A stretch of 64,000 bases of DNA from an uncultured Rickettsiales bacterium (GTDB taxonomy: Bacteria > Pseudomonadota > Alphaproteobacteria > Rs-D84). Positions 1 through 64,000 of this stretch are shown one piece after another. The translations under genes and the position numbers were made by a program. The notes beneath the pieces are model-generated. The model was given only the letters and a program-made list of their open reading frames with translations. It made no database searches and was not told the DNA's origin. Within the stretch, counting starts at the first letter, position 1, and every line of letters begins with the position of its first letter. The stretch is taken from the NCBI GenBank assembly GCA_947176385.1, contig CAMWQN010000002.1:8245-72244 (forward strand), written 5' to 3'.

Positions 1-135
1 GAAATGGCTGCAATCAAAAAAGCCATTGAAAAGAAACAGGGTAAACCTGCTGCACCAGCGAAAAAGCCTGCACACAAGCCAAACCGCAGCGCACGCTTGG
101 TTAAAAAGGTCGAAGCAAAATCAGCCGCAAAATAA
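1..135 (+). CDS. 3' end of a CDS with a Lys/Ala-rich C-terminal tail; partial, function unknown
   Basis: Frame 1 is open from the window edge to TAA at 133-135. It translates to ..AAIKKAIEKKQGKPAAPAKKPAHKPNRSARLVKKVEAKSAAK. Confidence 0.4.
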   Translation, partial: EMAAIKKAIEKKQGKPAAPAKKPAHKPNRSARLVKKVEAKSAAK

Positions 136-152
136 TTGATGCGGACGGTTTT

Positions 153-237
153 GGCCCCGTGGCGGAATTGGTAGACGCGCTTGACTCAAAATCAAGTTCT
201 GCGAGGAGTGTCGGTTCGAGTCCGACCAGGGCCACCA
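153..237 (+). tRNA. tRNA-Leu (anticodon CAA)
   Basis: 85-nt cloverleaf with a long variable arm. Anticodon loop is CUCAAAA with CAA at 187-189, T-arm is GGTTCGAGTCC, and the CCA end is encoded. There is one C-A mismatch in the acceptor stem. Confidence 0.85.
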
Positions 238-243
238 GAAATG

Positions 244-271
244 AAAAAAATCGGGTTTATCTCGATTTTTT
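244..271 (+). terminator. Intrinsic terminator after tRNA-Leu
   Basis: AAAAAAATCG-ggtttatct-CGATTTTTTTT hairpin followed by a T-run. Confidence 0.6.
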
Positions 272-286
272 TTATTTCTGGTGTTT

Positions 287-327
287 TTTGTTTCAGATTC
301 TCGAACCGACACGGTTCAGTCCGACCA
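287..327. repeat. 41-bp perfect direct repeat, copy 1, containing a degenerate tRNA-Leu T-arm/acceptor 3' segment
   Basis: TTTGTTTCAGATTCTCGAACCGACACGGTTCAGTCCGACCA is identical at 587-627. GGTTCAGTCCGACCAG resembles the tRNA segment GGTTCGAGTCCGACCAG. Confidence 0.9.
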
Positions 328-586
328 GTAATCGGGTCCCACAAAATTGTTAAATTTTGTGGGTGATTTGCCACCAGAATAAACAAGAAAATGTTCCCTT
401 GTGGAACGTTTTTTTGTTTACATTTTGATTGCCTGTGTCGAACGAAGAACCGACACTATCGGTTCGGGACGATAGTTGGCAAGAACAAGCAATGCGCAGT
501 TCGCGCCTTACGTGTCGTGAGCAAGCACCGCCAGGCGCGTTTGCACAGCGTGCAATGCGAACAATCCGACCAGGACATTTTATCAA

Positions 587-627
587 TTTGTTTCAGATTC
601 TCGAACCGACACGGTTCAGTCCGACCA
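587..627. repeat. 41-bp perfect direct repeat, copy 2
   Basis: Identical to 287-327, exactly 300 bp downstream. Confidence 0.9.
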
Positions 628-692
628 AGACATCTTTACCATAGCCCTCCTATCCTCAATCCAGAAAATATGACACTATTAAATTTTATCGG

Positions 693-721
693 TTGTTTTT
701 AATCAAAACATAAATTATACT
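693..721 (+). promoter_or_regulatory. Sigma70-like promoter TTGTTT-N17-TATACT
   Basis: TTGTTT at 693-698, a 17-nt spacer, and TATACT at 716-721. The same TTGTWT-N17-TATAAT design precedes the paralogous leaders at 22819-22847 and 41138-41166. Confidence 0.55.
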
Positions 722-739
722 TTCCATTGAACCAAGCAT

Positions 740-971
740 GGATGACTGGGTTCGGGACCTGAAAAATCCCATATAGAGACGATGCGGGTAATTACCATCA
801 TCGTAATCCGACACTACGTCGGTGCATTATTGCGCCGTTGTTTTATGAACCCGACTGTATTCCGGTCGGGGGTCTGTGATTATAAAACAGGACACGTCCA
901 AAGGTCACAGGGGTCATTTCTCTATATGATTTTTTCAATCCCCGACCGCCGGTTTTCATGGCGGTTTTTTT
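740..971 (+). promoter_or_regulatory. Structured 5' leader L1 with terminator/antiterminator architecture
   Basis: P1 is TGAAAAA (760-766) paired with TTTTTCA (931-937). Hairpin X1:X' is CCCGAC (850-855) with GGTCGGGGG (864-872). X2 CCCCGACC (940-947) overlaps the terminator ACCGCC-N9-GGCGGT plus T-run (945-971). Confidence 0.6.
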
Positions 972-1003
972 AGTAATCAATTTACAAACGGGGGAATAAT
1001 AAA

Positions 1004-1699
1004 ATGAAGAAAACTCAATTGATTATCGTATTGGCGGCTATATTCATAACCGTGTCACACACCAAATTATACGCAGACGCCTGTACAAACCTGGGGGCAA
1101 CAACCGGTGCCACATGTTACACTGGCAATCTGGCATCAACAAACATACGGACAGCTACGAACTGTACCAGCGCATCATCAGGATGCACATACAAGGCATG
1201 CAGTAACACTTGTCGTTGTATCAGCACCGCATGTCCATCAAATACAACTAATTGCTCTAGCACCACATGCAACCCAATATGGGGCGACATAGACAGTTCT
1301 ACACATATTCAAACCGGCACCAACCGCGAGCCAGACACATCCAACAACTGTAAATGCGAAAATCAAACAGACATCAATGGAAAGGTAATAAATGTATATC
1401 GTTGTGCGTCTGGATATTATGACACCAAAACAGGCATACAGCTTATTGGCGGCAAGCCATCATGCGAACAATGCCCATCACTGGGAAACAATAATGTCCC
1501 AGGACAATCTAATACAGGTGTAACAAGCAATCCAGCCAACAAAGGCATTACATCATGCTATATCCCATATAATACGGAAATAACAGATAATACCGGCACA
1601 TACATATTCTATAAAACCGGTATTCTTGCTACCAGTGGTGGATGCAGCTATTCAAATATTGGTGGGACTATAGATATGCCACAACTGCCAATGCCATAA
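1004..1699 (+). CDS. Small secreted cysteine-rich protein, paralogue of 21885-22580 and 40216-40890
   Basis: N-terminal signal peptide and many Cys residues. It carries the shared C-terminal module CxxGYY..C.QCP...SCYIP..DNTGTY..C.YS. Confidence 0.8.
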   Translation: MKKTQLIIVLAAIFITVSHTKLYADACTNLGATTGATCYTGNLASTNIRTATNCTSASSGCTYKACSNTCRCISTACPSNTTNCSSTTCNPIWGDIDSSTHIQTGTNREPDTSNNCKCENQTDINGKVINVYRCASGYYDTKTGIQLIGGKPSCEQCPSLGNNNVPGQSNTGVTSNPANKGITSCYIPYNTEITDNTGTYIFYKTGILATSGGCSYSNIGGTIDMPQLPMP

Positions 1700-1815
1700 C
1701 CATTATCCCGCAATTGCGGGATTTTTTACGACTTCTATCCTGTTAATTTGCGGTTGACATTATTTGCGCAATTTTACTATGATTTAACATATATCACAGC
1801 GGGGGAACCATAATT

Positions 1816-2547
1816 ATGACAAACCAATTTCACAGAAACTTGAACCGAATGGCGCTGTTTACGGCATTATTGGCAATTGGTCTGATACTGTTTCGGGCAC
1901 AGTTTCTGCAAATTGCGATATCAAACCTGTATCTGAATGGCGTAATCATTGGCGTTACATTATTTGGAATTGGGCTGTGCTTTGTCGAAATGTTTAAATT
2001 ATTGCCAGAATACAAATGGTTACGCGCATACGCGCGCGGTCGCCGTCGCATTGAATTGCCGCCCCAGTTATTGCGTCCAATTGCAATCATGTTGGCATCG
2101 CGTCCACGTCAGATTTCTGCATCTGGCTTAAACAACATGATGGATATGGTTTTATTAAGAATGGAAGATTCACGTGAATCAATCCGATACATAACAAACA
2201 CCCTGATATTCCTGGGATTATTGGGTACATTCTGGGGATTGATTTTAACCGTTGGCGGATTTGCAGATTTGATGGCAAATCTGAACTTTAATGATGAATC
2301 TGTTATGCTGGCAATGCAACAGGGATTGTCCAAACCATTGGCAGGCATGGGTACCGCATTTACCAGTTCGCTGATGGGACTGGGCGGCAGTTTGACCATC
2401 GGCTTCCTGGGATTACAGGTACAACTGGCACAAAATTCAATATTTAATGAATTAGAAGAATACTTTGCTGCGCACACACGCGTCGCCGCGCCAACTGAAT
2501 CTGTGGATATATTCACAGATGTGAATGTGGAATCTGCACAGCAATAA
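1816..2547 (+). CDS. MotA/TolQ/ExbB-family proton-channel protein
   Basis: Four predicted TM segments. Motifs LGLLGTFWGL and GMGTAFTSSLMGLGGS are typical of the MotA_ExbB family. Confidence 0.75.
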   Translation: MTNQFHRNLNRMALFTALLAIGLILFRAQFLQIAISNLYLNGVIIGVTLFGIGLCFVEMFKLLPEYKWLRAYARGRRRIELPPQLLRPIAIMLASRPRQISASGLNNMMDMVLLRMEDSRESIRYITNTLIFLGLLGTFWGLILTVGGFADLMANLNFNDESVMLAMQQGLSKPLAGMGTAFTSSLMGLGGSLTIGFLGLQVQLAQNSIFNELEEYFAAHTRVAAPTESVDIFTDVNVESAQQ

Positions 2548-2577
2548 GTATAAAAACTGAGAGAGAGGAAACACACA

Positions 2578-3690
2578 ATGCTAAATATACGTTTTCGCAA
2601 CCAGACAAACACATGGCCGGGCTTTGTTGACCTGTTTTCAAATTTGGTTATCATTTTGATATTCTTGTTAATTGTGTTTGTATTTCTGTGGACAACAACC
2701 AGCGTATTTAACAAAAGCACCGGTGCAAAAACCGTTGCGGAATTAAAGCAAACAAATGCTGCCCAGGCTGAAAAAATCGAACAAATGGTCGCAGACGAAG
2801 AAGAAGCAAAACGTCTGTTAATCCTGGCACGCAAAGAACTGGAAAATCTGGAAACAAACAACGCAGCACTGAACACAGAAATCCAAGAAATGGATTTAAG
2901 TATCGAAGATTTGATTTCTGCATATGAAACCAAGGTTGTCGAACTGCAAACCCAGGGCACCAATATGCAGCAAACAATCACGGCATTAACCGAACAATTA
3001 AACCAGGCAAAATTGGATAAACAGCGTGCATCCGAATTGGAACAGGAACGCAAGCAATTACAGGATGAAATGAACACCCAGCGAATGGCACTGTCTGACC
3101 AACTGGCAAAATTGCAAGCGGCATTGGATGCAGCCGAAGAAAAATCCCGCAACCAAGAAGTTGAATATGTCGAAATGTCAACACGCCTGAACAAGGCATT
3201 GGCGGACAAGGTTGCAGAATTAAACAACATGTCAAAATATCAGTCGGCATTCTACAAGGCTATCAAAGAAGCATTGGGCGACAACAGCGCCATTAAACAA
3301 GAAGGCGACCGCTTCGTATTGCCCAGTGATATTTTGTTCAGCAGTGGTTCATACACCATTTCACCCGAGGGTAAAAATCAACTGCGCATGATTGCGAATG
3401 TTATCAAGAATCTGGAAAGCGAAATTCCATCTGACGTCAAATGGATTATCCGTGTTGATGGGCACACAGATTCCAAGGCGGTAATCCCAGGCACACGTGG
3501 ATACAGAAACAATTTGCAATTATCATTATTGCGTGCAACCGCAGTTGTTGATGAATTGGCACGTGCGGGCGTCAATCGCAACCGTATGTTACCCAGTGGA
3601 TTTGGCGACCTGCATCCATATGCACCAGGCAACACGCCAGCAGATTTGCAAAAGAATCGACGCATAGAATTACAATTAACCAATCTGTAA
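2578..3690 (+). CDS. MotB/OmpA-like protein with a long coiled-coil linker
   Basis: N-terminal plug/TM region is WPGFVDLFSNLVIILIFLLIVF, with Asp preceding the TM as in MotB. A Q/E/L-rich coiled coil of about 200 aa follows. The C-terminal OmpA-like peptidoglycan-binding motif is RVDGHTD..NLQLSLLRA..NRRIELQ. Confidence 0.75.
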   Translation: MLNIRFRNQTNTWPGFVDLFSNLVIILIFLLIVFVFLWTTTSVFNKSTGAKTVAELKQTNAAQAEKIEQMVADEEEAKRLLILARKELENLETNNAALNTEIQEMDLSIEDLISAYETKVVELQTQGTNMQQTITALTEQLNQAKLDKQRASELEQERKQLQDEMNTQRMALSDQLAKLQAALDAAEEKSRNQEVEYVEMSTRLNKALADKVAELNNMSKYQSAFYKAIKEALGDNSAIKQEGDRFVLPSDILFSSGSYTISPEGKNQLRMIANVIKNLESEIPSDVKWIIRVDGHTDSKAVIPGTRGYRNNLQLSLLRATAVVDELARAGVNRNRMLPSGFGDLHPYAPGNTPADLQKNRRIELQLTNL

Positions 3691-3724
3691 AATCCACCGC
3701 CCCATAACAGGGGCGGTAAATTAT

Positions 3725-3752
3725 TTGCAAGCCCTGTTTTTTATGTTATAAT
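3725..3752 (+). promoter_or_regulatory. Promoter TTGCAA-N16-TGtTATAAT (extended -10)
   Basis: TTGCAA at 3725-3730 and TGTTATAAT at 3744-3752. The same TTATGTTATAAT string recurs at 15818-15829. Confidence 0.55.
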
Positions 3753-3784
3753 TCATATTGCAACGGGAAACCGGCGCATGGGTG

Positions 3785-3912
3785 TAAGAACCCACAAACG
3801 AAAATATTTACTCCACTTTATCGGTTGGAGGGCTGTGATATATCTAAATAAGCAGCACTATACGTTTGTAGTTCTTAACCTCCAGCCGTTTGGTTTTTAC
3901 CAGACGGTTTTT
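3785..3912 (+). promoter_or_regulatory. Structured 5' leader C1 upstream of an HTH gene
   Basis: P1 is TAAGAAC (3785-3791) paired with GTTCTTA (3871-3877). X' is GGTTGGAGG (3823-3831). X2 CCTCCAGCC (3879-3887) overlaps the terminator CCGTTTGG-N6-CCAGACGG plus T-run (3886-3912). Confidence 0.55.
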
Positions 3913-3943
3913 GTTTAATCAAAAAAAAGATGGAGATAAAGAA

Positions 3944-4270
3944 ATGACACTAACAATCAATGCACGAACAATCGGATTCGCCCTGCAACGTGCACGACAC
4001 AGTACATCAATATTGTCAGACGATGTGGCACAATTGCTGAAAATATCACGCGCTGAATTAACCCTCTTTGAAAATGGCGAGGTTGAAATTCCCCCACACA
4101 TCCTTGAATCACTGTTTGCATTGGGCTTAATAACAATGCACACACGTTCCAGAATACGGGACTATAACCGCATGGCACGACAATGGCGACATATGCATAA
4201 CCGCGCAATTGATTTGCATAATAAACTGCAAAAAATTACCGACGCCACCAGCCCAATATTAAAACAATAA
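3944..4270 (+). CDS. Small XRE-like helix-turn-helix protein
   Basis: Start chosen at the ATG with GGAG RBS; the ORF track begins at 3890. HTH-like segment is ILSDDVAQLLKISRAELTLFENGEVEIP. Confidence 0.6.
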   Translation: MTLTINARTIGFALQRARHSTSILSDDVAQLLKISRAELTLFENGEVEIPPHILESLFALGLITMHTRSRIRDYNRMARQWRHMHNRAIDLHNKLQKITDATSPILKQ

Positions 4271-4276
4271 CACCAA

Positions 4277-4298
4277 AAATCCCGCAATCGCGGGATTT
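4277..4298. terminator. Bidirectional intrinsic terminator between convergent genes
   Basis: AAATCCCGC-aatc-GCGGGATTT. Confidence 0.65.
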
Positions 4299-4323
4299 CA
4301 TAAACGAAAGAAATTACAATCCC

Positions 4324-4707
4324 CTACTCTGTTATTTTTTCTATGTAATTAACATCAACTTCGGTCGTCCACAACCCACGGTCAACATCACCATACAATT
4401 TGACAGTATCCTGTGGTGTGATTGTGATTCCACGCCAATTGTCATCATCAATTTCAACAGTAATTGAATCCGCAGAATCTTTGAACAGATACTTTTCATC
4501 GCCAACACGTTGAACAATATACCCCTGTAATACAACAGGCGTGTCATCCCGCATTTCTTTGACCTGGGTTACAGTAACAACTTCATTATTGCCACCCAAA
4601 AATCCGCCCGGTCCTGTGGCAACGGTTGTAATTGTTTCTTGGAATTCAGCATGGGCTGCGCCAACAGATAAAATCGCCCCCAGTACAAACATTGAACATT
4701 TTTTCAT
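4324..4707 (-). CDS. YgiW/BOF-family periplasmic OB-fold protein
   Basis: Signal peptide present. Motif VVLQGYIVQRVGDEKYLFKDSADSITVEIDDD is typical of the bacterial OB-fold (YgiW) family. Confidence 0.7.
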   Translation of the reverse strand: MKKCSMFVLGAILSVGAAHAEFQETITTVATGPGGFLGGNNEVVTVTQVKEMRDDTPVVLQGYIVQRVGDEKYLFKDSADSITVEIDDDNWRGITITPQDTVKLYGDVDRGLWTTEVDVNYIEKITE

Positions 4708-4829
4708 GTATTTTCCCCTTGGTTATCTTGTCTTTATCCGTGCAGAAATATTATAGCACAGGTCAAATTCAAAAGACCTAGGAATGAAATTTTCATAAAA
4801 AAAAATCCCCGGACGCACCGGGGAAATAT

Positions 4830-5678
4830 TTATTTGATAACATGAACATCCATTTGCGGGAATGGGAAATTCAACTTCTTCTTTGGCAGTGTTGCATAAA
4901 TCTGTTCACGAACCGATGCCGCTGTTGAATACATATCAGCATACGACGTCCAGAAACGTACCGTCAAAACAACCGCACTGTCTGCCAAATCAGACACAAA
5001 TATTGATGGCGCCGCTGGCTTGTCCAACACGCGCGGGTCTGCCGATAATATATCCATAATAATGCTACGAGCCCGGTCAACATTATCACCATATGAAATG
5101 CCAATTGTTAAATCTGTACGACGATTGCCACCACGTGACATATTTACAATCACACCACCCGACAATGTCGCATTCGGAACAATCACAACCTGATTATCAA
5201 ATGTCTGGATTTCTGTTGTGAAAATCAGAATTTTTTTGACCACACCAGTCTGTCCACCCGGGGCAATAATTGTATCGCCAACCTTGAACGGTTTAAAGAA
5301 CAGTATTACCAATCCCCCAGCAACATTTTGCATTGTGCCCGACAATGCCATACCAATTGCCAATGCACCAGCGCCCAACGCTGCCGTAATCGCGGTCATT
5401 TGAACACCGACAGTCGTCAGAACAACAACGAATACAAATATCTTGGATATTATGCTGACAAATGACGACAGGAACGATTGTAATGATGGTTCCAATTTCC
5501 GACGTTCCATGCCATTTTTTACAACCTTGGTCAATCGTGCTGACAGCCACAATCCAACCGACAAAATCAGTAACGCCAATGCGATTTTAAAACTGAACCG
5601 CAATGCGCCTTCTATCATCTGGTGCATCAAGTCATGAAAGTTTAATGAAACCAATGGTGATGATGTATCTGGTGTCAT
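4830..5678 (-). CDS. mscS: Small-conductance mechanosensitive channel (MscS family)
   Basis: TM helices are followed by the MscS beta-domain motif FKPFKVGDTI..GVVKKI.IFTTEIQTFDNQVVIVPN. Confidence 0.8.
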   Translation of the reverse strand: MTPDTSSPLVSLNFHDLMHQMIEGALRFSFKIALALLILSVGLWLSARLTKVVKNGMERRKLEPSLQSFLSSFVSIISKIFVFVVVLTTVGVQMTAITAALGAGALAIGMALSGTMQNVAGGLVILFFKPFKVGDTIIAPGGQTGVVKKILIFTTEIQTFDNQVVIVPNATLSGGVIVNMSRGGNRRTDLTIGISYGDNVDRARSIIMDILSADPRVLDKPAAPSIFVSDLADSAVVLTVRFWTSYADMYSTAASVREQIYATLPKKKLNFPFPQMDVHVIK

Positions 5679-5745
5679 AATTTATACCTTTTTTTGTTTT
5701 ACATTACTTGCCCGGCATTTCGCCGGGCTATTTATTATTTCAGGA

Positions 5746-8208
5746 TTACATTACGATATCTTCGCAATCTGGTCCCTGGGTTTGAACATCACAACTTTGT
5801 TTTTTGCCAATGCCCAAGAATCCGCCTTTCTTGGTACAACTCTGTGTAGAAATCGTTGTACACACATGGCATGTACGGTTTTCGCGATTGAATAATGCAG
5901 ATACAGTTTTGGTAACACCACTGCCTGCAGTTGTTGTATATTGCGATTCCATATTTGCAGCCTGGCTCATCAAATCAGACTTCGCCATACCAGCACTGAC
6001 ATCATAACTGATTGCATATGGTGCCGTCAATGGGGTATCAACCGCCGCGGTGCCAACACCGGCACTGCCACCATTTTGTGCAATCTTTTGACACATATAT
6101 TGCGCCTGGTCAGCCGATGCATCCTTGGTCGCATCTGCGATTGCCTGATTCAGTTTCGCATTATAGTTATTTTGCGCCTGACGCAACGCGGACACTGCAA
6201 TCTGCATTTTAACCTGGGTCAACAGGTTCGGGAAACGCCCTGTGGTTTTATCATTTGCCTTGCCCGTGATTTGTGACAGGTTACGTCCATTCACACAGAA
6301 TTGAATTTCTGGATCTTGTTCAATCATTTCAATCGTACGATTGATTGTACCGGCGATATTATTCAATTCTTCTTCGATTGATGACATAATGCCATCAGCA
6401 TTGGCAACATCTGCATTGCGATTGCGTACCTGGGTCAGGTATTCCTGAACACCGATTTCGCCCGGTCCCAATTTAGTTGTATTATCTTCGCCAACATCTT
6501 TTGTGCGACCAGTTGCATCACCCATTTTGATACTGCCGAATGAAATCATACCGGTTACGCGATATATATCACCATCCTTTTGTGAACGCAAAGAACCAGT
6601 TCCCATCGTATCGTCAGTCGCAAAACGGTTGCAATCGGTGGTACTGCCACAAACTTCTTCCATTTTTGCATCAACAATATTTTGACACTGTTCCAATGCA
6701 GCATTATCAATATTCAGATACAGCCCCATCAACATAGAATCCAAATCATCCATTGAAAATGCCGGATTATTCTGTTTGCAAACAACCAGTTTATCCAATG
6801 GGCAAATATCGTGGATATAGTCATAATCCATACCCAAACAATTTTCGAAATTCGGACCGCAACGATTTTCATCGGTAAAGCAATCTTTGACCTCTTGCGT
6901 ACAGGCATCGACACGCATTGCAGCCAATTTATCTTTGACATATCCCCAGATTAACGGTTCCATACGTTCACAAGGATCAATTTCGACCTTGCAAAAACTG
7001 CGCACCATATCCGGACGGGACAAGCATGCGTCCATAGTATCTACACCCTTGCCTACTATATCATCTCTACATGCGGTCTGAATACATTGTGAAATTGTAC
7101 TTAAACATGACTGACGGAATTTAGATTCAGCCTGATTTTCTGCCAGGCGGATTGTTGGCGCAGCCTCGCGCAGGAAAGCCGGCCATACTTCATCACGCAC
7201 GACCAAGCATTGGTCCAAAACATGTTCGCAAATAAAACGCTTTGATTCCAGCATTTCCAACGTTGATGCTGTGATATCATATTTATTAACAGTTGCAACG
7301 GTTGTATTCGCGGTGGACTTTGCCTTTTGATTCTGCATATTTTCCGACGCGATTGTCGAAACACAATTTTCCCAACCATTACCACAGGCATCATCAGTCT
7401 GCATGCACTTTTTAAATTCAACCATGCATTGACCCAGGTTATATTTGTTCGCAGAATCAAAACTTTCTTTTAATGCAGTGCGAACCTCGCCCTGGGCGGC
7501 GGCTAATTCAATTTCTGCCGCAGACTTCTTTTCAGCCAGGCTGTTTTTAAATCCTTCGCAGTCGGACACAATCTGACGTGCATATAATTGATGCAAGAAA
7601 TTTGTATCTTTTTCACAGTTGGCTGGAATTTGTGCCAGGCAAACCTCTTCTGCCGCTGCAAATAATGCAGTACCTGTTTTGGTTGAAATATCGTTTATGG
7701 TTTCTTCATCATCATCGTCGTCATACAGATTGCTGTTAAACAGCGCCATTAAATCTGCACGCTTTTTTGATTTTGTTTCAGCTGCCGATAACTGGTCAAC
7801 CTTTACTAAATTACCATTTTCATCATAACGACGTTCACCAGTAAATATAATATCCGCCTGGGCACCAGCTTTGACCTTTTCCACCTCTATCGTGCGGATG
7901 CGTTCTGCTTCGACCAATATATCCTGGATTTCAGAAAATTCTTTTTCATACTTTGCACTGTCATTACTGCATGCGCAACTGCCACCATTTGTGTTATCGG
8001 CAATACAGAATTGATCCAGACATCCGAAATACGCGTCATAACATTCCTGCTGATAAAGTCCTGTTGCCGTAACCTTGTTACGAACAAAAGTCCCCTTTTG
8101 AATTGCAGATTGTTTTCCGGTATTTTTGGTGGTTGCAGCATAACATGCGGGCATCATAACAATACCCGCAATTATCATAGCAATACCAACAAATGTATTT
8201 CGCTTCAT
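5746..8208 (-). CDS. Large secreted cysteine-rich coiled-coil protein, core family member (820 aa)
   Basis: Signal peptide present. N-terminal motif is CYDAYFGCLDQFC, with conserved Cys pairs (GQCMVEFKKC, CEHVLDQC, RQSCLSTISQC, DACTQEVKDC) and a C-terminal CHVC..C..C tail. Confidence 0.85.
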   Translation of the reverse strand: MKRNTFVGIAMIIAGIVMMPACYAATTKNTGKQSAIQKGTFVRNKVTATGLYQQECYDAYFGCLDQFCIADNTNGGSCACSNDSAKYEKEFSEIQDILVEAERIRTIEVEKVKAGAQADIIFTGERRYDENGNLVKVDQLSAAETKSKKRADLMALFNSNLYDDDDDEETINDISTKTGTALFAAAEEVCLAQIPANCEKDTNFLHQLYARQIVSDCEGFKNSLAEKKSAAEIELAAAQGEVRTALKESFDSANKYNLGQCMVEFKKCMQTDDACGNGWENCVSTIASENMQNQKAKSTANTTVATVNKYDITASTLEMLESKRFICEHVLDQCLVVRDEVWPAFLREAAPTIRLAENQAESKFRQSCLSTISQCIQTACRDDIVGKGVDTMDACLSRPDMVRSFCKVEIDPCERMEPLIWGYVKDKLAAMRVDACTQEVKDCFTDENRCGPNFENCLGMDYDYIHDICPLDKLVVCKQNNPAFSMDDLDSMLMGLYLNIDNAALEQCQNIVDAKMEEVCGSTTDCNRFATDDTMGTGSLRSQKDGDIYRVTGMISFGSIKMGDATGRTKDVGEDNTTKLGPGEIGVQEYLTQVRNRNADVANADGIMSSIEEELNNIAGTINRTIEMIEQDPEIQFCVNGRNLSQITGKANDKTTGRFPNLLTQVKMQIAVSALRQAQNNYNAKLNQAIADATKDASADQAQYMCQKIAQNGGSAGVGTAAVDTPLTAPYAISYDVSAGMAKSDLMSQAANMESQYTTTAGSGVTKTVSALFNRENRTCHVCTTISTQSCTKKGGFLGIGKKQSCDVQTQGPDCEDIVM

Positions 8209-8242
8209 ATTAAGTATTCCTGATATAAATCCGTTGGTTTTA

Positions 8243-18368: not shown

Positions 18369-19469
18369 TTATGCGGCTTTCTTCATATCGGACTTTATCG
18401 AACGGATGTATTTGCGCAAATCATCAATTGGAACAAGCGCCCCGTCCTGCTTTTGCGCAGACCAATAATCCCAACCATTAAAACTGACACTGTGTTGCAT
18501 CTTGGCAGCCATAACATGAATTGATGCCTTGCCATGCAAACTATGCGCCAGTTGCCCGTCACGCGTAATCATAACACGTTCGCCACGCGGACTGACCAAT
18601 GTCTGACCAACATACAGCAACCCTGCATCGATAAGTTCACGGAATGCAACGCGAACCTCTGACCGTTTGGGGGTTGTAACCTCTATATCCGACAAATCAA
18701 TTGGCTGCACTGCATCAACACGACGGCGGGCAGCGGCAACATATGATTCTTCGCGTTCAATACCGATAAATTTACGACCCAATTCCTTGGCGGCGGCGGC
18801 GGTTGTGCCACTGCCGACAAATGGGTCCAGGATTATATCACCAGGCTTGGTTGATGCCAGAATCACACGACGCAATAAATCCAATGGCTTTTGGGTGTTA
18901 TGCAAGCTTTTGCCATCGTCGCCCTTGACGCGTTCTTCGCCCAGACAAATATTTATACCCCAGTCAGACCGCATCTGTTTACCACCATTTAATTTCTTCA
19001 TTGTTTCGTAATTAAATGTGTACTTGCCTGTCTTGCGTGGGGTGGCCCAAATCAACGTTTCATGTGCATTGGTAAAACGCGTACCACGGAAATTCGGCAT
19101 CGGATTTGTTTTTACCCATACAATATCATTTAAAATCCAGAATCCCAGATCTTGCAAAATTGAACCAACACGGAAAATATTATGATACGAACCAATAACC
19201 CACATTGCACCATCTGGTTTCAATATGCGTTTGCATTCCGCCATCCATGCACGTGTAAAATCATCGTATTCTGCCATACTGCCGAACGCATCCCATGCGT
19301 CACGCACCGCACGTGCAGCGGTCTGGTCTTCGGGACGATACAAAGTCTTTGCCCCCAGTTGCAGATTATATGGACTGTCCGCAAAAATCGCATCAACAGA
19401 TGCATCGGGAATTTGTCGCATAACCTCTATGCAGTCACCAGATAAAATTTGGTTTAAATACTTTTCCAT
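18369..19469 (-). CDS. ccrM: CcrM-like N6-adenine DNA methyltransferase (beta class)
   Basis: Close resemblance to CcrM: GDCIEVM..P..SVD.IFAD(S)PYNLQL, NIFRVG..LQDLGFWILNDI.W.K.NPMPNF.G.RF.NAHETLIWA, and FVGSGTT. Motif IV reads DSPY rather than DPPY. Confidence 0.85.
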   Translation of the reverse strand: MEKYLNQILSGDCIEVMRQIPDASVDAIFADSPYNLQLGAKTLYRPEDQTAARAVRDAWDAFGSMAEYDDFTRAWMAECKRILKPDGAMWVIGSYHNIFRVGSILQDLGFWILNDIVWVKTNPMPNFRGTRFTNAHETLIWATPRKTGKYTFNYETMKKLNGGKQMRSDWGINICLGEERVKGDDGKSLHNTQKPLDLLRRVILASTKPGDIILDPFVGSGTTAAAAKELGRKFIGIEREESYVAAARRRVDAVQPIDLSDIEVTTPKRSEVRVAFRELIDAGLLYVGQTLVSPRGERVMITRDGQLAHSLHGKASIHVMAAKMQHSVSFNGWDYWSAQKQDGALVPIDDLRKYIRSIKSDMKKAA

Positions 19470-19630
19470 CTCTCTCTTATCTCGATGGATATTTTATCAT
19501 ATTTTCGACCTAAAAAAGCCGCAGCCCCCACCACGAAAATAAAATAAAAGACTTGATTTTTATAAAAATGTAATTTTTCGATTTTAAATTCTGCTTTACA
19601 GTCCGATTTAAGATTGCTACGATACGCCTT

Positions 19631-20131
19631 ATGAGATGTCCATATTGCAATTCAACCGACAGCCGGGTTACGGATTCCCGCCCTGATATCGAAGACGCGA
19701 TAATTCGCCGCCGCCGTGTATGTAATCAGTGTGGCGCAAAGTTCACAACAGTTGAACGCGTACAAATGCGTGATTTAATGGTACGCAAAAACAGCGGAAA
19801 ATTGGAACAATTTGACCGTGAAAAACTGCGTCGCAGTATCAAGCTTGCATGCCGAAACCGCGAGGTTGGCGACGAACAAATTGAAAAATTGGTAACATCA
19901 ATTCACCGCCGCTTGGAAACAGAAACCGCAGATGATACAGTAACCAGCGCAATGGTTGGTCAAATGGTATCTGATTCTTTGTTGAATCTGGACCCGATTG
20001 CATTTATACGTTTTGTATCTGTGTATCGTAAATTCTCGCGCATATCAGATTTCAAAAAGATTATCGAAAAAATACCAGAGGCAGAAGATGAAAAAACAGT
20101 CTGCAAACTGCCCAAGACATCTTTGTTTTAA
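19631..20131 (+). CDS. nrdR: Transcriptional repressor NrdR
   Basis: MRCPYC....RV.DSR......IRRRR.C..C..RFTT.E zinc ribbon followed by an ATP-cone region. Confidence 0.95.
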   Translation: MRCPYCNSTDSRVTDSRPDIEDAIIRRRRVCNQCGAKFTTVERVQMRDLMVRKNSGKLEQFDREKLRRSIKLACRNREVGDEQIEKLVTSIHRRLETETADDTVTSAMVGQMVSDSLLNLDPIAFIRFVSVYRKFSRISDFKKIIEKIPEAEDEKTVCKLPKTSLF

Positions 20132-20134
20132 ACT

Positions 20135-21859
20135 ATGAAAAAAATTCTGGGAATTTTAGTCGCTATGATTCTGCCTGTGTCTGCATGGGCAACTGAATAC
20201 ATTGATGTTTTGACTGATGCTGATGCCAGCCTGTATGAACAGATATTTAAATTGCAATCCAATGAAAAAATCGACAGCGCAATAAAGCTCGAAAAGCAAC
20301 TATCAGACCCACTCTTGATGAACGAGGTTTTATTACAACGCTACATTTCCAAAACATACCATACCAAGAGCAAGGAAGTCGCCGATTGGATGACAAAATA
20401 CTATGACACCCCCGGCGCAGTACGTATGGAAAAACTGGCCAAGATTAAAAAGGTAAAAGTAAAATCAGCAAAACTACCATTATCAATCAGCGGTGGCGCA
20501 TCAATTGAAACTGCACAATCAGAAACATGGACAGCCAAGAAATACCCAGCCGCAACAGAAAAAAAAATCACAGAATTTAAACGCGCAATCCGCAGTGGTT
20601 CAACCAAAACTGCACGCAAGATATTAGAAGATTATTCATTCAAACGCAAATTATCTGAATCAGACTATGGACGTCTGGCAGGACGCTTGTCATATATATA
20701 TTATACGAACGGTGAATTTGAATTGGCAAAAAAATGGGGATTTGTATCATCAGACCAAAATTCTGAATATGGTCTGTGGACAATGGGACTGCTGTATTTC
20801 AAGGAAGAAAAATACAAGGAATCCGAACGTTATTTCAGTAAAATATTGCAGTTAAAACAAATAAATAACGCCCGCAAGACCGAGGCTGCATTCTGGGCAG
20901 GTCGCGCCGCAGACATGGCGGGCGATGATGACGCTGCATATGAATACTGGCGGGTTGCTGCCGCACACCCAATGGCATTTTATGGTGCATTGTCTGCAAC
21001 AATGCTGGGTGATACACCACATTATGAATTCTTTGAACAAGATTGCACAGCCGAAGATATTGATGAACTGCGCAGTTCTAAATATGGAAAAATGGCACTG
21101 GCATTATTACAGGCGGGACAAAAGGAACGCGCAGAACAATACCTGAAACTGCTAATCACATCGCGTGCATCTGACCGCACATTACACGCTGTGAACTCAA
21201 TCGCGACCGCATTTGAATTGCCGCGCGTATCAATCCAGGCATCCAGCGTTGTCCGCGACCGTGGAATCTTGGAAATTGATGACGACATTATATATTCTGC
21301 GCAATATCCCCTGCCCGACTGGGAACCAATGGGCGGTTGGTCAATTGACCGTGCACTGCTGTTGGCAATAACAAAACAGGAAAGCGGATTTAAAACCAAC
21401 GCAAAATCCAGTGCCGGCGCAAATGGATTGATGCAGTTGATGCCGGGTACAGCAAAACTGGTTGCCCGCCGAAACAAAGTATCTATGTCAGACATTGATA
21501 TTTCAAAACCTGAACACAACATGTTCTTGGGTCAGCAATATATCGTTGACCTGTTGGCGCATCCAAATATCCAAAATAATATTATAAAAATGCTGGCTGC
21601 GTATAATGCCGGAATGGGTACAGTTGTAAAATTTGAAAAGTCATTTGATACATATGACCCGTTGTTGTATATCGAAAGTTTCCCTGCATATGAAACACGT
21701 GGATATATTAAACGCGTAATGTCAAATCTGTGGTTGTATCGTGCACGCTTAAACCAGCCACTGACCACCATGAAAGATTTAGCGGACGGTCAATGGCCAA
21801 TGTACAACAGCGAAGACGAATACGTCCAGAAACAAATCGCTGACCGCATGTCGATATAA
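20135..21859 (+). CDS. slt: Soluble lytic murein transglycosylase (Slt family)
   Basis: Signal peptide and a superhelical N-terminal region. The SLT catalytic motif is QESGFKTNAKSSAGANGLMQLMPGTA. Confidence 0.85.
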   Translation: MKKILGILVAMILPVSAWATEYIDVLTDADASLYEQIFKLQSNEKIDSAIKLEKQLSDPLLMNEVLLQRYISKTYHTKSKEVADWMTKYYDTPGAVRMEKLAKIKKVKVKSAKLPLSISGGASIETAQSETWTAKKYPAATEKKITEFKRAIRSGSTKTARKILEDYSFKRKLSESDYGRLAGRLSYIYYTNGEFELAKKWGFVSSDQNSEYGLWTMGLLYFKEEKYKESERYFSKILQLKQINNARKTEAAFWAGRAADMAGDDDAAYEYWRVAAAHPMAFYGALSATMLGDTPHYEFFEQDCTAEDIDELRSSKYGKMALALLQAGQKERAEQYLKLLITSRASDRTLHAVNSIATAFELPRVSIQASSVVRDRGILEIDDDIIYSAQYPLPDWEPMGGWSIDRALLLAITKQESGFKTNAKSSAGANGLMQLMPGTAKLVARRNKVSMSDIDISKPEHNMFLGQQYIVDLLAHPNIQNNIIKMLAAYNAGMGTVVKFEKSFDTYDPLLYIESFPAYETRGYIKRVMSNLWLYRARLNQPLTTMKDLADGQWPMYNSEDEYVQKQIADRMSI

Positions 21860-21884
21860 AAAAAGCGCCCCACACGGGGCGTTT

Positions 21885-22580
21885 TTATTCATAATAGCAA
21901 CGGCTGCCTGCCGGAACAATCTGATATACACCTGTAACATCATAACCTTGACTTTCGGTTAAATAGCAGCCTTGGATTGTTTCATTTGCCCCAGGGTCTG
22001 ATTCCCCTGCTTTTGTGGTGGCACTCATTGGACACTGCGTACATCCCGTCATTCCCATTGCACCAAAACCCTCAATATAATTTTCCTTAATCGCGGAACT
22101 GGAACCATAAAAACCTGCAGCGCAACGATGTTTTGAACGTTTTTCCCACGTACAGGTACTGGTATTACATTCGGTCCACGTATTTGTCTGATATCCATTC
22201 CAAGAATCTTTCCAGGCATCCTCGTCATACTCAATTTCTGAATTTGGGTCACATGTCTTTGCCACACTGCACGGTTGGCATACATATACACCACCATTTC
22301 TATTGCTGCACCCCATTGCCACAAAATCTGGGTCCAACGTCAGGATATAGCCATCTTCGCACATATGACATATCTGAAATTTTCCGGCTTTACCAGTTGA
22401 TTTATTTATATAGCACAACGAATACGGAAACATATACTGTTTACAATGTGCAATATTCTGTGCGGGTTCTGCAATTGATGCACACGTTTCGTTATCAGAT
22501 GGCGCCATTCCGCATTGTGCATATGCTAATTCGGTCGTTAAAAATGTTGACATTGTAACGATTAAGAGTTTTTTATTCAT
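21885..22580 (-). CDS. Small secreted cysteine-rich protein, paralogue of 1004-1699 and 40216-40890
   Basis: Signal peptide present. The shared C-terminal module is RCAAGFYG..GCTQCP..GCYL..D.TG.Y..C.YE. Confidence 0.8.
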   Translation of the reverse strand: MNKKLLIVTMSTFLTTELAYAQCGMAPSDNETCASIAEPAQNIAHCKQYMFPYSLCYINKSTGKAGKFQICHMCEDGYILTLDPDFVAMGCSNRNGGVYVCQPCSVAKTCDPNSEIEYDEDAWKDSWNGYQTNTWTECNTSTCTWEKRSKHRCAAGFYGSSSAIKENYIEGFGAMGMTGCTQCPMSATTKAGESDPGANETIQGCYLTESQGYDVTGVYQIVPAGSRCYYE

Positions 22581-22812
22581 TATTCAATCTCCTGCTGTTG
22601 TAAAAACAAAACCACCATTTTTGGTGGTCAGGAGGTTGATGACAATTACAGGAATTGTGTTGCGTATTGGATATTTCGCAAACCCTCCTGACCCTGGGTC
22701 AGGAGTTTGTTTTTCGTCTGAACATCAAAACAGGCGCAATACGCGCCACAAGAATCCATTCTGACGCCTGTATAGAGGTCATCACACCCCATCAACGGAA
22801 TCCCCGTTGACA
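22581..22812 (-). promoter_or_regulatory. Structured 5' leader L2, homologous to 40891-41131
   Basis: See findings for detail. Elements are P1 TGATGAC/GTCATCA, the X1:X' hairpin, and X2 overlapping the terminator ACCACC-N6-GGTGGT plus U-tract. Confidence 0.65.
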
Positions 22813-22818
22813 TTATTT

Positions 22819-22847
22819 ATTATATAATGCCGGGCATATAAATACAA
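22819..22847 (-). promoter_or_regulatory. Sigma70-like promoter TTGTAT-N17-TATAAT
   Basis: On the minus strand, TTGTAT runs 22847->22842 and TATAAT runs 22824->22819, with a 17-nt spacer. Confidence 0.6.
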
Positions 22848-23095
22848 GAAATAATATGATAATTATATGGCTACTCGACTCGTGATAAAAATCAGCGAAA
22901 TTTGGCATTATTTAACCTGATGCACAGCATAATTTAATATAATATATTAAATATACTTATTAAAAATATTGTTATTTAATAAATACACCCTATCTAAAAA
23001 TATAGACAGGGTGTAAATGGCAAATTTTATGCGAACAATTTTTTTATTAAAGTTTATCAGCGAACTTTCAAATTGTCCAAACATTAAACGAATTT

Positions 23096-25858
23096 TTAGA
23101 ATTTGTAATTTACCCCTATATTTAATTCCATATTTGAATAGTCTGATGCTGTTCCATATTTTGCAGATAAATAACCATCAAAAGCCCTACCCAAAGTGAC
23201 TGATAGCCCGCATTCCAATTGAGCGACATTGAAGTCTTCGACTGATTTTATATCGCCAATATCACTTATGTTCACATTATTCCCTTTGGTTGATGTAATC
23301 AAATATGAAGGTCTGATGAATAAATCTATTGCTCCTAATGATTGTGAAAAAGTAATACCAAAATCTGCCAGAATCTGATTTATATTATCATACTCAACCG
23401 TTCGTCCATAGACATCGGTCAAACTATCCAAGGAGAGATTTATATATGTTATGCCAGCCACAGGAGCAAATTTAAAGCCAGTCCCAACATCAATTAAATA
23501 TTGTGTTTTAAGCATTATGCCTGTTTGCGTCCCGGAAAAATCTGTCATGAATCCATCATCTGTTTTGACCTCAGACTGTAATAATCCACCATAAACCCCA
23601 GCAAAAACATTAAAGTTTTTAGGATTATAACGCATATAGCCACCAAATATTTGGCTGTGACCGTCTATCCAACTTTCTAAATCGGCATGAATTTCTTTGG
23701 CTTTACCAGAGAAAGAATGTTTAGCCTCTCGTATTGAACCCATTACTCCCATAGTCCAATTGTTGCCCAGCGATTTGTTGTATCCGAAATCACCCCCGAA
23801 TACCTTTGAATCCATTTCTGCAATCGTATCATTCTTTATTTGGGCAAAAACAGGTGTTATCCATATATTGCTGTTTTTCGGTACATAAAATGCGCGATTC
23901 ATTGAATTATGCGTTTGATCTAACATTGCGCTTTGCATGGCGGCATATGCCACTATTTCTGGATAAGAACGTACAATGTGCGGTAAATCTGGCTCAATAT
24001 CATTATTATCGTCATTATTATCATTATTGTCATTAAAGTCGCCATCATAATCAGGATTTTTGATATTATTCATTTCCAATGCCCAGGTTTTGGCGCTTCC
24101 ATCATAGAAATTCACATCATACATATATGGGCTGCCGAATACGCGAAATACGCTGAAAGAATTGTCATTTCCCTGACCAGTAGCCGTCGCAAACACAATA
24201 TCCTGTTTGCCACGAATATCCGTATCATCTAATGCATGGACCACAAGCTTTGTTTGCCCCGTAACATCCCCATCTATATTTAGAATATCAGCCGTCATAT
24301 CGGCTGGATTTACATTCAGATGAATATAGGAATTGCTTTGCGTAATCAATGCACCCAGACGAACACTTTCAATATACGTGTTTGCCATATCAAATGTGGC
24401 GTTATTCAATGTCATAATTGGGTATTTATCGTTTGACAGGAATTGTCCTTTGCCATATATGCCATTATCAAATTTCATGACGGCATTATTTATATTTATG
24501 TTACCCGCGTTAATAACAAAATTGTTGATATATAACGCCCCTGTTCCATCACCACTGATATTAATATCATATGGGTTCGCGCCATCTATGTTGTCATTAA
24601 AAGTATACGAACCCATATTTTGCAAATCAAAGTTTAATGCCTTACCATTCGTACCGCCCATATATATGGCATTATAATTAACACCATTTTTATCAATTAT
24701 ATGATTTCCACTGAACTTGTAATTATTATTATCGACACGAAATGATATGTTATTTTCCGAATAAATCGCACCACCACATGCATCGCCATTTGCGGAATTC
24801 GCGTAATTGTTAATGAAATTGCCGGATATTCTGTCTATTTGTCCCAATGTATAAATTGCACCACCCATTGCCTGGGATTCTCCGACCGCATAGTTATTGA
24901 TAAAATCCGCCTGGATATTGCTTAGTACCGTTGATGTGCCGGGCAGGATGCTATAAAACATCGCACCACCGCTGGCATGTGATTTAGAAACAGCATGATT
25001 GTCGATAAAATTTCCTGTAATATCAGATAATTTATATTGTTCATCATTTGCATCTTGAACTATATAAATTGCGCCACCGGTAGCCGCTTGGTCTGCATTA
25101 ACCGAATTGCTGATAAAATCTGCATTTATTTTTCCTGGAACCCCATTAACATATAATGCACCACCACGCGCGTCCCATGTCGCATTGATATAATTTGCAA
25201 TAAAGTTTGCATTTATGCTGGTTTGTATTTCATAAGTCTTATCATTTGTTCCGTTATAAATCGCACCACCATATCCGGATTTTGAGCCTGATATATAATT
25301 CCCTATGAAATTTCCAGAAATATGCTCTATTTCACCTCGGTCACCATTGCTTCCACGGGCACTGTAAATTGCCCCACCCATTGCATAATTACTTGCAGTC
25401 ATAATTCCATTATTAATAAAATCCCCATATAATTCCCGAATAAGGCTGGTATTATGTAACGCACCACCGTCAACCGAGCTATTTATTTCATGGGACGTAA
25501 TTTTGTTTGATATAAAATCCATGTATATTTTGTTTTCCCATGTGGAAACCTGTGTGGTCTTATCTGTGGTATTACGAACATATCCAATCATTTTTCCCAT
25601 TATCGGTGTAATGTTCGCGCCAACCGACGAAACCGAATAGTTCCAGTTTTGGTCAACAATGCCATCATTGGTTTCCATATATGTGGTTATGTTACCAGGT
25701 GATGATGTTTGTTGAAAATTCATTTCATATCCACTGGGGATTGATGATTGTCCGTTCGCATATAAATAGTCCAATGTAGGCGTATAATTTTCAAAATCAA
25801 ATGCCCCAAAAGCACTGTTAACAGATAAAATAAGCGGTAATATAAATATTTTTTGCAT
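23096..25858 (-). CDS. Autotransporter with polymorphic-membrane-protein (Pmp)-type repeats
   Basis: Signal peptide present. Seven alternating FxxN / GGA[ILM] repeats (for example GNFIGNY..YGGAIYNG). C-terminal beta-barrel region ends in ..GVNYKF. Confidence 0.85.
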   Translation of the reverse strand: MQKIFILPLILSVNSAFGAFDFENYTPTLDYLYANGQSSIPSGYEMNFQQTSSPGNITTYMETNDGIVDQNWNYSVSSVGANITPIMGKMIGYVRNTTDKTTQVSTWENKIYMDFISNKITSHEINSSVDGGALHNTSLIRELYGDFINNGIMTASNYAMGGAIYSARGSNGDRGEIEHISGNFIGNYISGSKSGYGGAIYNGTNDKTYEIQTSINANFIANYINATWDARGGALYVNGVPGKINADFISNSVNADQAATGGAIYIVQDANDEQYKLSDITGNFIDNHAVSKSHASGGAMFYSILPGTSTVLSNIQADFINNYAVGESQAMGGAIYTLGQIDRISGNFINNYANSANGDACGGAIYSENNISFRVDNNNYKFSGNHIIDKNGVNYNAIYMGGTNGKALNFDLQNMGSYTFNDNIDGANPYDINISGDGTGALYINNFVINAGNININNAVMKFDNGIYGKGQFLSNDKYPIMTLNNATFDMANTYIESVRLGALITQSNSYIHLNVNPADMTADILNIDGDVTGQTKLVVHALDDTDIRGKQDIVFATATGQGNDNSFSVFRVFGSPYMYDVNFYDGSAKTWALEMNNIKNPDYDGDFNDNNDNNDDNNDIEPDLPHIVRSYPEIVAYAAMQSAMLDQTHNSMNRAFYVPKNSNIWITPVFAQIKNDTIAEMDSKVFGGDFGYNKSLGNNWTMGVMGSIREAKHSFSGKAKEIHADLESWIDGHSQIFGGYMRYNPKNFNVFAGVYGGLLQSEVKTDDGFMTDFSGTQTGIMLKTQYLIDVGTGFKFAPVAGITYINLSLDSLTDVYGRTVEYDNINQILADFGITFSQSLGAIDLFIRPSYLITSTKGNNVNISDIGDIKSVEDFNVAQLECGLSVTLGRAFDGYLSAKYGTASDYSNMELNIGVNYKF

Positions 25859-26118
25859 TGCGATACCCCCATGTATAAAAAAAGACCGTCATTGGATGAC
25901 GGTCGGGGAGTTCACAAATCATTCTGTTATTGATTCCATTGGTCTTTCGGCGAACCGTATTATATAACCAACAGCCCCCCGACCAGTATATTTGGTCAGG
26001 GATAAATAACGATGCAAAAACAACAGAATGTCGGATTAACGACGCTTCTAAGATTTGCACCGAACAGAATAGACCTGTGAAAGTCCCGAACACGTTTCCC
26101 AACGAGTTCACAAAAAAT
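25859..26118 (-). promoter_or_regulatory. Structured 5' leader L3, homologous to 36753-37020
   Basis: P1 is TTCACA/TGTGAA. X1:X' is CCCTGACCA with TGGTCGGGGGG. X2 CTCCCCGACC overlaps the terminator GACCGTCAT-N3-ATGACGGTC plus U-tract. Confidence 0.65.
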
Positions 26119-26162
26119 CCTAGTAAAACAGGTAATGAAAATCAAGCATTTTATCATTCGGA

Positions 26163-26192
26163 CAAAAAACAAATCCGCCAATTGGCGGACTT
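26163..26192 (-). terminator. Additional intrinsic terminator inside the long upstream region of the Pmp-like gene
   Basis: The minus strand reads AAGTCCGCC-aatt-GGCGGATTTGTTTTTTG. Confidence 0.55.
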
Positions 26193-26533
26193 TAAATCAA
26201 TGGTTAGTTAAGTGGTTTGAGATATGGACTATCCATAAAATGCGGTCTTGTCGCACGTGCGCCAGCCAAATAATCCATACAGTCCAATTCATACAGTTTG
26301 ATATTCACTTCTACGAATTTTAAATTTGATATATATAGCATATTTTTTGAATCAAACAAGTACGACCATTGTTTTTTTATTTGGCTGATAGATACGATGC
26401 TTGAATTTTATTCTGTCCAATCCATTTCATTATCCACATGTTCTGGGAATAGTGGGATTGGCGCAGTTTCTGGTTTGTCGTCAATAATATAGCACCATGA
26501 AAAAAGTAATTTAATTATAATCCATAACGTGAT

Positions 26534-27163
26534 ATGCTGGAACACATGAAAACAAATCCCGACTTTTCAATTGAATGTGAATCTGGCGCAATTCCCGTCG
26601 CCGGTTGTGACGAAGCCGGTCGCGGTCCCCTGTGTGGTCCTGTTGTTGCCGCTGCCGTTATATTCCCCAACCGCGAAATTGATATCCCAGTTGTAATTCG
26701 CGATTCCAAACAAATGACCACTGCCCAACGCAATGCCGCATATGATTGGATTACACAAAACACAATCTGGGCAGTTGCTGAATGTAACCCAGCTGAGATT
26801 GATGAATTAAACATCCTGTGGGCATCAATGTTGGCGATGGAACGCGCTGTTGCAAAATTACCGACCCAACCTGCCCTGTGCCTGATTGATGGCAACCGCG
26901 TGCCCCGGAACTTAACAGGTCACCCGGTTATAAAAGGCGATGCAAAATCATTATCCATCGCCGCCGCATCCATTATTGCCAAGGTTACGCGCGACAACCT
27001 GATGCATGAATTATCAGAACAATATCCACAATACGATTGGGACAAAAATGCAGGATACCCAACACAATCACATTTGCGCGCCATTGATAAATATGGTATA
27101 AATGAACATTATCGAAAAAGTTTTGGTCCAATAAAAAAACTGATGGGAAAGGATAACAAATGA
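26534..27163 (+). CDS. rnhB: Ribonuclease HII
   Basis: GCDEAGRGPLCGPVVAAAV motif and DSK..T..QR. The stop overlaps the pgk start. Confidence 0.93.
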   Translation: MLEHMKTNPDFSIECESGAIPVAGCDEAGRGPLCGPVVAAAVIFPNREIDIPVVIRDSKQMTTAQRNAAYDWITQNTIWAVAECNPAEIDELNILWASMLAMERAVAKLPTQPALCLIDGNRVPRNLTGHPVIKGDAKSLSIAAASIIAKVTRDNLMHELSEQYPQYDWDKNAGYPTQSHLRAIDKYGINEHYRKSFGPIKKLMGKDNK

Positions 27164-28329
27164 AATTGCGTACAATTGAAAACTTAGACCTGCGTGGCAA
27201 ATATATATTGCTGCGCGATGACTTTAATGTACAAATCGTTGATGGCGTCATCACCGACGCATTCCGAATTGAACAGAGCATGCCAACCATTCGTGCCCTG
27301 AAAGACGCAGGCGCACGCATTGCAATATGCGCACACCTGGGGCGTCCAAAGGGCGAACGCAATATGGAATTTTCGCTGTCACCAGTTGCAAAATATATGA
27401 ACGTGCCGTTAATCCCGGACTGCCTGGACAAAGATTTCATGGCAAACATGCATGACGGGGACGTGGTATTGCTGGAAAACGTCCGGTTCTATGGCGGCGA
27501 AGAAAAAAATGACCCAGCATTTGCAAAGCGCCTGGCAGACGGGTTTGACATATTTATTAACGACGCATTTGCAGTATCGCACCGCGCACACGCCAGCACT
27601 GTTGGTGTTGCAGAAATCTTGCCGTCGTATGCAGGCAAATTATTGGCATCAGAAATTGAAAACCTGTCTGCGGTTATGGAAAACCCGACGCGTCCGTTAC
27701 TGTCAATCGTTGCCGGCAGCAAGGTTTCATCCAAAATCGGTGTCTTGAAAGCCCTGGCAAAATTATCAGACACATTGATAATCGGTGGTGCACTGGGGAC
27801 AACATTCAATTTCGCCCAGGGACACGAAGTCGGCAAATCTTTATATGAAGCAGATCAGAAAGACACTGCATTGGAAATATTGGCATACGCAGCCGAAAAC
27901 AATTGTCAGGTTTTATTACCATTGGACAAAGGTGTTGCCAAAGAATTTGCCCGTGATGCGAAACGTGAAAATCGTACGGTTGAAGAAATGAAATCTGATG
28001 ATGTTATAATTGATGCCGGAATCGAGACAACCGCCCGCAATATTGCAGAAATCAAAAAAGCCAAGACCGTAATCTGGAACGGCACAGTTGGTATGGCAGA
28101 ATGGGCACCTACATGGTCATATGGTTCATTTGCAATTGCACAAACCATTGCAGATGAAACACGCAAAGGCAATATCACCAGTGTCATCGGTGGTGGCGAC
28201 ACAGTTGCAGCATTGGAAGCATGTGGCGTAAAATCCGACATCACATACGTATCAACCGGCGGTGGCGCATTCTTGGAATTTATCGAAGGACGCACATTGC
28301 CTGGCATCGCAATATTGGAAGATAAATAA
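27160..28329 (+). CDS. pgk: Phosphoglycerate kinase
   Basis: RDDFNV.....I.D..RI....PTI......GA......HLGRPKG and the C-terminal STGGGA.LE..EG..LPG. Confidence 0.95.
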   Translation: MKLRTIENLDLRGKYILLRDDFNVQIVDGVITDAFRIEQSMPTIRALKDAGARIAICAHLGRPKGERNMEFSLSPVAKYMNVPLIPDCLDKDFMANMHDGDVVLLENVRFYGGEEKNDPAFAKRLADGFDIFINDAFAVSHRAHASTVGVAEILPSYAGKLLASEIENLSAVMENPTRPLLSIVAGSKVSSKIGVLKALAKLSDTLIIGGALGTTFNFAQGHEVGKSLYEADQKDTALEILAYAAENNCQVLLPLDKGVAKEFARDAKRENRTVEEMKSDDVIIDAGIETTARNIAEIKKAKTVIWNGTVGMAEWAPTWSYGSFAIAQTIADETRKGNITSVIGGGDTVAALEACGVKSDITYVSTGGGAFLEFIEGRTLPGIAILEDK

Positions 28330-28347
28330 AAACATAACTAAAACAAA

Positions 28348-28370
28348 AAATCCCGGCATCACCGGGATTT
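28348..28370. terminator. Bidirectional intrinsic terminator
   Basis: AAATCCCGG-catca-CCGGGATTT lies between the convergent pgk and autotransporter genes. Confidence 0.65.
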
Positions 28371-28385
28371 TATATTTGCCACATA

Positions 28386-30977
28386 TTAAAAATTATACCG
28401 CAGTTTCAGCATTCCTGTCTGGGACGTATAGTTTTGGTGTAAATCAATATCATAATTTACAGAAACCGTCAGCCCACGGTACAACACCGACAGCCCCATT
28501 CCAAATTCACCACCCAGACGTGATAATCTGTCTGCATTTACGATATATCCTGCGGCACCTGGTATCAGAACTGTTGCTGTCACGGCATCCGACACAAAAT
28601 CATATGTTGCGGCTGCACGCAATTCGGGGTGCAACATCAATGAACGCGTCGCCATAATATCAAACGTGTACTTTAACCCTGCAACCCCGGTCAAGAAATT
28701 GTTATCCGCAGGTTCAACATGGGCAATGCCATTATTATATCCATCCTGGGTTATATACAGATAACGCACCCCGACCGATGGCGTAACCCCAGACGCGAAA
28801 TCATAGCCTAATGCCAGTTGTCCACCGTATGAATCCACATCATAATCAGACGACATATGAACACCGAACAAATCTGTATGTTCCGTATAGTCTGCAAATG
28901 TATAATTAAGTGCACCATTTATAAACCACTGGTTCGGTTTATACTGGGCATATGCAAACAAAGTATCCGTTTTTATATCTGTTTTATGACCCCCGGCATG
29001 AACATCGGTATCACCATGCGCATACCCCAGTCCAAACATGTATTTACGATTAAATGTTGCATCAACACCGAATGCAGCCCCACGTGTATCCCCATGGAAT
29101 GCACCATTCATTTTGGACCGGTTGATTAAACCGTGTGCCCAGACACCGCTGCCGATTGTGACAAAGTCACCACCACTGCGCCCGGTCGCGCCACCCGCAA
29201 TACGTGATGCGACCAGTGACAAAACCTGATTCTGGACTGTTGTTGACACAGAATGTATTACAGGTTTATTAACAGGCGCAACCTTAGCCGTTTCGGCTTC
29301 GACATATTCAATGTCACCAGATGCCAGCGCATTCTGTGCCGCAATTGATACATCCGCCAGCGGTCCACCAACATTTACCAATCCCACCAATGCAGATGCC
29401 GCCGGCACAGACAATCCGATTTCAGACACCACCTGTTCCGATTTTTTGGCAGTAATAACAACGCCATCTGCGCCATTATTTGTAACATCAAACAACAAAC
29501 CTGCATTTATACGGTCAAAGTTATTATCAGATGTAAATATTTGATACGTGCCGGCGCATGCCACATTCAGATTCAATTCTGCATTGTCACCAAAGACAAC
29601 ATCACCAAACAACCGACCAAATTCACGCGCACTGATTACATCCGCATTCACGACGCCATTGATATTGATTTCAGACTGTTGAACAACACCGGTCCCCAGA
29701 TTCAAGACAGCACCATCAGACACTTCAAACGTGCCTTCGCCCAGCACACCGCCACCCAGTGTTGTTTCACCCCCAGATATTAAAATCGTACCATTATTAT
29801 AAATATCGTTAGCATTGTTGCCAACACGATTGCCAGAAAACACATTACGCCCAGCAAGTGTGATTGTTGCATTCTGTGCGTTATAAATTGCCCCGCCCTG
29901 CGCCGCGCTATAGTGATTTGCAAACACAGAATCTGTAATTGAAGCACTATTCTCTATTCCTACATGCCCACCGGTAAATTTTCCATTTTTTATATCTGCA
30001 TTATCCAATGTGATACCACGCGCGTCATCGGCAATATTAACATTACCGCCATTGACATTCAGATTATTCAAGCCCGTATAAAATGCCCCACCGTCGGCAC
30101 CATCAAAGTCTGTAATCCGTGTTGCATTCCACGTTGCGCCATCTGTCAATGTAACTGTCGCCTGATTAACATTTAATTTATTTATATCCGCAGGCTTTTT
30201 ATCATACCCCACAACTGTATTCCCAGTCCAATAAGAATCCGCCCCAGACAATACAACGTCAACCGTCGCATCAACCGATGTTCCAGATGTGGCCTGGTCA
30301 TAATTAAATTCTATATCGCCATTAATTTTTGTACTGTGCACGCCGGATTTATTAACAATCACCTGGGCACCGCCACGTGTTATAATCGCACGTTCTGCAC
30401 CATTGATAGAAACATCACCATCTAATTCAACGATACCTTCGCTGAATGCAAGAATAGCGTTCGGCGCATCAATATTAATTTTGTCACCTGTGATTTTAAG
30501 GCTGGCTCTGTCGTCCATACTGACGTTACCACCCAAAGTCTTATTCTGAACCCAAATTCCACCATAACCCGAATTTTTTATATTAATTTCACCCCCCGTA
30601 ATATTTATATGCCCATTCTGGTCAATCCAAACAGCCCCCATCGGGTCTTTATTACCACCCACCATACTGATTGTATCGCCAGTTATATTGACAGTCCCAC
30701 CACTGGCATAAATAACATCATATCGCCCACCCAATAAATCAATCTTATTCCCAATCAAATCCAGATTTCCATTTACCACATAAACAGCATCCGATACAGA
30801 CGAAAGCCCTAATTTTATATCATCAACATCCAATACAGAATGATTGCCATTTAATACAGTAACTATTTTCAATTGACCATTATTATATTTATCATTCAGA
30901 TTTATAACATCCGCCATTGCCGGCATAACCAACAATGCCAGTAACACAGATACGGCATACAAAATATTGTGGGACAT
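28386..30977 (-). CDS. Autotransporter adhesin-like protein
   Basis: Start placed at MSHNILYAVSVLLALLVMPAMA with AAAGGAG RBS; the ORF track begins at 31040. The passenger is Gly/Asn/Thr-rich and beta-helix-like with one GGAIYN motif. The C-terminal barrel ends in ..LKLRYNF. Confidence 0.8.
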   Translation of the reverse strand: MSHNILYAVSVLLALLVMPAMADVINLNDKYNNGQLKIVTVLNGNHSVLDVDDIKLGLSSVSDAVYVVNGNLDLIGNKIDLLGGRYDVIYASGGTVNITGDTISMVGGNKDPMGAVWIDQNGHINITGGEINIKNSGYGGIWVQNKTLGGNVSMDDRASLKITGDKINIDAPNAILAFSEGIVELDGDVSINGAERAIITRGGAQVIVNKSGVHSTKINGDIEFNYDQATSGTSVDATVDVVLSGADSYWTGNTVVGYDKKPADINKLNVNQATVTLTDGATWNATRITDFDGADGGAFYTGLNNLNVNGGNVNIADDARGITLDNADIKNGKFTGGHVGIENSASITDSVFANHYSAAQGGAIYNAQNATITLAGRNVFSGNRVGNNANDIYNNGTILISGGETTLGGGVLGEGTFEVSDGAVLNLGTGVVQQSEININGVVNADVISAREFGRLFGDVVFGDNAELNLNVACAGTYQIFTSDNNFDRINAGLLFDVTNNGADGVVITAKKSEQVVSEIGLSVPAASALVGLVNVGGPLADVSIAAQNALASGDIEYVEAETAKVAPVNKPVIHSVSTTVQNQVLSLVASRIAGGATGRSGGDFVTIGSGVWAHGLINRSKMNGAFHGDTRGAAFGVDATFNRKYMFGLGYAHGDTDVHAGGHKTDIKTDTLFAYAQYKPNQWFINGALNYTFADYTEHTDLFGVHMSSDYDVDSYGGQLALGYDFASGVTPSVGVRYLYITQDGYNNGIAHVEPADNNFLTGVAGLKYTFDIMATRSLMLHPELRAAATYDFVSDAVTATVLIPGAAGYIVNADRLSRLGGEFGMGLSVLYRGLTVSVNYDIDLHQNYTSQTGMLKLRYNF

Positions 30978-31169
30978 CTCTTCTCCTTTCTTGGCAATAT
31001 CAGCGTATTTCAGTGCACCCACAAACACAATAAGAACCAAATACTAAAAAACGCCCCACCTGGGGCGTTTAAATTTTGGTTGCGCACGGCGTGCAAATTT
31101 CGAACTGATTTATTGGAAATAAGACAAAAGATTGATGTGTTAAAAAATCTGCCACTTGTTCAAGTGATT

Positions 31170-31847
31170 TCATTCATATTTTTTAAGCAAATCTTTCCAC
31201 GCTTGCGGTGCATTAACTTCATCAAAGTAGGCATTCAAAAAACTAATGATTGTTTGATGTTTCTTTTCTGCATACTTGCGCCCTGGTTCGGTTAAACACA
31301 TATCGCGCAAATGAAATATTTTAACAAAGAAGTGATTTACACACGGATCAACCTTTGATTTTCTATACATCTCGGCATCCATTTCTTGCGGGAAACAATC
31401 CGGATCAAAGAATGTTTGACCGGTTCCAGCGCGATATTCAATACACCGCAAAATACCTGTGCACCCAGATGCATCGCACATATCCGCATCAGATACAATG
31501 GCACCTTCGATACCGTATGCCGCGATACCTTTTAACCGCTTGCTGAATCCAATAGTTTTTACAATATTGATACATTTTTCACAGAATTCAGCATCAAATC
31601 CAGAACCTGATAATATACGTTTGGTATTTGTCATCAAACGTTCTGATTCTTCGCCAAACAGCTTATAATCATCGCAATCATGCAATAAGGCAGCTGCTGC
31701 AACCAAATCACGATTAGCAGATGGAATTTCTTCACAGAATTTCATTGCCGTGTTATAAACGCGAAATACATGCTTGTCATCATGTCCATTAGAATTGGTT
31801 TTAAACAATTCAAATACTGCGTTTTTTATATATTCAATACCTGTCAT
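31170..31847 (-). CDS. HD-domain phosphohydrolase
   Basis: H..RV......, the ...LLHD.DD HD motif, and the overall pattern of HD superfamily metal-dependent hydrolases. Confidence 0.65.
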   Translation of the reverse strand: MTGIEYIKNAVFELFKTNSNGHDDKHVFRVYNTAMKFCEEIPSANRDLVAAAALLHDCDDYKLFGEESERLMTNTKRILSGSGFDAEFCEKCINIVKTIGFSKRLKGIAAYGIEGAIVSDADMCDASGCTGILRCIEYRAGTGQTFFDPDCFPQEMDAEMYRKSKVDPCVNHFFVKIFHLRDMCLTEPGRKYAEKKHQTIISFLNAYFDEVNAPQAWKDLLKKYE

Positions 31848-31916
31848 GTGGAACCTTTTCTTGTTGTATGGTATGCTGGCATAAAAATTTTACAATTCAT
31901 AGTTATTTTTAATAAG

Positions 31917-31951
31917 GTTCGAAAAACGGCAAAAAATGGAAATTTTCGAAC
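31917..31951. repeat. Palindromic element GTTCGAAAA..TTTTCGAAC, upstream flank of the GNAT gene
   Basis: A 9-bp inverted repeat with a 17-nt loop. A related element lies at 32557-32605. Confidence 0.6.
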
Positions 31952-32018
31952 TCTATGAAAATATTGCAAATGTAAGCACTGGGTATATAATACTTCATAT
32001 CAATAATAGGAATTTCTT

Positions 32019-32549
32019 ATGGATTTTGAAAAACATATTTATTGTGAAGATTTTGCACTGGTAAAGCTGGCGCCAACGGACGAAAATGCCGATGCTTTGT
32101 TGCGCGAAATCGATGAAAATCGTGAATTTTTGGGACGCTTTTTAGACTGGGTGGATGCATACACAAACATTGAAAAGACCAAGGCAAATATAGCAAAGTC
32201 TTATCCCATAGACATTTGTTCATACTTTATCATTGTTGACGAGAAAATCGCCGGCAAAATAGGCTTTGTTGATGTCGATGACAATATGGGGGAAATCAGT
32301 TATTGGTTGACACGCGAATACACAGGTCGTGGAATAATGACACGTGCGTTGAATTTGATGACCGATATCGGGTTTAATAAAATGGGTCTTAATCGCATTC
32401 AATTGACATTGGATGTTGACAATACGGGTTCAGACGCGGTTGCCCGTCGATGTGGTTTTAAATTAGATGGCGTTTTGCGTCAGTATTTTCTGTTACGCGG
32501 GGCGCCACGTGATATGAAAATGTATTCAAAACTCAAGACTGATGAATAA
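32019..32549 (+). CDS. GNAT-family N-acetyltransferase (RimJ/RimL-like)
   Basis: GEISYWL...YTGRG.MT.A...M.D.GF....L.RI.L..D..N..S..VA.R.GF..DG.LR. Confidence 0.8.
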   Translation: MDFEKHIYCEDFALVKLAPTDENADALLREIDENREFLGRFLDWVDAYTNIEKTKANIAKSYPIDICSYFIIVDEKIAGKIGFVDVDDNMGEISYWLTREYTGRGIMTRALNLMTDIGFNKMGLNRIQLTLDVDNTGSDAVARRCGFKLDGVLRQYFLLRGAPRDMKMYSKLKTDE

Positions 32550-32556
32550 CGCCTTG

Positions 32557-32605
32557 GTTCGAAAGTTAGTGAAATTTAGCAATGTTCAAAATCCTACTTT
32601 CGAAC
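32557..32605. repeat. Palindromic element GTTCGAAAGT..ACTTTCGAAC, downstream flank of the GNAT gene
   Basis: A 10-bp inverted repeat. It has the same GGTTCGAAA...TTTCGAACTC ends as 31916-31953 and is in direct orientation. Confidence 0.6.
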
Positions 32606-32746
32606 TCGACACAAAGCGTCTATGGTGAAACTGTAACAAGCCGACAGCATTACATTTGTCCCACCAGTGTCCCACGGCACACAAAAATAAAATCCGCCGA
32701 AGCGGATTTTTATCATACAACCAGTTGATTTTACTGATTAAATTCT

Positions 32747-32865
32747 TGGTTGGGACAGCTGATTCCCTCGGACTAACATCCTGCGGGGCAACCGTGACGG
32801 CTCGATTGTGCTTTGCTTATCTCGCCTACTTGTTGTCGAACCTTGGTTCTCACCTCATTACCCCA
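32747..32865 (-). other. 119-nt tRNA-Gln-related tRNA-like element of uncertain status (pseudo-tRNA or ncRNA)
   Basis: The 5' end TGGGGTA can pair with the 3' end TGTCCCA (including G-U pairs) and is followed by ACCA. It contains a GGTTCGAC motif. The 3' 20 nt match the tRNA-Gln 3' end. No valid T-arm or anticodon arm is present. It is followed by its own terminator at 32683-32712. Confidence 0.3.
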
Positions 32866-32904
32866 TAACCAAAATTAAAACGCCCACAAGGGGCGTTTGA
32901 ATTT

Positions 32905-32978
32905 TGGTTGGGGCAGCTGGATTCGAACCAACACTGACGGAGTCAGAGTCCGGAGTTCTACCGTTAAACTATGCCCCA
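32905..32978 (-). tRNA. tRNA-Gln (anticodon CUG)
   Basis: 74 nt. Acceptor is TGGGGCA/TGCCCCA, D-arm GTTT/GAAC, anticodon loop CUCUGAC, T-loop TTCGAAT, and the CCA is encoded. Confidence 0.85.
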
Positions 32979-33035
32979 AGTGCGCCTATTATATGAACAT
33001 TCTTTTTATATTTCAAGTCTTAATTTATAAATTTT

Positions 33036-33398
33036 CTACCGTTCAATACCTAATTCTTTTATCGCGGCACTTAACTGTGCAATCTTTTGACGCAATACCT
33101 TCTTTTGAAATGGCTTGAATGGATTAAATCCGCCCTGTTCCCAAAATGCGGTGCCATCGGTTACCCATTCGCCACCTTCGACAGCATGCAAGATATCCCC
33201 TGCACGCTTTTTAAATTCTGCCGATTTGGATTTAGCCGACGCATTTGCAATTACCTGAATTGCTGCATAATATTGTCCAATTAAACTTTCTTGACCGCTG
33301 TATTTATTTATAAGGTCACGCATCCCCAGCTTGAATTTTTTGACTGTTGGATTTTCAAATTTTGTTTTTGGTGTTGGAACCTTGCGCATTGCTGACAT
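33036..33398 (-). CDS. Hypothetical protein (120 aa)
   Basis: The ORF has a plausible start and no overlapping alternative. I recognise no motif. Confidence 0.5.
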   Translation of the reverse strand: MSAMRKVPTPKTKFENPTVKKFKLGMRDLINKYSGQESLIGQYYAAIQVIANASAKSKSAEFKKRAGDILHAVEGGEWVTDGTAFWEQGGFNPFKPFQKKVLRQKIAQLSAAIKELGIER

Positions 33399-33539
33399 AA
33401 TATCCCCTTGGTTATATTTCGTATATATTATAGCACATAACCGTGAAAAAACAAGCAGATGCCCACACAGGAAAACATACCGGGCAGTCTGAAACCACTC
33501 CTATAACTTTGTGCATATGACAAGTGATACAATCACAAT

Positions 33540-34694
33540 ATGCAAACAAAAAAAATTATTTCTGCGCTGGCATTGGTTGTTGGTTTGCTGGCTGCAAACA
33601 GGGCTGACGCCTGTACAGGTATCACCCTGAAATCCCAAGACGGTGGCACAGTCGTTGCCCGAACAATTGACTGGTCTGGCGCCGAAATGGATAACATGTA
33701 TGTAATTATGCCACGTGCAACAACACAAACATCACTATTGCCGAACGGTGTATCCGGCGGGATGCAATTCATCAGCAAATATGGATTTGTTGGACTGGCA
33801 GTTGAAATTCCGCAATTCGTTGTAGATGGCACAAACGAAGCAGGTTTGTCCGCCGCCCTGTTCTATTTCCCGGGCTTTGGCGAATACCCGGAATACAATC
33901 CAGCCGACAAAGACAAAAGTATTGCAGACTTTCAATTAGTATCATGGATACTGTCGAACTTTTCAACAATTGACGAAGTCAAGGCAGCAATCCAAGACAT
34001 CAGTGTCATAAATATTGACCGGCGTGCTGCAACAACACACTGGCGTATAACCGAACAATCCGGACGCCAGGCAATTTTGGAAATCGTCGATGGGGTACCC
34101 CACTTCTATGACAGCAAGGTTGGCGTATTAACAAACGCCCCAGGATATCCGTGGCACCTGACAAATCTGAACAACTATATAAATCTGACGTCTGGGACAA
34201 TGAATCCACATAAATTGGGATTTGGTTCAACAACCCTGAAATCACTCAGTAATGGTACAGGATTCCTGGGGATGCCGGGCGACATGACGTCCCCATCACG
34301 CTTTGTACGTGCTGCATTCTTTTCACAATATTCACGCCCGCAAAAATCAACATATAAAAGCGTAATGCAGGCATTCCATTTATTAAATAACTTTGATGTG
34401 CCAATCGGTGCCCAGTACGCAATTGATGACACCCCACCAAACATGCCATCAGCGACCCAGTGGACAATTGCGACAGACCTGAAGAATCACATCATATATT
34501 ACCATACAATGTATGATCGCACGATACGCAGAATTGATTTTAATGATATTGATTTTGCACGTGTTCCATACCAGGCACATCCATTGGATGAACACAACAC
34601 CCAAACAATAATTGACGTACCAATCAGCACAACCAGTAATATCCCGTCAATGAAAGAACTGGAAAAAATCGCCGAAAAAGTATTCAAGCGATAA
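33540..34694 (+). CDS. Secreted linear amide C-N hydrolase (choloylglycine hydrolase / penicillin V acylase family)
   Basis: The signal peptide ends ..NRADA, followed by the Ntn nucleophile CTGITLKS.DG..V.ART.DW. Length and motifs fit the CBAH family. Confidence 0.8.
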   Translation: MQTKKIISALALVVGLLAANRADACTGITLKSQDGGTVVARTIDWSGAEMDNMYVIMPRATTQTSLLPNGVSGGMQFISKYGFVGLAVEIPQFVVDGTNEAGLSAALFYFPGFGEYPEYNPADKDKSIADFQLVSWILSNFSTIDEVKAAIQDISVINIDRRAATTHWRITEQSGRQAILEIVDGVPHFYDSKVGVLTNAPGYPWHLTNLNNYINLTSGTMNPHKLGFGSTTLKSLSNGTGFLGMPGDMTSPSRFVRAAFFSQYSRPQKSTYKSVMQAFHLLNNFDVPIGAQYAIDDTPPNMPSATQWTIATDLKNHIIYYHTMYDRTIRRIDFNDIDFARVPYQAHPLDEHNTQTIIDVPISTTSNIPSMKELEKIAEKVFKR

Positions 34695-34787
34695 AAGACA
34701 TAACAAAACACCGCCCAAACGGGCGGTGGGTTTATTATTCCTATACACATACGGTCGTCCATCACATTTGGGTGCCGACATAGCATA

Positions 34788-36752
34788 TCAATCAATATCC
34801 ATATTATACACAGAATACACACTTCCATTATATTCAACATTCAACGCCTTTTTTCTGGATTCTGGTATCATATCACCATATAACACATGATTTCCATATT
34901 GTACTGACAAACTGGGGTGCGTGCGCCAGTCATTATGCAACCATACGGAATATTGTCCAAATCGCATAACCCGACCACAATCAGTCAAACTGTCGGCGCC
35001 ACGCCCATACCCGATTGTCATTAAATTATCCGGACACTTGTTACGTTTACCACTGTTACCATAATTTGTATAATTTATATCATTCCAATACCCAGGTCCA
35101 ACATTCGCGCACTGCGTCGCACGTGCCGTTGCCAAATACGTACCCGCATCACACTTTATCTGACATTCATTAATCGACTGCGGTGCTGTATTATCAGGTG
35201 CACGGTCAGCATAATAATCCGGACAATCTTGACAAGAATTCCCAGACGCATACTGTCCCATCGGACATACGATTTTGCCATCAATACACACAAAATCAGC
35301 TGGACAAACCGTACACACATCACCATCACGAAAATATCCGTCATTACACCGCCAGGGGCAATCGTTACCATCAGGACTGCCTGCACCAATATAAATTGCA
35401 TTTTCCGGTGCATTTGTACATGCTTTATTATACTTAAACCGCATATACTCCCCTAAATGTACAGCATTCGCCAGATATCGACCGACGGTATCTGTCTGAA
35501 CCCAGTAAATATCAGAGCTCCAATATCTATCTCCTTGCCATGGCAAATCTTTAGTATATACGCCATCAGGTGTTTCAAACAACGCCCCCCCTATCCTACA
35601 ATTGGCAGCGTTTGTAATAAGCCCACTAACAGAATATGTAGTCACCCTTAAATTGTCAGCATTAATCAGCCTGTCCTCAGATGGCAATACAGATTCCAGT
35701 ACACCAGCATCAAATTCAGGACACCGAAACATTGTATTATTATTGCAATAATTGGCACCAGTGCACACAGAACACATATTGCCATTCAACCAATATCCAT
35801 CAAAACAATTAATTTGTGTGCTGCCGGCGGGACAAGTTGAATTCTGCGGACAGACATCACACCGATTGACATTCTTATAAAATCCTGAAACACAATCAAA
35901 ATCCGTCACAGATCTGCACGTTGAATTTTCCACAGGACACATTTCGCATACGGCACCATTATCAAAAAAGCCCGGATTACAATTTGGTGGCATACCAGAA
36001 TCGCCCGACGCATACGATAGACATTGACCATCTGAATGCCAGAACAACCCATCCGGACATTTTTGTTCCTTGTGTCCGGGACATACAACACCATCGGGAC
36101 ATGGAACACATTCTGCACCCATTTTATAAAATCCGGGGGCGCAATATTGCATATAATTGCTAATTGTCGCGATACCATCTGGACAATAATATTCACCCGG
36201 ACACTGAAAACAATGGTATGAACTTTTATAATAACCTTCGATACACGTAACAGATGAAATCGTTGAACCAGCGGGACAATGCAATTCAGCCCCACAGTCC
36301 ATACAATACGTACCATTCCAATTATAATACAAATACCCAGCACCACAACTGATTAATTTTTCACCATCACAAACATGCCCAGCACAAGACCGACACATAA
36401 ACCCATCACGAAACCAGCCGTCATCACAATGAAATGTATCGGTCCCACCCACGCATGTTGCATTATTAACACATTGTGAACAAACACCGTTATATAAATA
36501 TGTTCCAGGCATGCACGAAAATTCTGTGGGTCCTGTACATGTGCTGTTTGGTGGGCATGCCAGACATTGGTTATTACCATCTGCATAAAATCCGTCATTA
36601 CAAGAATATGTTTCACCATCACATGTTGCGTTATACATACAGTTGACACAATTACCACCAGATAAATACTGATTCACATCACATGTTGCAGCATTGGCAA
36701 CACCACCTGCGCCCACCAACAACAGTACAACAGAAACCAACAGTCGTATCAT
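34788..36752 (-). CDS. Secreted protein made of furin/VSP-like cysteine-rich repeats
   Basis: Start placed at MIRLLVSVVLLLVGAGGVANA with AAGGGGA RBS. The ORF-track start at 36782 falls inside the leader terminator. Repeats have the form C..G.Y...G.C..CP.NSTC throughout. Confidence 0.8.
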   Translation of the reverse strand: MIRLLVSVVLLLVGAGGVANAATCDVNQYLSGGNCVNCMYNATCDGETYSCNDGFYADGNNQCLACPPNSTCTGPTEFSCMPGTYLYNGVCSQCVNNATCVGGTDTFHCDDGWFRDGFMCRSCAGHVCDGEKLISCGAGYLYYNWNGTYCMDCGAELHCPAGSTISSVTCIEGYYKSSYHCFQCPGEYYCPDGIATISNYMQYCAPGFYKMGAECVPCPDGVVCPGHKEQKCPDGLFWHSDGQCLSYASGDSGMPPNCNPGFFDNGAVCEMCPVENSTCRSVTDFDCVSGFYKNVNRCDVCPQNSTCPAGSTQINCFDGYWLNGNMCSVCTGANYCNNNTMFRCPEFDAGVLESVLPSEDRLINADNLRVTTYSVSGLITNAANCRIGGALFETPDGVYTKDLPWQGDRYWSSDIYWVQTDTVGRYLANAVHLGEYMRFKYNKACTNAPENAIYIGAGSPDGNDCPWRCNDGYFRDGDVCTVCPADFVCIDGKIVCPMGQYASGNSCQDCPDYYADRAPDNTAPQSINECQIKCDAGTYLATARATQCANVGPGYWNDINYTNYGNSGKRNKCPDNLMTIGYGRGADSLTDCGRVMRFGQYSVWLHNDWRTHPSLSVQYGNHVLYGDMIPESRKKALNVEYNGSVYSVYNMDID

Positions 36753-37020
36753 CAAAATCCCCTTGTAAAAAAAGACCGTCATCAGAACACGACGGTCGGG
36801 GTGGTTCGAAAATCATCTTATCATTGATTCTGTCAGTCTTTCGGCGGAACCGTGTTTTATAACCGACAGCCCCCCGACTGAGATAGTCAGGGATAAATAA
36901 CGATACAAAGTCACAGGAAATTATTGGAATAACGATGACCTATGCTTTTGCACCGGATAAGAATAGCCTTCGACAGCCCCGAACCTGTGTCCCCACAAGT
37001 TCGTTTAAATAATAACATAA
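36753..37020 (-). promoter_or_regulatory. Structured 5' leader L4, homologous to 25859-26118
   Basis: P1 is TCGAA/TTCGA. X1:X' is CCCTGACT with AGTCGGGGGG. X2 CCACCCCGACC overlaps the terminator GACCGTC-N10-GACGGTC plus U-tract. Confidence 0.65.
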
Positions 37021-37104
37021 ATCATGATGGTCGTCCACCACATTTGTGTGGAGATAGATTTTTTAACGACAATGCGTTTTTCATGCGATGGACAACCATA
37101 AGAA

Positions 37105-37260
37105 CAAAAAAATGCCACCTAAAAAAACACAGGCGGCTGGAGGTTGAGACCAATAATCAAGTAGTATTGTCGGTTTATTCAATATATTCACCGAACTCCA
37201 ACCAGTGTTGGATTACAATATCCGCAATGCGGATACGACTTGATATGGGGTCTCAATCCC
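37105..37260 (-). promoter_or_regulatory. Structured leader module C3, stacked upstream of L4
   Basis: P1 is TTGAGACC (37256->37249) paired with GGTCTCAA (37151->37144). The hairpin is CCAAC-ACTG-GTTGG. X2 CCTCCAGCC (37143->37135) overlaps the terminator GCCGCCT-N10-AGGTGGC plus U-tract. Confidence 0.55.
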
Positions 37261-37374
37261 AGCGCAACAAATCGTTGCACCGGCTGCATTATACTACAAC
37301 TTTTTTATTTCGCTACAATTTTATTAAAAAAAGTTCCGATAAATATCGGAACTTTTTTTACGCATTTGTAATTT

Positions 37375-38787
37375 TTATTTTGCAAAGAATCTGTTATATA
37401 CACGTTCATTTACCTTGACCGGATATTCGCGCTTTAAAAACGCATTATAGTCATCGGTTATCTGACGTGCAGATGTATTTTGCATTTCGGTTTGGATATT
37501 CGCCATTTTTACTGTATCCATTGCGGGCATTTTTTCCGCATCAATATGCAATACATAAAATGCGCCATTGTCCTCGACAATTGAATTTGTTCCGACCGAC
37601 CCATTAAATGCCGCAGTCAAAACCGCAACAGGCGCACCAGATGCACGTGATGCTGTAACTGATTTTTTCCCCTGCAATTCATTGCCTTTGTTTAAATCAA
37701 CCAGCAATTCATTTGCACGAACATATGCCTGCTTTTTCTGTTCCGCTGCACGCCACGCGTTGGTTAAACCGGACTTTACAGCATCAAAATCAGCATTATG
37801 TTCTGGGATAACTTTGTCAACACGGGCAATTACAAAACCAGATTTTGTTTCAATCAATTCGCTTTCTGTTCCTTCATCAATATGGAACATGCGTGAAACC
37901 ATCGCTGGATTCATAATTTCATCTTTTGATACAGTGTCTGCATGTAAATCATCAATCGATACAAACTTTACATTATGACGTTTTGCTGCCGCGTCCATTG
38001 CATCACCTGAAATAATATCATCTTCGACCTTCTGCGCGATAGTAAATGCCGCATCATAACTGTCCGGCTGGTCCATTTTTGCAGGTATCAATACATATGA
38101 TACATTACGTGATTCCGGTACAGTATGTAGATTCTGATTATAGAACGTACGCAATTGTTCATCTGTTGGTGTGCCAACATTAAATGTATTGAAATCAACA
38201 GTTGAATATTCAATTTCACGTGTTCCATAGCGTGCATTATATGCCGCAGTTTTCGCAAACTGTGGCACTGCCATTGGAACAGACATCGAACCCAACACCA
38301 TAGAACGCAATACCTGACCACGCAGATAATTTGCGAATTCAGATTCACTTAACCCGGAATTTGACAATACAGTATCAAACAAATATGTAGAAAATTTCCC
38401 ATCTTCTTGAAATTCTGGGAACTGACGAATTTCTGTTGCGATGCGTTTATCACTGACAACAAAGCCCAAATCATTTGCACGATTTTCAGCCATCTGTTGT
38501 GAAGCCAACTTTTCCAAGATACCATCTGTAAACTTCTGCATTGCGGCAGGATCGGTATATGTTTCACGTTGCTGTTCACGTGTCATTTCCGCCAGCCCAC
38601 GCGATTTTTCATTATTAAATTGCTGGGCGCTGATTTTTTCGCCACCGACTGTCACCAATGTATTATCACTGACCGCGCCACCAAATATCCATTCTGCGAC
38701 GCCCCAACCGACGAACGAAAACATTAAGATACCAATTAAAACCTTGGCAATTGGTTTTTCTGATGCATTACGTAAATATTCTAGCAT
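37375..38787 (-). CDS. ppiD: Periplasmic chaperone PpiD-like (SurA N-terminal domain / PPIase-like)
   Basis: N-terminal anchor is MLEYLRNASEKPIAKVLIGILMFSFVGWG. The length and overall pattern match PpiD. Confidence 0.7.
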   Translation of the reverse strand: MLEYLRNASEKPIAKVLIGILMFSFVGWGVAEWIFGGAVSDNTLVTVGGEKISAQQFNNEKSRGLAEMTREQQRETYTDPAAMQKFTDGILEKLASQQMAENRANDLGFVVSDKRIATEIRQFPEFQEDGKFSTYLFDTVLSNSGLSESEFANYLRGQVLRSMVLGSMSVPMAVPQFAKTAAYNARYGTREIEYSTVDFNTFNVGTPTDEQLRTFYNQNLHTVPESRNVSYVLIPAKMDQPDSYDAAFTIAQKVEDDIISGDAMDAAAKRHNVKFVSIDDLHADTVSKDEIMNPAMVSRMFHIDEGTESELIETKSGFVIARVDKVIPEHNADFDAVKSGLTNAWRAAEQKKQAYVRANELLVDLNKGNELQGKKSVTASRASGAPVAVLTAAFNGSVGTNSIVEDNGAFYVLHIDAEKMPAMDTVKMANIQTEMQNTSARQITDDYNAFLKREYPVKVNERVYNRFFAK

Positions 38788-38854
38788 TTAATCCCCTTTT
38801 GCGATACCATAGCAAAACGATATCAAAAAAATCAACGAAAAAAAGGGGAAAATT

Positions 38855-39559
38855 ATGAAAATAATTGCCGGAAATTGGAAAATGAACGGTTCACGCGATG
38901 CTTTACAGAAAATGGCAGACGCACTGCGTGATGTCAAAACACAAAATCGTGTTATTTTATGCGTGCCTTTTACTATGCTGGGCGCGCAGTATGACAGCGT
39001 TGCCCTGGGTGCCCAAGATGTCAGCACACATGACCACGGCGCATTCACAGGCGAAGTTTCTGCATCTATGTTGAAAGACGCCGGTGCCAAATATGTAATC
39101 GTCGGTCACAGCGAATGTCGCCAATACCATTGCGACAACAACAACACAGTACGCAAAAAAGCAGCCAACGCATTGGCAAATGGATTGACACCGATTATCT
39201 GTGTTGGCGAAACAATGGAAGAAAAACAAGACGGCAAAACAATGTCTGTCATTGAATCGGGTGTACGTGAATCAATCCCATCAGATGTAGATGGCGACAT
39301 TATTGTTGCATACGAACCACGTTGGGCAATCGGCGCAGGTCTGACACCAACAGATGAAGAAATCGCCACCGCACACAAATTGATTGCAGATACATTGACA
39401 TCTATGGGGCTGTCCGGCACACCTGTTCTGTATGGCGCCAGTGTCAAAGGTAGTAACGCAGCACAAATTATGTCTATCCCGAATGTTGATGGTGTATTAG
39501 TTGGTGGTGCATCCTTGAAACCGGATGATTTCATACCTATAATAACCAGTGTAAAATAA
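38855..39559 (+). CDS. tpiA: Triosephosphate isomerase
   Basis: AGNWKMNG, VGHSE(C)R, AYEP.WAIG.G and GGASL motifs. Confidence 0.95.
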   Translation: MKIIAGNWKMNGSRDALQKMADALRDVKTQNRVILCVPFTMLGAQYDSVALGAQDVSTHDHGAFTGEVSASMLKDAGAKYVIVGHSECRQYHCDNNNTVRKKAANALANGLTPIICVGETMEEKQDGKTMSVIESGVRESIPSDVDGDIIVAYEPRWAIGAGLTPTDEEIATAHKLIADTLTSMGLSGTPVLYGASVKGSNAAQIMSIPNVDGVLVGGASLKPDDFIPIITSVK

Positions 39560-39622
39560 ATATATAGTAACGATGTGGGGGCAATCCGTCGCCCCCACAT
39601 TACAACAGTCGCAGGTGTAAAT

Positions 39623-40150
39623 ATGGAAGACAAAGACGTAACAATAGACCAGGTTTCAATTACTGATTCTGACGCAACCCCAGAAAAGGATAATAAAACA
39701 GAAACAGTTGCAGAATCTGATTCCAAATCCCAAACAGATGAATTGATCGCCCAAATTAACGAATTAAATGACAAATACCTGCGCACGGCAGCAGAACTGG
39801 AAAACACACGGCGCCGTGCAGCCCTGGATGCCGAATCGCGTGCAACGCGGCGTGCAATGGGTGTGGCTGAAAAAATATTGCCAGTTATGGATGCAATAGA
39901 TGCTGCATTAAAACATAATCCTGATGACGCAGGTATTCAATCAATGGCACGTGCGATGGAATCTGCATTTGCGCAAATCGGAATTACAAAAATTGAATCT
40001 GTGGGTCAAATCTTGAATCCACAGTTCCACAATGCAATCCAAGTCATAGAATCTGATAAACCAACAAACACAATTATCGAAGATATGCAACCCGGATACA
40101 TGTTCGGTGACACAGTTCTGCGAACAGCAATGGTTATTGTTGCGAAATAA
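39623..40150 (+). CDS. grpE: Nucleotide exchange factor GrpE
   Basis: Start placed at MEDKDV; the ORF track begins at 39575. YLRTAAELENTRRR and the C-terminal GY.....V.R.A.V.V motif are present. Confidence 0.9.
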   Translation: MEDKDVTIDQVSITDSDATPEKDNKTETVAESDSKSQTDELIAQINELNDKYLRTAAELENTRRRAALDAESRATRRAMGVAEKILPVMDAIDAALKHNPDDAGIQSMARAMESAFAQIGITKIESVGQILNPQFHNAIQVIESDKPTNTIIEDMQPGYMFGDTVLRTAMVIVAK

Positions 40151-40215
40151 AAAATAACGCCCATTTGGGCGTTAAATATTAACTGGTGTTTCTCCGAAAA
40201 TGTTTTTTAGTAAAA

Positions 40216-40890
40216 TTATGGTTTAATAGGTTCCAATTCAACAATTTCACCGCCGGTTAACCCATTGGAATATTCACAATTTTCTGTATATGTACCACTG
40301 CCAGTTGTATCTGAGAAAGATGTTCCTGCAGGCAAATAGCAACTTGTGACATATTTGCTGCCGGCTGCACTGGTACCGTATGTGCCACTGCCAGATTGTG
40401 GACATCTGGTACAACCTGATGTTCCATTGGTACTGGAACCATAATATCCTGCGGCGCAACGATATGTAGTTGATATTACAGCACAACCACCTGTACATGT
40501 GCATGAACGTCTTGCCTGTTGTTCGTATCCAGCGGTTCCAGTTGCAGTGAAACCGATATCACTGGCGCATGTACCGCATGATATGCAACATTGATACACC
40601 AGTTCATATGTAGTGTTACACGAATTGCTGAGTTCTGATATTGATACTTGTTTTCTTTCTGTGCCACTTGGGCATGATGTACAACTTTGAAAACGTATTA
40701 CATTTCCCGAACCACTTTTATAACATACATTTGTATGGTTGCCTTCCCGACATGTTGTTATTGCCTCCATTGGGGCAGCAGTACATGTTGTTGACGTACA
40801 CACGCCATTATCGAGTGAAAGTACAGCATTGGCTGGTTTTTCTATTGGCATGATTGTTATCATTGCCAATATAATTAGTTTATGTTTCAT
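40216..40890 (-). CDS. Small secreted cysteine-rich protein, paralogue of 1004-1699 and 21885-22580
   Basis: The shared C-terminal module is YRCAAGYYGSS..GCTRCP...SCYLPAGTSFSDTTGSGTYTENCEYS. Confidence 0.8.
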   Translation of the reverse strand: MKHKLIILAMITIMPIEKPANAVLSLDNGVCTSTTCTAAPMEAITTCREGNHTNVCYKSGSGNVIRFQSCTSCPSGTERKQVSISELSNSCNTTYELVYQCCISCGTCASDIGFTATGTAGYEQQARRSCTCTGGCAVISTTYRCAAGYYGSSTNGTSGCTRCPQSGSGTYGTSAAGSKYVTSCYLPAGTSFSDTTGSGTYTENCEYSNGLTGGEIVELEPIKP

Positions 40891-41131
40891 TATTCAATCT
40901 CCTGTTTTTTCGTAATGAAAAACCACCCAAAATTCAGGTGGTCAGGAGGTTGATGACAATCCATAGAATTGTGTGCTTATTCGTTATATTCGCAACCCTC
41001 CTGCCCACAAATTGGTCAGGAGTTGTTTTTCCGTCGTAACAGTAAAATTGGCGCAAAATGCGCGCCCCTATAAACATATTCCGACGCTATGGCAGAGGTC
41101 ATCACACCTCATCATTGGAATTCCCAATGAC
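40891..41131 (-). promoter_or_regulatory. Structured 5' leader L5, homologous to 22581-22812
   Basis: Same helices as L2 with compensatory changes. The terminator is ACCACC-N9-GGTGGT plus U-tract (40922-40942). Confidence 0.65.
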
Positions 41132-41137
41132 AAAATT

Positions 41138-41166
41138 ATTATATACGCTATATATGATTAAAACAA
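41138..41166 (-). promoter_or_regulatory. Sigma70-like promoter TTGTTT-N17-TATAAT
   Basis: On the minus strand, TTGTTT runs 41166->41161 and TATAAT runs 41143->41138. Confidence 0.6.
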
Positions 41167-41207
41167 GTAATAAAAAAAATCTGGCGATGCCAGATTTTTG
41201 AAATCCA

Positions 41208-44200
41208 CTATATTCCCAAGCGATGTGTTAATTTCATCATGAATATAGATTCGTTTCCATAATCATCACAGTTGTTTGGATTTACACGATAAATAAATCC
41301 CAACGCCCCATCTGTAAACGCGCCAAAATTATGTCGGACGGACCCAGCAAAACGCAATTCGCGCACATCCGGACGCAGGTCAACATCTGCGACATGACTG
41401 TCACGGATAACCAGATCATAATTACCATCGTCACTGCCAACCACATCATACTGGGCAGATGCATATTTCATTGCGCCATGCGATACCGCCAATGGGCGCG
41501 CAACAGATAAACTGATATTTCCCCAATCCAGACCAATACCAAACGCATTTGAATCAACATCTGACATACCCAATATAAAGTCCCCACTTGCGTCCGCACG
41601 CGTTCTGGCAAATGTAGCGCGCGCCGTCAATGCGAATTTATCCCACGGTGCATAACGCATAACTGTATCAATATATGTTGTATCACCCCCGCCCAAATTC
41701 AGCAATCCGCCCGTCTGCGCCCCCAGAATTGTATTTGATTCTGTGGCATGACCAACAGCGGTTGTAAACCCAAACTTATCGCCATGCCACGCCAGGTGCG
41801 ATTGCCCGCCCTGGAACAATCCCAGACGTGCTGGATTAAATTGTGACGTTACGGTCGGGTCATTTTCCAATAAACCTTCGTCTGTTATTTCACCGGAAAA
41901 TACGCGTCCACCAAATGACCAGCGACCATGATTATATATCGCATCAGACACAATTGAATTTGACGCCATTGATAATATTGGATTCGCCATTCCATCAAAG
42001 CGTGACGCGCCATCTGTCAAATAATGCTGATATCCCGCATTCAAATTCCAATTACCACGTGAATAATCAAAACGCAATGCATCCAGTCCTGACAAATTGT
42101 CATTGTATGCACGCGGCGAACGCATCAATGAAAAACCAAAGTTTCCAATCTGAGCACGCTGAACATTATCGTCGCGTGTTTTCAATTCACCCAATACATC
42201 CCCCATATACAAAGCCCGACGTCCCGCGTCACCAGATACCGCAAATTCATTTTGCCACACACGTGGCATGCGCAAACTGCCATCCGAACTTTCCAACACA
42301 TCAAAGAATGGTGCACTGATTTTATCAACAGATGGTCTGAAGGCACTGGACCCGCGGAACATTGTATTTGATGCCGCGCGCCAATATGCATCGCCATTGC
42401 TGGACACAATATCCGTACCATTATAATAATAAACCTTGGTTCCAGGTTTGGTCGCGCGTTCCAAATTTATCAGACCATATCCAAAGACTTCTTTGAACAC
42501 ATCCAAATAATCTTCACCATCTTGCATCCAGCGCACATTATATTCATTTGGTAACACATACATTGATTGTAAATAACTGCGCAAAGAATCCTGGGTTGTA
42601 GCCACACCATTGGTAAATGTTCCCAAATATGGTCCATCCGCCGTCAATGCCAACAATGCAAATACTTGCTTGTTATCCAAATAATCAAATGCAGACTTTA
42701 CCACACCCGCAGCACCTGCGGCACTGGCGACCGCCATTTCTGCATTTACACCCGCTGATGCAAAACACCATGGGTCGATACTGCTGCTGCCACGACCGGC
42801 TGCGCCACAAACGCGTGCGCGATAATATGTATCATCTTCTGTCGTAGTGGTTCCATTGGTATCCGACCACTGTGATAATGCATATTTACCAGATGGTGAA
42901 AATCCAGCAATTGAATCTGTCCCGGATGTACCAGCTGTACCGGTTATACCAACAGCAACCACTGACATAAACAAATGTTCCAAATTCTTAAAAACTAATG
43001 GTGCTGCGTTTTCAAATGTTGCCTCTCTTGTTCTGCCGGTAAAATTACTGTCTGTTTCATATCCACCTGTTGAAAATACCAACAATGGTGTCGTACTGTT
43101 TCCGACCGCAGTAAACAACGTCGCCGCATATGCACTGGGCAAATCATTTGAACCACTGATACCATCACCCTTATCGCGGTCATAATATAAATCAACAAAT
43201 TTTGCAAATTCAGTACGGTAATCACTGGTTTCCGCAGCCAATATATCATCAATTACTTTTGTATCAATTGAATACAACGGCGCAATAACAGATGCATTTG
43301 CCAACACATCCGCTCTGGATCGCCCATTACCGTCTTTATTTAAAGTGGCAGCCAGTGATAAAGCCTGATAGTTATGATAATCAACATTCCCCAATTCGCG
43401 ATTTAATACCAACTGTTTGGTGTCACCAGCAACAACCTGCAAATATGCCACATCCACGGCACCATCTGCATTACTGTCAAAATACAGAAAATTATTTTTT
43501 ATACCGATATATCCAGTATATGTCGGACTGTTGTCACCAGCAGCCTTGGCAGTAAACTTATTACCATCCATTGTCAACGTTAATGTTCCCAGTCCCGGCA
43601 ATGTTATCGTATCACCGGTGGCAAAAGTGTCACTTGCCCTTTCAAATGTACCATTGCGCGCATCATCTGATACTTCTTTGAAGCCCCGTCCACCACCGGT
43701 GCGGAAAATAGTCATTTGACCATTTGGCATAAACCCAACATAGTCAGCATTTGGATATCCCGAAAGACTGCCCCCCAGAACCTTGGCCAGGCGATTATCA
43801 TCATTGCTGGCACTGGCATTTTGAACTGCGGTATTTGATCCGGATAAATCGAACAAATCCACCATATTTGGATCTTCGTACGTTGAATCATCCAACAATG
43901 AATTATTATCCGTACCACGTTTAATCAAATTATTGTAATACTTGCTGGACAGCAGATCATTACTGGCACCATTCAGACTGGTTGAATCATTTAATGTCGT
44001 CCAAACCAACAAAACATCATCCAATGAATCTTTCCCAGCAGAATAATCCCCAGCAGGCTTCATCGCAGCATTTACACCGTTTGCAGTAACCAACGCAACA
44101 TTTGTTGGACGTCCGCCCTGAATATCATATTCGCCCAATGCGCCACTTAATGGAATCGGCGCATTTGAAAATTGATTACGCAATGTACGCATCCCCAGAT

Positions 44201-44906
44201 ACCCACGTGCAAATGGCGAATACCCATGCATCATCAACAGATAGTTTTGTTTGAATGCATTCGACATAAGTTCAAAATTCTGTTTGTAAATCGCTGTAGA
44301 ACTGCTGGGACCATATACTTCCAAGTTTGCAGAATACGATTGCGCTTCGTCTGCCGCGGTTGGCAATGCCGGTCCATAATTCAATGCAAACGCTTCTTTG
44401 CCAAGACCACTTTCACCACCACCGGAATTATCACCACCGATTGGGCGATTTCCTGCCGTCCCGGAATTATCGTTTCCATTGCCAGGGTCAAATACATCCG
44501 TTAATAAAAACAGTCCACCTATAACAACGGCGGCACCCGCCGCCGCCAATGTCAAACTCTGGGCGGATGATAGCCCACCAAACAAACCACCGCTGCCCTT
44601 GGGCTTATTACGACTGTTATAATTCTTTATTTGTCGGTCACAACGCGATGCATCTGCGCCATACATCTGTAAAATCTGGGCAGCACGCATATCATTATTC
44701 ATCAGTGCAGTACAAACCAGTGACAATCCTGTTGAATCGGTATAGTTAACATCTGCCCCGCTGTTTATCAGAATCTGAACCTGTTGAATATCAGCATTTT
44801 TTGCCGCAGACAACAATTGTGCTGCCACCATAAAATCATTAGATGCCGCATGCACCGACAGTGGCGCAAAAAATATCATAAACAACAATAATCTGATGTA
44901 TTTCAT
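41208..44906 (-). CDS. Large envelope protein: signal peptide, ankyrin repeat, glycine-zipper segment, large passenger-like region, C-terminal beta-rich domain
   Basis: The ANK-like segment is NADIQQVQILINSGADVNYTDSTGLSLVCTALMNNDMRAAQILQMYGAD. The glycine-zipper is GGLFGGLSSAQSLTLAAAGAAVVIGGLF. The last ~300 aa show an alternating beta-strand pattern. Confidence 0.7.
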   Translation of the reverse strand: MKYIRLLLFMIFFAPLSVHAASNDFMVAAQLLSAAKNADIQQVQILINSGADVNYTDSTGLSLVCTALMNNDMRAAQILQMYGADASRCDRQIKNYNSRNKPKGSGGLFGGLSSAQSLTLAAAGAAVVIGGLFLLTDVFDPGNGNDNSGTAGNRPIGGDNSGGGESGLGKEAFALNYGPALPTAADEAQSYSANLEVYGPSSSTAIYKQNFELMSNAFKQNYLLMMHGYSPFARGYLGMRTLRNQFSNAPIPLSGALGEYDIQGGRPTNVALVTANGVNAAMKPAGDYSAGKDSLDDVLLVWTTLNDSTSLNGASNDLLSSKYYNNLIKRGTDNNSLLDDSTYEDPNMVDLFDLSGSNTAVQNASASNDDNRLAKVLGGSLSGYPNADYVGFMPNGQMTIFRTGGGRGFKEVSDDARNGTFERASDTFATGDTITLPGLGTLTLTMDGNKFTAKAAGDNSPTYTGYIGIKNNFLYFDSNADGAVDVAYLQVVAGDTKQLVLNRELGNVDYHNYQALSLAATLNKDGNGRSRADVLANASVIAPLYSIDTKVIDDILAAETSDYRTEFAKFVDLYYDRDKGDGISGSNDLPSAYAATLFTAVGNSTTPLLVFSTGGYETDSNFTGRTREATFENAAPLVFKNLEHLFMSVVAVGITGTAGTSGTDSIAGFSPSGKYALSQWSDTNGTTTTEDDTYYRARVCGAAGRGSSSIDPWCFASAGVNAEMAVASAAGAAGVVKSAFDYLDNKQVFALLALTADGPYLGTFTNGVATTQDSLRSYLQSMYVLPNEYNVRWMQDGEDYLDVFKEVFGYGLINLERATKPGTKVYYYNGTDIVSSNGDAYWRAASNTMFRGSSAFRPSVDKISAPFFDVLESSDGSLRMPRVWQNEFAVSGDAGRRALYMGDVLGELKTRDDNVQRAQIGNFGFSLMRSPRAYNDNLSGLDALRFDYSRGNWNLNAGYQHYLTDGASRFDGMANPILSMASNSIVSDAIYNHGRWSFGGRVFSGEITDEGLLENDPTVTSQFNPARLGLFQGGQSHLAWHGDKFGFTTAVGHATESNTILGAQTGGLLNLGGGDTTYIDTVMRYAPWDKFALTARATFARTRADASGDFILGMSDVDSNAFGIGLDWGNISLSVARPLAVSHGAMKYASAQYDVVGSDDGNYDLVIRDSHVADVDLRPDVRELRFAGSVRHNFGAFTDGALGFIYRVNPNNCDDYGNESIFMMKLTHRLGI

Positions 44907-45033
44907 ATTATAAATTCTCTCTTACAGGGATAGTTTAACATACATACAATTTGTATGTCTAGCAAAAAAACAACTATGTGAATACAGCCCGCCAATTGGC
45001 GGGCTGCACTTCTAACAAACAAAGGGGAAAAGA

Positions 45034-45738
45034 TTATTTACAATAACTTTGACGTGTAACGTATGTATTTACAGTCAATTTTGTTTCCGCTGTTGCGACA
45101 ACGCGACGTGTAACAGTCTTGGTTGTATCAGCAGAGTTTGCATTACCATTGTTGCTGATGGTAACTGTGTTATTATTACCATTGATAACAACATTTGCAT
45201 TCTGATCATCACCACAACCGTTTGCGTTTTGTACCGCTGGTGCAACTACTGGTACTTCTTTAACAACAATAACTGTATCAGGTTTTACCGGCGCCGGTAC
45301 ATTATTTGGACGTGTTGGACGTTGTGCAGGCTTTTTTGCTGGCTTTGGGTTAATGCATGGGCATTTTTCCTGACGTTGTGCGATTGTATCAACACGAGCA
45401 GTCAAACTGTCTGTACGCATTTCAACTGTATCAACACGCAATTTCAGACTGTCAATATCTGCACGATGTGCTTCAATGCTGTCCTCTGCCGCACTCATAC
45501 GAGTTTTCAAGTTGTTGATTTCACGCAAATTGCTTGAGATTCTACTTTCATGATTCTCAATCGATTCAATAATTTGATGTTGAACCATACCTAATGTATC
45601 AACTGTTGCTTCGACGCCGTCAACGCGTGCGCTAACCGCTTCGTTACCATTGCAACTTTTGACACTGGCAGCCAACGCAACAACTGCGATAACACCAGCT
45701 GTCAAACCAACATAATGTTTCTTTAACCAATCTTTCAT
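45034..45738 (-). CDS. Membrane-anchored coiled-coil protein with a Pro/Lys-rich linker
   Basis: Start placed at MKDWLKK with AAGGAA RBS; the ORF track begins at 45768. An N-terminal TM segment is followed by heptad-like repeats (RVDTVEMRTDSLTARVDTI). Confidence 0.65.
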   Translation of the reverse strand: MKDWLKKHYVGLTAGVIAVVALAASVKSCNGNEAVSARVDGVEATVDTLGMVQHQIIESIENHESRISSNLREINNLKTRMSAAEDSIEAHRADIDSLKLRVDTVEMRTDSLTARVDTIAQRQEKCPCINPKPAKKPAQRPTRPNNVPAPVKPDTVIVVKEVPVVAPAVQNANGCGDDQNANVVINGNNNTVTISNNGNANSADTTKTVTRRVVATAETKLTVNTYVTRQSYCK

Positions 45739-45892
45739 CTTTATTCCTTTTGTTTGATGACAAGACAAATATAGACAAACAAATGTGTTTTGTCAAGATA
45801 CAAATAATAAAAAATCTAATTTTTTGCCCCGCCCCCTTTTTTTCACTTTTCACGCCATGCGTTTTTTGATATAGTTCTTAGCAAGAGAGAAC

Positions 45893-46759
45893 ATGAAAAA
45901 ACATAACATACTTTTTATAGTCTGCAGTTTCTTGGCAATGTCAACCGCACATGGTGCCCAATCATGCTCGCGTGCGAACCTGACACGATGCCTGGATTCT
46001 GCCTGTGCAATTAACGTCAGTTCAAATCCTGCAGCACGTTGTCAGTATTGTGGTACGGACTCTGCCGGCACACCACCCACCAGTGGGATGCGTAATGTAT
46101 CTGCGGGCGCGTCTGCGAAATACAACCTGACGGACAAGGAATTAAAGAACGCGCCATCTGACCCCGGCAGTCGTTATGCTTGGGCAACTGCGCAATGTAT
46201 TAACAAGGTCACAGGCTGTACCACAGATGATGTATCTGAAGCATACGATTCATTGATTGAACAATCCTGCAAGGCAGCCGGCATCAGTGCACAAATGGCA
46301 ATATTACAAGCCGAAGCACGTAAAAAACCAACTAAAACAGCATGTACGACCAGCATCCGTTCATGCATTGTTGATGCAAAACGCTGTGGCGCAGATTGGC
46401 GCGCATGCCAGACAGATGCAGATTTTGATAAATTCTTTTCCACATGCGGTGTCGAAGCCACTGGTTGCGACACATATATGTCTGCGATACGTACAGAATT
46501 GTCTGGCGCACGTAACAGCGCAATCGCCAGTGCCGCAGCAGCCGTCCAAGGTATCGTAAAGAGTTATCAAAACGCACGTGAAACAAAATTGACCGCGGCA
46601 CGCACATCATGCCACGACAACGCCAGTCGCGATACATGTATTGAAAGTGTATGCGCCAATAATATGCGCAACAATTGCAGCCCAGATTTTCCGGGCGAAC
46701 GCGTAATGGCAACACAATTGTGCAAGTTCTATGAACTGGCATGCAACGTATTAAAATAG
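45893..46759 (+). CDS. Secreted cysteine-rich protein, small divergent member of the large Cys-rich family
   Basis: Signal peptide present. Cys-pair pattern is CSRANLTRCLDSAC.., SIRSCIVDAKRCGADWRAC and DTCIESVC. Confidence 0.75.
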   Translation: MKKHNILFIVCSFLAMSTAHGAQSCSRANLTRCLDSACAINVSSNPAARCQYCGTDSAGTPPTSGMRNVSAGASAKYNLTDKELKNAPSDPGSRYAWATAQCINKVTGCTTDDVSEAYDSLIEQSCKAAGISAQMAILQAEARKKPTKTACTTSIRSCIVDAKRCGADWRACQTDADFDKFFSTCGVEATGCDTYMSAIRTELSGARNSAIASAAAAVQGIVKSYQNARETKLTAARTSCHDNASRDTCIESVCANNMRNNCSPDFPGERVMATQLCKFYELACNVLK

Positions 46760-46785
46760 TACAACCGATAAAAAGCATACTTACA

Positions 46786-48255
46786 ATGACAAACAAAACA
46801 CATTTTAATTTTTACAACAAAATTGCCCATACAGCATTATGTGGCACAATGTTTGTTTTCATTGCATACGGCATTATGCCAGCATCGGCCGCGATTATTG
46901 ACCGAACAACACCTGCAGCGACAACCGCAACAACACCACGCCCGGCATCACAACGCATGCCGACAATGAGTGCAAAATTACCAACGGTCAGCCAGTCCAA
47001 CACCAGCACAAGCAACACAAATACCCAGACCAATAATAATACAAATAACGGAACAAACAATAATACCAGCAATAACAGCACCAATAATTCCGCTGCCACG
47101 ACGAACACAAATGATGCAGCAAACACAATTGCCAACGAAATAATAGAAGACAAAACATCCCAGTTTGATGCGATACTGGAATCGGCAACCACAGGCAGTA
47201 TCGACGCATCGACACAAAGTCTGGCAGATTTAATCCGTGCACAACGTGCGGCACTGGATGCGGCAGCTGCCGAAGAATTCTCTTCTAAAAACACAAAATC
47301 CGCAACCGCAGGACTCAGCACATGCGACAGCGGTCTGCGTGCATGCATGCAGGAAAAATGCGGTCCTAATTTTACGAAATGCAGCGGTGATGGCGACACG
47401 ATTTGGGGTGACAAAATGGACGCATGCCGTCGCGGTGTAACGTGCAGCGGTGAAGAATACAAATTATTTTCTATCGAAATCAAGGCTGACCGTGATCTGA
47501 ATGCTAAATTGGATTCATATCAGAAGATATTAGACTGCGGTAATTCATATAATTCATGTATTGAACAACAATGCGGCGCAACATTTAACAAATGCTTGGG
47601 CAAATCAGCGGGGGACGCCGCAATTGCAAAATGCGCATCAATTGCACGCGATTGCACACAGCAAGACAGTGGTTTAGCCGCCCGCGCAATGGAGGTTTTT
47701 GCGACCCTGCGCCAAGACGCAGAAAAACAAATCAAGAAAGACGAAGCACGCCTGTATGAACTGCGTGATACAATGCGTAGCCGCTGCCAATCATTGGGCG
47801 CATTATTTGACGAACGCAGCCTGGATTGCGTATTTACTGTTGAATTCTGGGCGGGTCAGCCAACAACATCGCTGTATGCATCTAAAAAAGCATACGCTGG
47901 TTCAACATTTGATTGCACGCAAACCTGGTTCGGTGTCGACATAACCACATTCAAAGAAAACGCATATCGTCTGACACGCGAACAAACATCTGCAACATCT
48001 GCATTATTGGGTTCTGGTGTCGGTATGGCGGTTGGCTCAATTACATCTGGCGCAATTGATCGCGCAATCGACAGACACAAGGCTGAACAAGCGGTCAAGA
48101 AAGCAGAAAAAGAAGACAAAGAAGCAGCCAAGGCACGCCAGGCTTCGAATTCAGCTGATAGCGACACATCCAGCCAACAGGAATGCACCACCGACAGTGA
48201 TTGTGGCGATGGCGAAACATGCAACAATCGCGTGTGTAAAAAAAAAATTAACTGA
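46786..48255 (+). CDS. Secreted cysteine-rich protein with Asn/Thr-rich linker and glycine-zipper; ends in an A10 tract
   Basis: Alternative start at 46741. Motifs are CDSGLRACMQEKCGPNFTKC, a glycine-zipper GSGVGMAVGSITSGA, and a C-terminal knot-like ECTTDSDCGDGETCNNRVCKKK. Confidence 0.75.
   Translation: MTNKTHFNFYNKIAHTALCGTMFVFIAYGIMPASAAIIDRTTPAATTATTPRPASQRMPTMSAKLPTVSQSNTSTSNTNTQTNNNTNNGTNNNTSNNSTNNSAATTNTNDAANTIANEIIEDKTSQFDAILESATTGSIDASTQSLADLIRAQRAALDAAAAEEFSSKNTKSATAGLSTCDSGLRACMQEKCGPNFTKCSGDGDTIWGDKMDACRRGVTCSGEEYKLFSIEIKADRDLNAKLDSYQKILDCGNSYNSCIEQQCGATFNKCLGKSAGDAAIAKCASIARDCTQQDSGLAARAMEVFATLRQDAEKQIKKDEARLYELRDTMRSRCQSLGALFDERSLDCVFTVEFWAGQPTTSLYASKKAYAGSTFDCTQTWFGVDITTFKENAYRLTREQTSATSALLGSGVGMAVGSITSGAIDRAIDRHKAEQAVKKAEKEDKEAAKARQASNSADSDTSSQQECTTDSDCGDGETCNNRVCKKKIN
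48238..48247 (+). repeat. Homopolymeric A10 tract at the junction of two ORFs
   Basis: Ten consecutive A residues. Loss of 1 A (or gain of 2) fuses ORF 46786-48255 to the frame of 48239-49045. Confidence 0.95.
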
Positions 48256-49045
48256 CACACATGGCGACACTAATCCCGCAAATGATACCGCTGTAATTCC
48301 ATCATTTAATTCATCCACGCCACAGACGCCGCAATGTACAACAAATTCAGATTGTGGTTCAGAACAAATTTGTGACAATGGTGTATGTAAAAATAAACCT
48401 GCTACAAATCCGCCAGCAACACAAAATGCGGGCAACACATGTTTCACCAAAAACACATCTGGCGCCAAACGCTACATTCCACCCGTCAATACAACAGGAC
48501 GCCGATATTTCTGGATTGGCGACTCACGCATGCAGGGAATGGCCAGGGATGAAATCGTCGGCAACAAACCAAACGAAGGTGTAATTGCCCAAGGCAGCAT
48601 GGGACATTCCTGGTTTCAAGACACTGCAATACCAATGCTCAATAACTGCCTTCATGATGGTGACGTCGTTATTTTAGCAATGGGCGCAAATGATATCGGA
48701 TCTACAAATGAATCTGCCACACGTGGTGCAAATAATTATATCGCAACATATGGCGATTTAATACGGAATCACCCCAACATAACGTTCCGCATTTTATCTG
48801 TTAATCCAGTACAAGAGCAACTTGCTAAACAAAGTGGCTATAAATTAACTAATACACTAATAACAAAATTTAATAACACATTACAAAGTGCTTTAAATCA
48901 ATACTGGATTGACACATACACACCAACCCTGCCAATGATAACAGCATTGACAGCAGGCGACGGTTTGCATTATGCAGGTGGAAAAAAAAGCAATAAAATC
49001 GAAAACAAAATCTATGATACAGTTATGTCATCAATAGGTGGATAA
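48239..49045 (+). CDS. SGNH/GDSL-type hydrolase domain ORF with no start of its own; continuation of the upstream ORF in the +1 frame
   Basis: It repeats the knot motif QCTTNSDCGSEQICDNGVCKNK. It then carries GDS (FWIGDSRMQG), GANDIG and DGLHY (DxxH) blocks. There is no in-frame ATG before the GDS block downstream of the upstream stop. Confidence 0.6.
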   Translation, partial: KKKLTDTHGDTNPANDTAVIPSFNSSTPQTPQCTTNSDCGSEQICDNGVCKNKPATNPPATQNAGNTCFTKNTSGAKRYIPPVNTTGRRYFWIGDSRMQGMARDEIVGNKPNEGVIAQGSMGHSWFQDTAIPMLNNCLHDGDVVILAMGANDIGSTNESATRGANNYIATYGDLIRNHPNITFRILSVNPVQEQLAKQSGYKLTNTLITKFNNTLQSALNQYWIDTYTPTLPMITALTAGDGLHYAGGKKSNKIENKIYDTVMSSIGG

Positions 49046-49143
49046 AATTTATCAATTTTGGTAAACAATCACCCCATTTTACATTGCCACGCCATGGACT
49101 TTTATGATATACTGATACATACAAATAGAAGGGACATTTTCGT

Positions 49144-52100
49144 ATGAAAAAATTATTATCAGTACTATTCGCAATAATTATCACCCTGCCCGCGTTGGCA
49201 ATGGATGTCAGTATCACTATTATTGATGAAAACAATGAACCATTGATTGGTGCCTCTGTCATCGTGGCAAACACACAAAATGGTGTAGTCACCGATACAG
49301 CGGGTCACGCAACTTTACGAAATATCCCAGACGACTCATCTATACGTATCAGCTATGTTGGATACCAAGAACAAACATTGCCAGCACAATCAACAATGTC
49401 TGTCAAAATGGAACCAACCACTCTGAATTTAGAAAGTGTAGTAGTAGTCGCATGTTCCCGTGCCAACGGTATAAAAACAACTAAGTGCGAAAACTGTGCC
49501 GATCCTGACAAATGTACCATCGACAGCTGCTCGGGTACATGTGTTGTACAGGAATGCCATGAACCATGCTACAAGAAAAAAGGTAACAAATGCGAAATGC
49601 AAAGTGTTACTGGTGGTACATTTACATTCATAAACAATCAATGCGGATTAACCTGTTTATCAATTGCAGGTTATGCCCAAGATCCAAAGAATCAATGGAA
49701 ATGTACACAAGATTGCACATCATCCATTACCGACCCAAATGTAAAGAAGGCACAATACAAAGGAAGCATAACACCAAACAACCTAAAATGCGAAATTATT
49801 GATTGCAAGGGTAAATATCATCCATCTGATGACAAACAAAGTTGCATCCCAGACCAAGGCGATTGCACCCCTGAACAATTGCAAGCCGTGCATGCCACCA
49901 CCGGATATTTAATCACCAGGACCAATAAATGTGTTCCAAAGGAATGTATCCAACCACAATACAGACCAGATGGCAAAGGCGATGACCGCGTATGCGTTGA
50001 CATGGTTGGCACAGCATGCAATGTAAAAAATGCGACCAGTGCAAAATTCGCAGTCCGTGATAATAAATTGATATGTGTTGTTGATACATGCGACACTGCC
50101 AATGGTTATGTAAAATCTGCTGATAGCTTATCATGCATCAAAGACTGCCTGAGTACTATCAAGGAAAAAGTTCCACTGGCAAGCGCTGCCGAATACGACA
50201 GCACTGGTAAGTGTGTAATTAAAAAATGCGATAAAAAGAATGGTAAAAAATACATCCCCAGTGATGATGGTCAAGATTGTGAAGAAACCGAACGTGATTG
50301 CAATAAACAAACCGACAGCCAAATCTGGCCGGAACATGCAACCGCCGCATTATACAAGAAATCAAAAACAGGTGGCACTGCAAAATGCGTTGCAACAGAT
50401 TGTGAACCAGGATACAAACCAGTCAAAGGACAATGTGTCAATCAGGTCGGACAACCATGTAAAGTATCACATGCCAAAGAAGCCAAATTTGAACTGCGTG
50501 ACAATAAATTGGTATGCGTAGTCGTATCATGCGACACCGCCAAGGGTTACACAAAAACCGCGGACGGTTTGGAATGTATCAAAGACTGTCTGTCAACAGC
50601 GAAAAACAAAGAACCCCTGGCAACCAAGGCTGAGTTCGACAGCAACGGTAAATGCATAATCAAAAAGTGTGATAAAAAGGATGGTAAAAAATACATCCCC
50701 AGTGATGACGGTCAAAAATGTGAAGAAACCGAACGTGACTGCAATAAACAAACCGACAGCAACATATGGCCGGAACACGCAACCGCCGCAGCATACAAAA
50801 AATCAAAAACGGGTGGTGCTGCAAAATGTGTCGCAACAGAATGTGAAGACGGCTATGACGTTGAGGGTGGTAAATGCACATCTGTAAATGATTCAGACTG
50901 TGATAAAAAACCTGAAAATTCAAAAAAATCACATCGTTACTATGACGTCAGCCAGCAACAAACATTGTGCATCATCGACGAATGCAAGGATGGATATAAA
51001 ATCAGCAACGACATGCTGTCATGCATACTGGAATCTGCATTAAGCGAAGAAGATGCAAAAAAACGTATGGATGAATTAAAAGAAAACGCCCTGAAAATGA
51101 AAGAAAAAGAACAGTCTATTGAAAATAAACTGTTGGGCGCCGCTGGTATGGCAACGGTTGGTATTGGCGGAATGAATATCGCATCTGCCCTGTCTGAACA
51201 AAGCGCTGACCGCAAAGCAGAAGATGATATGAAAGCATATCTGGCAACATTCCGCTGTGACTATGGTCAGGGTCGCAATATCCTGGGTGGTGAAACAAAT
51301 ATTCAATTACCAGGTGCCAGCGAATTGATGCAATACACAACCGAATATAAACAATTGGCATTAAACCTGAAATCTGACAAAGCCGCATTGGGAATGATGC
51401 CGGGCATTGAATCAGAAACCGTATTTGATTCTGCAACAACTGGTCTTTATGATGATGTTGGTATCGGCACACAGAAAGGTGCATTTACATCATTGTCACG
51501 TGCCCTCTTGGATGAAAATGGCGCTGACGCCGCCGAATGGCAGGCAATGAAAGACGCCACCGCAAAAAAATTAAAGACCGGTGTAATTGTTGCTGGTGCG
51601 GGCGCATTGGGAACATTGGCGGGCAACCTGGCTATCAATCATGGCAATGGTGACCAATCCGCTAATATAATGAACCAATACGAAGGCTTACAGGAAGATA
51701 TTCCAGACATCACACTGCCACGCATACCATGTTCTAATTTCCCAGATACAACTGGTGTTGGTTATGTACCAAACTGTGAATGCAAAACCCCAAATTCATA
51801 CTTTGATGAACAGACTCGCAAATGTGAACAATGCGGTACAAATGAACACGTCGAAAACAAACAATGCGTATGCAACGACGGCTTCCACCGTGATGCAAAC
51901 AGTGGCAACTGCATTGCAAATCAACCGGAACAAACCTGTCAGAATTTGCCAGCCGGCAGTGGCGCAACAGGTTCAGGCAATTTCCCAAATTGTGATTGCA
52001 AAGATCAAAATGCAACATTTGATAAACAATCATTGAAATGCAAATGCAAGGACGGATTTTCAAATCCAAATGGGGGTCAATGCCTGCAAATATGCGCAGG

Positions 52101-52854
52101 GTTACCTGGGGTCGATAACAGTCGGGCATCCAATTATAACGTGCCGCAGTGCCCATGTGAATACGATGGCGCAAAATTTGACCCGTCACAAAAAGCCTGC
52201 CTTTGCCCACAAGGTCAAACACCAGCCATTGAAAACGGTCAGAAAAAATGTATCACACCGTTAACAGGTACACAATGTGATACAATCCCTGGTGCAACAG
52301 GCACAATTGTTCCGAACTGCACATGCACTGACCCCAACAAACAATTTATCAAGAAACAAGGAAAATATGGCTGTCACTGCAAATCTGGTATGCGTGAAGA
52401 TGAATCTGGCAACTGCGTCAGTGGCAGTGATCCTGTATTCTCAGGTAACTTTAGCGCGAATGAAACATTTGACCTAGGCAAATCCGAAATCAGTGACAAC
52501 AGATGCACACAAATCATAAATAAAATTAAGACAGATTCTAGATATGATGCAAACATATCTGGCACATTATGTATCAGTGCAATCGGTCATACTGACACAA
52601 AATACTTCAAAAACACCCCTAAAAAAGAAGCAATCAATAAACAAAAGAATCAAGAACTGTCAAAAGACCGCGCTCAGGCAATGCATGATTGCATCAACAG
52701 AAATATCCGCAGTTTGTTCCCAAGAGCGACAGTCACCAGTCCAAATGTCGTCGGCAAGGGTTGGCAAGAATGCGTGGTACAAGACTTAGATAAAGATACC
52801 CCATCATGTCGCAGGGTAGAAGTAAAAATCCAACTGAACAGTTGCCATAACTAA
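49144..52854 (+). CDS. 1236-aa mosaic envelope protein: CarboxypepD_reg-like N-domain, Cys-rich repeats, coiled coil, glycine zippers, EGF/furin-like repeats, OmpA-like C-domain
   Basis: The N-terminal region is IIDENNEPLIGASVIVANTQNGVVTDTAGHATLRNIP..IRISYVGYQEQTL. The C-terminal region is AIGHTD..N.ELSKDRAQAM...CRRVEVKI. Confidence 0.8.
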   Translation: MKKLLSVLFAIIITLPALAMDVSITIIDENNEPLIGASVIVANTQNGVVTDTAGHATLRNIPDDSSIRISYVGYQEQTLPAQSTMSVKMEPTTLNLESVVVVACSRANGIKTTKCENCADPDKCTIDSCSGTCVVQECHEPCYKKKGNKCEMQSVTGGTFTFINNQCGLTCLSIAGYAQDPKNQWKCTQDCTSSITDPNVKKAQYKGSITPNNLKCEIIDCKGKYHPSDDKQSCIPDQGDCTPEQLQAVHATTGYLITRTNKCVPKECIQPQYRPDGKGDDRVCVDMVGTACNVKNATSAKFAVRDNKLICVVDTCDTANGYVKSADSLSCIKDCLSTIKEKVPLASAAEYDSTGKCVIKKCDKKNGKKYIPSDDGQDCEETERDCNKQTDSQIWPEHATAALYKKSKTGGTAKCVATDCEPGYKPVKGQCVNQVGQPCKVSHAKEAKFELRDNKLVCVVVSCDTAKGYTKTADGLECIKDCLSTAKNKEPLATKAEFDSNGKCIIKKCDKKDGKKYIPSDDGQKCEETERDCNKQTDSNIWPEHATAAAYKKSKTGGAAKCVATECEDGYDVEGGKCTSVNDSDCDKKPENSKKSHRYYDVSQQQTLCIIDECKDGYKISNDMLSCILESALSEEDAKKRMDELKENALKMKEKEQSIENKLLGAAGMATVGIGGMNIASALSEQSADRKAEDDMKAYLATFRCDYGQGRNILGGETNIQLPGASELMQYTTEYKQLALNLKSDKAALGMMPGIESETVFDSATTGLYDDVGIGTQKGAFTSLSRALLDENGADAAEWQAMKDATAKKLKTGVIVAGAGALGTLAGNLAINHGNGDQSANIMNQYEGLQEDIPDITLPRIPCSNFPDTTGVGYVPNCECKTPNSYFDEQTRKCEQCGTNEHVENKQCVCNDGFHRDANSGNCIANQPEQTCQNLPAGSGATGSGNFPNCDCKDQNATFDKQSLKCKCKDGFSNPNGGQCLQICAGLPGVDNSRASNYNVPQCPCEYDGAKFDPSQKACLCPQGQTPAIENGQKKCITPLTGTQCDTIPGATGTIVPNCTCTDPNKQFIKKQGKYGCHCKSGMREDESGNCVSGSDPVFSGNFSANETFDLGKSEISDNRCTQIINKIKTDSRYDANISGTLCISAIGHTDTKYFKNTPKKEAINKQKNQELSKDRAQAMHDCINRNIRSLFPRATVTSPNVVGKGWQECVVQDLDKDTPSCRRVEVKIQLNSCHN
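49993..50874 (+). repeat. Two tandem 441-bp (147-aa) intragenic repeats
   Basis: Unit 1 starts at CVDMVGTACNV (49993) and unit 2 at CVNQVGQPCKV (50434). Long stretches are near-identical at DNA level, for example around KKYIPSDDGQ.CEETERDCNKQTDS. Confidence 0.9.
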
Positions 52855-52860
52855 AGTAAA

Positions 52861-52890
52861 AAACCAAACGCCCACATGGGCGTTTGGTTT
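52861..52890 (+). terminator. Intrinsic terminator
   Basis: AAACCAAACGCCCA-catg-GGGCGTTTGGTTTT. Confidence 0.7.
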
Positions 52891-52914
52891 TATCCCCCTG
52901 GTCCGCCCCCCTTT

Positions 52915-52943
52915 GTCATTGCGAGTGCAGCGCAACAATCCAG
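52915..52943. repeat. Fragment of a 'cattgcgag...caatcc' palindromic-element type repeat
   Basis: GTCATTGCGAGTGCAGCGCAACAATCCAG. A related copy lies at 63087-63125. Confidence 0.4.
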
Positions 52944-53215
52944 TTAATAATAATGTACAGCACATATTTAAGTTCCGCCCCTAGGACGGGCTGATCTTTT
53001 ATCATATTGCGTTTTTTTACCCCCCAGCCACCCACAAGCATATTTACAAATCGACATATTGCTTTTATTAACATGGATCCGGGTGTCAGGCACCGAGATG
53101 AATACGAGTATACGAGAATTTATTTAAACAACTAGGAGGATACGCACAGACCGCAGTACCGAGCAATAAAAAAGCAATGTTCACAGATTAGTTATTTTTC
53201 GATTTACTTCTCTCT

Positions 53216-53248
53216 GGTGTCACCCAGTGGCTTGACCACGTGGTCCAG
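53216..53248. repeat. Hairpin repeat fragment (GGTGTCACCCAGTGGCTTGACCACGTGGTCCAG)
   Basis: Imperfect hairpin CCAGTGG-cttga-CCACGTGG. It resembles hairpin repeats I recall from Rickettsiales-type genomes. Confidence 0.35.
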
Positions 53249-53413
53249 ATTAATCAATCCCATGCAGTACTGAACCCTAGTTCACTGTACTGCGGATATT
53301 ATTATTCGCACAACAGATATATTATATATCTGCTACCCTGCCGAATACTTAACGACAAAAAAATTCAGGTCGCAGGACGACCTGAATTGGACACATTTTA
53401 TTAAATATTTTTA

Positions 53414-55639
53414 TTACTGTGCGGTTGTATCAGAATTATCCTTGTTAGAATCATCGGATGCGTCTTGTGGTACACACGCCCCATATGATTTTGCAACTGG
53501 ATAGTTTTCAATACATACGCTGCCCGATGGGATACATGCCGCATGAATCAATGTTATTGCTGGCGCACCCGCTGGTTTGTAATTTATCTGGGCAGATTTG
53601 CACTGTTCCAAATCTGTTATTTCAGCGCATGCACGACGCCATGAATTACAATCAACAACCATCGCCGTTGGTGCGACATTTTCCGGCAGACGCAGGTTCC
53701 ATTTTACATAGAAATCACGCAGACTGCCAATTGACATCGATTTGCCATATCCAATCTGATCCAAACCATCACCCAGGCGGCAATTGATATTATTCTTTTC
53801 AACAAATGCCGTTATCGCTGTTGCCAAACCACCGGTACCCGCACCAATCGCAGCACCGGTCAATGTTGTCTTTACACGATTGTTTTTATCACCCTTGGAA
53901 ATAACATCGCCAACACCTGATAACGCCTGTTTTAAGCGATTAACATCAGAATCAATACGGTCAACAGACCAACAATCCGGACCACATTCCTGCTTGGTGC
54001 ATCCATTCAGACAGTAAATATCATCACCAAAGACAAATGCCTGATTTATCGGTTTAAAGAAACAACGCAAATCTGTACCATCTGCTGTCAGACCAAGTTT
54101 GTTCAGTTGATTGGTCGCGATTTGCTTTCCTTTTTCTAACAGTGCATTGTTCAATTCATTCATACATTCTTCTGCATTGCCAGTATTTTCACAAATAGCC
54201 ACAGCATCAATATCTGTTACAGCAACACCACGACTATCAACCAGTTTCAGATTTTCTCTGCACGTCGCCCAATCTGCTGCTTCAGTTATATCGATATTAT
54301 TATCAGAAACTTCGCATTTCACAGTGACAGATAAACTAACATCTGATATTGCGCCACCTGTACCCTTACATCTGTTCAATGCAGTCTGCAACTGATTATA
54401 TTTGTCATACAAATTGACAATTTCACGACACTGGGATTCTGTCATATTATTCGCAGATGCTTCCATTGTTGCATCACGATTGACCAAAAATTCATTCATC
54501 ACACCGACATTACGTTTTTCTTTTAATAATTTCATCAAACGTTCACGATGATCAGAATTACCGCAATCAAAATCACGGTCGCCATGTCCTGCCAATGCAC
54601 CAATACCGGCACCGACCAATGTTCCACCGCCAATACCAACCACTGCAACAGTGTTTGTATTTTTATACAGTGAAAATCCAAACAGGTCTTTGTTACATGT
54701 AAATGTACTGCCTGCGCGTTCCCATGCCTCTGCCAATCTGTCGTCACCGACAGCACCAAACAACCAACTGTTTTTAATTGGTGTATCTTTGTTATACGCC
54801 GCAACACGGATATGACATTCGGCGGTTGTTGCATCCCAACGTGCATAGTGCCCACGTCCACCATCAACGCCATCATTGCCATTGTTTAATGTTGCGCCCT
54901 GTGGATTCTTCTTGATAATATTGGCACCACCCTGCCCGTTATATGCACCAACACGGTTGTTATATTCGTATGTTGTAACACCGGAATTTGCAACCGCATC
55001 AAATGATTTGCCATAGGTATTCTTGTCCAACAACCAGCATGTATTTTCTGCCTGACGTGGTGTTAATCCTGTCTTGCGCAGGACAAAACTGTAATATTCT
55101 GGTTGCACCTTGCGTGCGTTAAAGTCAATCCATACATCAGCGGATGAATGATATATATTTTCGCAATCGCGGCGAACTTCGGCAATGCAGCGTTCAACCT
55201 GGGCAGAACACAATCCCATACCATTTATAATGGAATTACGCAGTTCTTCATTGAACATATCGTTTATGCCATTTGGTAATGCGCCATTATTAACACATGC
55301 AAATACGTCACGCATACAGTTATCAACCGTATATTCAGAATTCTTGACACCACCATCCGGGCATTCTGGGGTCGGTTCATCCGGTGTATCTGGGGTATCC
55401 GGTGTATTCGGCACAGTTGGGGTCGGCTGTGTTGGCAAATCAACCGTCATATTACCTGTCGTATTGATTGGCAATGTCGGCATTGACGGCATACGTTGCG
55501 TACCCGACAACCCTGCACGGTTCATACGATTAACATTATATGCAGCGCGTCCAGATTCTGCGGCACCTGCCACCCCAAATACACACATAGCCGCAATACT
55601 CGCCACGGGTAAACCAAACATTTTCAGCCGATTTTGCAT
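53414..55639 (-). CDS. Large secreted cysteine-rich protein, divergent family member (741 aa)
   Basis: Signal peptide and a Pro/Thr linker. Cys pairs are NCMRDVFAC and LCSAQVERCIAEVRRDC. There are two glycine-zipper segments and a Cys-rich C-terminus. Confidence 0.8.
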   Translation of the reverse strand: MQNRLKMFGLPVASIAAMCVFGVAGAAESGRAAYNVNRMNRAGLSGTQRMPSMPTLPINTTGNMTVDLPTQPTPTVPNTPDTPDTPDEPTPECPDGGVKNSEYTVDNCMRDVFACVNNGALPNGINDMFNEELRNSIINGMGLCSAQVERCIAEVRRDCENIYHSSADVWIDFNARKVQPEYYSFVLRKTGLTPRQAENTCWLLDKNTYGKSFDAVANSGVTTYEYNNRVGAYNGQGGANIIKKNPQGATLNNGNDGVDGGRGHYARWDATTAECHIRVAAYNKDTPIKNSWLFGAVGDDRLAEAWERAGSTFTCNKDLFGFSLYKNTNTVAVVGIGGGTLVGAGIGALAGHGDRDFDCGNSDHRERLMKLLKEKRNVGVMNEFLVNRDATMEASANNMTESQCREIVNLYDKYNQLQTALNRCKGTGGAISDVSLSVTVKCEVSDNNIDITEAADWATCRENLKLVDSRGVAVTDIDAVAICENTGNAEECMNELNNALLEKGKQIATNQLNKLGLTADGTDLRCFFKPINQAFVFGDDIYCLNGCTKQECGPDCWSVDRIDSDVNRLKQALSGVGDVISKGDKNNRVKTTLTGAAIGAGTGGLATAITAFVEKNNINCRLGDGLDQIGYGKSMSIGSLRDFYVKWNLRLPENVAPTAMVVDCNSWRRACAEITDLEQCKSAQINYKPAGAPAITLIHAACIPSGSVCIENYPVAKSYGACVPQDASDDSNKDNSDTTAQ

Positions 55640-55752
55640 AAAAAATACTCCCTTTCTATCTGTTTAATTATACTATAAACAGACACTAAAAAAAAGTACT
55701 TTTTTGCCCAATAAAATATTGACAAATATTATAAATAGTCTATATTTGTAAC

Positions 55753-56829
55753 ATGAATAAAATCATAGAAATTTTGAAAAGCAATAAATATGTCATTATG
55801 TGGACCGTCGCATATATCGCGATTGCATGGGCAATATTGCTGTTTATGTTTAATTTTAATATATTTGTCGGACACCAGTGGCAATTATTAATGCACGCTG
55901 AAATCAAGGGCTTTGCAGGATTTGTCTTTGGAATATTGATGCTGGCAGCATTGCCAATGTACATTGCAACAACCGCGGTTATTATACGAACCAAGCAACC
56001 ATTGATAACTGTAAATATCAAACCTGTTATTAAAATATTCACAGCAATTATTCCGCAACCCGTCCCGGCAGCAATCGCTGAAAAAATCACAAATACAGAT
56101 TATGCGCCACAAATTACAACCGAAACAGAAAATGGCACACCTGTGCAATCTGATGTCGAATTTCCAAACGCCATGCCCGAAGAACTGCGTGGTGCATTTA
56201 TTCGCGCCCGCCAACACATTGACCAATTCGCAACATCAGCATTTAATGCCACACCGAACGCTGAACCCATCTCAAACATTCCAGTATCAGATGCAACACC
56301 GGCATCAGACGTTGCCGAATTACCATTACCAACCGATTTTAATTTTGATTCGCCCGTCGATTCTGATTTTGCGCCCAGCATTGCAATGCCAACATTTACA
56401 GATATAAGTTTTGACGATGACGATAACGTTAACGACAACAAATCAGATGCCCCAACCAACGACACAACCGCTGTCCCAACAAGCACAAACAAAGACAATA
56501 ATGACAATGTTGTAAACTATCTGACAGAACACGGCTACGCCCCACGTCGTGACGGTGACATGATTATTGCAAATAATATTATTATCGCGACGCACGATGA
56601 CCCAGCCTTTTGGATCGCAGACCCTGAAACCTGGTTCGCCGCTGGCAAACAAAAACCATCCCCAATAAATCAATTGATTAAAGAATCTGCCAAGAATGGA
56701 TTGCGCCCTGTTTTATATTTGGCACAAACAAACATTCTGGAACTGGACACATGTCGTGCAGCCTGGGACACGATGGGTGTCACCAGCATCACAGATTTAA
56801 GCGAACTGCCACTGGCATCTGACAAATAA
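55753..56829 (+). CDS. Membrane protein of unknown function with an acidic low-complexity linker
   Basis: There are 2-3 N-terminal TM segments. The TTGACA-N16-TATATT promoter ends 6 nt before the ATG, so the mRNA may be leaderless. Confidence 0.6.
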   Translation: MNKIIEILKSNKYVIMWTVAYIAIAWAILLFMFNFNIFVGHQWQLLMHAEIKGFAGFVFGILMLAALPMYIATTAVIIRTKQPLITVNIKPVIKIFTAIIPQPVPAAIAEKITNTDYAPQITTETENGTPVQSDVEFPNAMPEELRGAFIRARQHIDQFATSAFNATPNAEPISNIPVSDATPASDVAELPLPTDFNFDSPVDSDFAPSIAMPTFTDISFDDDDNVNDNKSDAPTNDTTAVPTSTNKDNNDNVVNYLTEHGYAPRRDGDMIIANNIIIATHDDPAFWIADPETWFAAGKQKPSPINQLIKESAKNGLRPVLYLAQTNILELDTCRAAWDTMGVTSITDLSELPLASDK

Positions 56830-56859
56830 AAAATCCCGCCGTTTTGGCGGGATTGTTAC

Positions 56860-59847
56860 TTAGAACTGAGTATCCGAACATGTTTCCACAGGATCAGCCC
56901 ATGATTTGCAATACTTTTTACCAAACAAAGGATTTCCTTTCTTGGTGCATTGCTGGCTGCGAACACATTTATGACAATTCAATGTTTCCCATTCAAATGT
57001 CGATGTGATTACTTCCTTGTAATTCCATTGATTCAACTGTTTAGAACCAGTCAATTCACGCTGTTCAGATGCATCTGCACCATTTGATTTTCCATCTTTT
57101 GATGAACTGACCATACCGGCAATTCCTGCCCCAACCAAGGCCGCACCACCTGCTGTTAATCCCAAACTTAACCCACCGGTAAATGGAACAGCAACAACAC
57201 CAACAGCCGCAGCAACACCACCAACTACAGTCGAAAGAGCCCCACCGACTGCACCAAAGAACTGACTGCCGAATCCTTTTGGTGGGTTTGGTGACTTAGG
57301 CAAAGAAGATATTTCCGCGAAAGACACACATGCAACACGGGCAAATTCACGGCGTGCATCCATTGCGTTTTCACCCTGGATTTTTGCCATACGTTCACCC
57401 ATTGTGGCATAATCCTGTAACATCTTTTGATTCAATTCATCAAACTTCTTATAATAATTTTCCTTGGCAACCTTTAACGCCTGGGTTGCGATAAGCATAC
57501 GCATCTGTTTGGTCAGCCCCGGGAATCGTGCCGCATCCGCAGATTTTTCGCCAATTCTGCTGCGGGTGTCATTACCACTGCGTTTCATACCCTGAACTTC
57601 GCGTCCTGTCATACAGAATTGAACCGTTGTATCTGATTCTATAATATTGATAGCGGTATCAATATTTTTCTGTAACAAAGCCAGTTCCGCACGTACGCGT
57701 TCTTTTTGCGCATCGGTTGCATCCTTTTGATTTGCACGATCCAGATATTCATCAACAGAAACCAGACGACCGTCATCATCAAAGTCAACACTTTCCCAAT
57801 ATATTGTACCATCCAAGACCCCAGCAAATGGTGTAATTGGTCCCAATCCCGCCGATGTAGAACCTTCGACACGTCCTAATTCAGAATCTTGGATTTGTGC
57901 TATATCAGTACGGCAACCTGAATACGATATATCCATTGTATTATTATCTGACTTATATTCACAAATCTTATATTCCAGGGAACGTGCGCCAATATTTTCA
58001 TCAACGGCAAGCCCATTACAAGATTCAGTATCGCCACAAACTTTAATCATAGCCTCGTTTGCGGCATTTTGGCATTGAGTCAAGAAAGTATTATCGATAT
58101 TCAACATAATACCCTGAACCATATCAGCCAGTTTGTCATATACTTCATTACTTTTGACTTGTGTATTACCATACAGTTCGACACAGCCTGTTAACTTTTC
58201 ATATGGGCACATACGAATAATAGAGTCTGTATCCAAACCGACGCACTGCGAGAAGTCGGATCCGCATCGATCATCGGATGTCAAGCAAGCTTTAACTTCT
58301 TTGGTACAAGAATCGACACGCATAGAAGCAAGACGTGCGACAACAAACTGCCAGATTTGAGAACTTTCAGCATCTTTTTTAGAATTTGTGCTGATACCGC
58401 ATGCATTCAATGGAATCTTACAAACATTTAACATTGTCAACGGACGTGACAAGCACATGTCATAAGAACCATCTGGGTCATTTGGATCCATGGTATCTTT
58501 ACAAGCCTTTTGGAAGCAGGCAGAGATATTACCAACGCATTCTTGTCTTGCTTTGTCTTCTGCAATCAATTCAGCGGATTTAATTTGCGGTGCGATTTCT
58601 CTCAGGAAAGTATCCCAAACTTTATCTTTTACTGCAACACAGGATTCAGTAATACCCATACACAGTGGCTTTTTACCTTCCAATGTGTCATAAGTTGATG
58701 CAAAAATTTCTATCGTTGTAGCACTGCCCTTAATCGCATACATCTTTGTTGCGTTCTTGGTGCTTTTGGTTGTGTTTGTGCTATCCATTGCAGATACAGA
58801 TGCACAGTTTGAAAAATCTTCACCACAACCACCGGTAGTAATCATACATTTTTTAAATTCTGTTGTACACTGACCCAAGTCATACTTGTTTGCAATATGT
58901 AATTGTTCCAATGCAGCCTCTCTTAACGCCTGTTCTGCTGCATATAATTTTTGTGCACTGGCATTCTTTTGCTGTTTCAGACTGTTTTCATATGCCGTAC
59001 AATCTGAACGGATTTTTTGTGAATACATCATCTGCAACATTGACAGATCGCTGCCACATTCAGGCATTTGTTGTGTGCAAAGTTGTGCGGCTGCACGATG
59101 TAATGCATCACCTTCTTTGCCATCAACCATGCTTTGCATGCTGTTTGTTTCACCAAATATATCGTCTGTATCAAAATCAACCACAGTATTCCAGGCAGAC
59201 AAATCCAATGCTTTACGTGCACTTTTCTTCTTTACCTGTTCTTCTTTCTTTATTACAGACTGCGCGGCAGCATTTGCATTGGCAATTGCCTGGTCAGCAT
59301 CGCTGCCCATTTCAATTTTTTCAACCCCAAATGTTGCCATTTGATAACTTTGTTGATCCAATTTTTCAATTTCTGCCAATATATCGTCTAATTCTGCGCT
59401 TCTATCACTGCAAATACAGCGTCCACCACTTGTATTGTCCAGCATACAGAAAGAATCCATGCAACCTTCATATTTCTGGCGACACTCTTCGCTGACAACA
59501 GTATTTTGTGTTGCTGCTGCAACCTTGGTACCAGAATTAATAACCTTCTGAGTGGTTGCTGCACGTGCGCCAACTGCTGCCGGCTGTGCTGCTGGGGCTG
59601 CACCACGTGTTGCCACTGCGCGTCCTGTGGTCGCTGCCCGCGCTGCTGCCGCTGGTGCGGCTGCATTTGTTGCGGGGGCACTATTTCGTACTGCCGCACG
59701 GGCAGACGTTGCACTTCGTGCCGCTGATGTCCCAGCTGATGACGAGGCTGTCGTTGCCGTGCCACCGCGACGTTGTCCCGCCGTTGCAGCATTTGCGTTT
59801 GTACCCAAAGCCGCTAAAACCATAATAAAAAAGGCAAATAATCTCAT
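56860..59847 (-). CDS. Large secreted cysteine-rich coiled-coil protein, core family member (995 aa)
   Basis: Signal peptide and an Ala/Arg/Thr-rich linker. Motifs are CRQKYEGCMDSFC, conserved Cys pairs collinear with 5746-8208, a long glycine zipper, and a C-terminal NCHKC..C..C tail. Confidence 0.85.
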   Translation of the reverse strand: MRLFAFFIMVLAALGTNANAATAGQRRGGTATTASSSAGTSAARSATSARAAVRNSAPATNAAAPAAAARAATTGRAVATRGAAPAAQPAAVGARAATTQKVINSGTKVAAATQNTVVSEECRQKYEGCMDSFCMLDNTSGGRCICSDRSAELDDILAEIEKLDQQSYQMATFGVEKIEMGSDADQAIANANAAAQSVIKKEEQVKKKSARKALDLSAWNTVVDFDTDDIFGETNSMQSMVDGKEGDALHRAAAQLCTQQMPECGSDLSMLQMMYSQKIRSDCTAYENSLKQQKNASAQKLYAAEQALREAALEQLHIANKYDLGQCTTEFKKCMITTGGCGEDFSNCASVSAMDSTNTTKSTKNATKMYAIKGSATTIEIFASTYDTLEGKKPLCMGITESCVAVKDKVWDTFLREIAPQIKSAELIAEDKARQECVGNISACFQKACKDTMDPNDPDGSYDMCLSRPLTMLNVCKIPLNACGISTNSKKDAESSQIWQFVVARLASMRVDSCTKEVKACLTSDDRCGSDFSQCVGLDTDSIIRMCPYEKLTGCVELYGNTQVKSNEVYDKLADMVQGIMLNIDNTFLTQCQNAANEAMIKVCGDTESCNGLAVDENIGARSLEYKICEYKSDNNTMDISYSGCRTDIAQIQDSELGRVEGSTSAGLGPITPFAGVLDGTIYWESVDFDDDGRLVSVDEYLDRANQKDATDAQKERVRAELALLQKNIDTAINIIESDTTVQFCMTGREVQGMKRSGNDTRSRIGEKSADAARFPGLTKQMRMLIATQALKVAKENYYKKFDELNQKMLQDYATMGERMAKIQGENAMDARREFARVACVSFAEISSLPKSPNPPKGFGSQFFGAVGGALSTVVGGVAAAVGVVAVPFTGGLSLGLTAGGAALVGAGIAGMVSSSKDGKSNGADASEQRELTGSKQLNQWNYKEVITSTFEWETLNCHKCVRSQQCTKKGNPLFGKKYCKSWADPVETCSDTQF

Positions 59848-59989
59848 ATCCTATCCCTTTACATTCTTGTTTATAATATCATATTCATGGGAATAAAAAA
59901 AGACAAAATATGTAACTACACCCAAAATTATCTTGATTAAATCGTTTAAAACAATGTTTTTTACAGACACGTATTTTATAAATAAAAAA

Positions 59990-60009
59990 ATCCCGCCGAA
60001 TGGCGGGAT
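59990..60009 (-). terminator. Intrinsic terminator after rplQ
   Basis: The minus strand reads ATCCCGCC-attc-GGCGGGAT followed by TTTTTTT. Confidence 0.7.
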
Positions 60010-60026
60010 GTATTCAGCAGCCAACA

Positions 60027-60524
60027 TTATTCTTTATCTGCTGCTTTCTTTGTCTTTTTTGCCTTTGGTGCCGCTTTTTCTTCGACAACTTCTTCGGCTG
60101 CTGCTTCTGCAACTGGTGCAGCGGCGTCTGATGCAACTGTTTTTGCTTTTTTCGCATTTACATCGCGATCAACCAATTCAATAATCGCCATAGGTGCTGC
60201 ATCACCATAACGGAAACCAGCCTTTAATACGCGTGTATAACCACCTGGGCGCTGTGCATAACGTGGTCCCAAAACTGTGAACAATTTTTTAACTGCGTCA
60301 CCTGAATTGTTGCCCAATTCAGACGCTGTCAAACGACGGTTTGCAACAGTGTCAACCTTGGCACGGGTAATCAATTTTTCAACAACACTGCGCAAATCTT
60401 TCGCTTTTGGCAATGTAGTTTTAATTTGTTCTTTTTCAATCAAGTTCTTTGCCAATCCAATAAACAAAGCCTTGCGTGCATTTGTATCACGATTAAATGT
60501 GCGACCTGCGCTTTTATGTCTCAT
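60027..60524 (-). CDS. rplQ: 50S ribosomal protein L17 with an Ala/Lys/Glu-rich C-terminal extension
   Basis: MRHK..GR.F.R....R.A........L...E.I.TT..KAK.LR..VE.LIT.AK. Confidence 0.95.
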
Positions 60525-60681
60525 CGATTACTCCTATTTTTATCTTGTTTCTGCCCCAGAATACTGGGGATTAAATTAACACCAGTGCCTGAAATAGTCT
60601 GTTCAGTAACACCAGCGCCACAAATTCTAATATATTTCAAGAAAAAAGCAAGGGATTTTTACCCTTGCTTTTAATCTCTTA

Positions 60682-61710
60682 TTATTTATAAGGATCTTCG
60701 TATTTTTTTGCCAATTCAGCAATATTTTCTGGTGGCCAACCAGGGACTTCCATACCCAAACCTAAGCCCATTGCTTCCAACTGAACTTTGATTTCGTTCA
60801 AAGACTTGCGACCAAAGTTTGGTGTTTTCAGCATATCTGCTTCTGTTTTCTGGACCAATTCGCCCAACCAGTTAATCTTGTCGTTCTTCAAGCAATTGTT
60901 TGCACGAACTGACAATTCCAGTTCATCAACATGCTTTAACAATTTTGGATCAAATGGCAACGCGTCTTTTGCTTTTTCTTCTTCGCTTGGTGCGTTGATT
61001 TGTGCTGGGTCTTCAAAGTTAATAAAGACAACCAACTGATCTGTCAAAATACGTGCTGCATATGCGATTGCATCTTCTGGGGAAACAGAACCGTTTGTTT
61101 TAACAGTCATTTCCAGTTTATCATAATCTGTTGACTGACCGACACGTGTTGCAGAAACTTCGCTGGCAACATTCAAAATCGGTGAAAAGATAGAATCAAC
61201 AGGAATCACACCCAGTGGCAAACCATCTGCATGCTGCGACGCTGGAACATATCCACGACCTGTTGACAATGTGATTTCCATATCCAGGCTGGCACCTTTG
61301 TCCAATGTGCACAGTTCAACATCTTTGTTCATAACTTCGACGTTACCGGTTGTTTCAATCATGCCTGCGGTAACAACAGCTGGACCTTTTACTTTCAGGT
61401 ATGCTTTGTGCTGACCTTCGGTCAAAGCCTTGAAATATACGCCCTTTAAGTTCAAGATAATATCTGTTACATCTTCGCGGACACCCGAAATGCTAGAAAA
61501 TTCATGCTGAACGCCATCAATTTTGATATAAATTGGCGCGCAACCCTGTAATGATGACAACAGCACACGACGCAATGCGGTACCCAATGTCAAACCAAAA
61601 CCTTTTTCCAGTGGTTCTGCAACTAATTTTGCGATATTTGAATTATGTTCATCAACTTTGATTGTCAATTTTTTTGGCTTAATCAAAGTCATCCAGTTTT
61701 TTTCAATCAT
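60682..61710 (-). CDS. rpoA: DNA-directed RNA polymerase alpha subunit
   Basis: [33 protein letters not shown], and the C-terminal domain [12 protein letters not shown]. Confidence 0.97.
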
Positions 61711-61946
61711 GAATTTACTCCATTCGGCTTAGTTTATTATTTTCGCCAATCGGCACGTCATAAAACCTTTTATGCGCGTGGGAATTTTATATCACAAATT
61801 AGCAAAAGTCAAATCTTTTATCATCCGCCCTGCCCCAATATCCGAACAAAATTTAACATAATAATTAGTATATATTATTTTACACAAAAATATTGACATC
61901 TTGATTTTTTTGTACTATCGTCACATTAACCATAAAAGGGAATAAA

Positions 61947-62291
61947 ATGAAAAAAGCAATTTTAGCATCTTTGTTCGCAGCAACTGTTTGCGGCACAGCG
62001 ATCGCATCAGACGGTGGCGTTTATTATGAAACAGAAACTGTTACCCAAAACGTTTCTGTAAAAATGGATACCACAACATATGATGCTGACACATACGTTG
62101 CACCAAGTCGCACGATTGTTGCAGTACGTCCATGTGCACGTGTTGCAGCAAAACCTGTTCGCGTAAAAACATATACCGAAGTTGTTGACCATTACCAGGT
62201 ATATCAGCCTGTAACGGTTTATCAGCCAGTTGGTGCATATGCACAGCGTCGCATAATTGAATCTGCCCGTCCATGCGGATGCGGTAAATAA
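61947..62291 (+). CDS. Small secreted hypothetical protein
   Basis: Signal peptide is MKKAILASLFAATVCGTAIA. A TTGACA / TGTACTAT promoter lies upstream and a strong terminator lies downstream. Confidence 0.65.
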   Translation: MKKAILASLFAATVCGTAIASDGGVYYETETVTQNVSVKMDTTTYDADTYVAPSRTIVAVRPCARVAAKPVRVKTYTEVVDHYQVYQPVTVYQPVGAYAQRRIIESARPCGCGK

Positions 62292-62310
62292 TCATTAACG
62301 CATAAAATAA

Positions 62311-62338
62311 AAAATCCGCCAATTGGCGGATTTTTTTT
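62311..62338. terminator. Bidirectional intrinsic terminator
   Basis: AAAATCCGCC-aatt-GGCGGATTTTTTTT. Confidence 0.75.
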
Positions 62339-62381
62339 ATATTCCCAAAACGGTGCAAGTTACCATCTATGGTGGGATTTT

Positions 62382-63011
62382 TTACCGCACATGTGCCGCA
62401 AACAATGCTGCGCGGAAAGTAGAAAAATAAGCACCACTGCGCACAAACCAGTCCGCCACACTGGATACAGCGCATTCTGGATAGCTATAATTGCCGTCAC
62501 CAACCCAGGATTTGCAATACAATTCGTATTTACCTGTTAATTTGTTTTTAACGATTATGTTGCCAACAACTGCTCTGCCCTTTTGGTTATATTTTGGATT
62601 GCTTATCGGATTACCATAGCCTTTGAATGATACACTATCTATTGTCATTGTTATGGATGCCGCAAATTCATACTGCTGACTGAATTTTGGTTCTCTTTCC
62701 ATCGCAGTCTTAAATTCTTTTACGTGCTCAGCATTTTCAACCTGACCGTCTATCGTGTAACCGTTATATTTATTTGTGTTCCACATGTTAGTTTCACAGT
62801 TGTAATATACAACGTTTGTATGACCAACTAAACGCTGTACAACAGCATCATTCAATTTTTCTGATGTCCCAGCTGATTTGACCTGTGGCGCTTTATCATC
62901 ATGTACCACAGTGGCACGCGATAAAATTTGCTGTTGCAATTCCCAATCCGCGGGGGACAACTTATAGCGAACACCATCAATGACTATATCTTTATTCTTT
63001 TTGTCTGCCAT
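62382..63011 (-). CDS. Hypothetical protein, tandem paralogue A
   Basis: Start placed at MADKKNKDIVIDGVRYKL; the ORF track begins at 63101. It is highly similar to 63202-63849 and has its own promoter and terminator. Confidence 0.65.
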   Translation of the reverse strand: MADKKNKDIVIDGVRYKLSPADWELQQQILSRATVVHDDKAPQVKSAGTSEKLNDAVVQRLVGHTNVVYYNCETNMWNTNKYNGYTIDGQVENAEHVKEFKTAMEREPKFSQQYEFAASITMTIDSVSFKGYGNPISNPKYNQKGRAVVGNIIVKNKLTGKYELYCKSWVGDGNYSYPECAVSSVADWFVRSGAYFSTFRAALFAAHVR

Positions 63012-63201
63012 GATATTTCTCTTGTTTTTTATTGACATACAAGATAGCAATATTTCATATTTTGTCAAATGATTTATAAAAACACAGGATTGCCACGTCA
63101 TGGCTTACACCATTCCTCGCAATGATAATGGGGATACACTCTGGACACTGAACTCTATAAAAAAATCCCCCAACTGGGGGATTTTTTATTGCACGCATAG
63201 A

Positions 63202-63849
63202 TTACCGCGTATGCGCCGCCAACAATGCGGCACGGAAAACGGAATACCTGGCACCGTAGTCCGCAAACCCGAACGCCCCGCTGCGGACAGCGCCGCGCGG
63301 ACTGAAGAAATCGTAAACGCCAACCCAGGATTTACAATACAATTCATATTTACCTGTTGCCTTGTTTTTAACAATTATGTTTCCAACAACCGCTTCACCA
63401 TTTTGGCTGTATTGTGGGTTGCTTATCATCTTAGCCCAGCCTGGGTAAAATGCCTTACCTATTGTCATTGTTACAGATGCTGCAAATTCATACTGTTGAT
63501 TGAATGCTGGAATGTTTTCCATCACAGACTTAAATTCTTTTACACGCTTGGTATCTGTGTCCTGACCGTTTATCGTATAGCCATTATACTTACTTGTGTT
63601 CCACACATTTGTTTCACAATTATAATACACAACGTTTATATGACCAACCAGGCAATTTACTACGATATCTGTCAGTTTCTCAGATATTACTATTACTTTT
63701 TCTGTCGCGACTGGTTTGATATCTGATTTAACAGGTGATGCTTTATCATTATTTACCACAATGGCACGCGATAAAATTTGCTGTTGCAATTCCCAATCCG
63801 CGGGGGACAACTTATAGCGAACACCATCAATAACTATATTTTTATCCAT
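63202..63849 (-). CDS. Hypothetical protein, tandem paralogue B
   Basis: MDKNIVIDGVRYKLSPADWELQQQILSRA... About 60 nt of its 5' coding sequence are identical to paralogue A. Confidence 0.65.
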   Translation of the reverse strand: MDKNIVIDGVRYKLSPADWELQQQILSRAIVVNNDKASPVKSDIKPVATEKVIVISEKLTDIVVNCLVGHINVVYYNCETNVWNTSKYNGYTINGQDTDTKRVKEFKSVMENIPAFNQQYEFAASVTMTIGKAFYPGWAKMISNPQYSQNGEAVVGNIIVKNKATGKYELYCKSWVGVYDFFSPRGAVRSGAFGFADYGARYSVFRAALLAAHTR

Positions 63850-64000
63850 ATAAAATCCACCTTATTATATTTGACAAATATAATAAAACACAGACTATAT
63901 TTTGTCAAATATTTTCATAAAAACATGTGGGGATTTAGGTCATTAATTATTATTTGTACTCTGTTATTTGTTCTTTGAAAAAAATCCCCCAACCGGGGGA

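Follow-up and report, generated by a model that had tools for sequence, protein, structure and literature searches.

A run of ten adenines (A10) at the junction between a Cys-rich scaffold protein and an SGNH-type esterase domain in another reading frame is, in our preferred explanation, a conserved slippage (recoding) site from which a short and a long protein isoform would be made. We hold this explanation, in which the slipping enzyme is most likely RNA polymerase, at about even confidence. It draws on a comparison of the window, that is, the whole 64-kb stretch of DNA analysed, with L001, an independent metagenome contig (Logan SRR13282573). All features described below lie on the plus strand of the window.

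Reading frames around the A10 tract

The A10 tract (48238 to 48247; AAA AAA AAA A in frame 0) is the longest homopolymer of the window. In frame 0, the upstream ORF reads ...NNRVC-KKK-IN and ends at a TGA (48253 to 48255) two codons past the tract. In the +1 frame, the same stretch reads KKK-LTDTHGD... and stays open for 265 codons up to the stop at 49043 to 49045. Removing one A joins the two frames into a single ORF of 753 aa, and adding two A's gives one of 754 aa. The original prediction, made from the DNA letters, had described the A10 as parting a Cys-rich ORF from an SGNH frame that continues to 49045, with a single ORF of about 755 codons restored by either change, and the sequence agrees with this description. 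The frames that do not fuse are closed by two close-set stops, the frame 0 TGA and a TAA at 48249 to 48251 that is reached after the addition of one A; all non-fusing outcomes therefore terminate one or two codons past the tract.

The genome is A-rich, with AAA preferred to AAG by about 2.7 to 1, and because of this codon bias the conservation of an uninterrupted A-run is not significant in itself. Four of the 11 KKK tripeptides are written entirely with AAA, where 4.4 would be expected, and these small numbers give no signal of an avoidance of A9 in KKK codons. The occurrence of an A10 alone is within chance for such a genome, and what goes beyond chance is the conserved break of the frame. 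In the window and the loci fetched for comparison, no homopolymer but the A10 disrupts a frame; the A9 at 20559 to 20567 and the A8 runs are in frame.

No significant or conserved stimulatory RNA structure was found by the tract: the upstream hairpins of the window (z-score -2.2) and of L001 (-0.9) differ. An Rfam search of the locus gave no match, no SD-like motif is present in the 40 nt upstream of the shift site, and no promoter-like or terminator-like site was seen on the plus strand between 48000 and 49045. A promoter-like sequence pattern (TTGCCA-18-TATACT with TG, 49084 to 49113) precedes the next gene at 49144 and marks where the transcription unit of the A10 locus ends.

The upstream scaffold protein

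The upstream ORF (46786 to 48255, beginning MTNK...) encodes 489 aa, which would be the short isoform, and its product is 100% identical to K2M34_03135 (P0001). It consists of a signal peptide, a T/N-rich linker, a Cys-rich helical core, a Gly-rich hydrophobic segment, a charged helix and a variable tail. The predicted signal peptide (residues 1 to 36, 46786 to 46893; hydrophobic core ALCGTMFVFIAYGIMPASAA) reaches a maximum Kyte-Doolittle 11-residue score of 2.27 at residue 17, and AF2 places an N-terminal helix at residues 7 to 27. The helical core is modelled with pLDDT above 90; the model has no fold match in the PDB, and searches of Pfam and NCBIfam gave only sub-threshold repeat matches. 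The Gly-rich hydrophobic segment SALLGSGVGMAVGSITSGAI (47992 to 48057) has a low pLDDT and is near-invariant in the alignment of the scaffold family, with G409, G411, G413, G417, S421, G422, A423 and I424 invariant. This pattern suggests that the segment may be a glycine-zipper membrane segment, the topology of which we infer. The family has more than 866 homologues with variable tails and appears to occur only in the Rs-D84/Enterousia group of gut Alphaproteobacteria, whose genomes are reduced.

The tail ends in a Cys-knot module, ECTTDSDCGDGETCNNRVC (knot 1, 48181 to 48237), which is read in frame 0, abuts the A10 and is repeated past it. Knot 1 matches the Pfam Dumpy DPY module (E=0.0039) and the TIGR04201 Cys-rich repeat (E=0.0046) weakly. 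We also looked at other members of the scaffold family that end in Lys runs, P0087 (CVKKRKNKQ) and P0116 (CVRKKKEQNNR). In both cases the gene simply ends; no frame is hidden past its end, and the next gene comes after it.

The downstream SGNH domain

Past the tract, the +1 frame begins with a linker, LTDTHGDTNPANDTAVIPSFNSSTPQTP (48248 to 48331), that contains neither a start codon nor a hydrophobic stretch, and continues with a second Cys-knot module, QCTTNSDCGSEQICDNGVC (knot 2, 48332 to 48388). A tblastn comparison of the upstream tail with the post-tract +1 frame (E=5e-5) confirmed that knot 2 duplicates knot 1, as the original prediction had noticed, and AF2 models knot 2 as a small beta-hairpin with pLDDT of about 80. 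A duplication that lies in frame 0 on one side of the tract and in the +1 frame on the other is as expected for a single polypeptide with tandem repeats.

The SGNH/GDSL-type esterase domain follows at 48440 to 49045, including the stop codon. Its catalytic blocks, GDS (48518 to 48526), GAND (48683 to 48694) and DGLH (48959 to 48970), are invariant or near-invariant in an alignment of 11 sequences. In block I (FWIGDSR), G104, D105 and S106 are invariant, as are G132, the GAND motif (G159 to D162) and H254 of blocks II, III and V. Asp251 of DGLH is present in both the window and L001; some relatives have Glu at this position and one has Ala. The core is modelled by AF2 with pLDDT of 85 to 95, and Foldseek matched the model to PDB entry 2hsj, the sialate O-acetylesterases 6xpg and 7pzh and acetylxylan esterases with probability 1.0, the target-normalised TM being 0.63 to 0.71 for 2hsj, 6xpg and 7pzh. 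An hmmsearch of the PDB with a profile of the SGNH family found 2hsj at E=1.7e-8. The Pfam gathering scores were not reached (25.7 bits against 32.9 for PF13472, and 17.5 against 23.6 for PF00657), yet the profile matches 2hsj, so the protein is a divergent member of the superfamily. These models and alignments indicate that the alpha/beta/alpha SGNH fold is genuine and that its blocks are intact, as the original prediction of a complete domain had it. The predicted activity is likely the O-deacetylation of a glycan or of peptidoglycan in the cell envelope. The subfamily is small and has so far been found only in Enterousia-like gut Alphaproteobacteria.

Start codon and export of the SGNH domain

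No ATG, GTG or TTG occurs in the +1 frame from the upstream stop to the GDS block, so this part of the claim that the downstream ORF is start-less stands. Its further part, that the domain can be made only as a fusion, was overstated, since an in-frame ATG further upstream had been missed. This ATG (48209 to 48211) is the annotated start of K2M34_03140 (P0121, 278 aa, beginning MAKHATIACVKKK). It lies inside the upstream ORF, 47 nt before the stop of that ORF, and is present in both the window and L001. Its conservation is explained by the codons in which it lies, GAT GGC, which encode the Asp-Gly of the conserved DGETC motif of knot 1. No SD-like motif precedes it, and its product has no hydrophobic N-terminus.

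All stand-alone homologues of the SGNH protein (P0123 to P0136; loci L002 to L005 in Ca. Enterousia MAGs) have a hydrophobic signal peptide of their own, whereas the products that start at this ATG lack one in the window and in L001 alike. The SGNH domain would therefore be exported only through its fusion to the upstream protein, which carries a signal peptide. The prediction that the SGNH domain is an extension dependent on slippage is supported by the absence of a signal peptide on the ATG product, by the A10 and frame break conserved in L001 and by purifying selection, but not in its fusion-only form. The two products would differ in their peptides: the ATG product would have the N-terminal peptide MAKHATIACVK, and the fusion would be marked by the Asp-N junction peptide DGETCNNRVCKKKLT and by the diagnostic peptide DGETCNNRVCKKK(K)LT across the A10.

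Conservation and distribution of the arrangement

L001 is identical to the window at about 86% of DNA positions in the flanking genes and about 82% in the tail cassette. At this distance L001 keeps the A10 (7312 to 7321), the +1 relationship, the stop two codons past the tract and the TAA in the third frame, a comparison of tract length in a related strain that the original prediction had proposed. Both post-tract stops are kept (AGTAAATGA) although two of the nine bases after the tract differ. The +1 frame is open for 265 codons in both sequences, and all indels between them are multiples of three. Its SGNH part has a dN/dS of 0.19 at a dS of 0.46, which indicates purifying selection on the downstream frame. 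In the linker plus knot, where the indels are likewise in frame, dN/dS reaches 0.58. That a second, diverged gut bacterium has the same break, and that dN/dS is low and indels keep the frame, speaks against both a dead gene and a chance error of assembly.

The A10 and the frame break are known from two sequences, the window and L001. They belong to a strain-variable tail cassette (48141 to 49075) that comprises the linker, knot 1, the A10, the second linker, knot 2 and the SGNH domain, and that was delimited by the points at which the blastn homology of the window to L001, L010 and L011 breaks off. In the close relative L010, a non-homologous Pro/Glu/Gln-rich tail and a terminator hairpin take the place of the cassette, and there is no SGNH domain. 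Look-ups of the neighbouring orf288 cluster returned this different tail in L010 and the loci of an 81%-related species (L011 to L020), both without SGNH, as well as a contig (L021) that ends before the tail. A scan of genome and metagenome contigs with the SGNH profile for more strains with the cassette found only stand-alone homologues that bear signal peptides. Searches with the fused query, the SGNH part and the family profile, which covered 5.8 billion clustered proteins and 1.84 billion representatives, returned no in-frame fused (A9) allele. Since the representative proteins contain no in-frame fusion of scaffold and SGNH domain, the fused architecture is without independent precedent.

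A model for slippage and its alternatives

In our model, normal decoding would produce the secreted, Cys-rich scaffold of 489 aa. While making a minority of the transcripts, RNA polymerase would realign on the 10-bp rA:dT hybrid and leave a tract of A9 or A12, and these mRNAs, translated normally in the +1 frame, would yield a protein of ~753 aa. This minor isoform would have the same signal peptide and scaffold, and in addition the second Cys-knot and the SGNH esterase. Since a stop follows within two codons of the tract in either of the other frames, these two protein species would be the only ones to arise, and the frequency of slippage would set their ratio. Fusion needs the loss of one A or the gain of two, whereas slippage in dnaX mostly adds single nucleotides and one added A gives the short product only; the fused share may therefore be small. 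We infer both that slippage occurs at the RNA level and how frequent it is. Two sequence marks of RNA polymerase slippage were found here: an A-run of at least nine, about the length of the RNA:DNA hybrid, and, in the two sequences, a conserved frame transition with a functional downstream frame.

The tract could instead vary in the DNA itself. Slipped-strand mispairing during replication would toggle the length of the tract, an A10 giving the short protein with the esterase OFF and an A9 or A12 the fusion with the esterase ON, and would create heritable subpopulations that differ in a surface-exposed protein. A homopolymer within the coding sequence for an envelope protein that is exported and has a strain-variable tail fits the profile of a contingency locus (PMC3711429). 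The genome of the lineage is reduced to ~0.9 Mb (PMC12306168) and its repair capacity might be limited, although no information on mismatch repair was found in the 64 kb window or the Enterousia paper, and phase variation would also account for the purifying selection on the downstream frame. We regard it as a possible but clearly less probable explanation. Both assemblies have the OFF length and no A9 allele is found in the protein databases, although with two sequences this is a weak argument; moreover, an A10 slips in RNA polymerase anyway, so the two mechanisms are not mutually exclusive. If, on the other hand, the tract was simply misread, the true length would be A9 or A12 and the gene an ordinary one of ~753 aa. 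Long homopolymers are indeed error-prone on several platforms, but the same A10 stands in two independent assemblies from different samples with diverged flanks, both out-of-frame stops right after the tract are kept in L001, and every other homopolymer of the window and the other loci leaves the frame intact. An assembly indel, which the original prediction had listed as an option, is now unlikely.

Somewhat more credible than such an error, and still improbable, is the GenBank reading of two overlapping genes, in which the 278-aa SGNH protein starts at the ATG at 48209 and the A10 is incidental Lys-coding sequence in both frames. Gene callers pick this ATG, which both sequences have; the missing SD motif is not decisive because about half of the genes in the window lack a clear one, and selection on the SGNH frame is explained equally well. 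However, translation would begin with an out-of-frame read of a Cys-knot and leave a disulfide knot in the cytoplasm, along with conserved Cys residues, on a product that, as opposed to every stand-alone homologue, has no signal peptide. The ATG is already accounted for by the DGETC codons, the post-tract knot duplicates the module before the tract, and an overlap of 47 nt is atypical. A shift made by the ribosome on a faithful A10 mRNA, by +1 frameshifting or sliding on the Lys run, has a probability close to that of the assembly error, if anything slightly lower. tRNA-Lys can re-pair perfectly anywhere in the A-run, and poly-A/T stretches have been described as slippery for both ribosomes and polymerases (PMC3711429). 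Yet no slow codon or stop codon would occupy the A site, the next codon being AUU (AGU in L001) and the stop two codons off; the upstream SD-like stimulator of prfB-type shifts is absent, as is a conserved structure downstream, and a classic -1 shift on A AAA AAA of the dnaX/IS type would run into the TAA at 48249 to 48251. The least probable reading is that a formerly fused gene was inactivated by the frameshift and its SGNH part is decaying. In its favour, the frame is interrupted and the two parts are hypothetical proteins in GenBank, but the 265 codons are open in A/T-rich sequence, the catalytic blocks are intact in both lineages, selection and indels are as given above, and the 82% identity of the cassette argues against recent recombinants sharing one cassette. 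The pseudogene option of the original prediction is thereby essentially excluded.

Discussion

The arrangement that we interpret as a polymerase slippage site resembles tssM1 of Citrobacter rodentium, in which an A11 precedes a premature stop and deletion of one A opens the full-length frame (Gueguen et al. 2014, PMC4256274). There, transcriptional frameshifting reaches 20-25% and produces two length variants, both of which are needed; tssM3 of Yersinia pseudotuberculosis likewise undergoes transcriptional frameshifting at a poly-A tract (PMC4256274). In both tssM1 and the present locus (A11 and A10), an A-run stands just before a premature stop in the gene of an envelope protein, a one-A deletion opens the full frame, the C-terminal domain is encoded in the other frame and lacks its own start, and a short and a long variant are expected. 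The long form of tssM is, however, canonical and widely conserved and its break is lineage-specific, whereas the fusion described here has no in-frame counterpart and adds an enzyme domain within a strain-variable cassette. The tssM case has been proven by experiment, while the A10 locus is known from sequence.

The dnaX gene of Thermus uses an A9 (PMC3711429) and two-ORF dnaX genes use an A10; RNA polymerase mostly adds single nucleotides there, in a diminishing series (PMC5009743). As in Thermus thermophilus dnaX, slippage on at least nine A's would give two products with a shared N-terminus and different C-termini; the A10 is conserved across species. In Thermus the ORF is full-length and slippage yields the shorter (gamma) product, whereas here it would make the longer one, and the two cases differ in protein family and cell compartment.

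Poly(A)-tract frameshifts are also kept in the reduced endosymbiont genomes of Buchnera and Blochmannia, as cited in PMC5009743. By that account these cases share with ours a reduced A-rich genome, a homopolymer frameshift kept between lineages, a downstream frame under selection and an inferred rescue by polymerase infidelity; the genes interrupted there are housekeeping genes, and the frameshifts are viewed as tolerated or rescued lesions. In contrast, the A10 coincides exactly with a boundary between modules and each of the other frames runs into a stop, which looks like isoform production. The phase-variable surface protein p78 of Mycoplasma fermentans, as cited in PMC3711429, is a similar case: the genome is small, the protein is exported or at the surface, and its coding sequence contains a poly-A tract. 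Phase-variable tracts usually vary in length between isolates, whereas both known copies here (n=2) are A10 and in the OFF frame. As for the enzyme, the domain shares its fold and four catalytic blocks (GDS, G, GxND, DxxH) with 2hsj, with the sialate O-acetylesterase of Bacteroides/Phocaeicola vulgatus (6xpg and 7pzh) and with acetylxylan esterases, but differs from SGNH/GDSL O-acetylesterases in having only 14-21% sequence identity to them and a Pfam score below the gathering threshold.

More tentatively, the A10 may be a selected dosing device within the strain-variable cassette. Slippage would then fix a sub-stoichiometric ratio of the esterase isoform to the bare scaffold, which is probably oligomeric and anchored by the glycine zipper, and a formerly stand-alone secreted enzyme would have been grafted onto the scaffold without loading every subunit, by analogy with the required ratio of short to long TssM1.

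GenBank annotates the locus as a pair of hypothetical proteins, of which one begins at an implausible start, and we flag this as a mis-annotation. The locus also points to a conserved envelope cluster of five genes, with a hypervariable tail, in an uncultured, genome-reduced lineage of the gut. If confirmed, it would be a chromosomal case of productive bacterial poly(A) slippage outside IS elements and housekeeping genes, in which recoding unites a scaffold with a once autonomous secreted esterase, two modules that were separate in evolution, and does not repair or split an old gene.

An A10 tract lies between the scaffold gene and an SGNH domain

As originally predicted, an uninterrupted run of ten A residues (48238-48247) lies between a Cys-rich ORF and an SGNH domain, and no longer homopolymer occurs within the window. 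The 489-aa scaffold ORF (46786-48255), identical to GenBank K2M34_03135 (P0001) from a MAG labelled 'Alphaproteobacteria bacterium', ends ...ECTTDSDCGDGETCNNRVC-KKK-IN-TGA. In the +1 frame, the reading past A10 is KKK-LTDTHGD..., which continues for 265 codons to a TAA stop (49043-49045). Loss of one A or gain of two, as had been proposed, creates a single ORF of 753 or 754 aa, respectively. Both unproductive frames are closed within two codons of the tract, because one additional A leads to an immediate TAA (48249-48251) and frame 0 runs into TGA. The knot motif just before the tract (48181-48237) matches the Dumpy DPY module and TIGR04201 only below threshold, and the duplicate described past the tract was recovered in the +1 frame (48332-48388; tblastn E=5e-5).

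AAA and AAG are used at ~2.7:1, and 4 of the 11 KKK tripeptides are all-AAA (4.4 expected); given this bias, an uninterrupted A-run kept between lineages is statistically unremarkable. Two shorter runs, an A9 (20559-20567) within the SLT-domain gene 20135-21859 and an A8 (48982-48989) within the SGNH ORF (GGKKSNK), are in frame and are potential secondary slippage spots, which would truncate the product if used.

The tract and frame break are kept in a diverged relative

One independent contig, L001 (Logan run SRR13282573), carries the same cassette; its flanks are 85.6% identical to the window, and the region corresponding to 48208-49160 is 81.9% identical. The comparison of tract length in a relative, which the original prediction had called for, showed that L001 also has A10 (7312-7321) with an unchanged +1 relationship. 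Its stop is again two codons past the tract (AGT AAA TGA versus ATT AAC TGA in the window), and the third-frame TAA is common to both, while an extra knot is inserted upstream in L001. Two of the nine post-tract bases are changed, and both substitutions spare the two out-of-frame stops (chance probability ~0.08), which is no more than suggestive. The stored gene call at L001 4855-7329 (824 aa) runs through the TAG that separates a 288-aa ORF from the scaffold ORF; the translation has a stop there, which suggests an error of gene calling and not a reassigned stop codon.

Between the window and L001, dN/dS was 0.064 for the scaffold ORF (dS 0.80), 0.19 for the SGNH part (dS 0.46), and 0.58 for the linker plus knot 2, and every indel past A10 was a multiple of three. 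Decay of the downstream part into a pseudogene is essentially excluded by these values and the in-frame indels. A random assembly indel, which would make the frame break an error in one ordinary gene, is unlikely because the same A10 and the same break occur in L001. The case for such an indel is further weakened by the other homopolymers of the window and the fetched loci, none of which breaks a frame.

The downstream part is a probable secreted-type esterase that lacks its own signal peptide

The downstream part scored below the Pfam threshold for GDSL lipases (25.7 versus 32.9 bits). Nonetheless, in an alignment of all 11 homologues found, the GDS, Gly, GAND, and His residues are invariant, and the window has Asp251. 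The family profile matched 2hsj (E=1.7e-8), the AF2 model has a confident core (pLDDT 85-95), and Foldseek returned, with probability 1.0, 2hsj, acetylxylan esterases, the OatA C-terminal domain, and 6xpg and 7pzh, which are sialate O-acetylesterases of Bacteroides/Phocaeicola vulgatus. The sequence and the model together show a genuine SGNH hydrolase fold, for which any substrate would be inferred.

We then asked whether this domain could be made separately. No ATG, GTG, or TTG occurs in the +1 frame from the upstream stop to the GDS block, as had been noticed. The claim that the domain can be made only as a fusion was too strong, however, because an in-frame ATG at 48209, 47 nt ahead of the upstream stop, had been overlooked; it is the GenBank start of K2M34_03140 (P0121, 278 aa, beginning MAKHATIACVKKK). 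This ATG is conserved because the GAT GGC codons that contain it encode part of the conserved DGETC knot motif. The sequence ahead of it has no SD-like motif, although many genes of the window likewise lack one, and no promoter-like or terminator-like site was found between the two ORFs. Every stand-alone SGNH homologue (P0123-P0136 and the open frames of loci L002-L005; those on genome contigs belong to Candidatus Enterousia MAGs) carries a hydrophobic signal peptide, with a maximal 11-residue Kyte-Doolittle score of 1.6-2.8 in nearly all cases. The products started at the ATG, in contrast, reach only 0.62 (window) and 1.23 (L001), with no hydrophobic stretch anywhere ahead of the SGNH domain. 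Export is needed for an esterase of the secreted type, with its disulfide knot and conserved Cys, to make biological sense. Because export is possible solely via the upstream signal peptide, these sequence features make fusion in some form far more likely than a separate start at 48209.

Polymerase slippage is the proposed route to the probable fusion

Frameshifting of the dnaX/IS type at A10 was excluded because the -1 frame is closed, and the locus lacks the hallmarks of a +1 site of the prfB type. We found no RNA structure flanking A10 conserved between the window and L001, and no Rfam match at the locus. A hairpin at 48196-48231 (-14.8 kcal/mol, z = -2.2) stops 6 nt short of the tract; L001 folds differently here, and the hairpin therefore does not qualify as a conserved stimulator, but in the nascent RNA it could modulate slippage in the window strain.

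On 9-10 consecutive A residues, the RNA:DNA hybrid can realign whatever the sequence context (PMC5009743). We propose that RNA polymerase slips on A10, so that the 489-aa scaffold would be the major product and a 753/754-aa scaffold-knot-SGNH isoform the minor one, in a ratio that we infer. The nearest proven case is tssM1 of Citrobacter rodentium, in which an A11 run precedes a premature stop and deletion of one A gives the full-length frame; frameshifting accounts for ~20-25% of the product, and neither length variant is dispensable (PMC4256274). Phase variation at the DNA level, in which the tract itself would change length, is a serious rival. Both known copies are A10 (n=2), and no in-frame allele was found in the protein databases searched. 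Polymerase slippage and phase variation could coexist. Taken together, L001, the selection on the downstream frame, and the signal peptides make the predicted fusion by slippage likely; its exclusiveness was overstated.

The SGNH domain lies in a strain-variable cassette

Candidatus Enterousia belongs to Rs-D84, an order of gut Alphaproteobacteria with genomes of ~0.9 Mb (PMC12306168). The scaffold gene is the fourth of five genes (41208-52854) whose order is kept in many Enterousia-like contigs (L001, L007-L020). The first two, on the minus strand, encode an ~1230-aa protein with an Ank-like N-terminus (1232 aa in the window) and an ~240-aa coiled-coil protein (244 aa); the others, on the plus strand, encode a 288-aa Cys-rich protein (>747 metagenomic homologues, no Pfam model), the scaffold, and an ~1236-aa protein (49144-52854) with CarboxypepD_reg and OmpA-like parts. 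The cluster may encode a previously uncharacterised envelope structure.

The scaffold family (>866 metagenomic matches, 440-940 aa) has no model in Pfam or NCBIfam and no match in a PDB fold search. Common to its members are a signal peptide and a T/N-rich linker, a helical core rich in Cys (pLDDT above 90), and a Gly-rich hydrophobic segment that is nearly invariant and precedes a charged helix. The Gly-rich segment may be membrane-embedded. The 1236-aa protein has a similar Gly-rich hydrophobic segment and charged helix (LLGAAGMATVGIGGMNIASALSEQSADRKAEDD), besides numerous Cys-rich repeats and the OmpA-like C-terminus, and may be anchored in the membrane on the same principle as the scaffold.

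The scaffold tail is wholly variable. In contigs L007-L020 the scaffold gene ends without an SGNH domain, and the next gene comes after it. In the close relative L010, whose flanking DNA is 87.6% identical to the window, the tail (3159-3493) consists of a Pro/Glu/Gln-rich stretch without homology to that of the window, and a terminator hairpin comes after it; therefore, window ~48141-49075 is a strain-variable cassette. Across family members (P0002-P0120), tails comprise low-complexity Gly/Ser or Pro/Glu runs, Cys knots, an OmpA domain (P0048), or unknown domains, hypervariable even where flanks are ~87% identical. This pattern suggests that cassettes are exchanged at fixed breakpoints.

Elsewhere in the window, two large minus-strand proteins (23096-25858 and 28386-31040) end in autotransporter beta-domains (PF03797, E=2e-18 and 2e-29), so the organism is diderm with surface-displayed passengers. 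The large ORFs 5746-8208, 8243-10411, 10854-13328, 34788-36782, and 53414-55639 had no Pfam match. An ARAGORN tRNA-Ser (anticodon ACT, 14617-14695, minus) within ORF 14149-14814 is unsupported at the Rfam gathering score and is probably a false positive.

Productive poly(A) slippage that yields two length variants is an already known phenomenon, of which the A10 locus would be a further case. It is unusual in that the module added would be a formerly autonomous secreted enzyme within a strain-variable cassette.

Follow-up and report, generated by a model that had tools for sequence, protein, structure and literature searches.

In Chlamydia, the abundant exported Cys-rich proteins OmcA and OmcB form a disulfide-cross-linked outer-membrane complex. 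Proteins of the SlyB/Pcp or Rickettsia 17-kDa antigen type carry short, glycine-rich and weakly hydrophobic helices; they are exported via Sec, become associated with the outer membrane later and oligomerise. OmpA-like domains bind peptidoglycan, and we take the conserved Asp of the T-D motif and the conserved Arg of the R-A motif to bind the diaminopimelate carboxylate, as in the A. baumannii OmpA complexes (PDB 3td4/3td5). The NTE and the Ton box of SusC lie on its periplasmic face (PMC7782687; bioRxiv 10.64898/2026.09.16.752182), and the Ton box of BT1763 is 81-VDEVVV-86 (PMC7782687). Rs-D84 genomes are proposed to rely on other cells and to encode numerous hypothetical membrane proteins through which cells would interact (PMC12306168).

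The 1236-aa protein studied here (P0001) is encoded in the window, the whole stretch of 64,000 nucleotides that was analysed. It joins a SusC-type N-terminal domain to an OmpA-like C-terminus, with Cys-rich regions and a conserved core between them (Table 1), and no characterised protein has this domain order, which the preliminary description had already called unfamiliar. We consider P0001 the syntenic (orthologous-locus) representative of a large family, multi-copy and so far undescribed, whose members are Sec-exported and disulfide-rich proteins of the envelope.

Table 1. Features of the P0001 gene and its product; positions are those of the window.
Feature	Residues	Position	Strand	Basis
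Promoter-like site TTGCCA, 18-nt spacer, TG-TATACT		49084..49113	+	consensus scan, pattern match only
Shine-Dalgarno-like AGAAGGGA		49127-49134	+	ends 9 nt 5' of the ATG
P0001 ORF, 1236 aa	1-1236	49144-52854	+	single ATG-to-stop frame
Signal peptide	1-19	49144..49200	+	translation
SusC-type NTE domain (CarboxypepD_reg-like Ig fold)	~21-95	49204..49428	+	PF13715, AlphaFold2, Foldseek
Ton-box-like strand LESVVVVA	96-103	49429..49452	+	alignment with Bacteroidota SusC-like receptors
Cysteine-rich rod	104-627	49453..51024	+	Cys spacing, AlphaFold2
Tandem duplication, 147-aa three-module unit	285-431, 432-578	49996..50877	+	nucleotide and aa identity of the two copies
Core module, 210 aa	636-845	51049..51678	+	conservation, profile search
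Glycine-rich segment 1, LLGAAGMATVGIGGMNIASAL	663-683	51130..51192	+	Kyte-Doolittle 1.3
Sole core cysteine	705	51256..51258	+	alignments
Glycine-rich segment 2, LKTGVIVAGAGALGTLAGNLAINH	810-833	51571..51642	+	Kyte-Doolittle up to 1.66
CxC repeat stalk, four or five EGF-like units	863-1091	51730..52416	+	repeat pattern
OmpA-like peptidoglycan-binding domain	1092-1236	52417..52851	+	Foldseek, motif, homologues
GC-rich palindromic hairpin, 14-bp		52860..52891		directly 3' of the stop; terminator scan, pattern match only

The open reading frame is real and has the extent previously given. The promoter-like site in front of it agrees with 10 of 12 consensus positions and has the TG extension, and the hairpin behind it looks like a two-way terminator. 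Among sequencing runs, the gene occurs in DNA runs from gut metagenomes only. The signal peptide reads MKKLLSVLFAIIITLPALA, with M as the next residue after the predicted cut. No other segment of the protein is as hydrophobic, and the cleavage motif (ALA, then M) is of type I and not a lipobox; a lipobox-like N-terminus is found in just five of 166 family members. The protein contains 81 cysteines (6.6%), of which 48 lie in the rod, one in the core, 26 in the stalk and six in the last domain.

The N-terminal domain passes the profile PF13715 (CarbopepD_reg_2) at residues 25-101 (E 5.1e-14, 52.5 bits, cut-off 32.2) and is also matched by PF13620 (E 1.1e-8). Its AlphaFold2 model (pLDDT 92-97) matches in Foldseek the NTE of the SusC protein BT3090 (9hfj; TM 0.87, rmsd 1.1 A, 33% identity) and that of BT1763 (6ytc; TM 0.69), so that both tools agree with the seven-stranded Ig-like fold of the solved NTE structures. 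The assignment to the SusC/TonB-dependent type made from the bare sequence is hereby borne out. A predicted Ton box follows, since the L-D/E-E-V-V-V-x-G-Y-G region of Bacteroidota SusC-like receptors aligns with the Ton-box-like strand of P0001; the consensus of this strand among 98 family members is L-D/E-E-V-V-V-T-A-C, and the pLDDT falls below 50 at residues 97-105.

The identity of P0001 as a SusC/RagA transporter can be ruled out. The model TIGR04056 matches at positions 4-89 of 981 only (74.9 bits, cut-off 368), and the Pfam search found neither the plug (PF07715) nor the 22-strand barrel (PF00593).

All named matches to the N-domain outside of the family are Bacteroidota TonB-dependent receptors, with which P0001 is collinear from the signal peptide through the Ton box. 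The host, in turn, is alphaproteobacterial as formerly proposed, the homologues being labelled Candidatus Enterousia or Rs-D84. A lateral acquisition of this domain from Bacteroidota is therefore plausible by sequence comparison and, if it happened, would belong to the origin of the family and not to recent times; a domain tree of 87 columns did not resolve the origin.

At the other end PF00691 stays below its cut-off of 27.2 in P0001 itself (12.6 bits for the whole protein, 17.7 bits for the isolated fragment), but homologues aligned at this position pass it (P0013, 42.5 bits; P0018, 32.6 bits). The predicted structure (pLDDT 89-98) has the OmpA C-domain fold, with Foldseek probability 1.00 and TM 0.5-0.65 to domains of OprF, OmpA, TagL, MotB and Pal, and phmmer aligns the domain with the TssL periplasmic domain 6aeo. 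The motif GHTD(1151)...N1169..L1172S..R1176A is kept; D1151, N1169, L1172 and R1176 are conserved, with the D1151 and R1176 columns at >=90% in the alignment of 86 sequences. By homology, the ligand expected for the domain is the stem peptide of periplasmic peptidoglycan. Because domain searches uphold the assignments of both termini, the preliminary description stands in this respect.

The Cys-rich modules reported before are present as well. The rod consists of about eleven beta-hairpin modules, each of about 45 aa with four Cys, and is predicted to be all-beta (pLDDT 80-95). The CPL1-like profile PF21671 matches it weakly (16 bits, cut-off 27.4) and is passed by the relative P0016 (38.2 bits); Foldseek gives loose matches only, to EGF and beta-hairpin repeat arrays. 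The two copies of the duplicated unit start 441 nt apart; over 300 nt their nucleotide identity is 74%, and they share 108 of 147 aa. Of the 18 aligned homologues, only the distantly related P0016 and P0017 cover the extra copy, with 37% identity in the alignment. No region of the family varies more in length and sequence than the N-terminal part, the length before the core ranging from about 30 to 1090 aa. By a geometric estimate the rod and the NTE, if fully extended, would probably exceed the width of a periplasm, and a variable, duplication-bearing N-terminal part is more typical of surface-exposed proteins; both points speak against the periplasmic scaffold discussed below.

On the other side of the core the CxC repeats are likewise found, with the pattern P.C.C...C.C...C and a pLDDT of around 90 (mostly 80-96). 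In Foldseek they match EGF arrays (NELL2 EGF1-6, Pfs25/Pvs25; E about 4e-4 to 1e-3) at low TM (<=0.22), and cEGF (PF12662) reaches E 0.09. The number of units varies among homologues, which have 16-38 Cys in this part.

The best-conserved and only truly new element of P0001, and the one that defines the family, is neither end, but the 210-aa core. Where a coiled coil and two glycine zippers had been read, we find one conserved module composed of a charged helix, glycine-rich segment 1, a conserved region of about 125 aa and glycine-rich segment 2. The two glycine segments do exist, but as parts of this module and not as separate linkers. Identity to distant homologues is 47-59% in the core versus 20-40% in the other parts of the protein, and 49 columns are invariant, including G665, G673, G675 and G676 in segment 1 and G813, A817, G818, G820 and N832 in segment 2. 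The core has no match in Pfam even at E 5 and none in a PDB sequence search. Glycine-zipper models of Pfam and NCBIfam do not match it either, and NF053611 (the YiaD glycine-zipper/OmpA model) covers only the OmpA part of the protein with 10 bits. AlphaFold2 predicts the core as helical with low confidence (pLDDT 33-86), with a long helix at residues 635-657 ahead of segment 1. Cys705 is invariant in alignments of 19, 86 and 116 sequences; exactly one core Cys is present in 133 of 136 members, and in 107 of 136 both flanking parts have even Cys counts. Cys705 is thus apparently unpaired.

A cleaved signal peptide followed by two further hydrophobic segments would be consistent with a hairpin in the cytoplasmic membrane, in which the glycine segments are transmembrane helices, residues 684-809 are cytoplasmic and both Cys-rich arms periplasmic. 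The Kyte-Doolittle values lie at the border of what membrane helices show, segment 2 has Lys-rich residues in front of it, and the region between the segments is the best conserved, as expected of a domain with a fixed partner. However, crude Hessa sums, calculated with a simplified, position-independent hydrophobicity scale, are +4.7 kcal/mol for segment 1 and +3.35 kcal/mol for segment 2 (family means +5.3 and +3.9), far from the +0.3 to +0.9 of the MscS-like control helices in the window. The region between the segments has a net charge of -7 and an acidic stretch right after segment 1, contrary to the positive-inside rule, and AlphaFold2 does not give two clean helices of 20 residues. The glycine segments therefore appear to be poor stop-transfer candidates for the inner membrane, and we regard such a hairpin as very improbable.

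A core profile of 210 positions (A2) was used to follow the family. P0001, which was among the sequences used to build it, scores 356 bits over positions 1-210, both glycine-rich segments and the single Cys included, and independent members score 284-361 bits. The profile matches 857 protein clusters (50% identity), 703 of them at E < 1e-30. From 163 tblastn-confirmed stretches 80 loci in 67 assemblies were kept; with the exception of two small, probably mis-binned contigs assigned to Muribaculaceae, all are from gut MAGs of the Candidatus Enterousia / Rs-D84 type. This shows the family to be confined to gut Alphaproteobacteria with reduced genomes (Candidatus Enterousia, order Rs-D84). Two copies are present in 13 of the 67 assemblies. 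Among 60 sampled members PF13715 is found in 39 and OmpA in 38 (E <= 0.001); judged from these sequences, NTE, Cys-rich modules, core, CxC repeats and OmpA-like domain form the usual layout, so that P0001 is not the one-off mosaic it had seemed. Minimal members consist of a signal peptide and the core, with or without OmpA.

This distribution also bears on the suspicion that the open reading frame is a chimera of unrelated pieces with no coherent function, brought about by mis-assembly or recent recombination. The window does come from a metagenome-type genome, and an internal 441-bp tandem repeat could confuse assemblers. Yet the repeat is not an assembly stutter, because its two copies have diverged as described above; full-length collinear homologues with 56-65% identity lie on independent contigs from several sources; most sampled members share the architecture; 49 of the 80 kept loci retain the gene order 288-aa, 504-aa/SGNH, then the P0001 gene; and the same P0001 gene is found on a 721-kb contig of a relative. 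An artefact is thereby effectively refuted.

For the function we prefer, giving it about an even chance, a periplasmic, disulfide-stabilised scaffold anchored to peptidoglycan. After cleavage of the signal peptide no part of the mature protein would remain in the cytoplasm, and the periplasm is its most likely place. The OmpA-like domain would hold peptidoglycan non-covalently and the CxC/EGF-like repeats would act as a rigid spacer, while the core, which has one odd cysteine and two amphiphilic segments rich in glycine, may self-associate or sit in a membrane leaflet and might be locked via an intermolecular disulfide. The rod of four-cysteine beta-hairpin modules would end in the NTE and the Ton-box-like strand, and these probably dock a periplasmic partner through beta-strand pairing, because in SusC they are the periplasmic module which meets TonB. 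The periplasmic location and the oligomerisation are inferred, as are the partner and the part played by the odd cysteine. That the host has an outer membrane and peptidoglycan is seen from genes in the window for autotransporter beta-domains, a SurA-like chaperone, an SLT transglycosylase and a MotB-like OmpA protein.

The variability of the N-terminal part can also be understood if P0001 is a surface-displayed adhesin. Its core would be an alpha-helical oligomer that anchors it in or across the outer membrane, held to peptidoglycan from below by the OmpA-like domain, and the variable Cys-rich rod, with the NTE serving simply as its Ig-like tip, would project outward to bind a partner cell or host surface. 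We consider this rather unlikely. A duplication in P0001 that only the distant P0016/P0017 also cover, a rod too long to fit easily into the periplasm by our own estimate, and several copies of the family in reduced genomes would agree with an adhesin, as would the fact that AlphaFold2 models the glycine segments with low confidence in spite of their high conservation, which fits a membrane or oligomer context. It would also fit the proposal that Rs-D84 bacteria depend on partner cells and have numerous hypothetical membrane proteins to interact with them (PMC12306168). Variability by itself is no mark of an outside position, however, because the C-terminal CxC part varies too, and at the far end of a surface rod the conservation of the Ton-box-like motif would lack an explanation, as NTE and Ton box are periplasmic wherever studied. 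To our knowledge, disulfide-rich folded domains have no route across the outer membrane without a dedicated system. The Cys-rich folded modules on both sides of the core hence argue against translocation; PF03797, the autotransporter beta-domain, has no Pfam match in P0001 and is found in two neighbouring genes, and these true autotransporters of the window (n=2) are nearly Cys-free with only 0.1-0.2% Cys. That both ends are of types which are periplasmic in characterised contexts counts, by analogy, for the periplasmic scaffold.

Comparing P0001 with known systems, the signal peptide, the seven-stranded Ig-like NTE and the D/E-x-V-V-V strand are collinear with SusC/RagA proteins at 33-51% identity. 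Unlike BT1763 and BT3090, P0001 continues after the motif into a Cys-rich rod, has no plug and no barrel, and belongs to an alphaproteobacterium, not to Bacteroidota. With OmpA/OprF, Pal, MotB, TagL/TssL, YiaD and YfiB it shares the C-terminal beta-alpha-beta-alpha-beta-beta domain and the motifs G-x-T-D and N-x-x-L-S-x-x-R-A; unlike in these proteins, the domain has six cysteines and is preceded by EGF-like repeats and the 210-aa core in place of a beta-barrel, lipid anchor or stator helix. The short, glycine-rich, weakly hydrophobic segments of an exported protein recall the SlyB/Pcp glycine-zipper lipoproteins, a comparison which serves as a lead only. P0001 lacks a lipobox, and its segments, separated by 125 residues, lie on either side of a conserved domain instead of forming a tight hairpin. 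With Chlamydia OmcA and OmcB no relationship in sequence or fold was found, and Enterousia, as a further difference, keeps genes for peptidoglycan-related functions. As a functional analogy only, the P0001 family, too, is Cys-rich, exported and encoded in reduced genomes, and might stiffen the envelope via disulfides.

P0001, the 1236-aa protein under study, is encoded by an uninterrupted reading frame running from ATG to stop. Its gene was detected in three gut-metagenome DNA runs, and the same sequencing-run search found it in no RNA run. The protein contains 81 cysteines (6.6%) and starts with a hydrophobic signal peptide which ends in ALA followed by M; beyond it only residues 663-683 and 810-833 form hydrophobic stretches, both of them weak. 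Anchoring as a lipoprotein was ruled out, as P0001 has no lipobox and just five of 166 family members possess one.

Comparison with distant homologues reveals a 210-aa module (residues 636-845, here called the core) with 47-59% identity, whereas every other part of P0001 reaches 20-40%. Nearly all invariant columns in an alignment of 19 full-length homologues lie within residues 656-832. The core consists of a charged helix, a first Gly-rich segment, about 125 conserved residues including the motifs AYLATFRCDYG, PGIESE and TGLYDDV, and a second Gly-rich segment. Pfam gave no match to the core at E values up to 5, NCBIfam nothing beyond low-complexity noise, and a search of the PDB sequences with the core profile likewise only such noise, e.g. 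a prion hydrophobic tract. In a Foldseek search with the model of the C-terminal half, none of the 50 matches listed covers the core; they belong to the OmpA-like and EGF-like parts.

The core profile found 857 clusters among 1.84 billion representative proteins, 703 of them at E < 1e-30. Proteins with a core are 265-1865 aa long and the position of the core varies: among 166 members the median length is 386 aa before and 269 aa after it, each part with about 5.7% Cys, and 140 members have a signal-peptide-like N-terminus. PF13715 was detected by Pfam scan in 39 of 60 members, and an OmpA match at E <= 0.001 in 38 of 60 sampled ones, while minimal members comprise a signal peptide and the core, with or without OmpA. 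The preliminary description regarded P0001 as a mosaic of a CarboxypepD_reg-like N-domain and an OmpA-like C-terminus. Its modules could all be found, but because the core is shared so widely and the end domains recur with it, this "mosaic" is the normal build of a family of which the constant part had gone unrecognised. Relatives are publicly annotated as 'carboxypeptidase-like regulatory domain-containing protein'.

In 133 of 136 members the core has exactly one cysteine, which is invariant (C705 in P0001), and in 107 of 136 the cysteine counts before and after the core are both even. The simplest reading of this pattern is that C705 would be a free thiol or would form an intermolecular disulfide, either within a homo-oligomer or to a partner.

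The assignment of the N-domain to the SusC type is well founded. Residues 25-101 match PF13715, the N-terminal extension (NTE) of SusC transporters, at E 5.1e-14 and 52.5 bits (Pfam cut-off 32.2), and of the 981 positions of TIGR04056 (SusC/RagA, NCBIfam) only 4-89 are matched. In an AlphaFold2 model of residues 1-640, based on a 47-row alignment (mean pLDDT 85), the NTE has a pLDDT of 92-97, and its best PDB match is 9hfj, the NTE crystal structure of the dextran SusC BT3090 (TM 0.87, rmsd 1.1 A, 33% identity).

P0001 is collinear with the N-termini of Bacteroidota receptors, in which signal peptide and NTE are followed by a segment L-D/E-E-V-V-V-x-G-Y-G; its counterpart here is 96-LESVVVVA-103. 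In the SusC protein BT1763 the experimentally tested Ton box is 81-VDEVVV-86 or 82-DEVVVTG-88, and in the NTE on its own this segment is flexible (PMC7782687). In the 1-640 model the pLDDT falls below 50 at residues 97-105 and nowhere else. Across 98 NTE-bearing family members the consensus after the NTE is L-D/E-E-V-V-V-T-A-C, so the motif is kept family-wide and is no relic of a single protein. Neither a plug nor a barrel was found in P0001 with Pfam and NCBIfam, and therefore it is no TonB-dependent transporter. In a tree of 92 family and 28 Bacteroidota NTEs (87 columns) family and Bacteroidota labels cluster, and this tree of 120 sequences supports neither a single origin nor a direction of transfer. 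Deletion of the NTE in SusC abolishes growth, and its function and partner in Bacteroides glycan uptake are open (PMC7782687). As the core family has kept the NTE and Ton-box unit and lost plug and barrel, it provides a separate way to learn which partner the unit binds.

The OmpA-like C-terminus of the preliminary description is sub-threshold in P0001 itself (cut-off 27.2 bits), with 12.6 bits when the whole protein is scanned and 17.7 bits with the fragment alone, and is backed by homologues, model, Foldseek and motifs. The aligned homologues P0013 (42.5 bits) and P0018 (32.6 bits) pass the cut-off. The modelled domain has a pLDDT of 89-98, and its Foldseek matches are the domains by which OprF, OmpA, TagL, MotB, Pal and YfiB bind peptidoglycan (probability 1.00, TM 0.5-0.65). 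OmpA-like domains bind peptidoglycan, and the motifs G-H-T-D(1151) and N1169-x-x-L-S-x-x-R1176-A are kept in P0001, in columns at least 90% conserved across the family.

The 48 Cys of residues 104-627 are distributed over some eleven modules, each about 45 aa long and with the pattern C-x(17-29)-C-x(4)-C-x(10-16)-C; in the model these take the form of beta-hairpin units (pLDDT 80-95). The Pfam profile CPL1-like scores 16 bits in P0001, which is sub-threshold, and passes with 38.2 bits in its relative P0016. Three of the modules make up a 147-aa unit that occurs twice in tandem, at residues 285-431 and 432-578. The copies have a spacing of 441 nt and are 74% identical in nucleotides and 73% in amino acids. 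Of the 18 homologues in the alignment, none but the distant P0016/P0017 pair spans the additional copy (37% identity). Behind the core, the 26 Cys of residues 863-1091 are arranged as four or five repeats of P.C.C...C.C...C (pLDDT 80-96), with loose matches to the EGF arrays of NELL2 and Pfs25/Pvs25 (E ~4e-4, low TM).

With each prokaryote species represented by one genome, a scan gave 163 confirmed core-family loci, of which 80 were kept as the basis of the taxonomic and synteny counts. These 80 loci come from 67 assemblies, 13 of which give two each. All 80 are from Candidatus Enterousia or from MAGs of unnamed gut Alphaproteobacteria, Proteobacteria or 'Rickettsiales', bar two Muribaculaceae-binned contigs; KS320-82, an Enterousia MAG of the mSphere study, is included. 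The two exceptions, L002 (CAZJGX010000079.1) and L003 (CAZJGX010000091.1), are contigs of 3.7 and 2.9 kb from one Muribaculaceae-labelled MAG and encode Enterousia-type core-family proteins with 66-79% identity; they are probably mis-binned. Rs-D84/Enterousia genomes are smaller than about 1 Mb and fermentative, lack many biosynthetic pathways, and have been suggested to rely on other cells (PMC12306168). A family that is multi-copy and varies fast makes up a visible share of such genomes, which makes it a prime candidate for a role in envelope integrity or partner contact.

Homologues of the 288-aa and 504-aa genes precede the core-family gene on the same strand in 49 of 80 loci, and in about 25 the convergent 741-aa gene and the 358-aa membrane protein have homologues 3' of it. 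A relative shows the same order on a contig of 721 kb; thus P0001 is the family member at the orthologous locus. The 288-aa protein, the 504-aa/SGNH part and the core-family gene probably represent one functional unit. That P0001 is an artefact is effectively excluded, given the conserved homologues, the family layout, the synteny and the long contig of the relative.

Features of the P0001 locus and of its neighbourhood in the window
Feature	Position	Strand	Remark
MotA/ExbB-like gene, then MotB-like protein	1816-3690	+	PF01618, 20.7 bits; second protein (2578-3690) 370 aa
Three small secreted proteins	1004-1699, 21885-22580, 40216-40890		224-231 aa, 7-8.5% Cys
Four paralogous secreted proteins	5746-8208, 8243-10411, 10854-13328, 56860-59847		720-995 aa, 4-5% Cys
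tRNA-Ser (ARAGORN)	14617-14695	-	79 nt, unusual anticodon ACT; within/overlapping ORF 14149-14814
Two autotransporters	23096-25858, 28386-31040	-	PF03797, E 2e-18 and 2e-29; 0.1-0.2% Cys
1232-aa secreted protein	41208-44906	-	0.4% Cys, one weak ankyrin match
~234-244-aa protein	45034-45768	-	N-terminal membrane anchor, coiled coil, Pro/Lys-rich spacer PKPAKKPAQRPTRPNNVPAPVKP, Asn-rich C-terminal part
288-aa protein (45893-46759), 504-aa protein (46741-48255), then SGNH/GDSL esterase frame	45893-49045	+	288-aa protein secreted, Cys-rich; esterase PF13472, E 7e-6
Promoter-like site	49084-49113		5' of P0001 ORF
Shine-Dalgarno-like AGAAGGGA			9 nt 5' of P0001 ATG
P0001 ORF	49144-52854	+	1236 aa
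14-bp GC-rich hairpin	52860-52891		3' of P0001 ORF

No second copy of the core was found in the window, neither by BLASTP among 42 ORFs nor by six-frame HMM search. In many relatives the 1232-aa protein keeps its synteny with the cluster: it is encoded either upstream, on the opposite strand, or downstream, on the same strand (three loci). The neighbouring ~234-244-aa protein is transcribed divergently from the conserved cluster, is weakly conserved in four related loci and has a layout like TonB or TolA; it has no Pfam match, and as a TonB it is no more than a lead, since TonB_C gave no match despite the anchor, coiled coil and Pro-rich spacer. The four large paralogues are related by BLASTP with E down to 1e-119 and have no Pfam match, and the three small proteins are weakly related to each other (E 2e-7 to 4e-9). 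Many secreted proteins of the window have 4-9% Cys, compared with the very low content of the autotransporters. The tRNA call is possibly a false positive.

Everything beyond domain identity we infer for P0001, a protein of an uncultured organism. In SusC the NTE and the Ton box face the periplasm (PMC7782687; bioRxiv 10.64898/2026.09.16.752182). As both this unit and the OmpA-like domain are periplasmic in characterised contexts, P0001 may be a periplasmic, disulfide-stabilised scaffold or tether, the reading that we favour, with as much credence as doubt. The OmpA-like domain would hold the protein on peptidoglycan, the core would assemble it or bring membrane association, and the NTE with the Ton-box-like strand at the tip would dock a periplasmic partner.

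Crude Hessa sums of the two Gly-rich segments are +4.7 and +3.35 kcal/mol (family means +5.3 and +3.9), far above the +0.3 to +0.9 of the helices in the MscS-like protein of the window, and the net charge between the segments is -7. Classical inner-membrane helices were thus judged unlikely, and an inner-membrane hairpin of these segments with a cytoplasmic loop is very unlikely. An outer-membrane alternative, in which P0001 is a surface-displayed adhesin on an alpha-helical anchor, would fit an N-terminal part that is the most variable, contains an extra tandem copy of the three-module unit and, by a geometric estimate, probably exceeds the width of the periplasm if extended. We consider it rather unlikely, because the folded Cys-rich modules that flank the core on either side speak against transit across the outer membrane, and because the two real autotransporters of the window are so poor in cysteine.

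There is also a second type of paralogue, for instance L012 4540-7287, which has 915 aa and is made up of an NTE, Cys modules, the core and a tail that is not OmpA-like. This type lies directly upstream of homologues of the MotA/ExbB-like and MotB-like pair in seven loci, each from a related genome. The MotB-like protein of the window combines a long coiled coil with a clearly recognised OmpA domain (54.9 bits), and the lineage is reported to lack flagella. It is conceivable, if distinctly improbable, that the family forms an envelope device of a new kind, either energised or coupled to a partner. The core would then be a hitherto unrecognised alpha-helical module for membrane association and oligomerisation, and through the NTE and Ton box, acquired from Bacteroidota, a motor of the TonB-like or Mot/Exb type could grip a scaffold that is no transporter. 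Given the position of the paralogue, proton-motive force could be passed on to a protein lattice, linked by disulfides and anchored to peptidoglycan, rather than to a beta-barrel plug.

As an unannotated domain of 857 sequence clusters, the core merits a family model. In comparison with known systems the ends of P0001 are of known kinds, as in OmpA-family envelope proteins, and the core is one new domain, without a counterpart among characterised proteins, Pfam families or solved structures; the SusC-type NTE and Ton box stand here in a previously unreported context.
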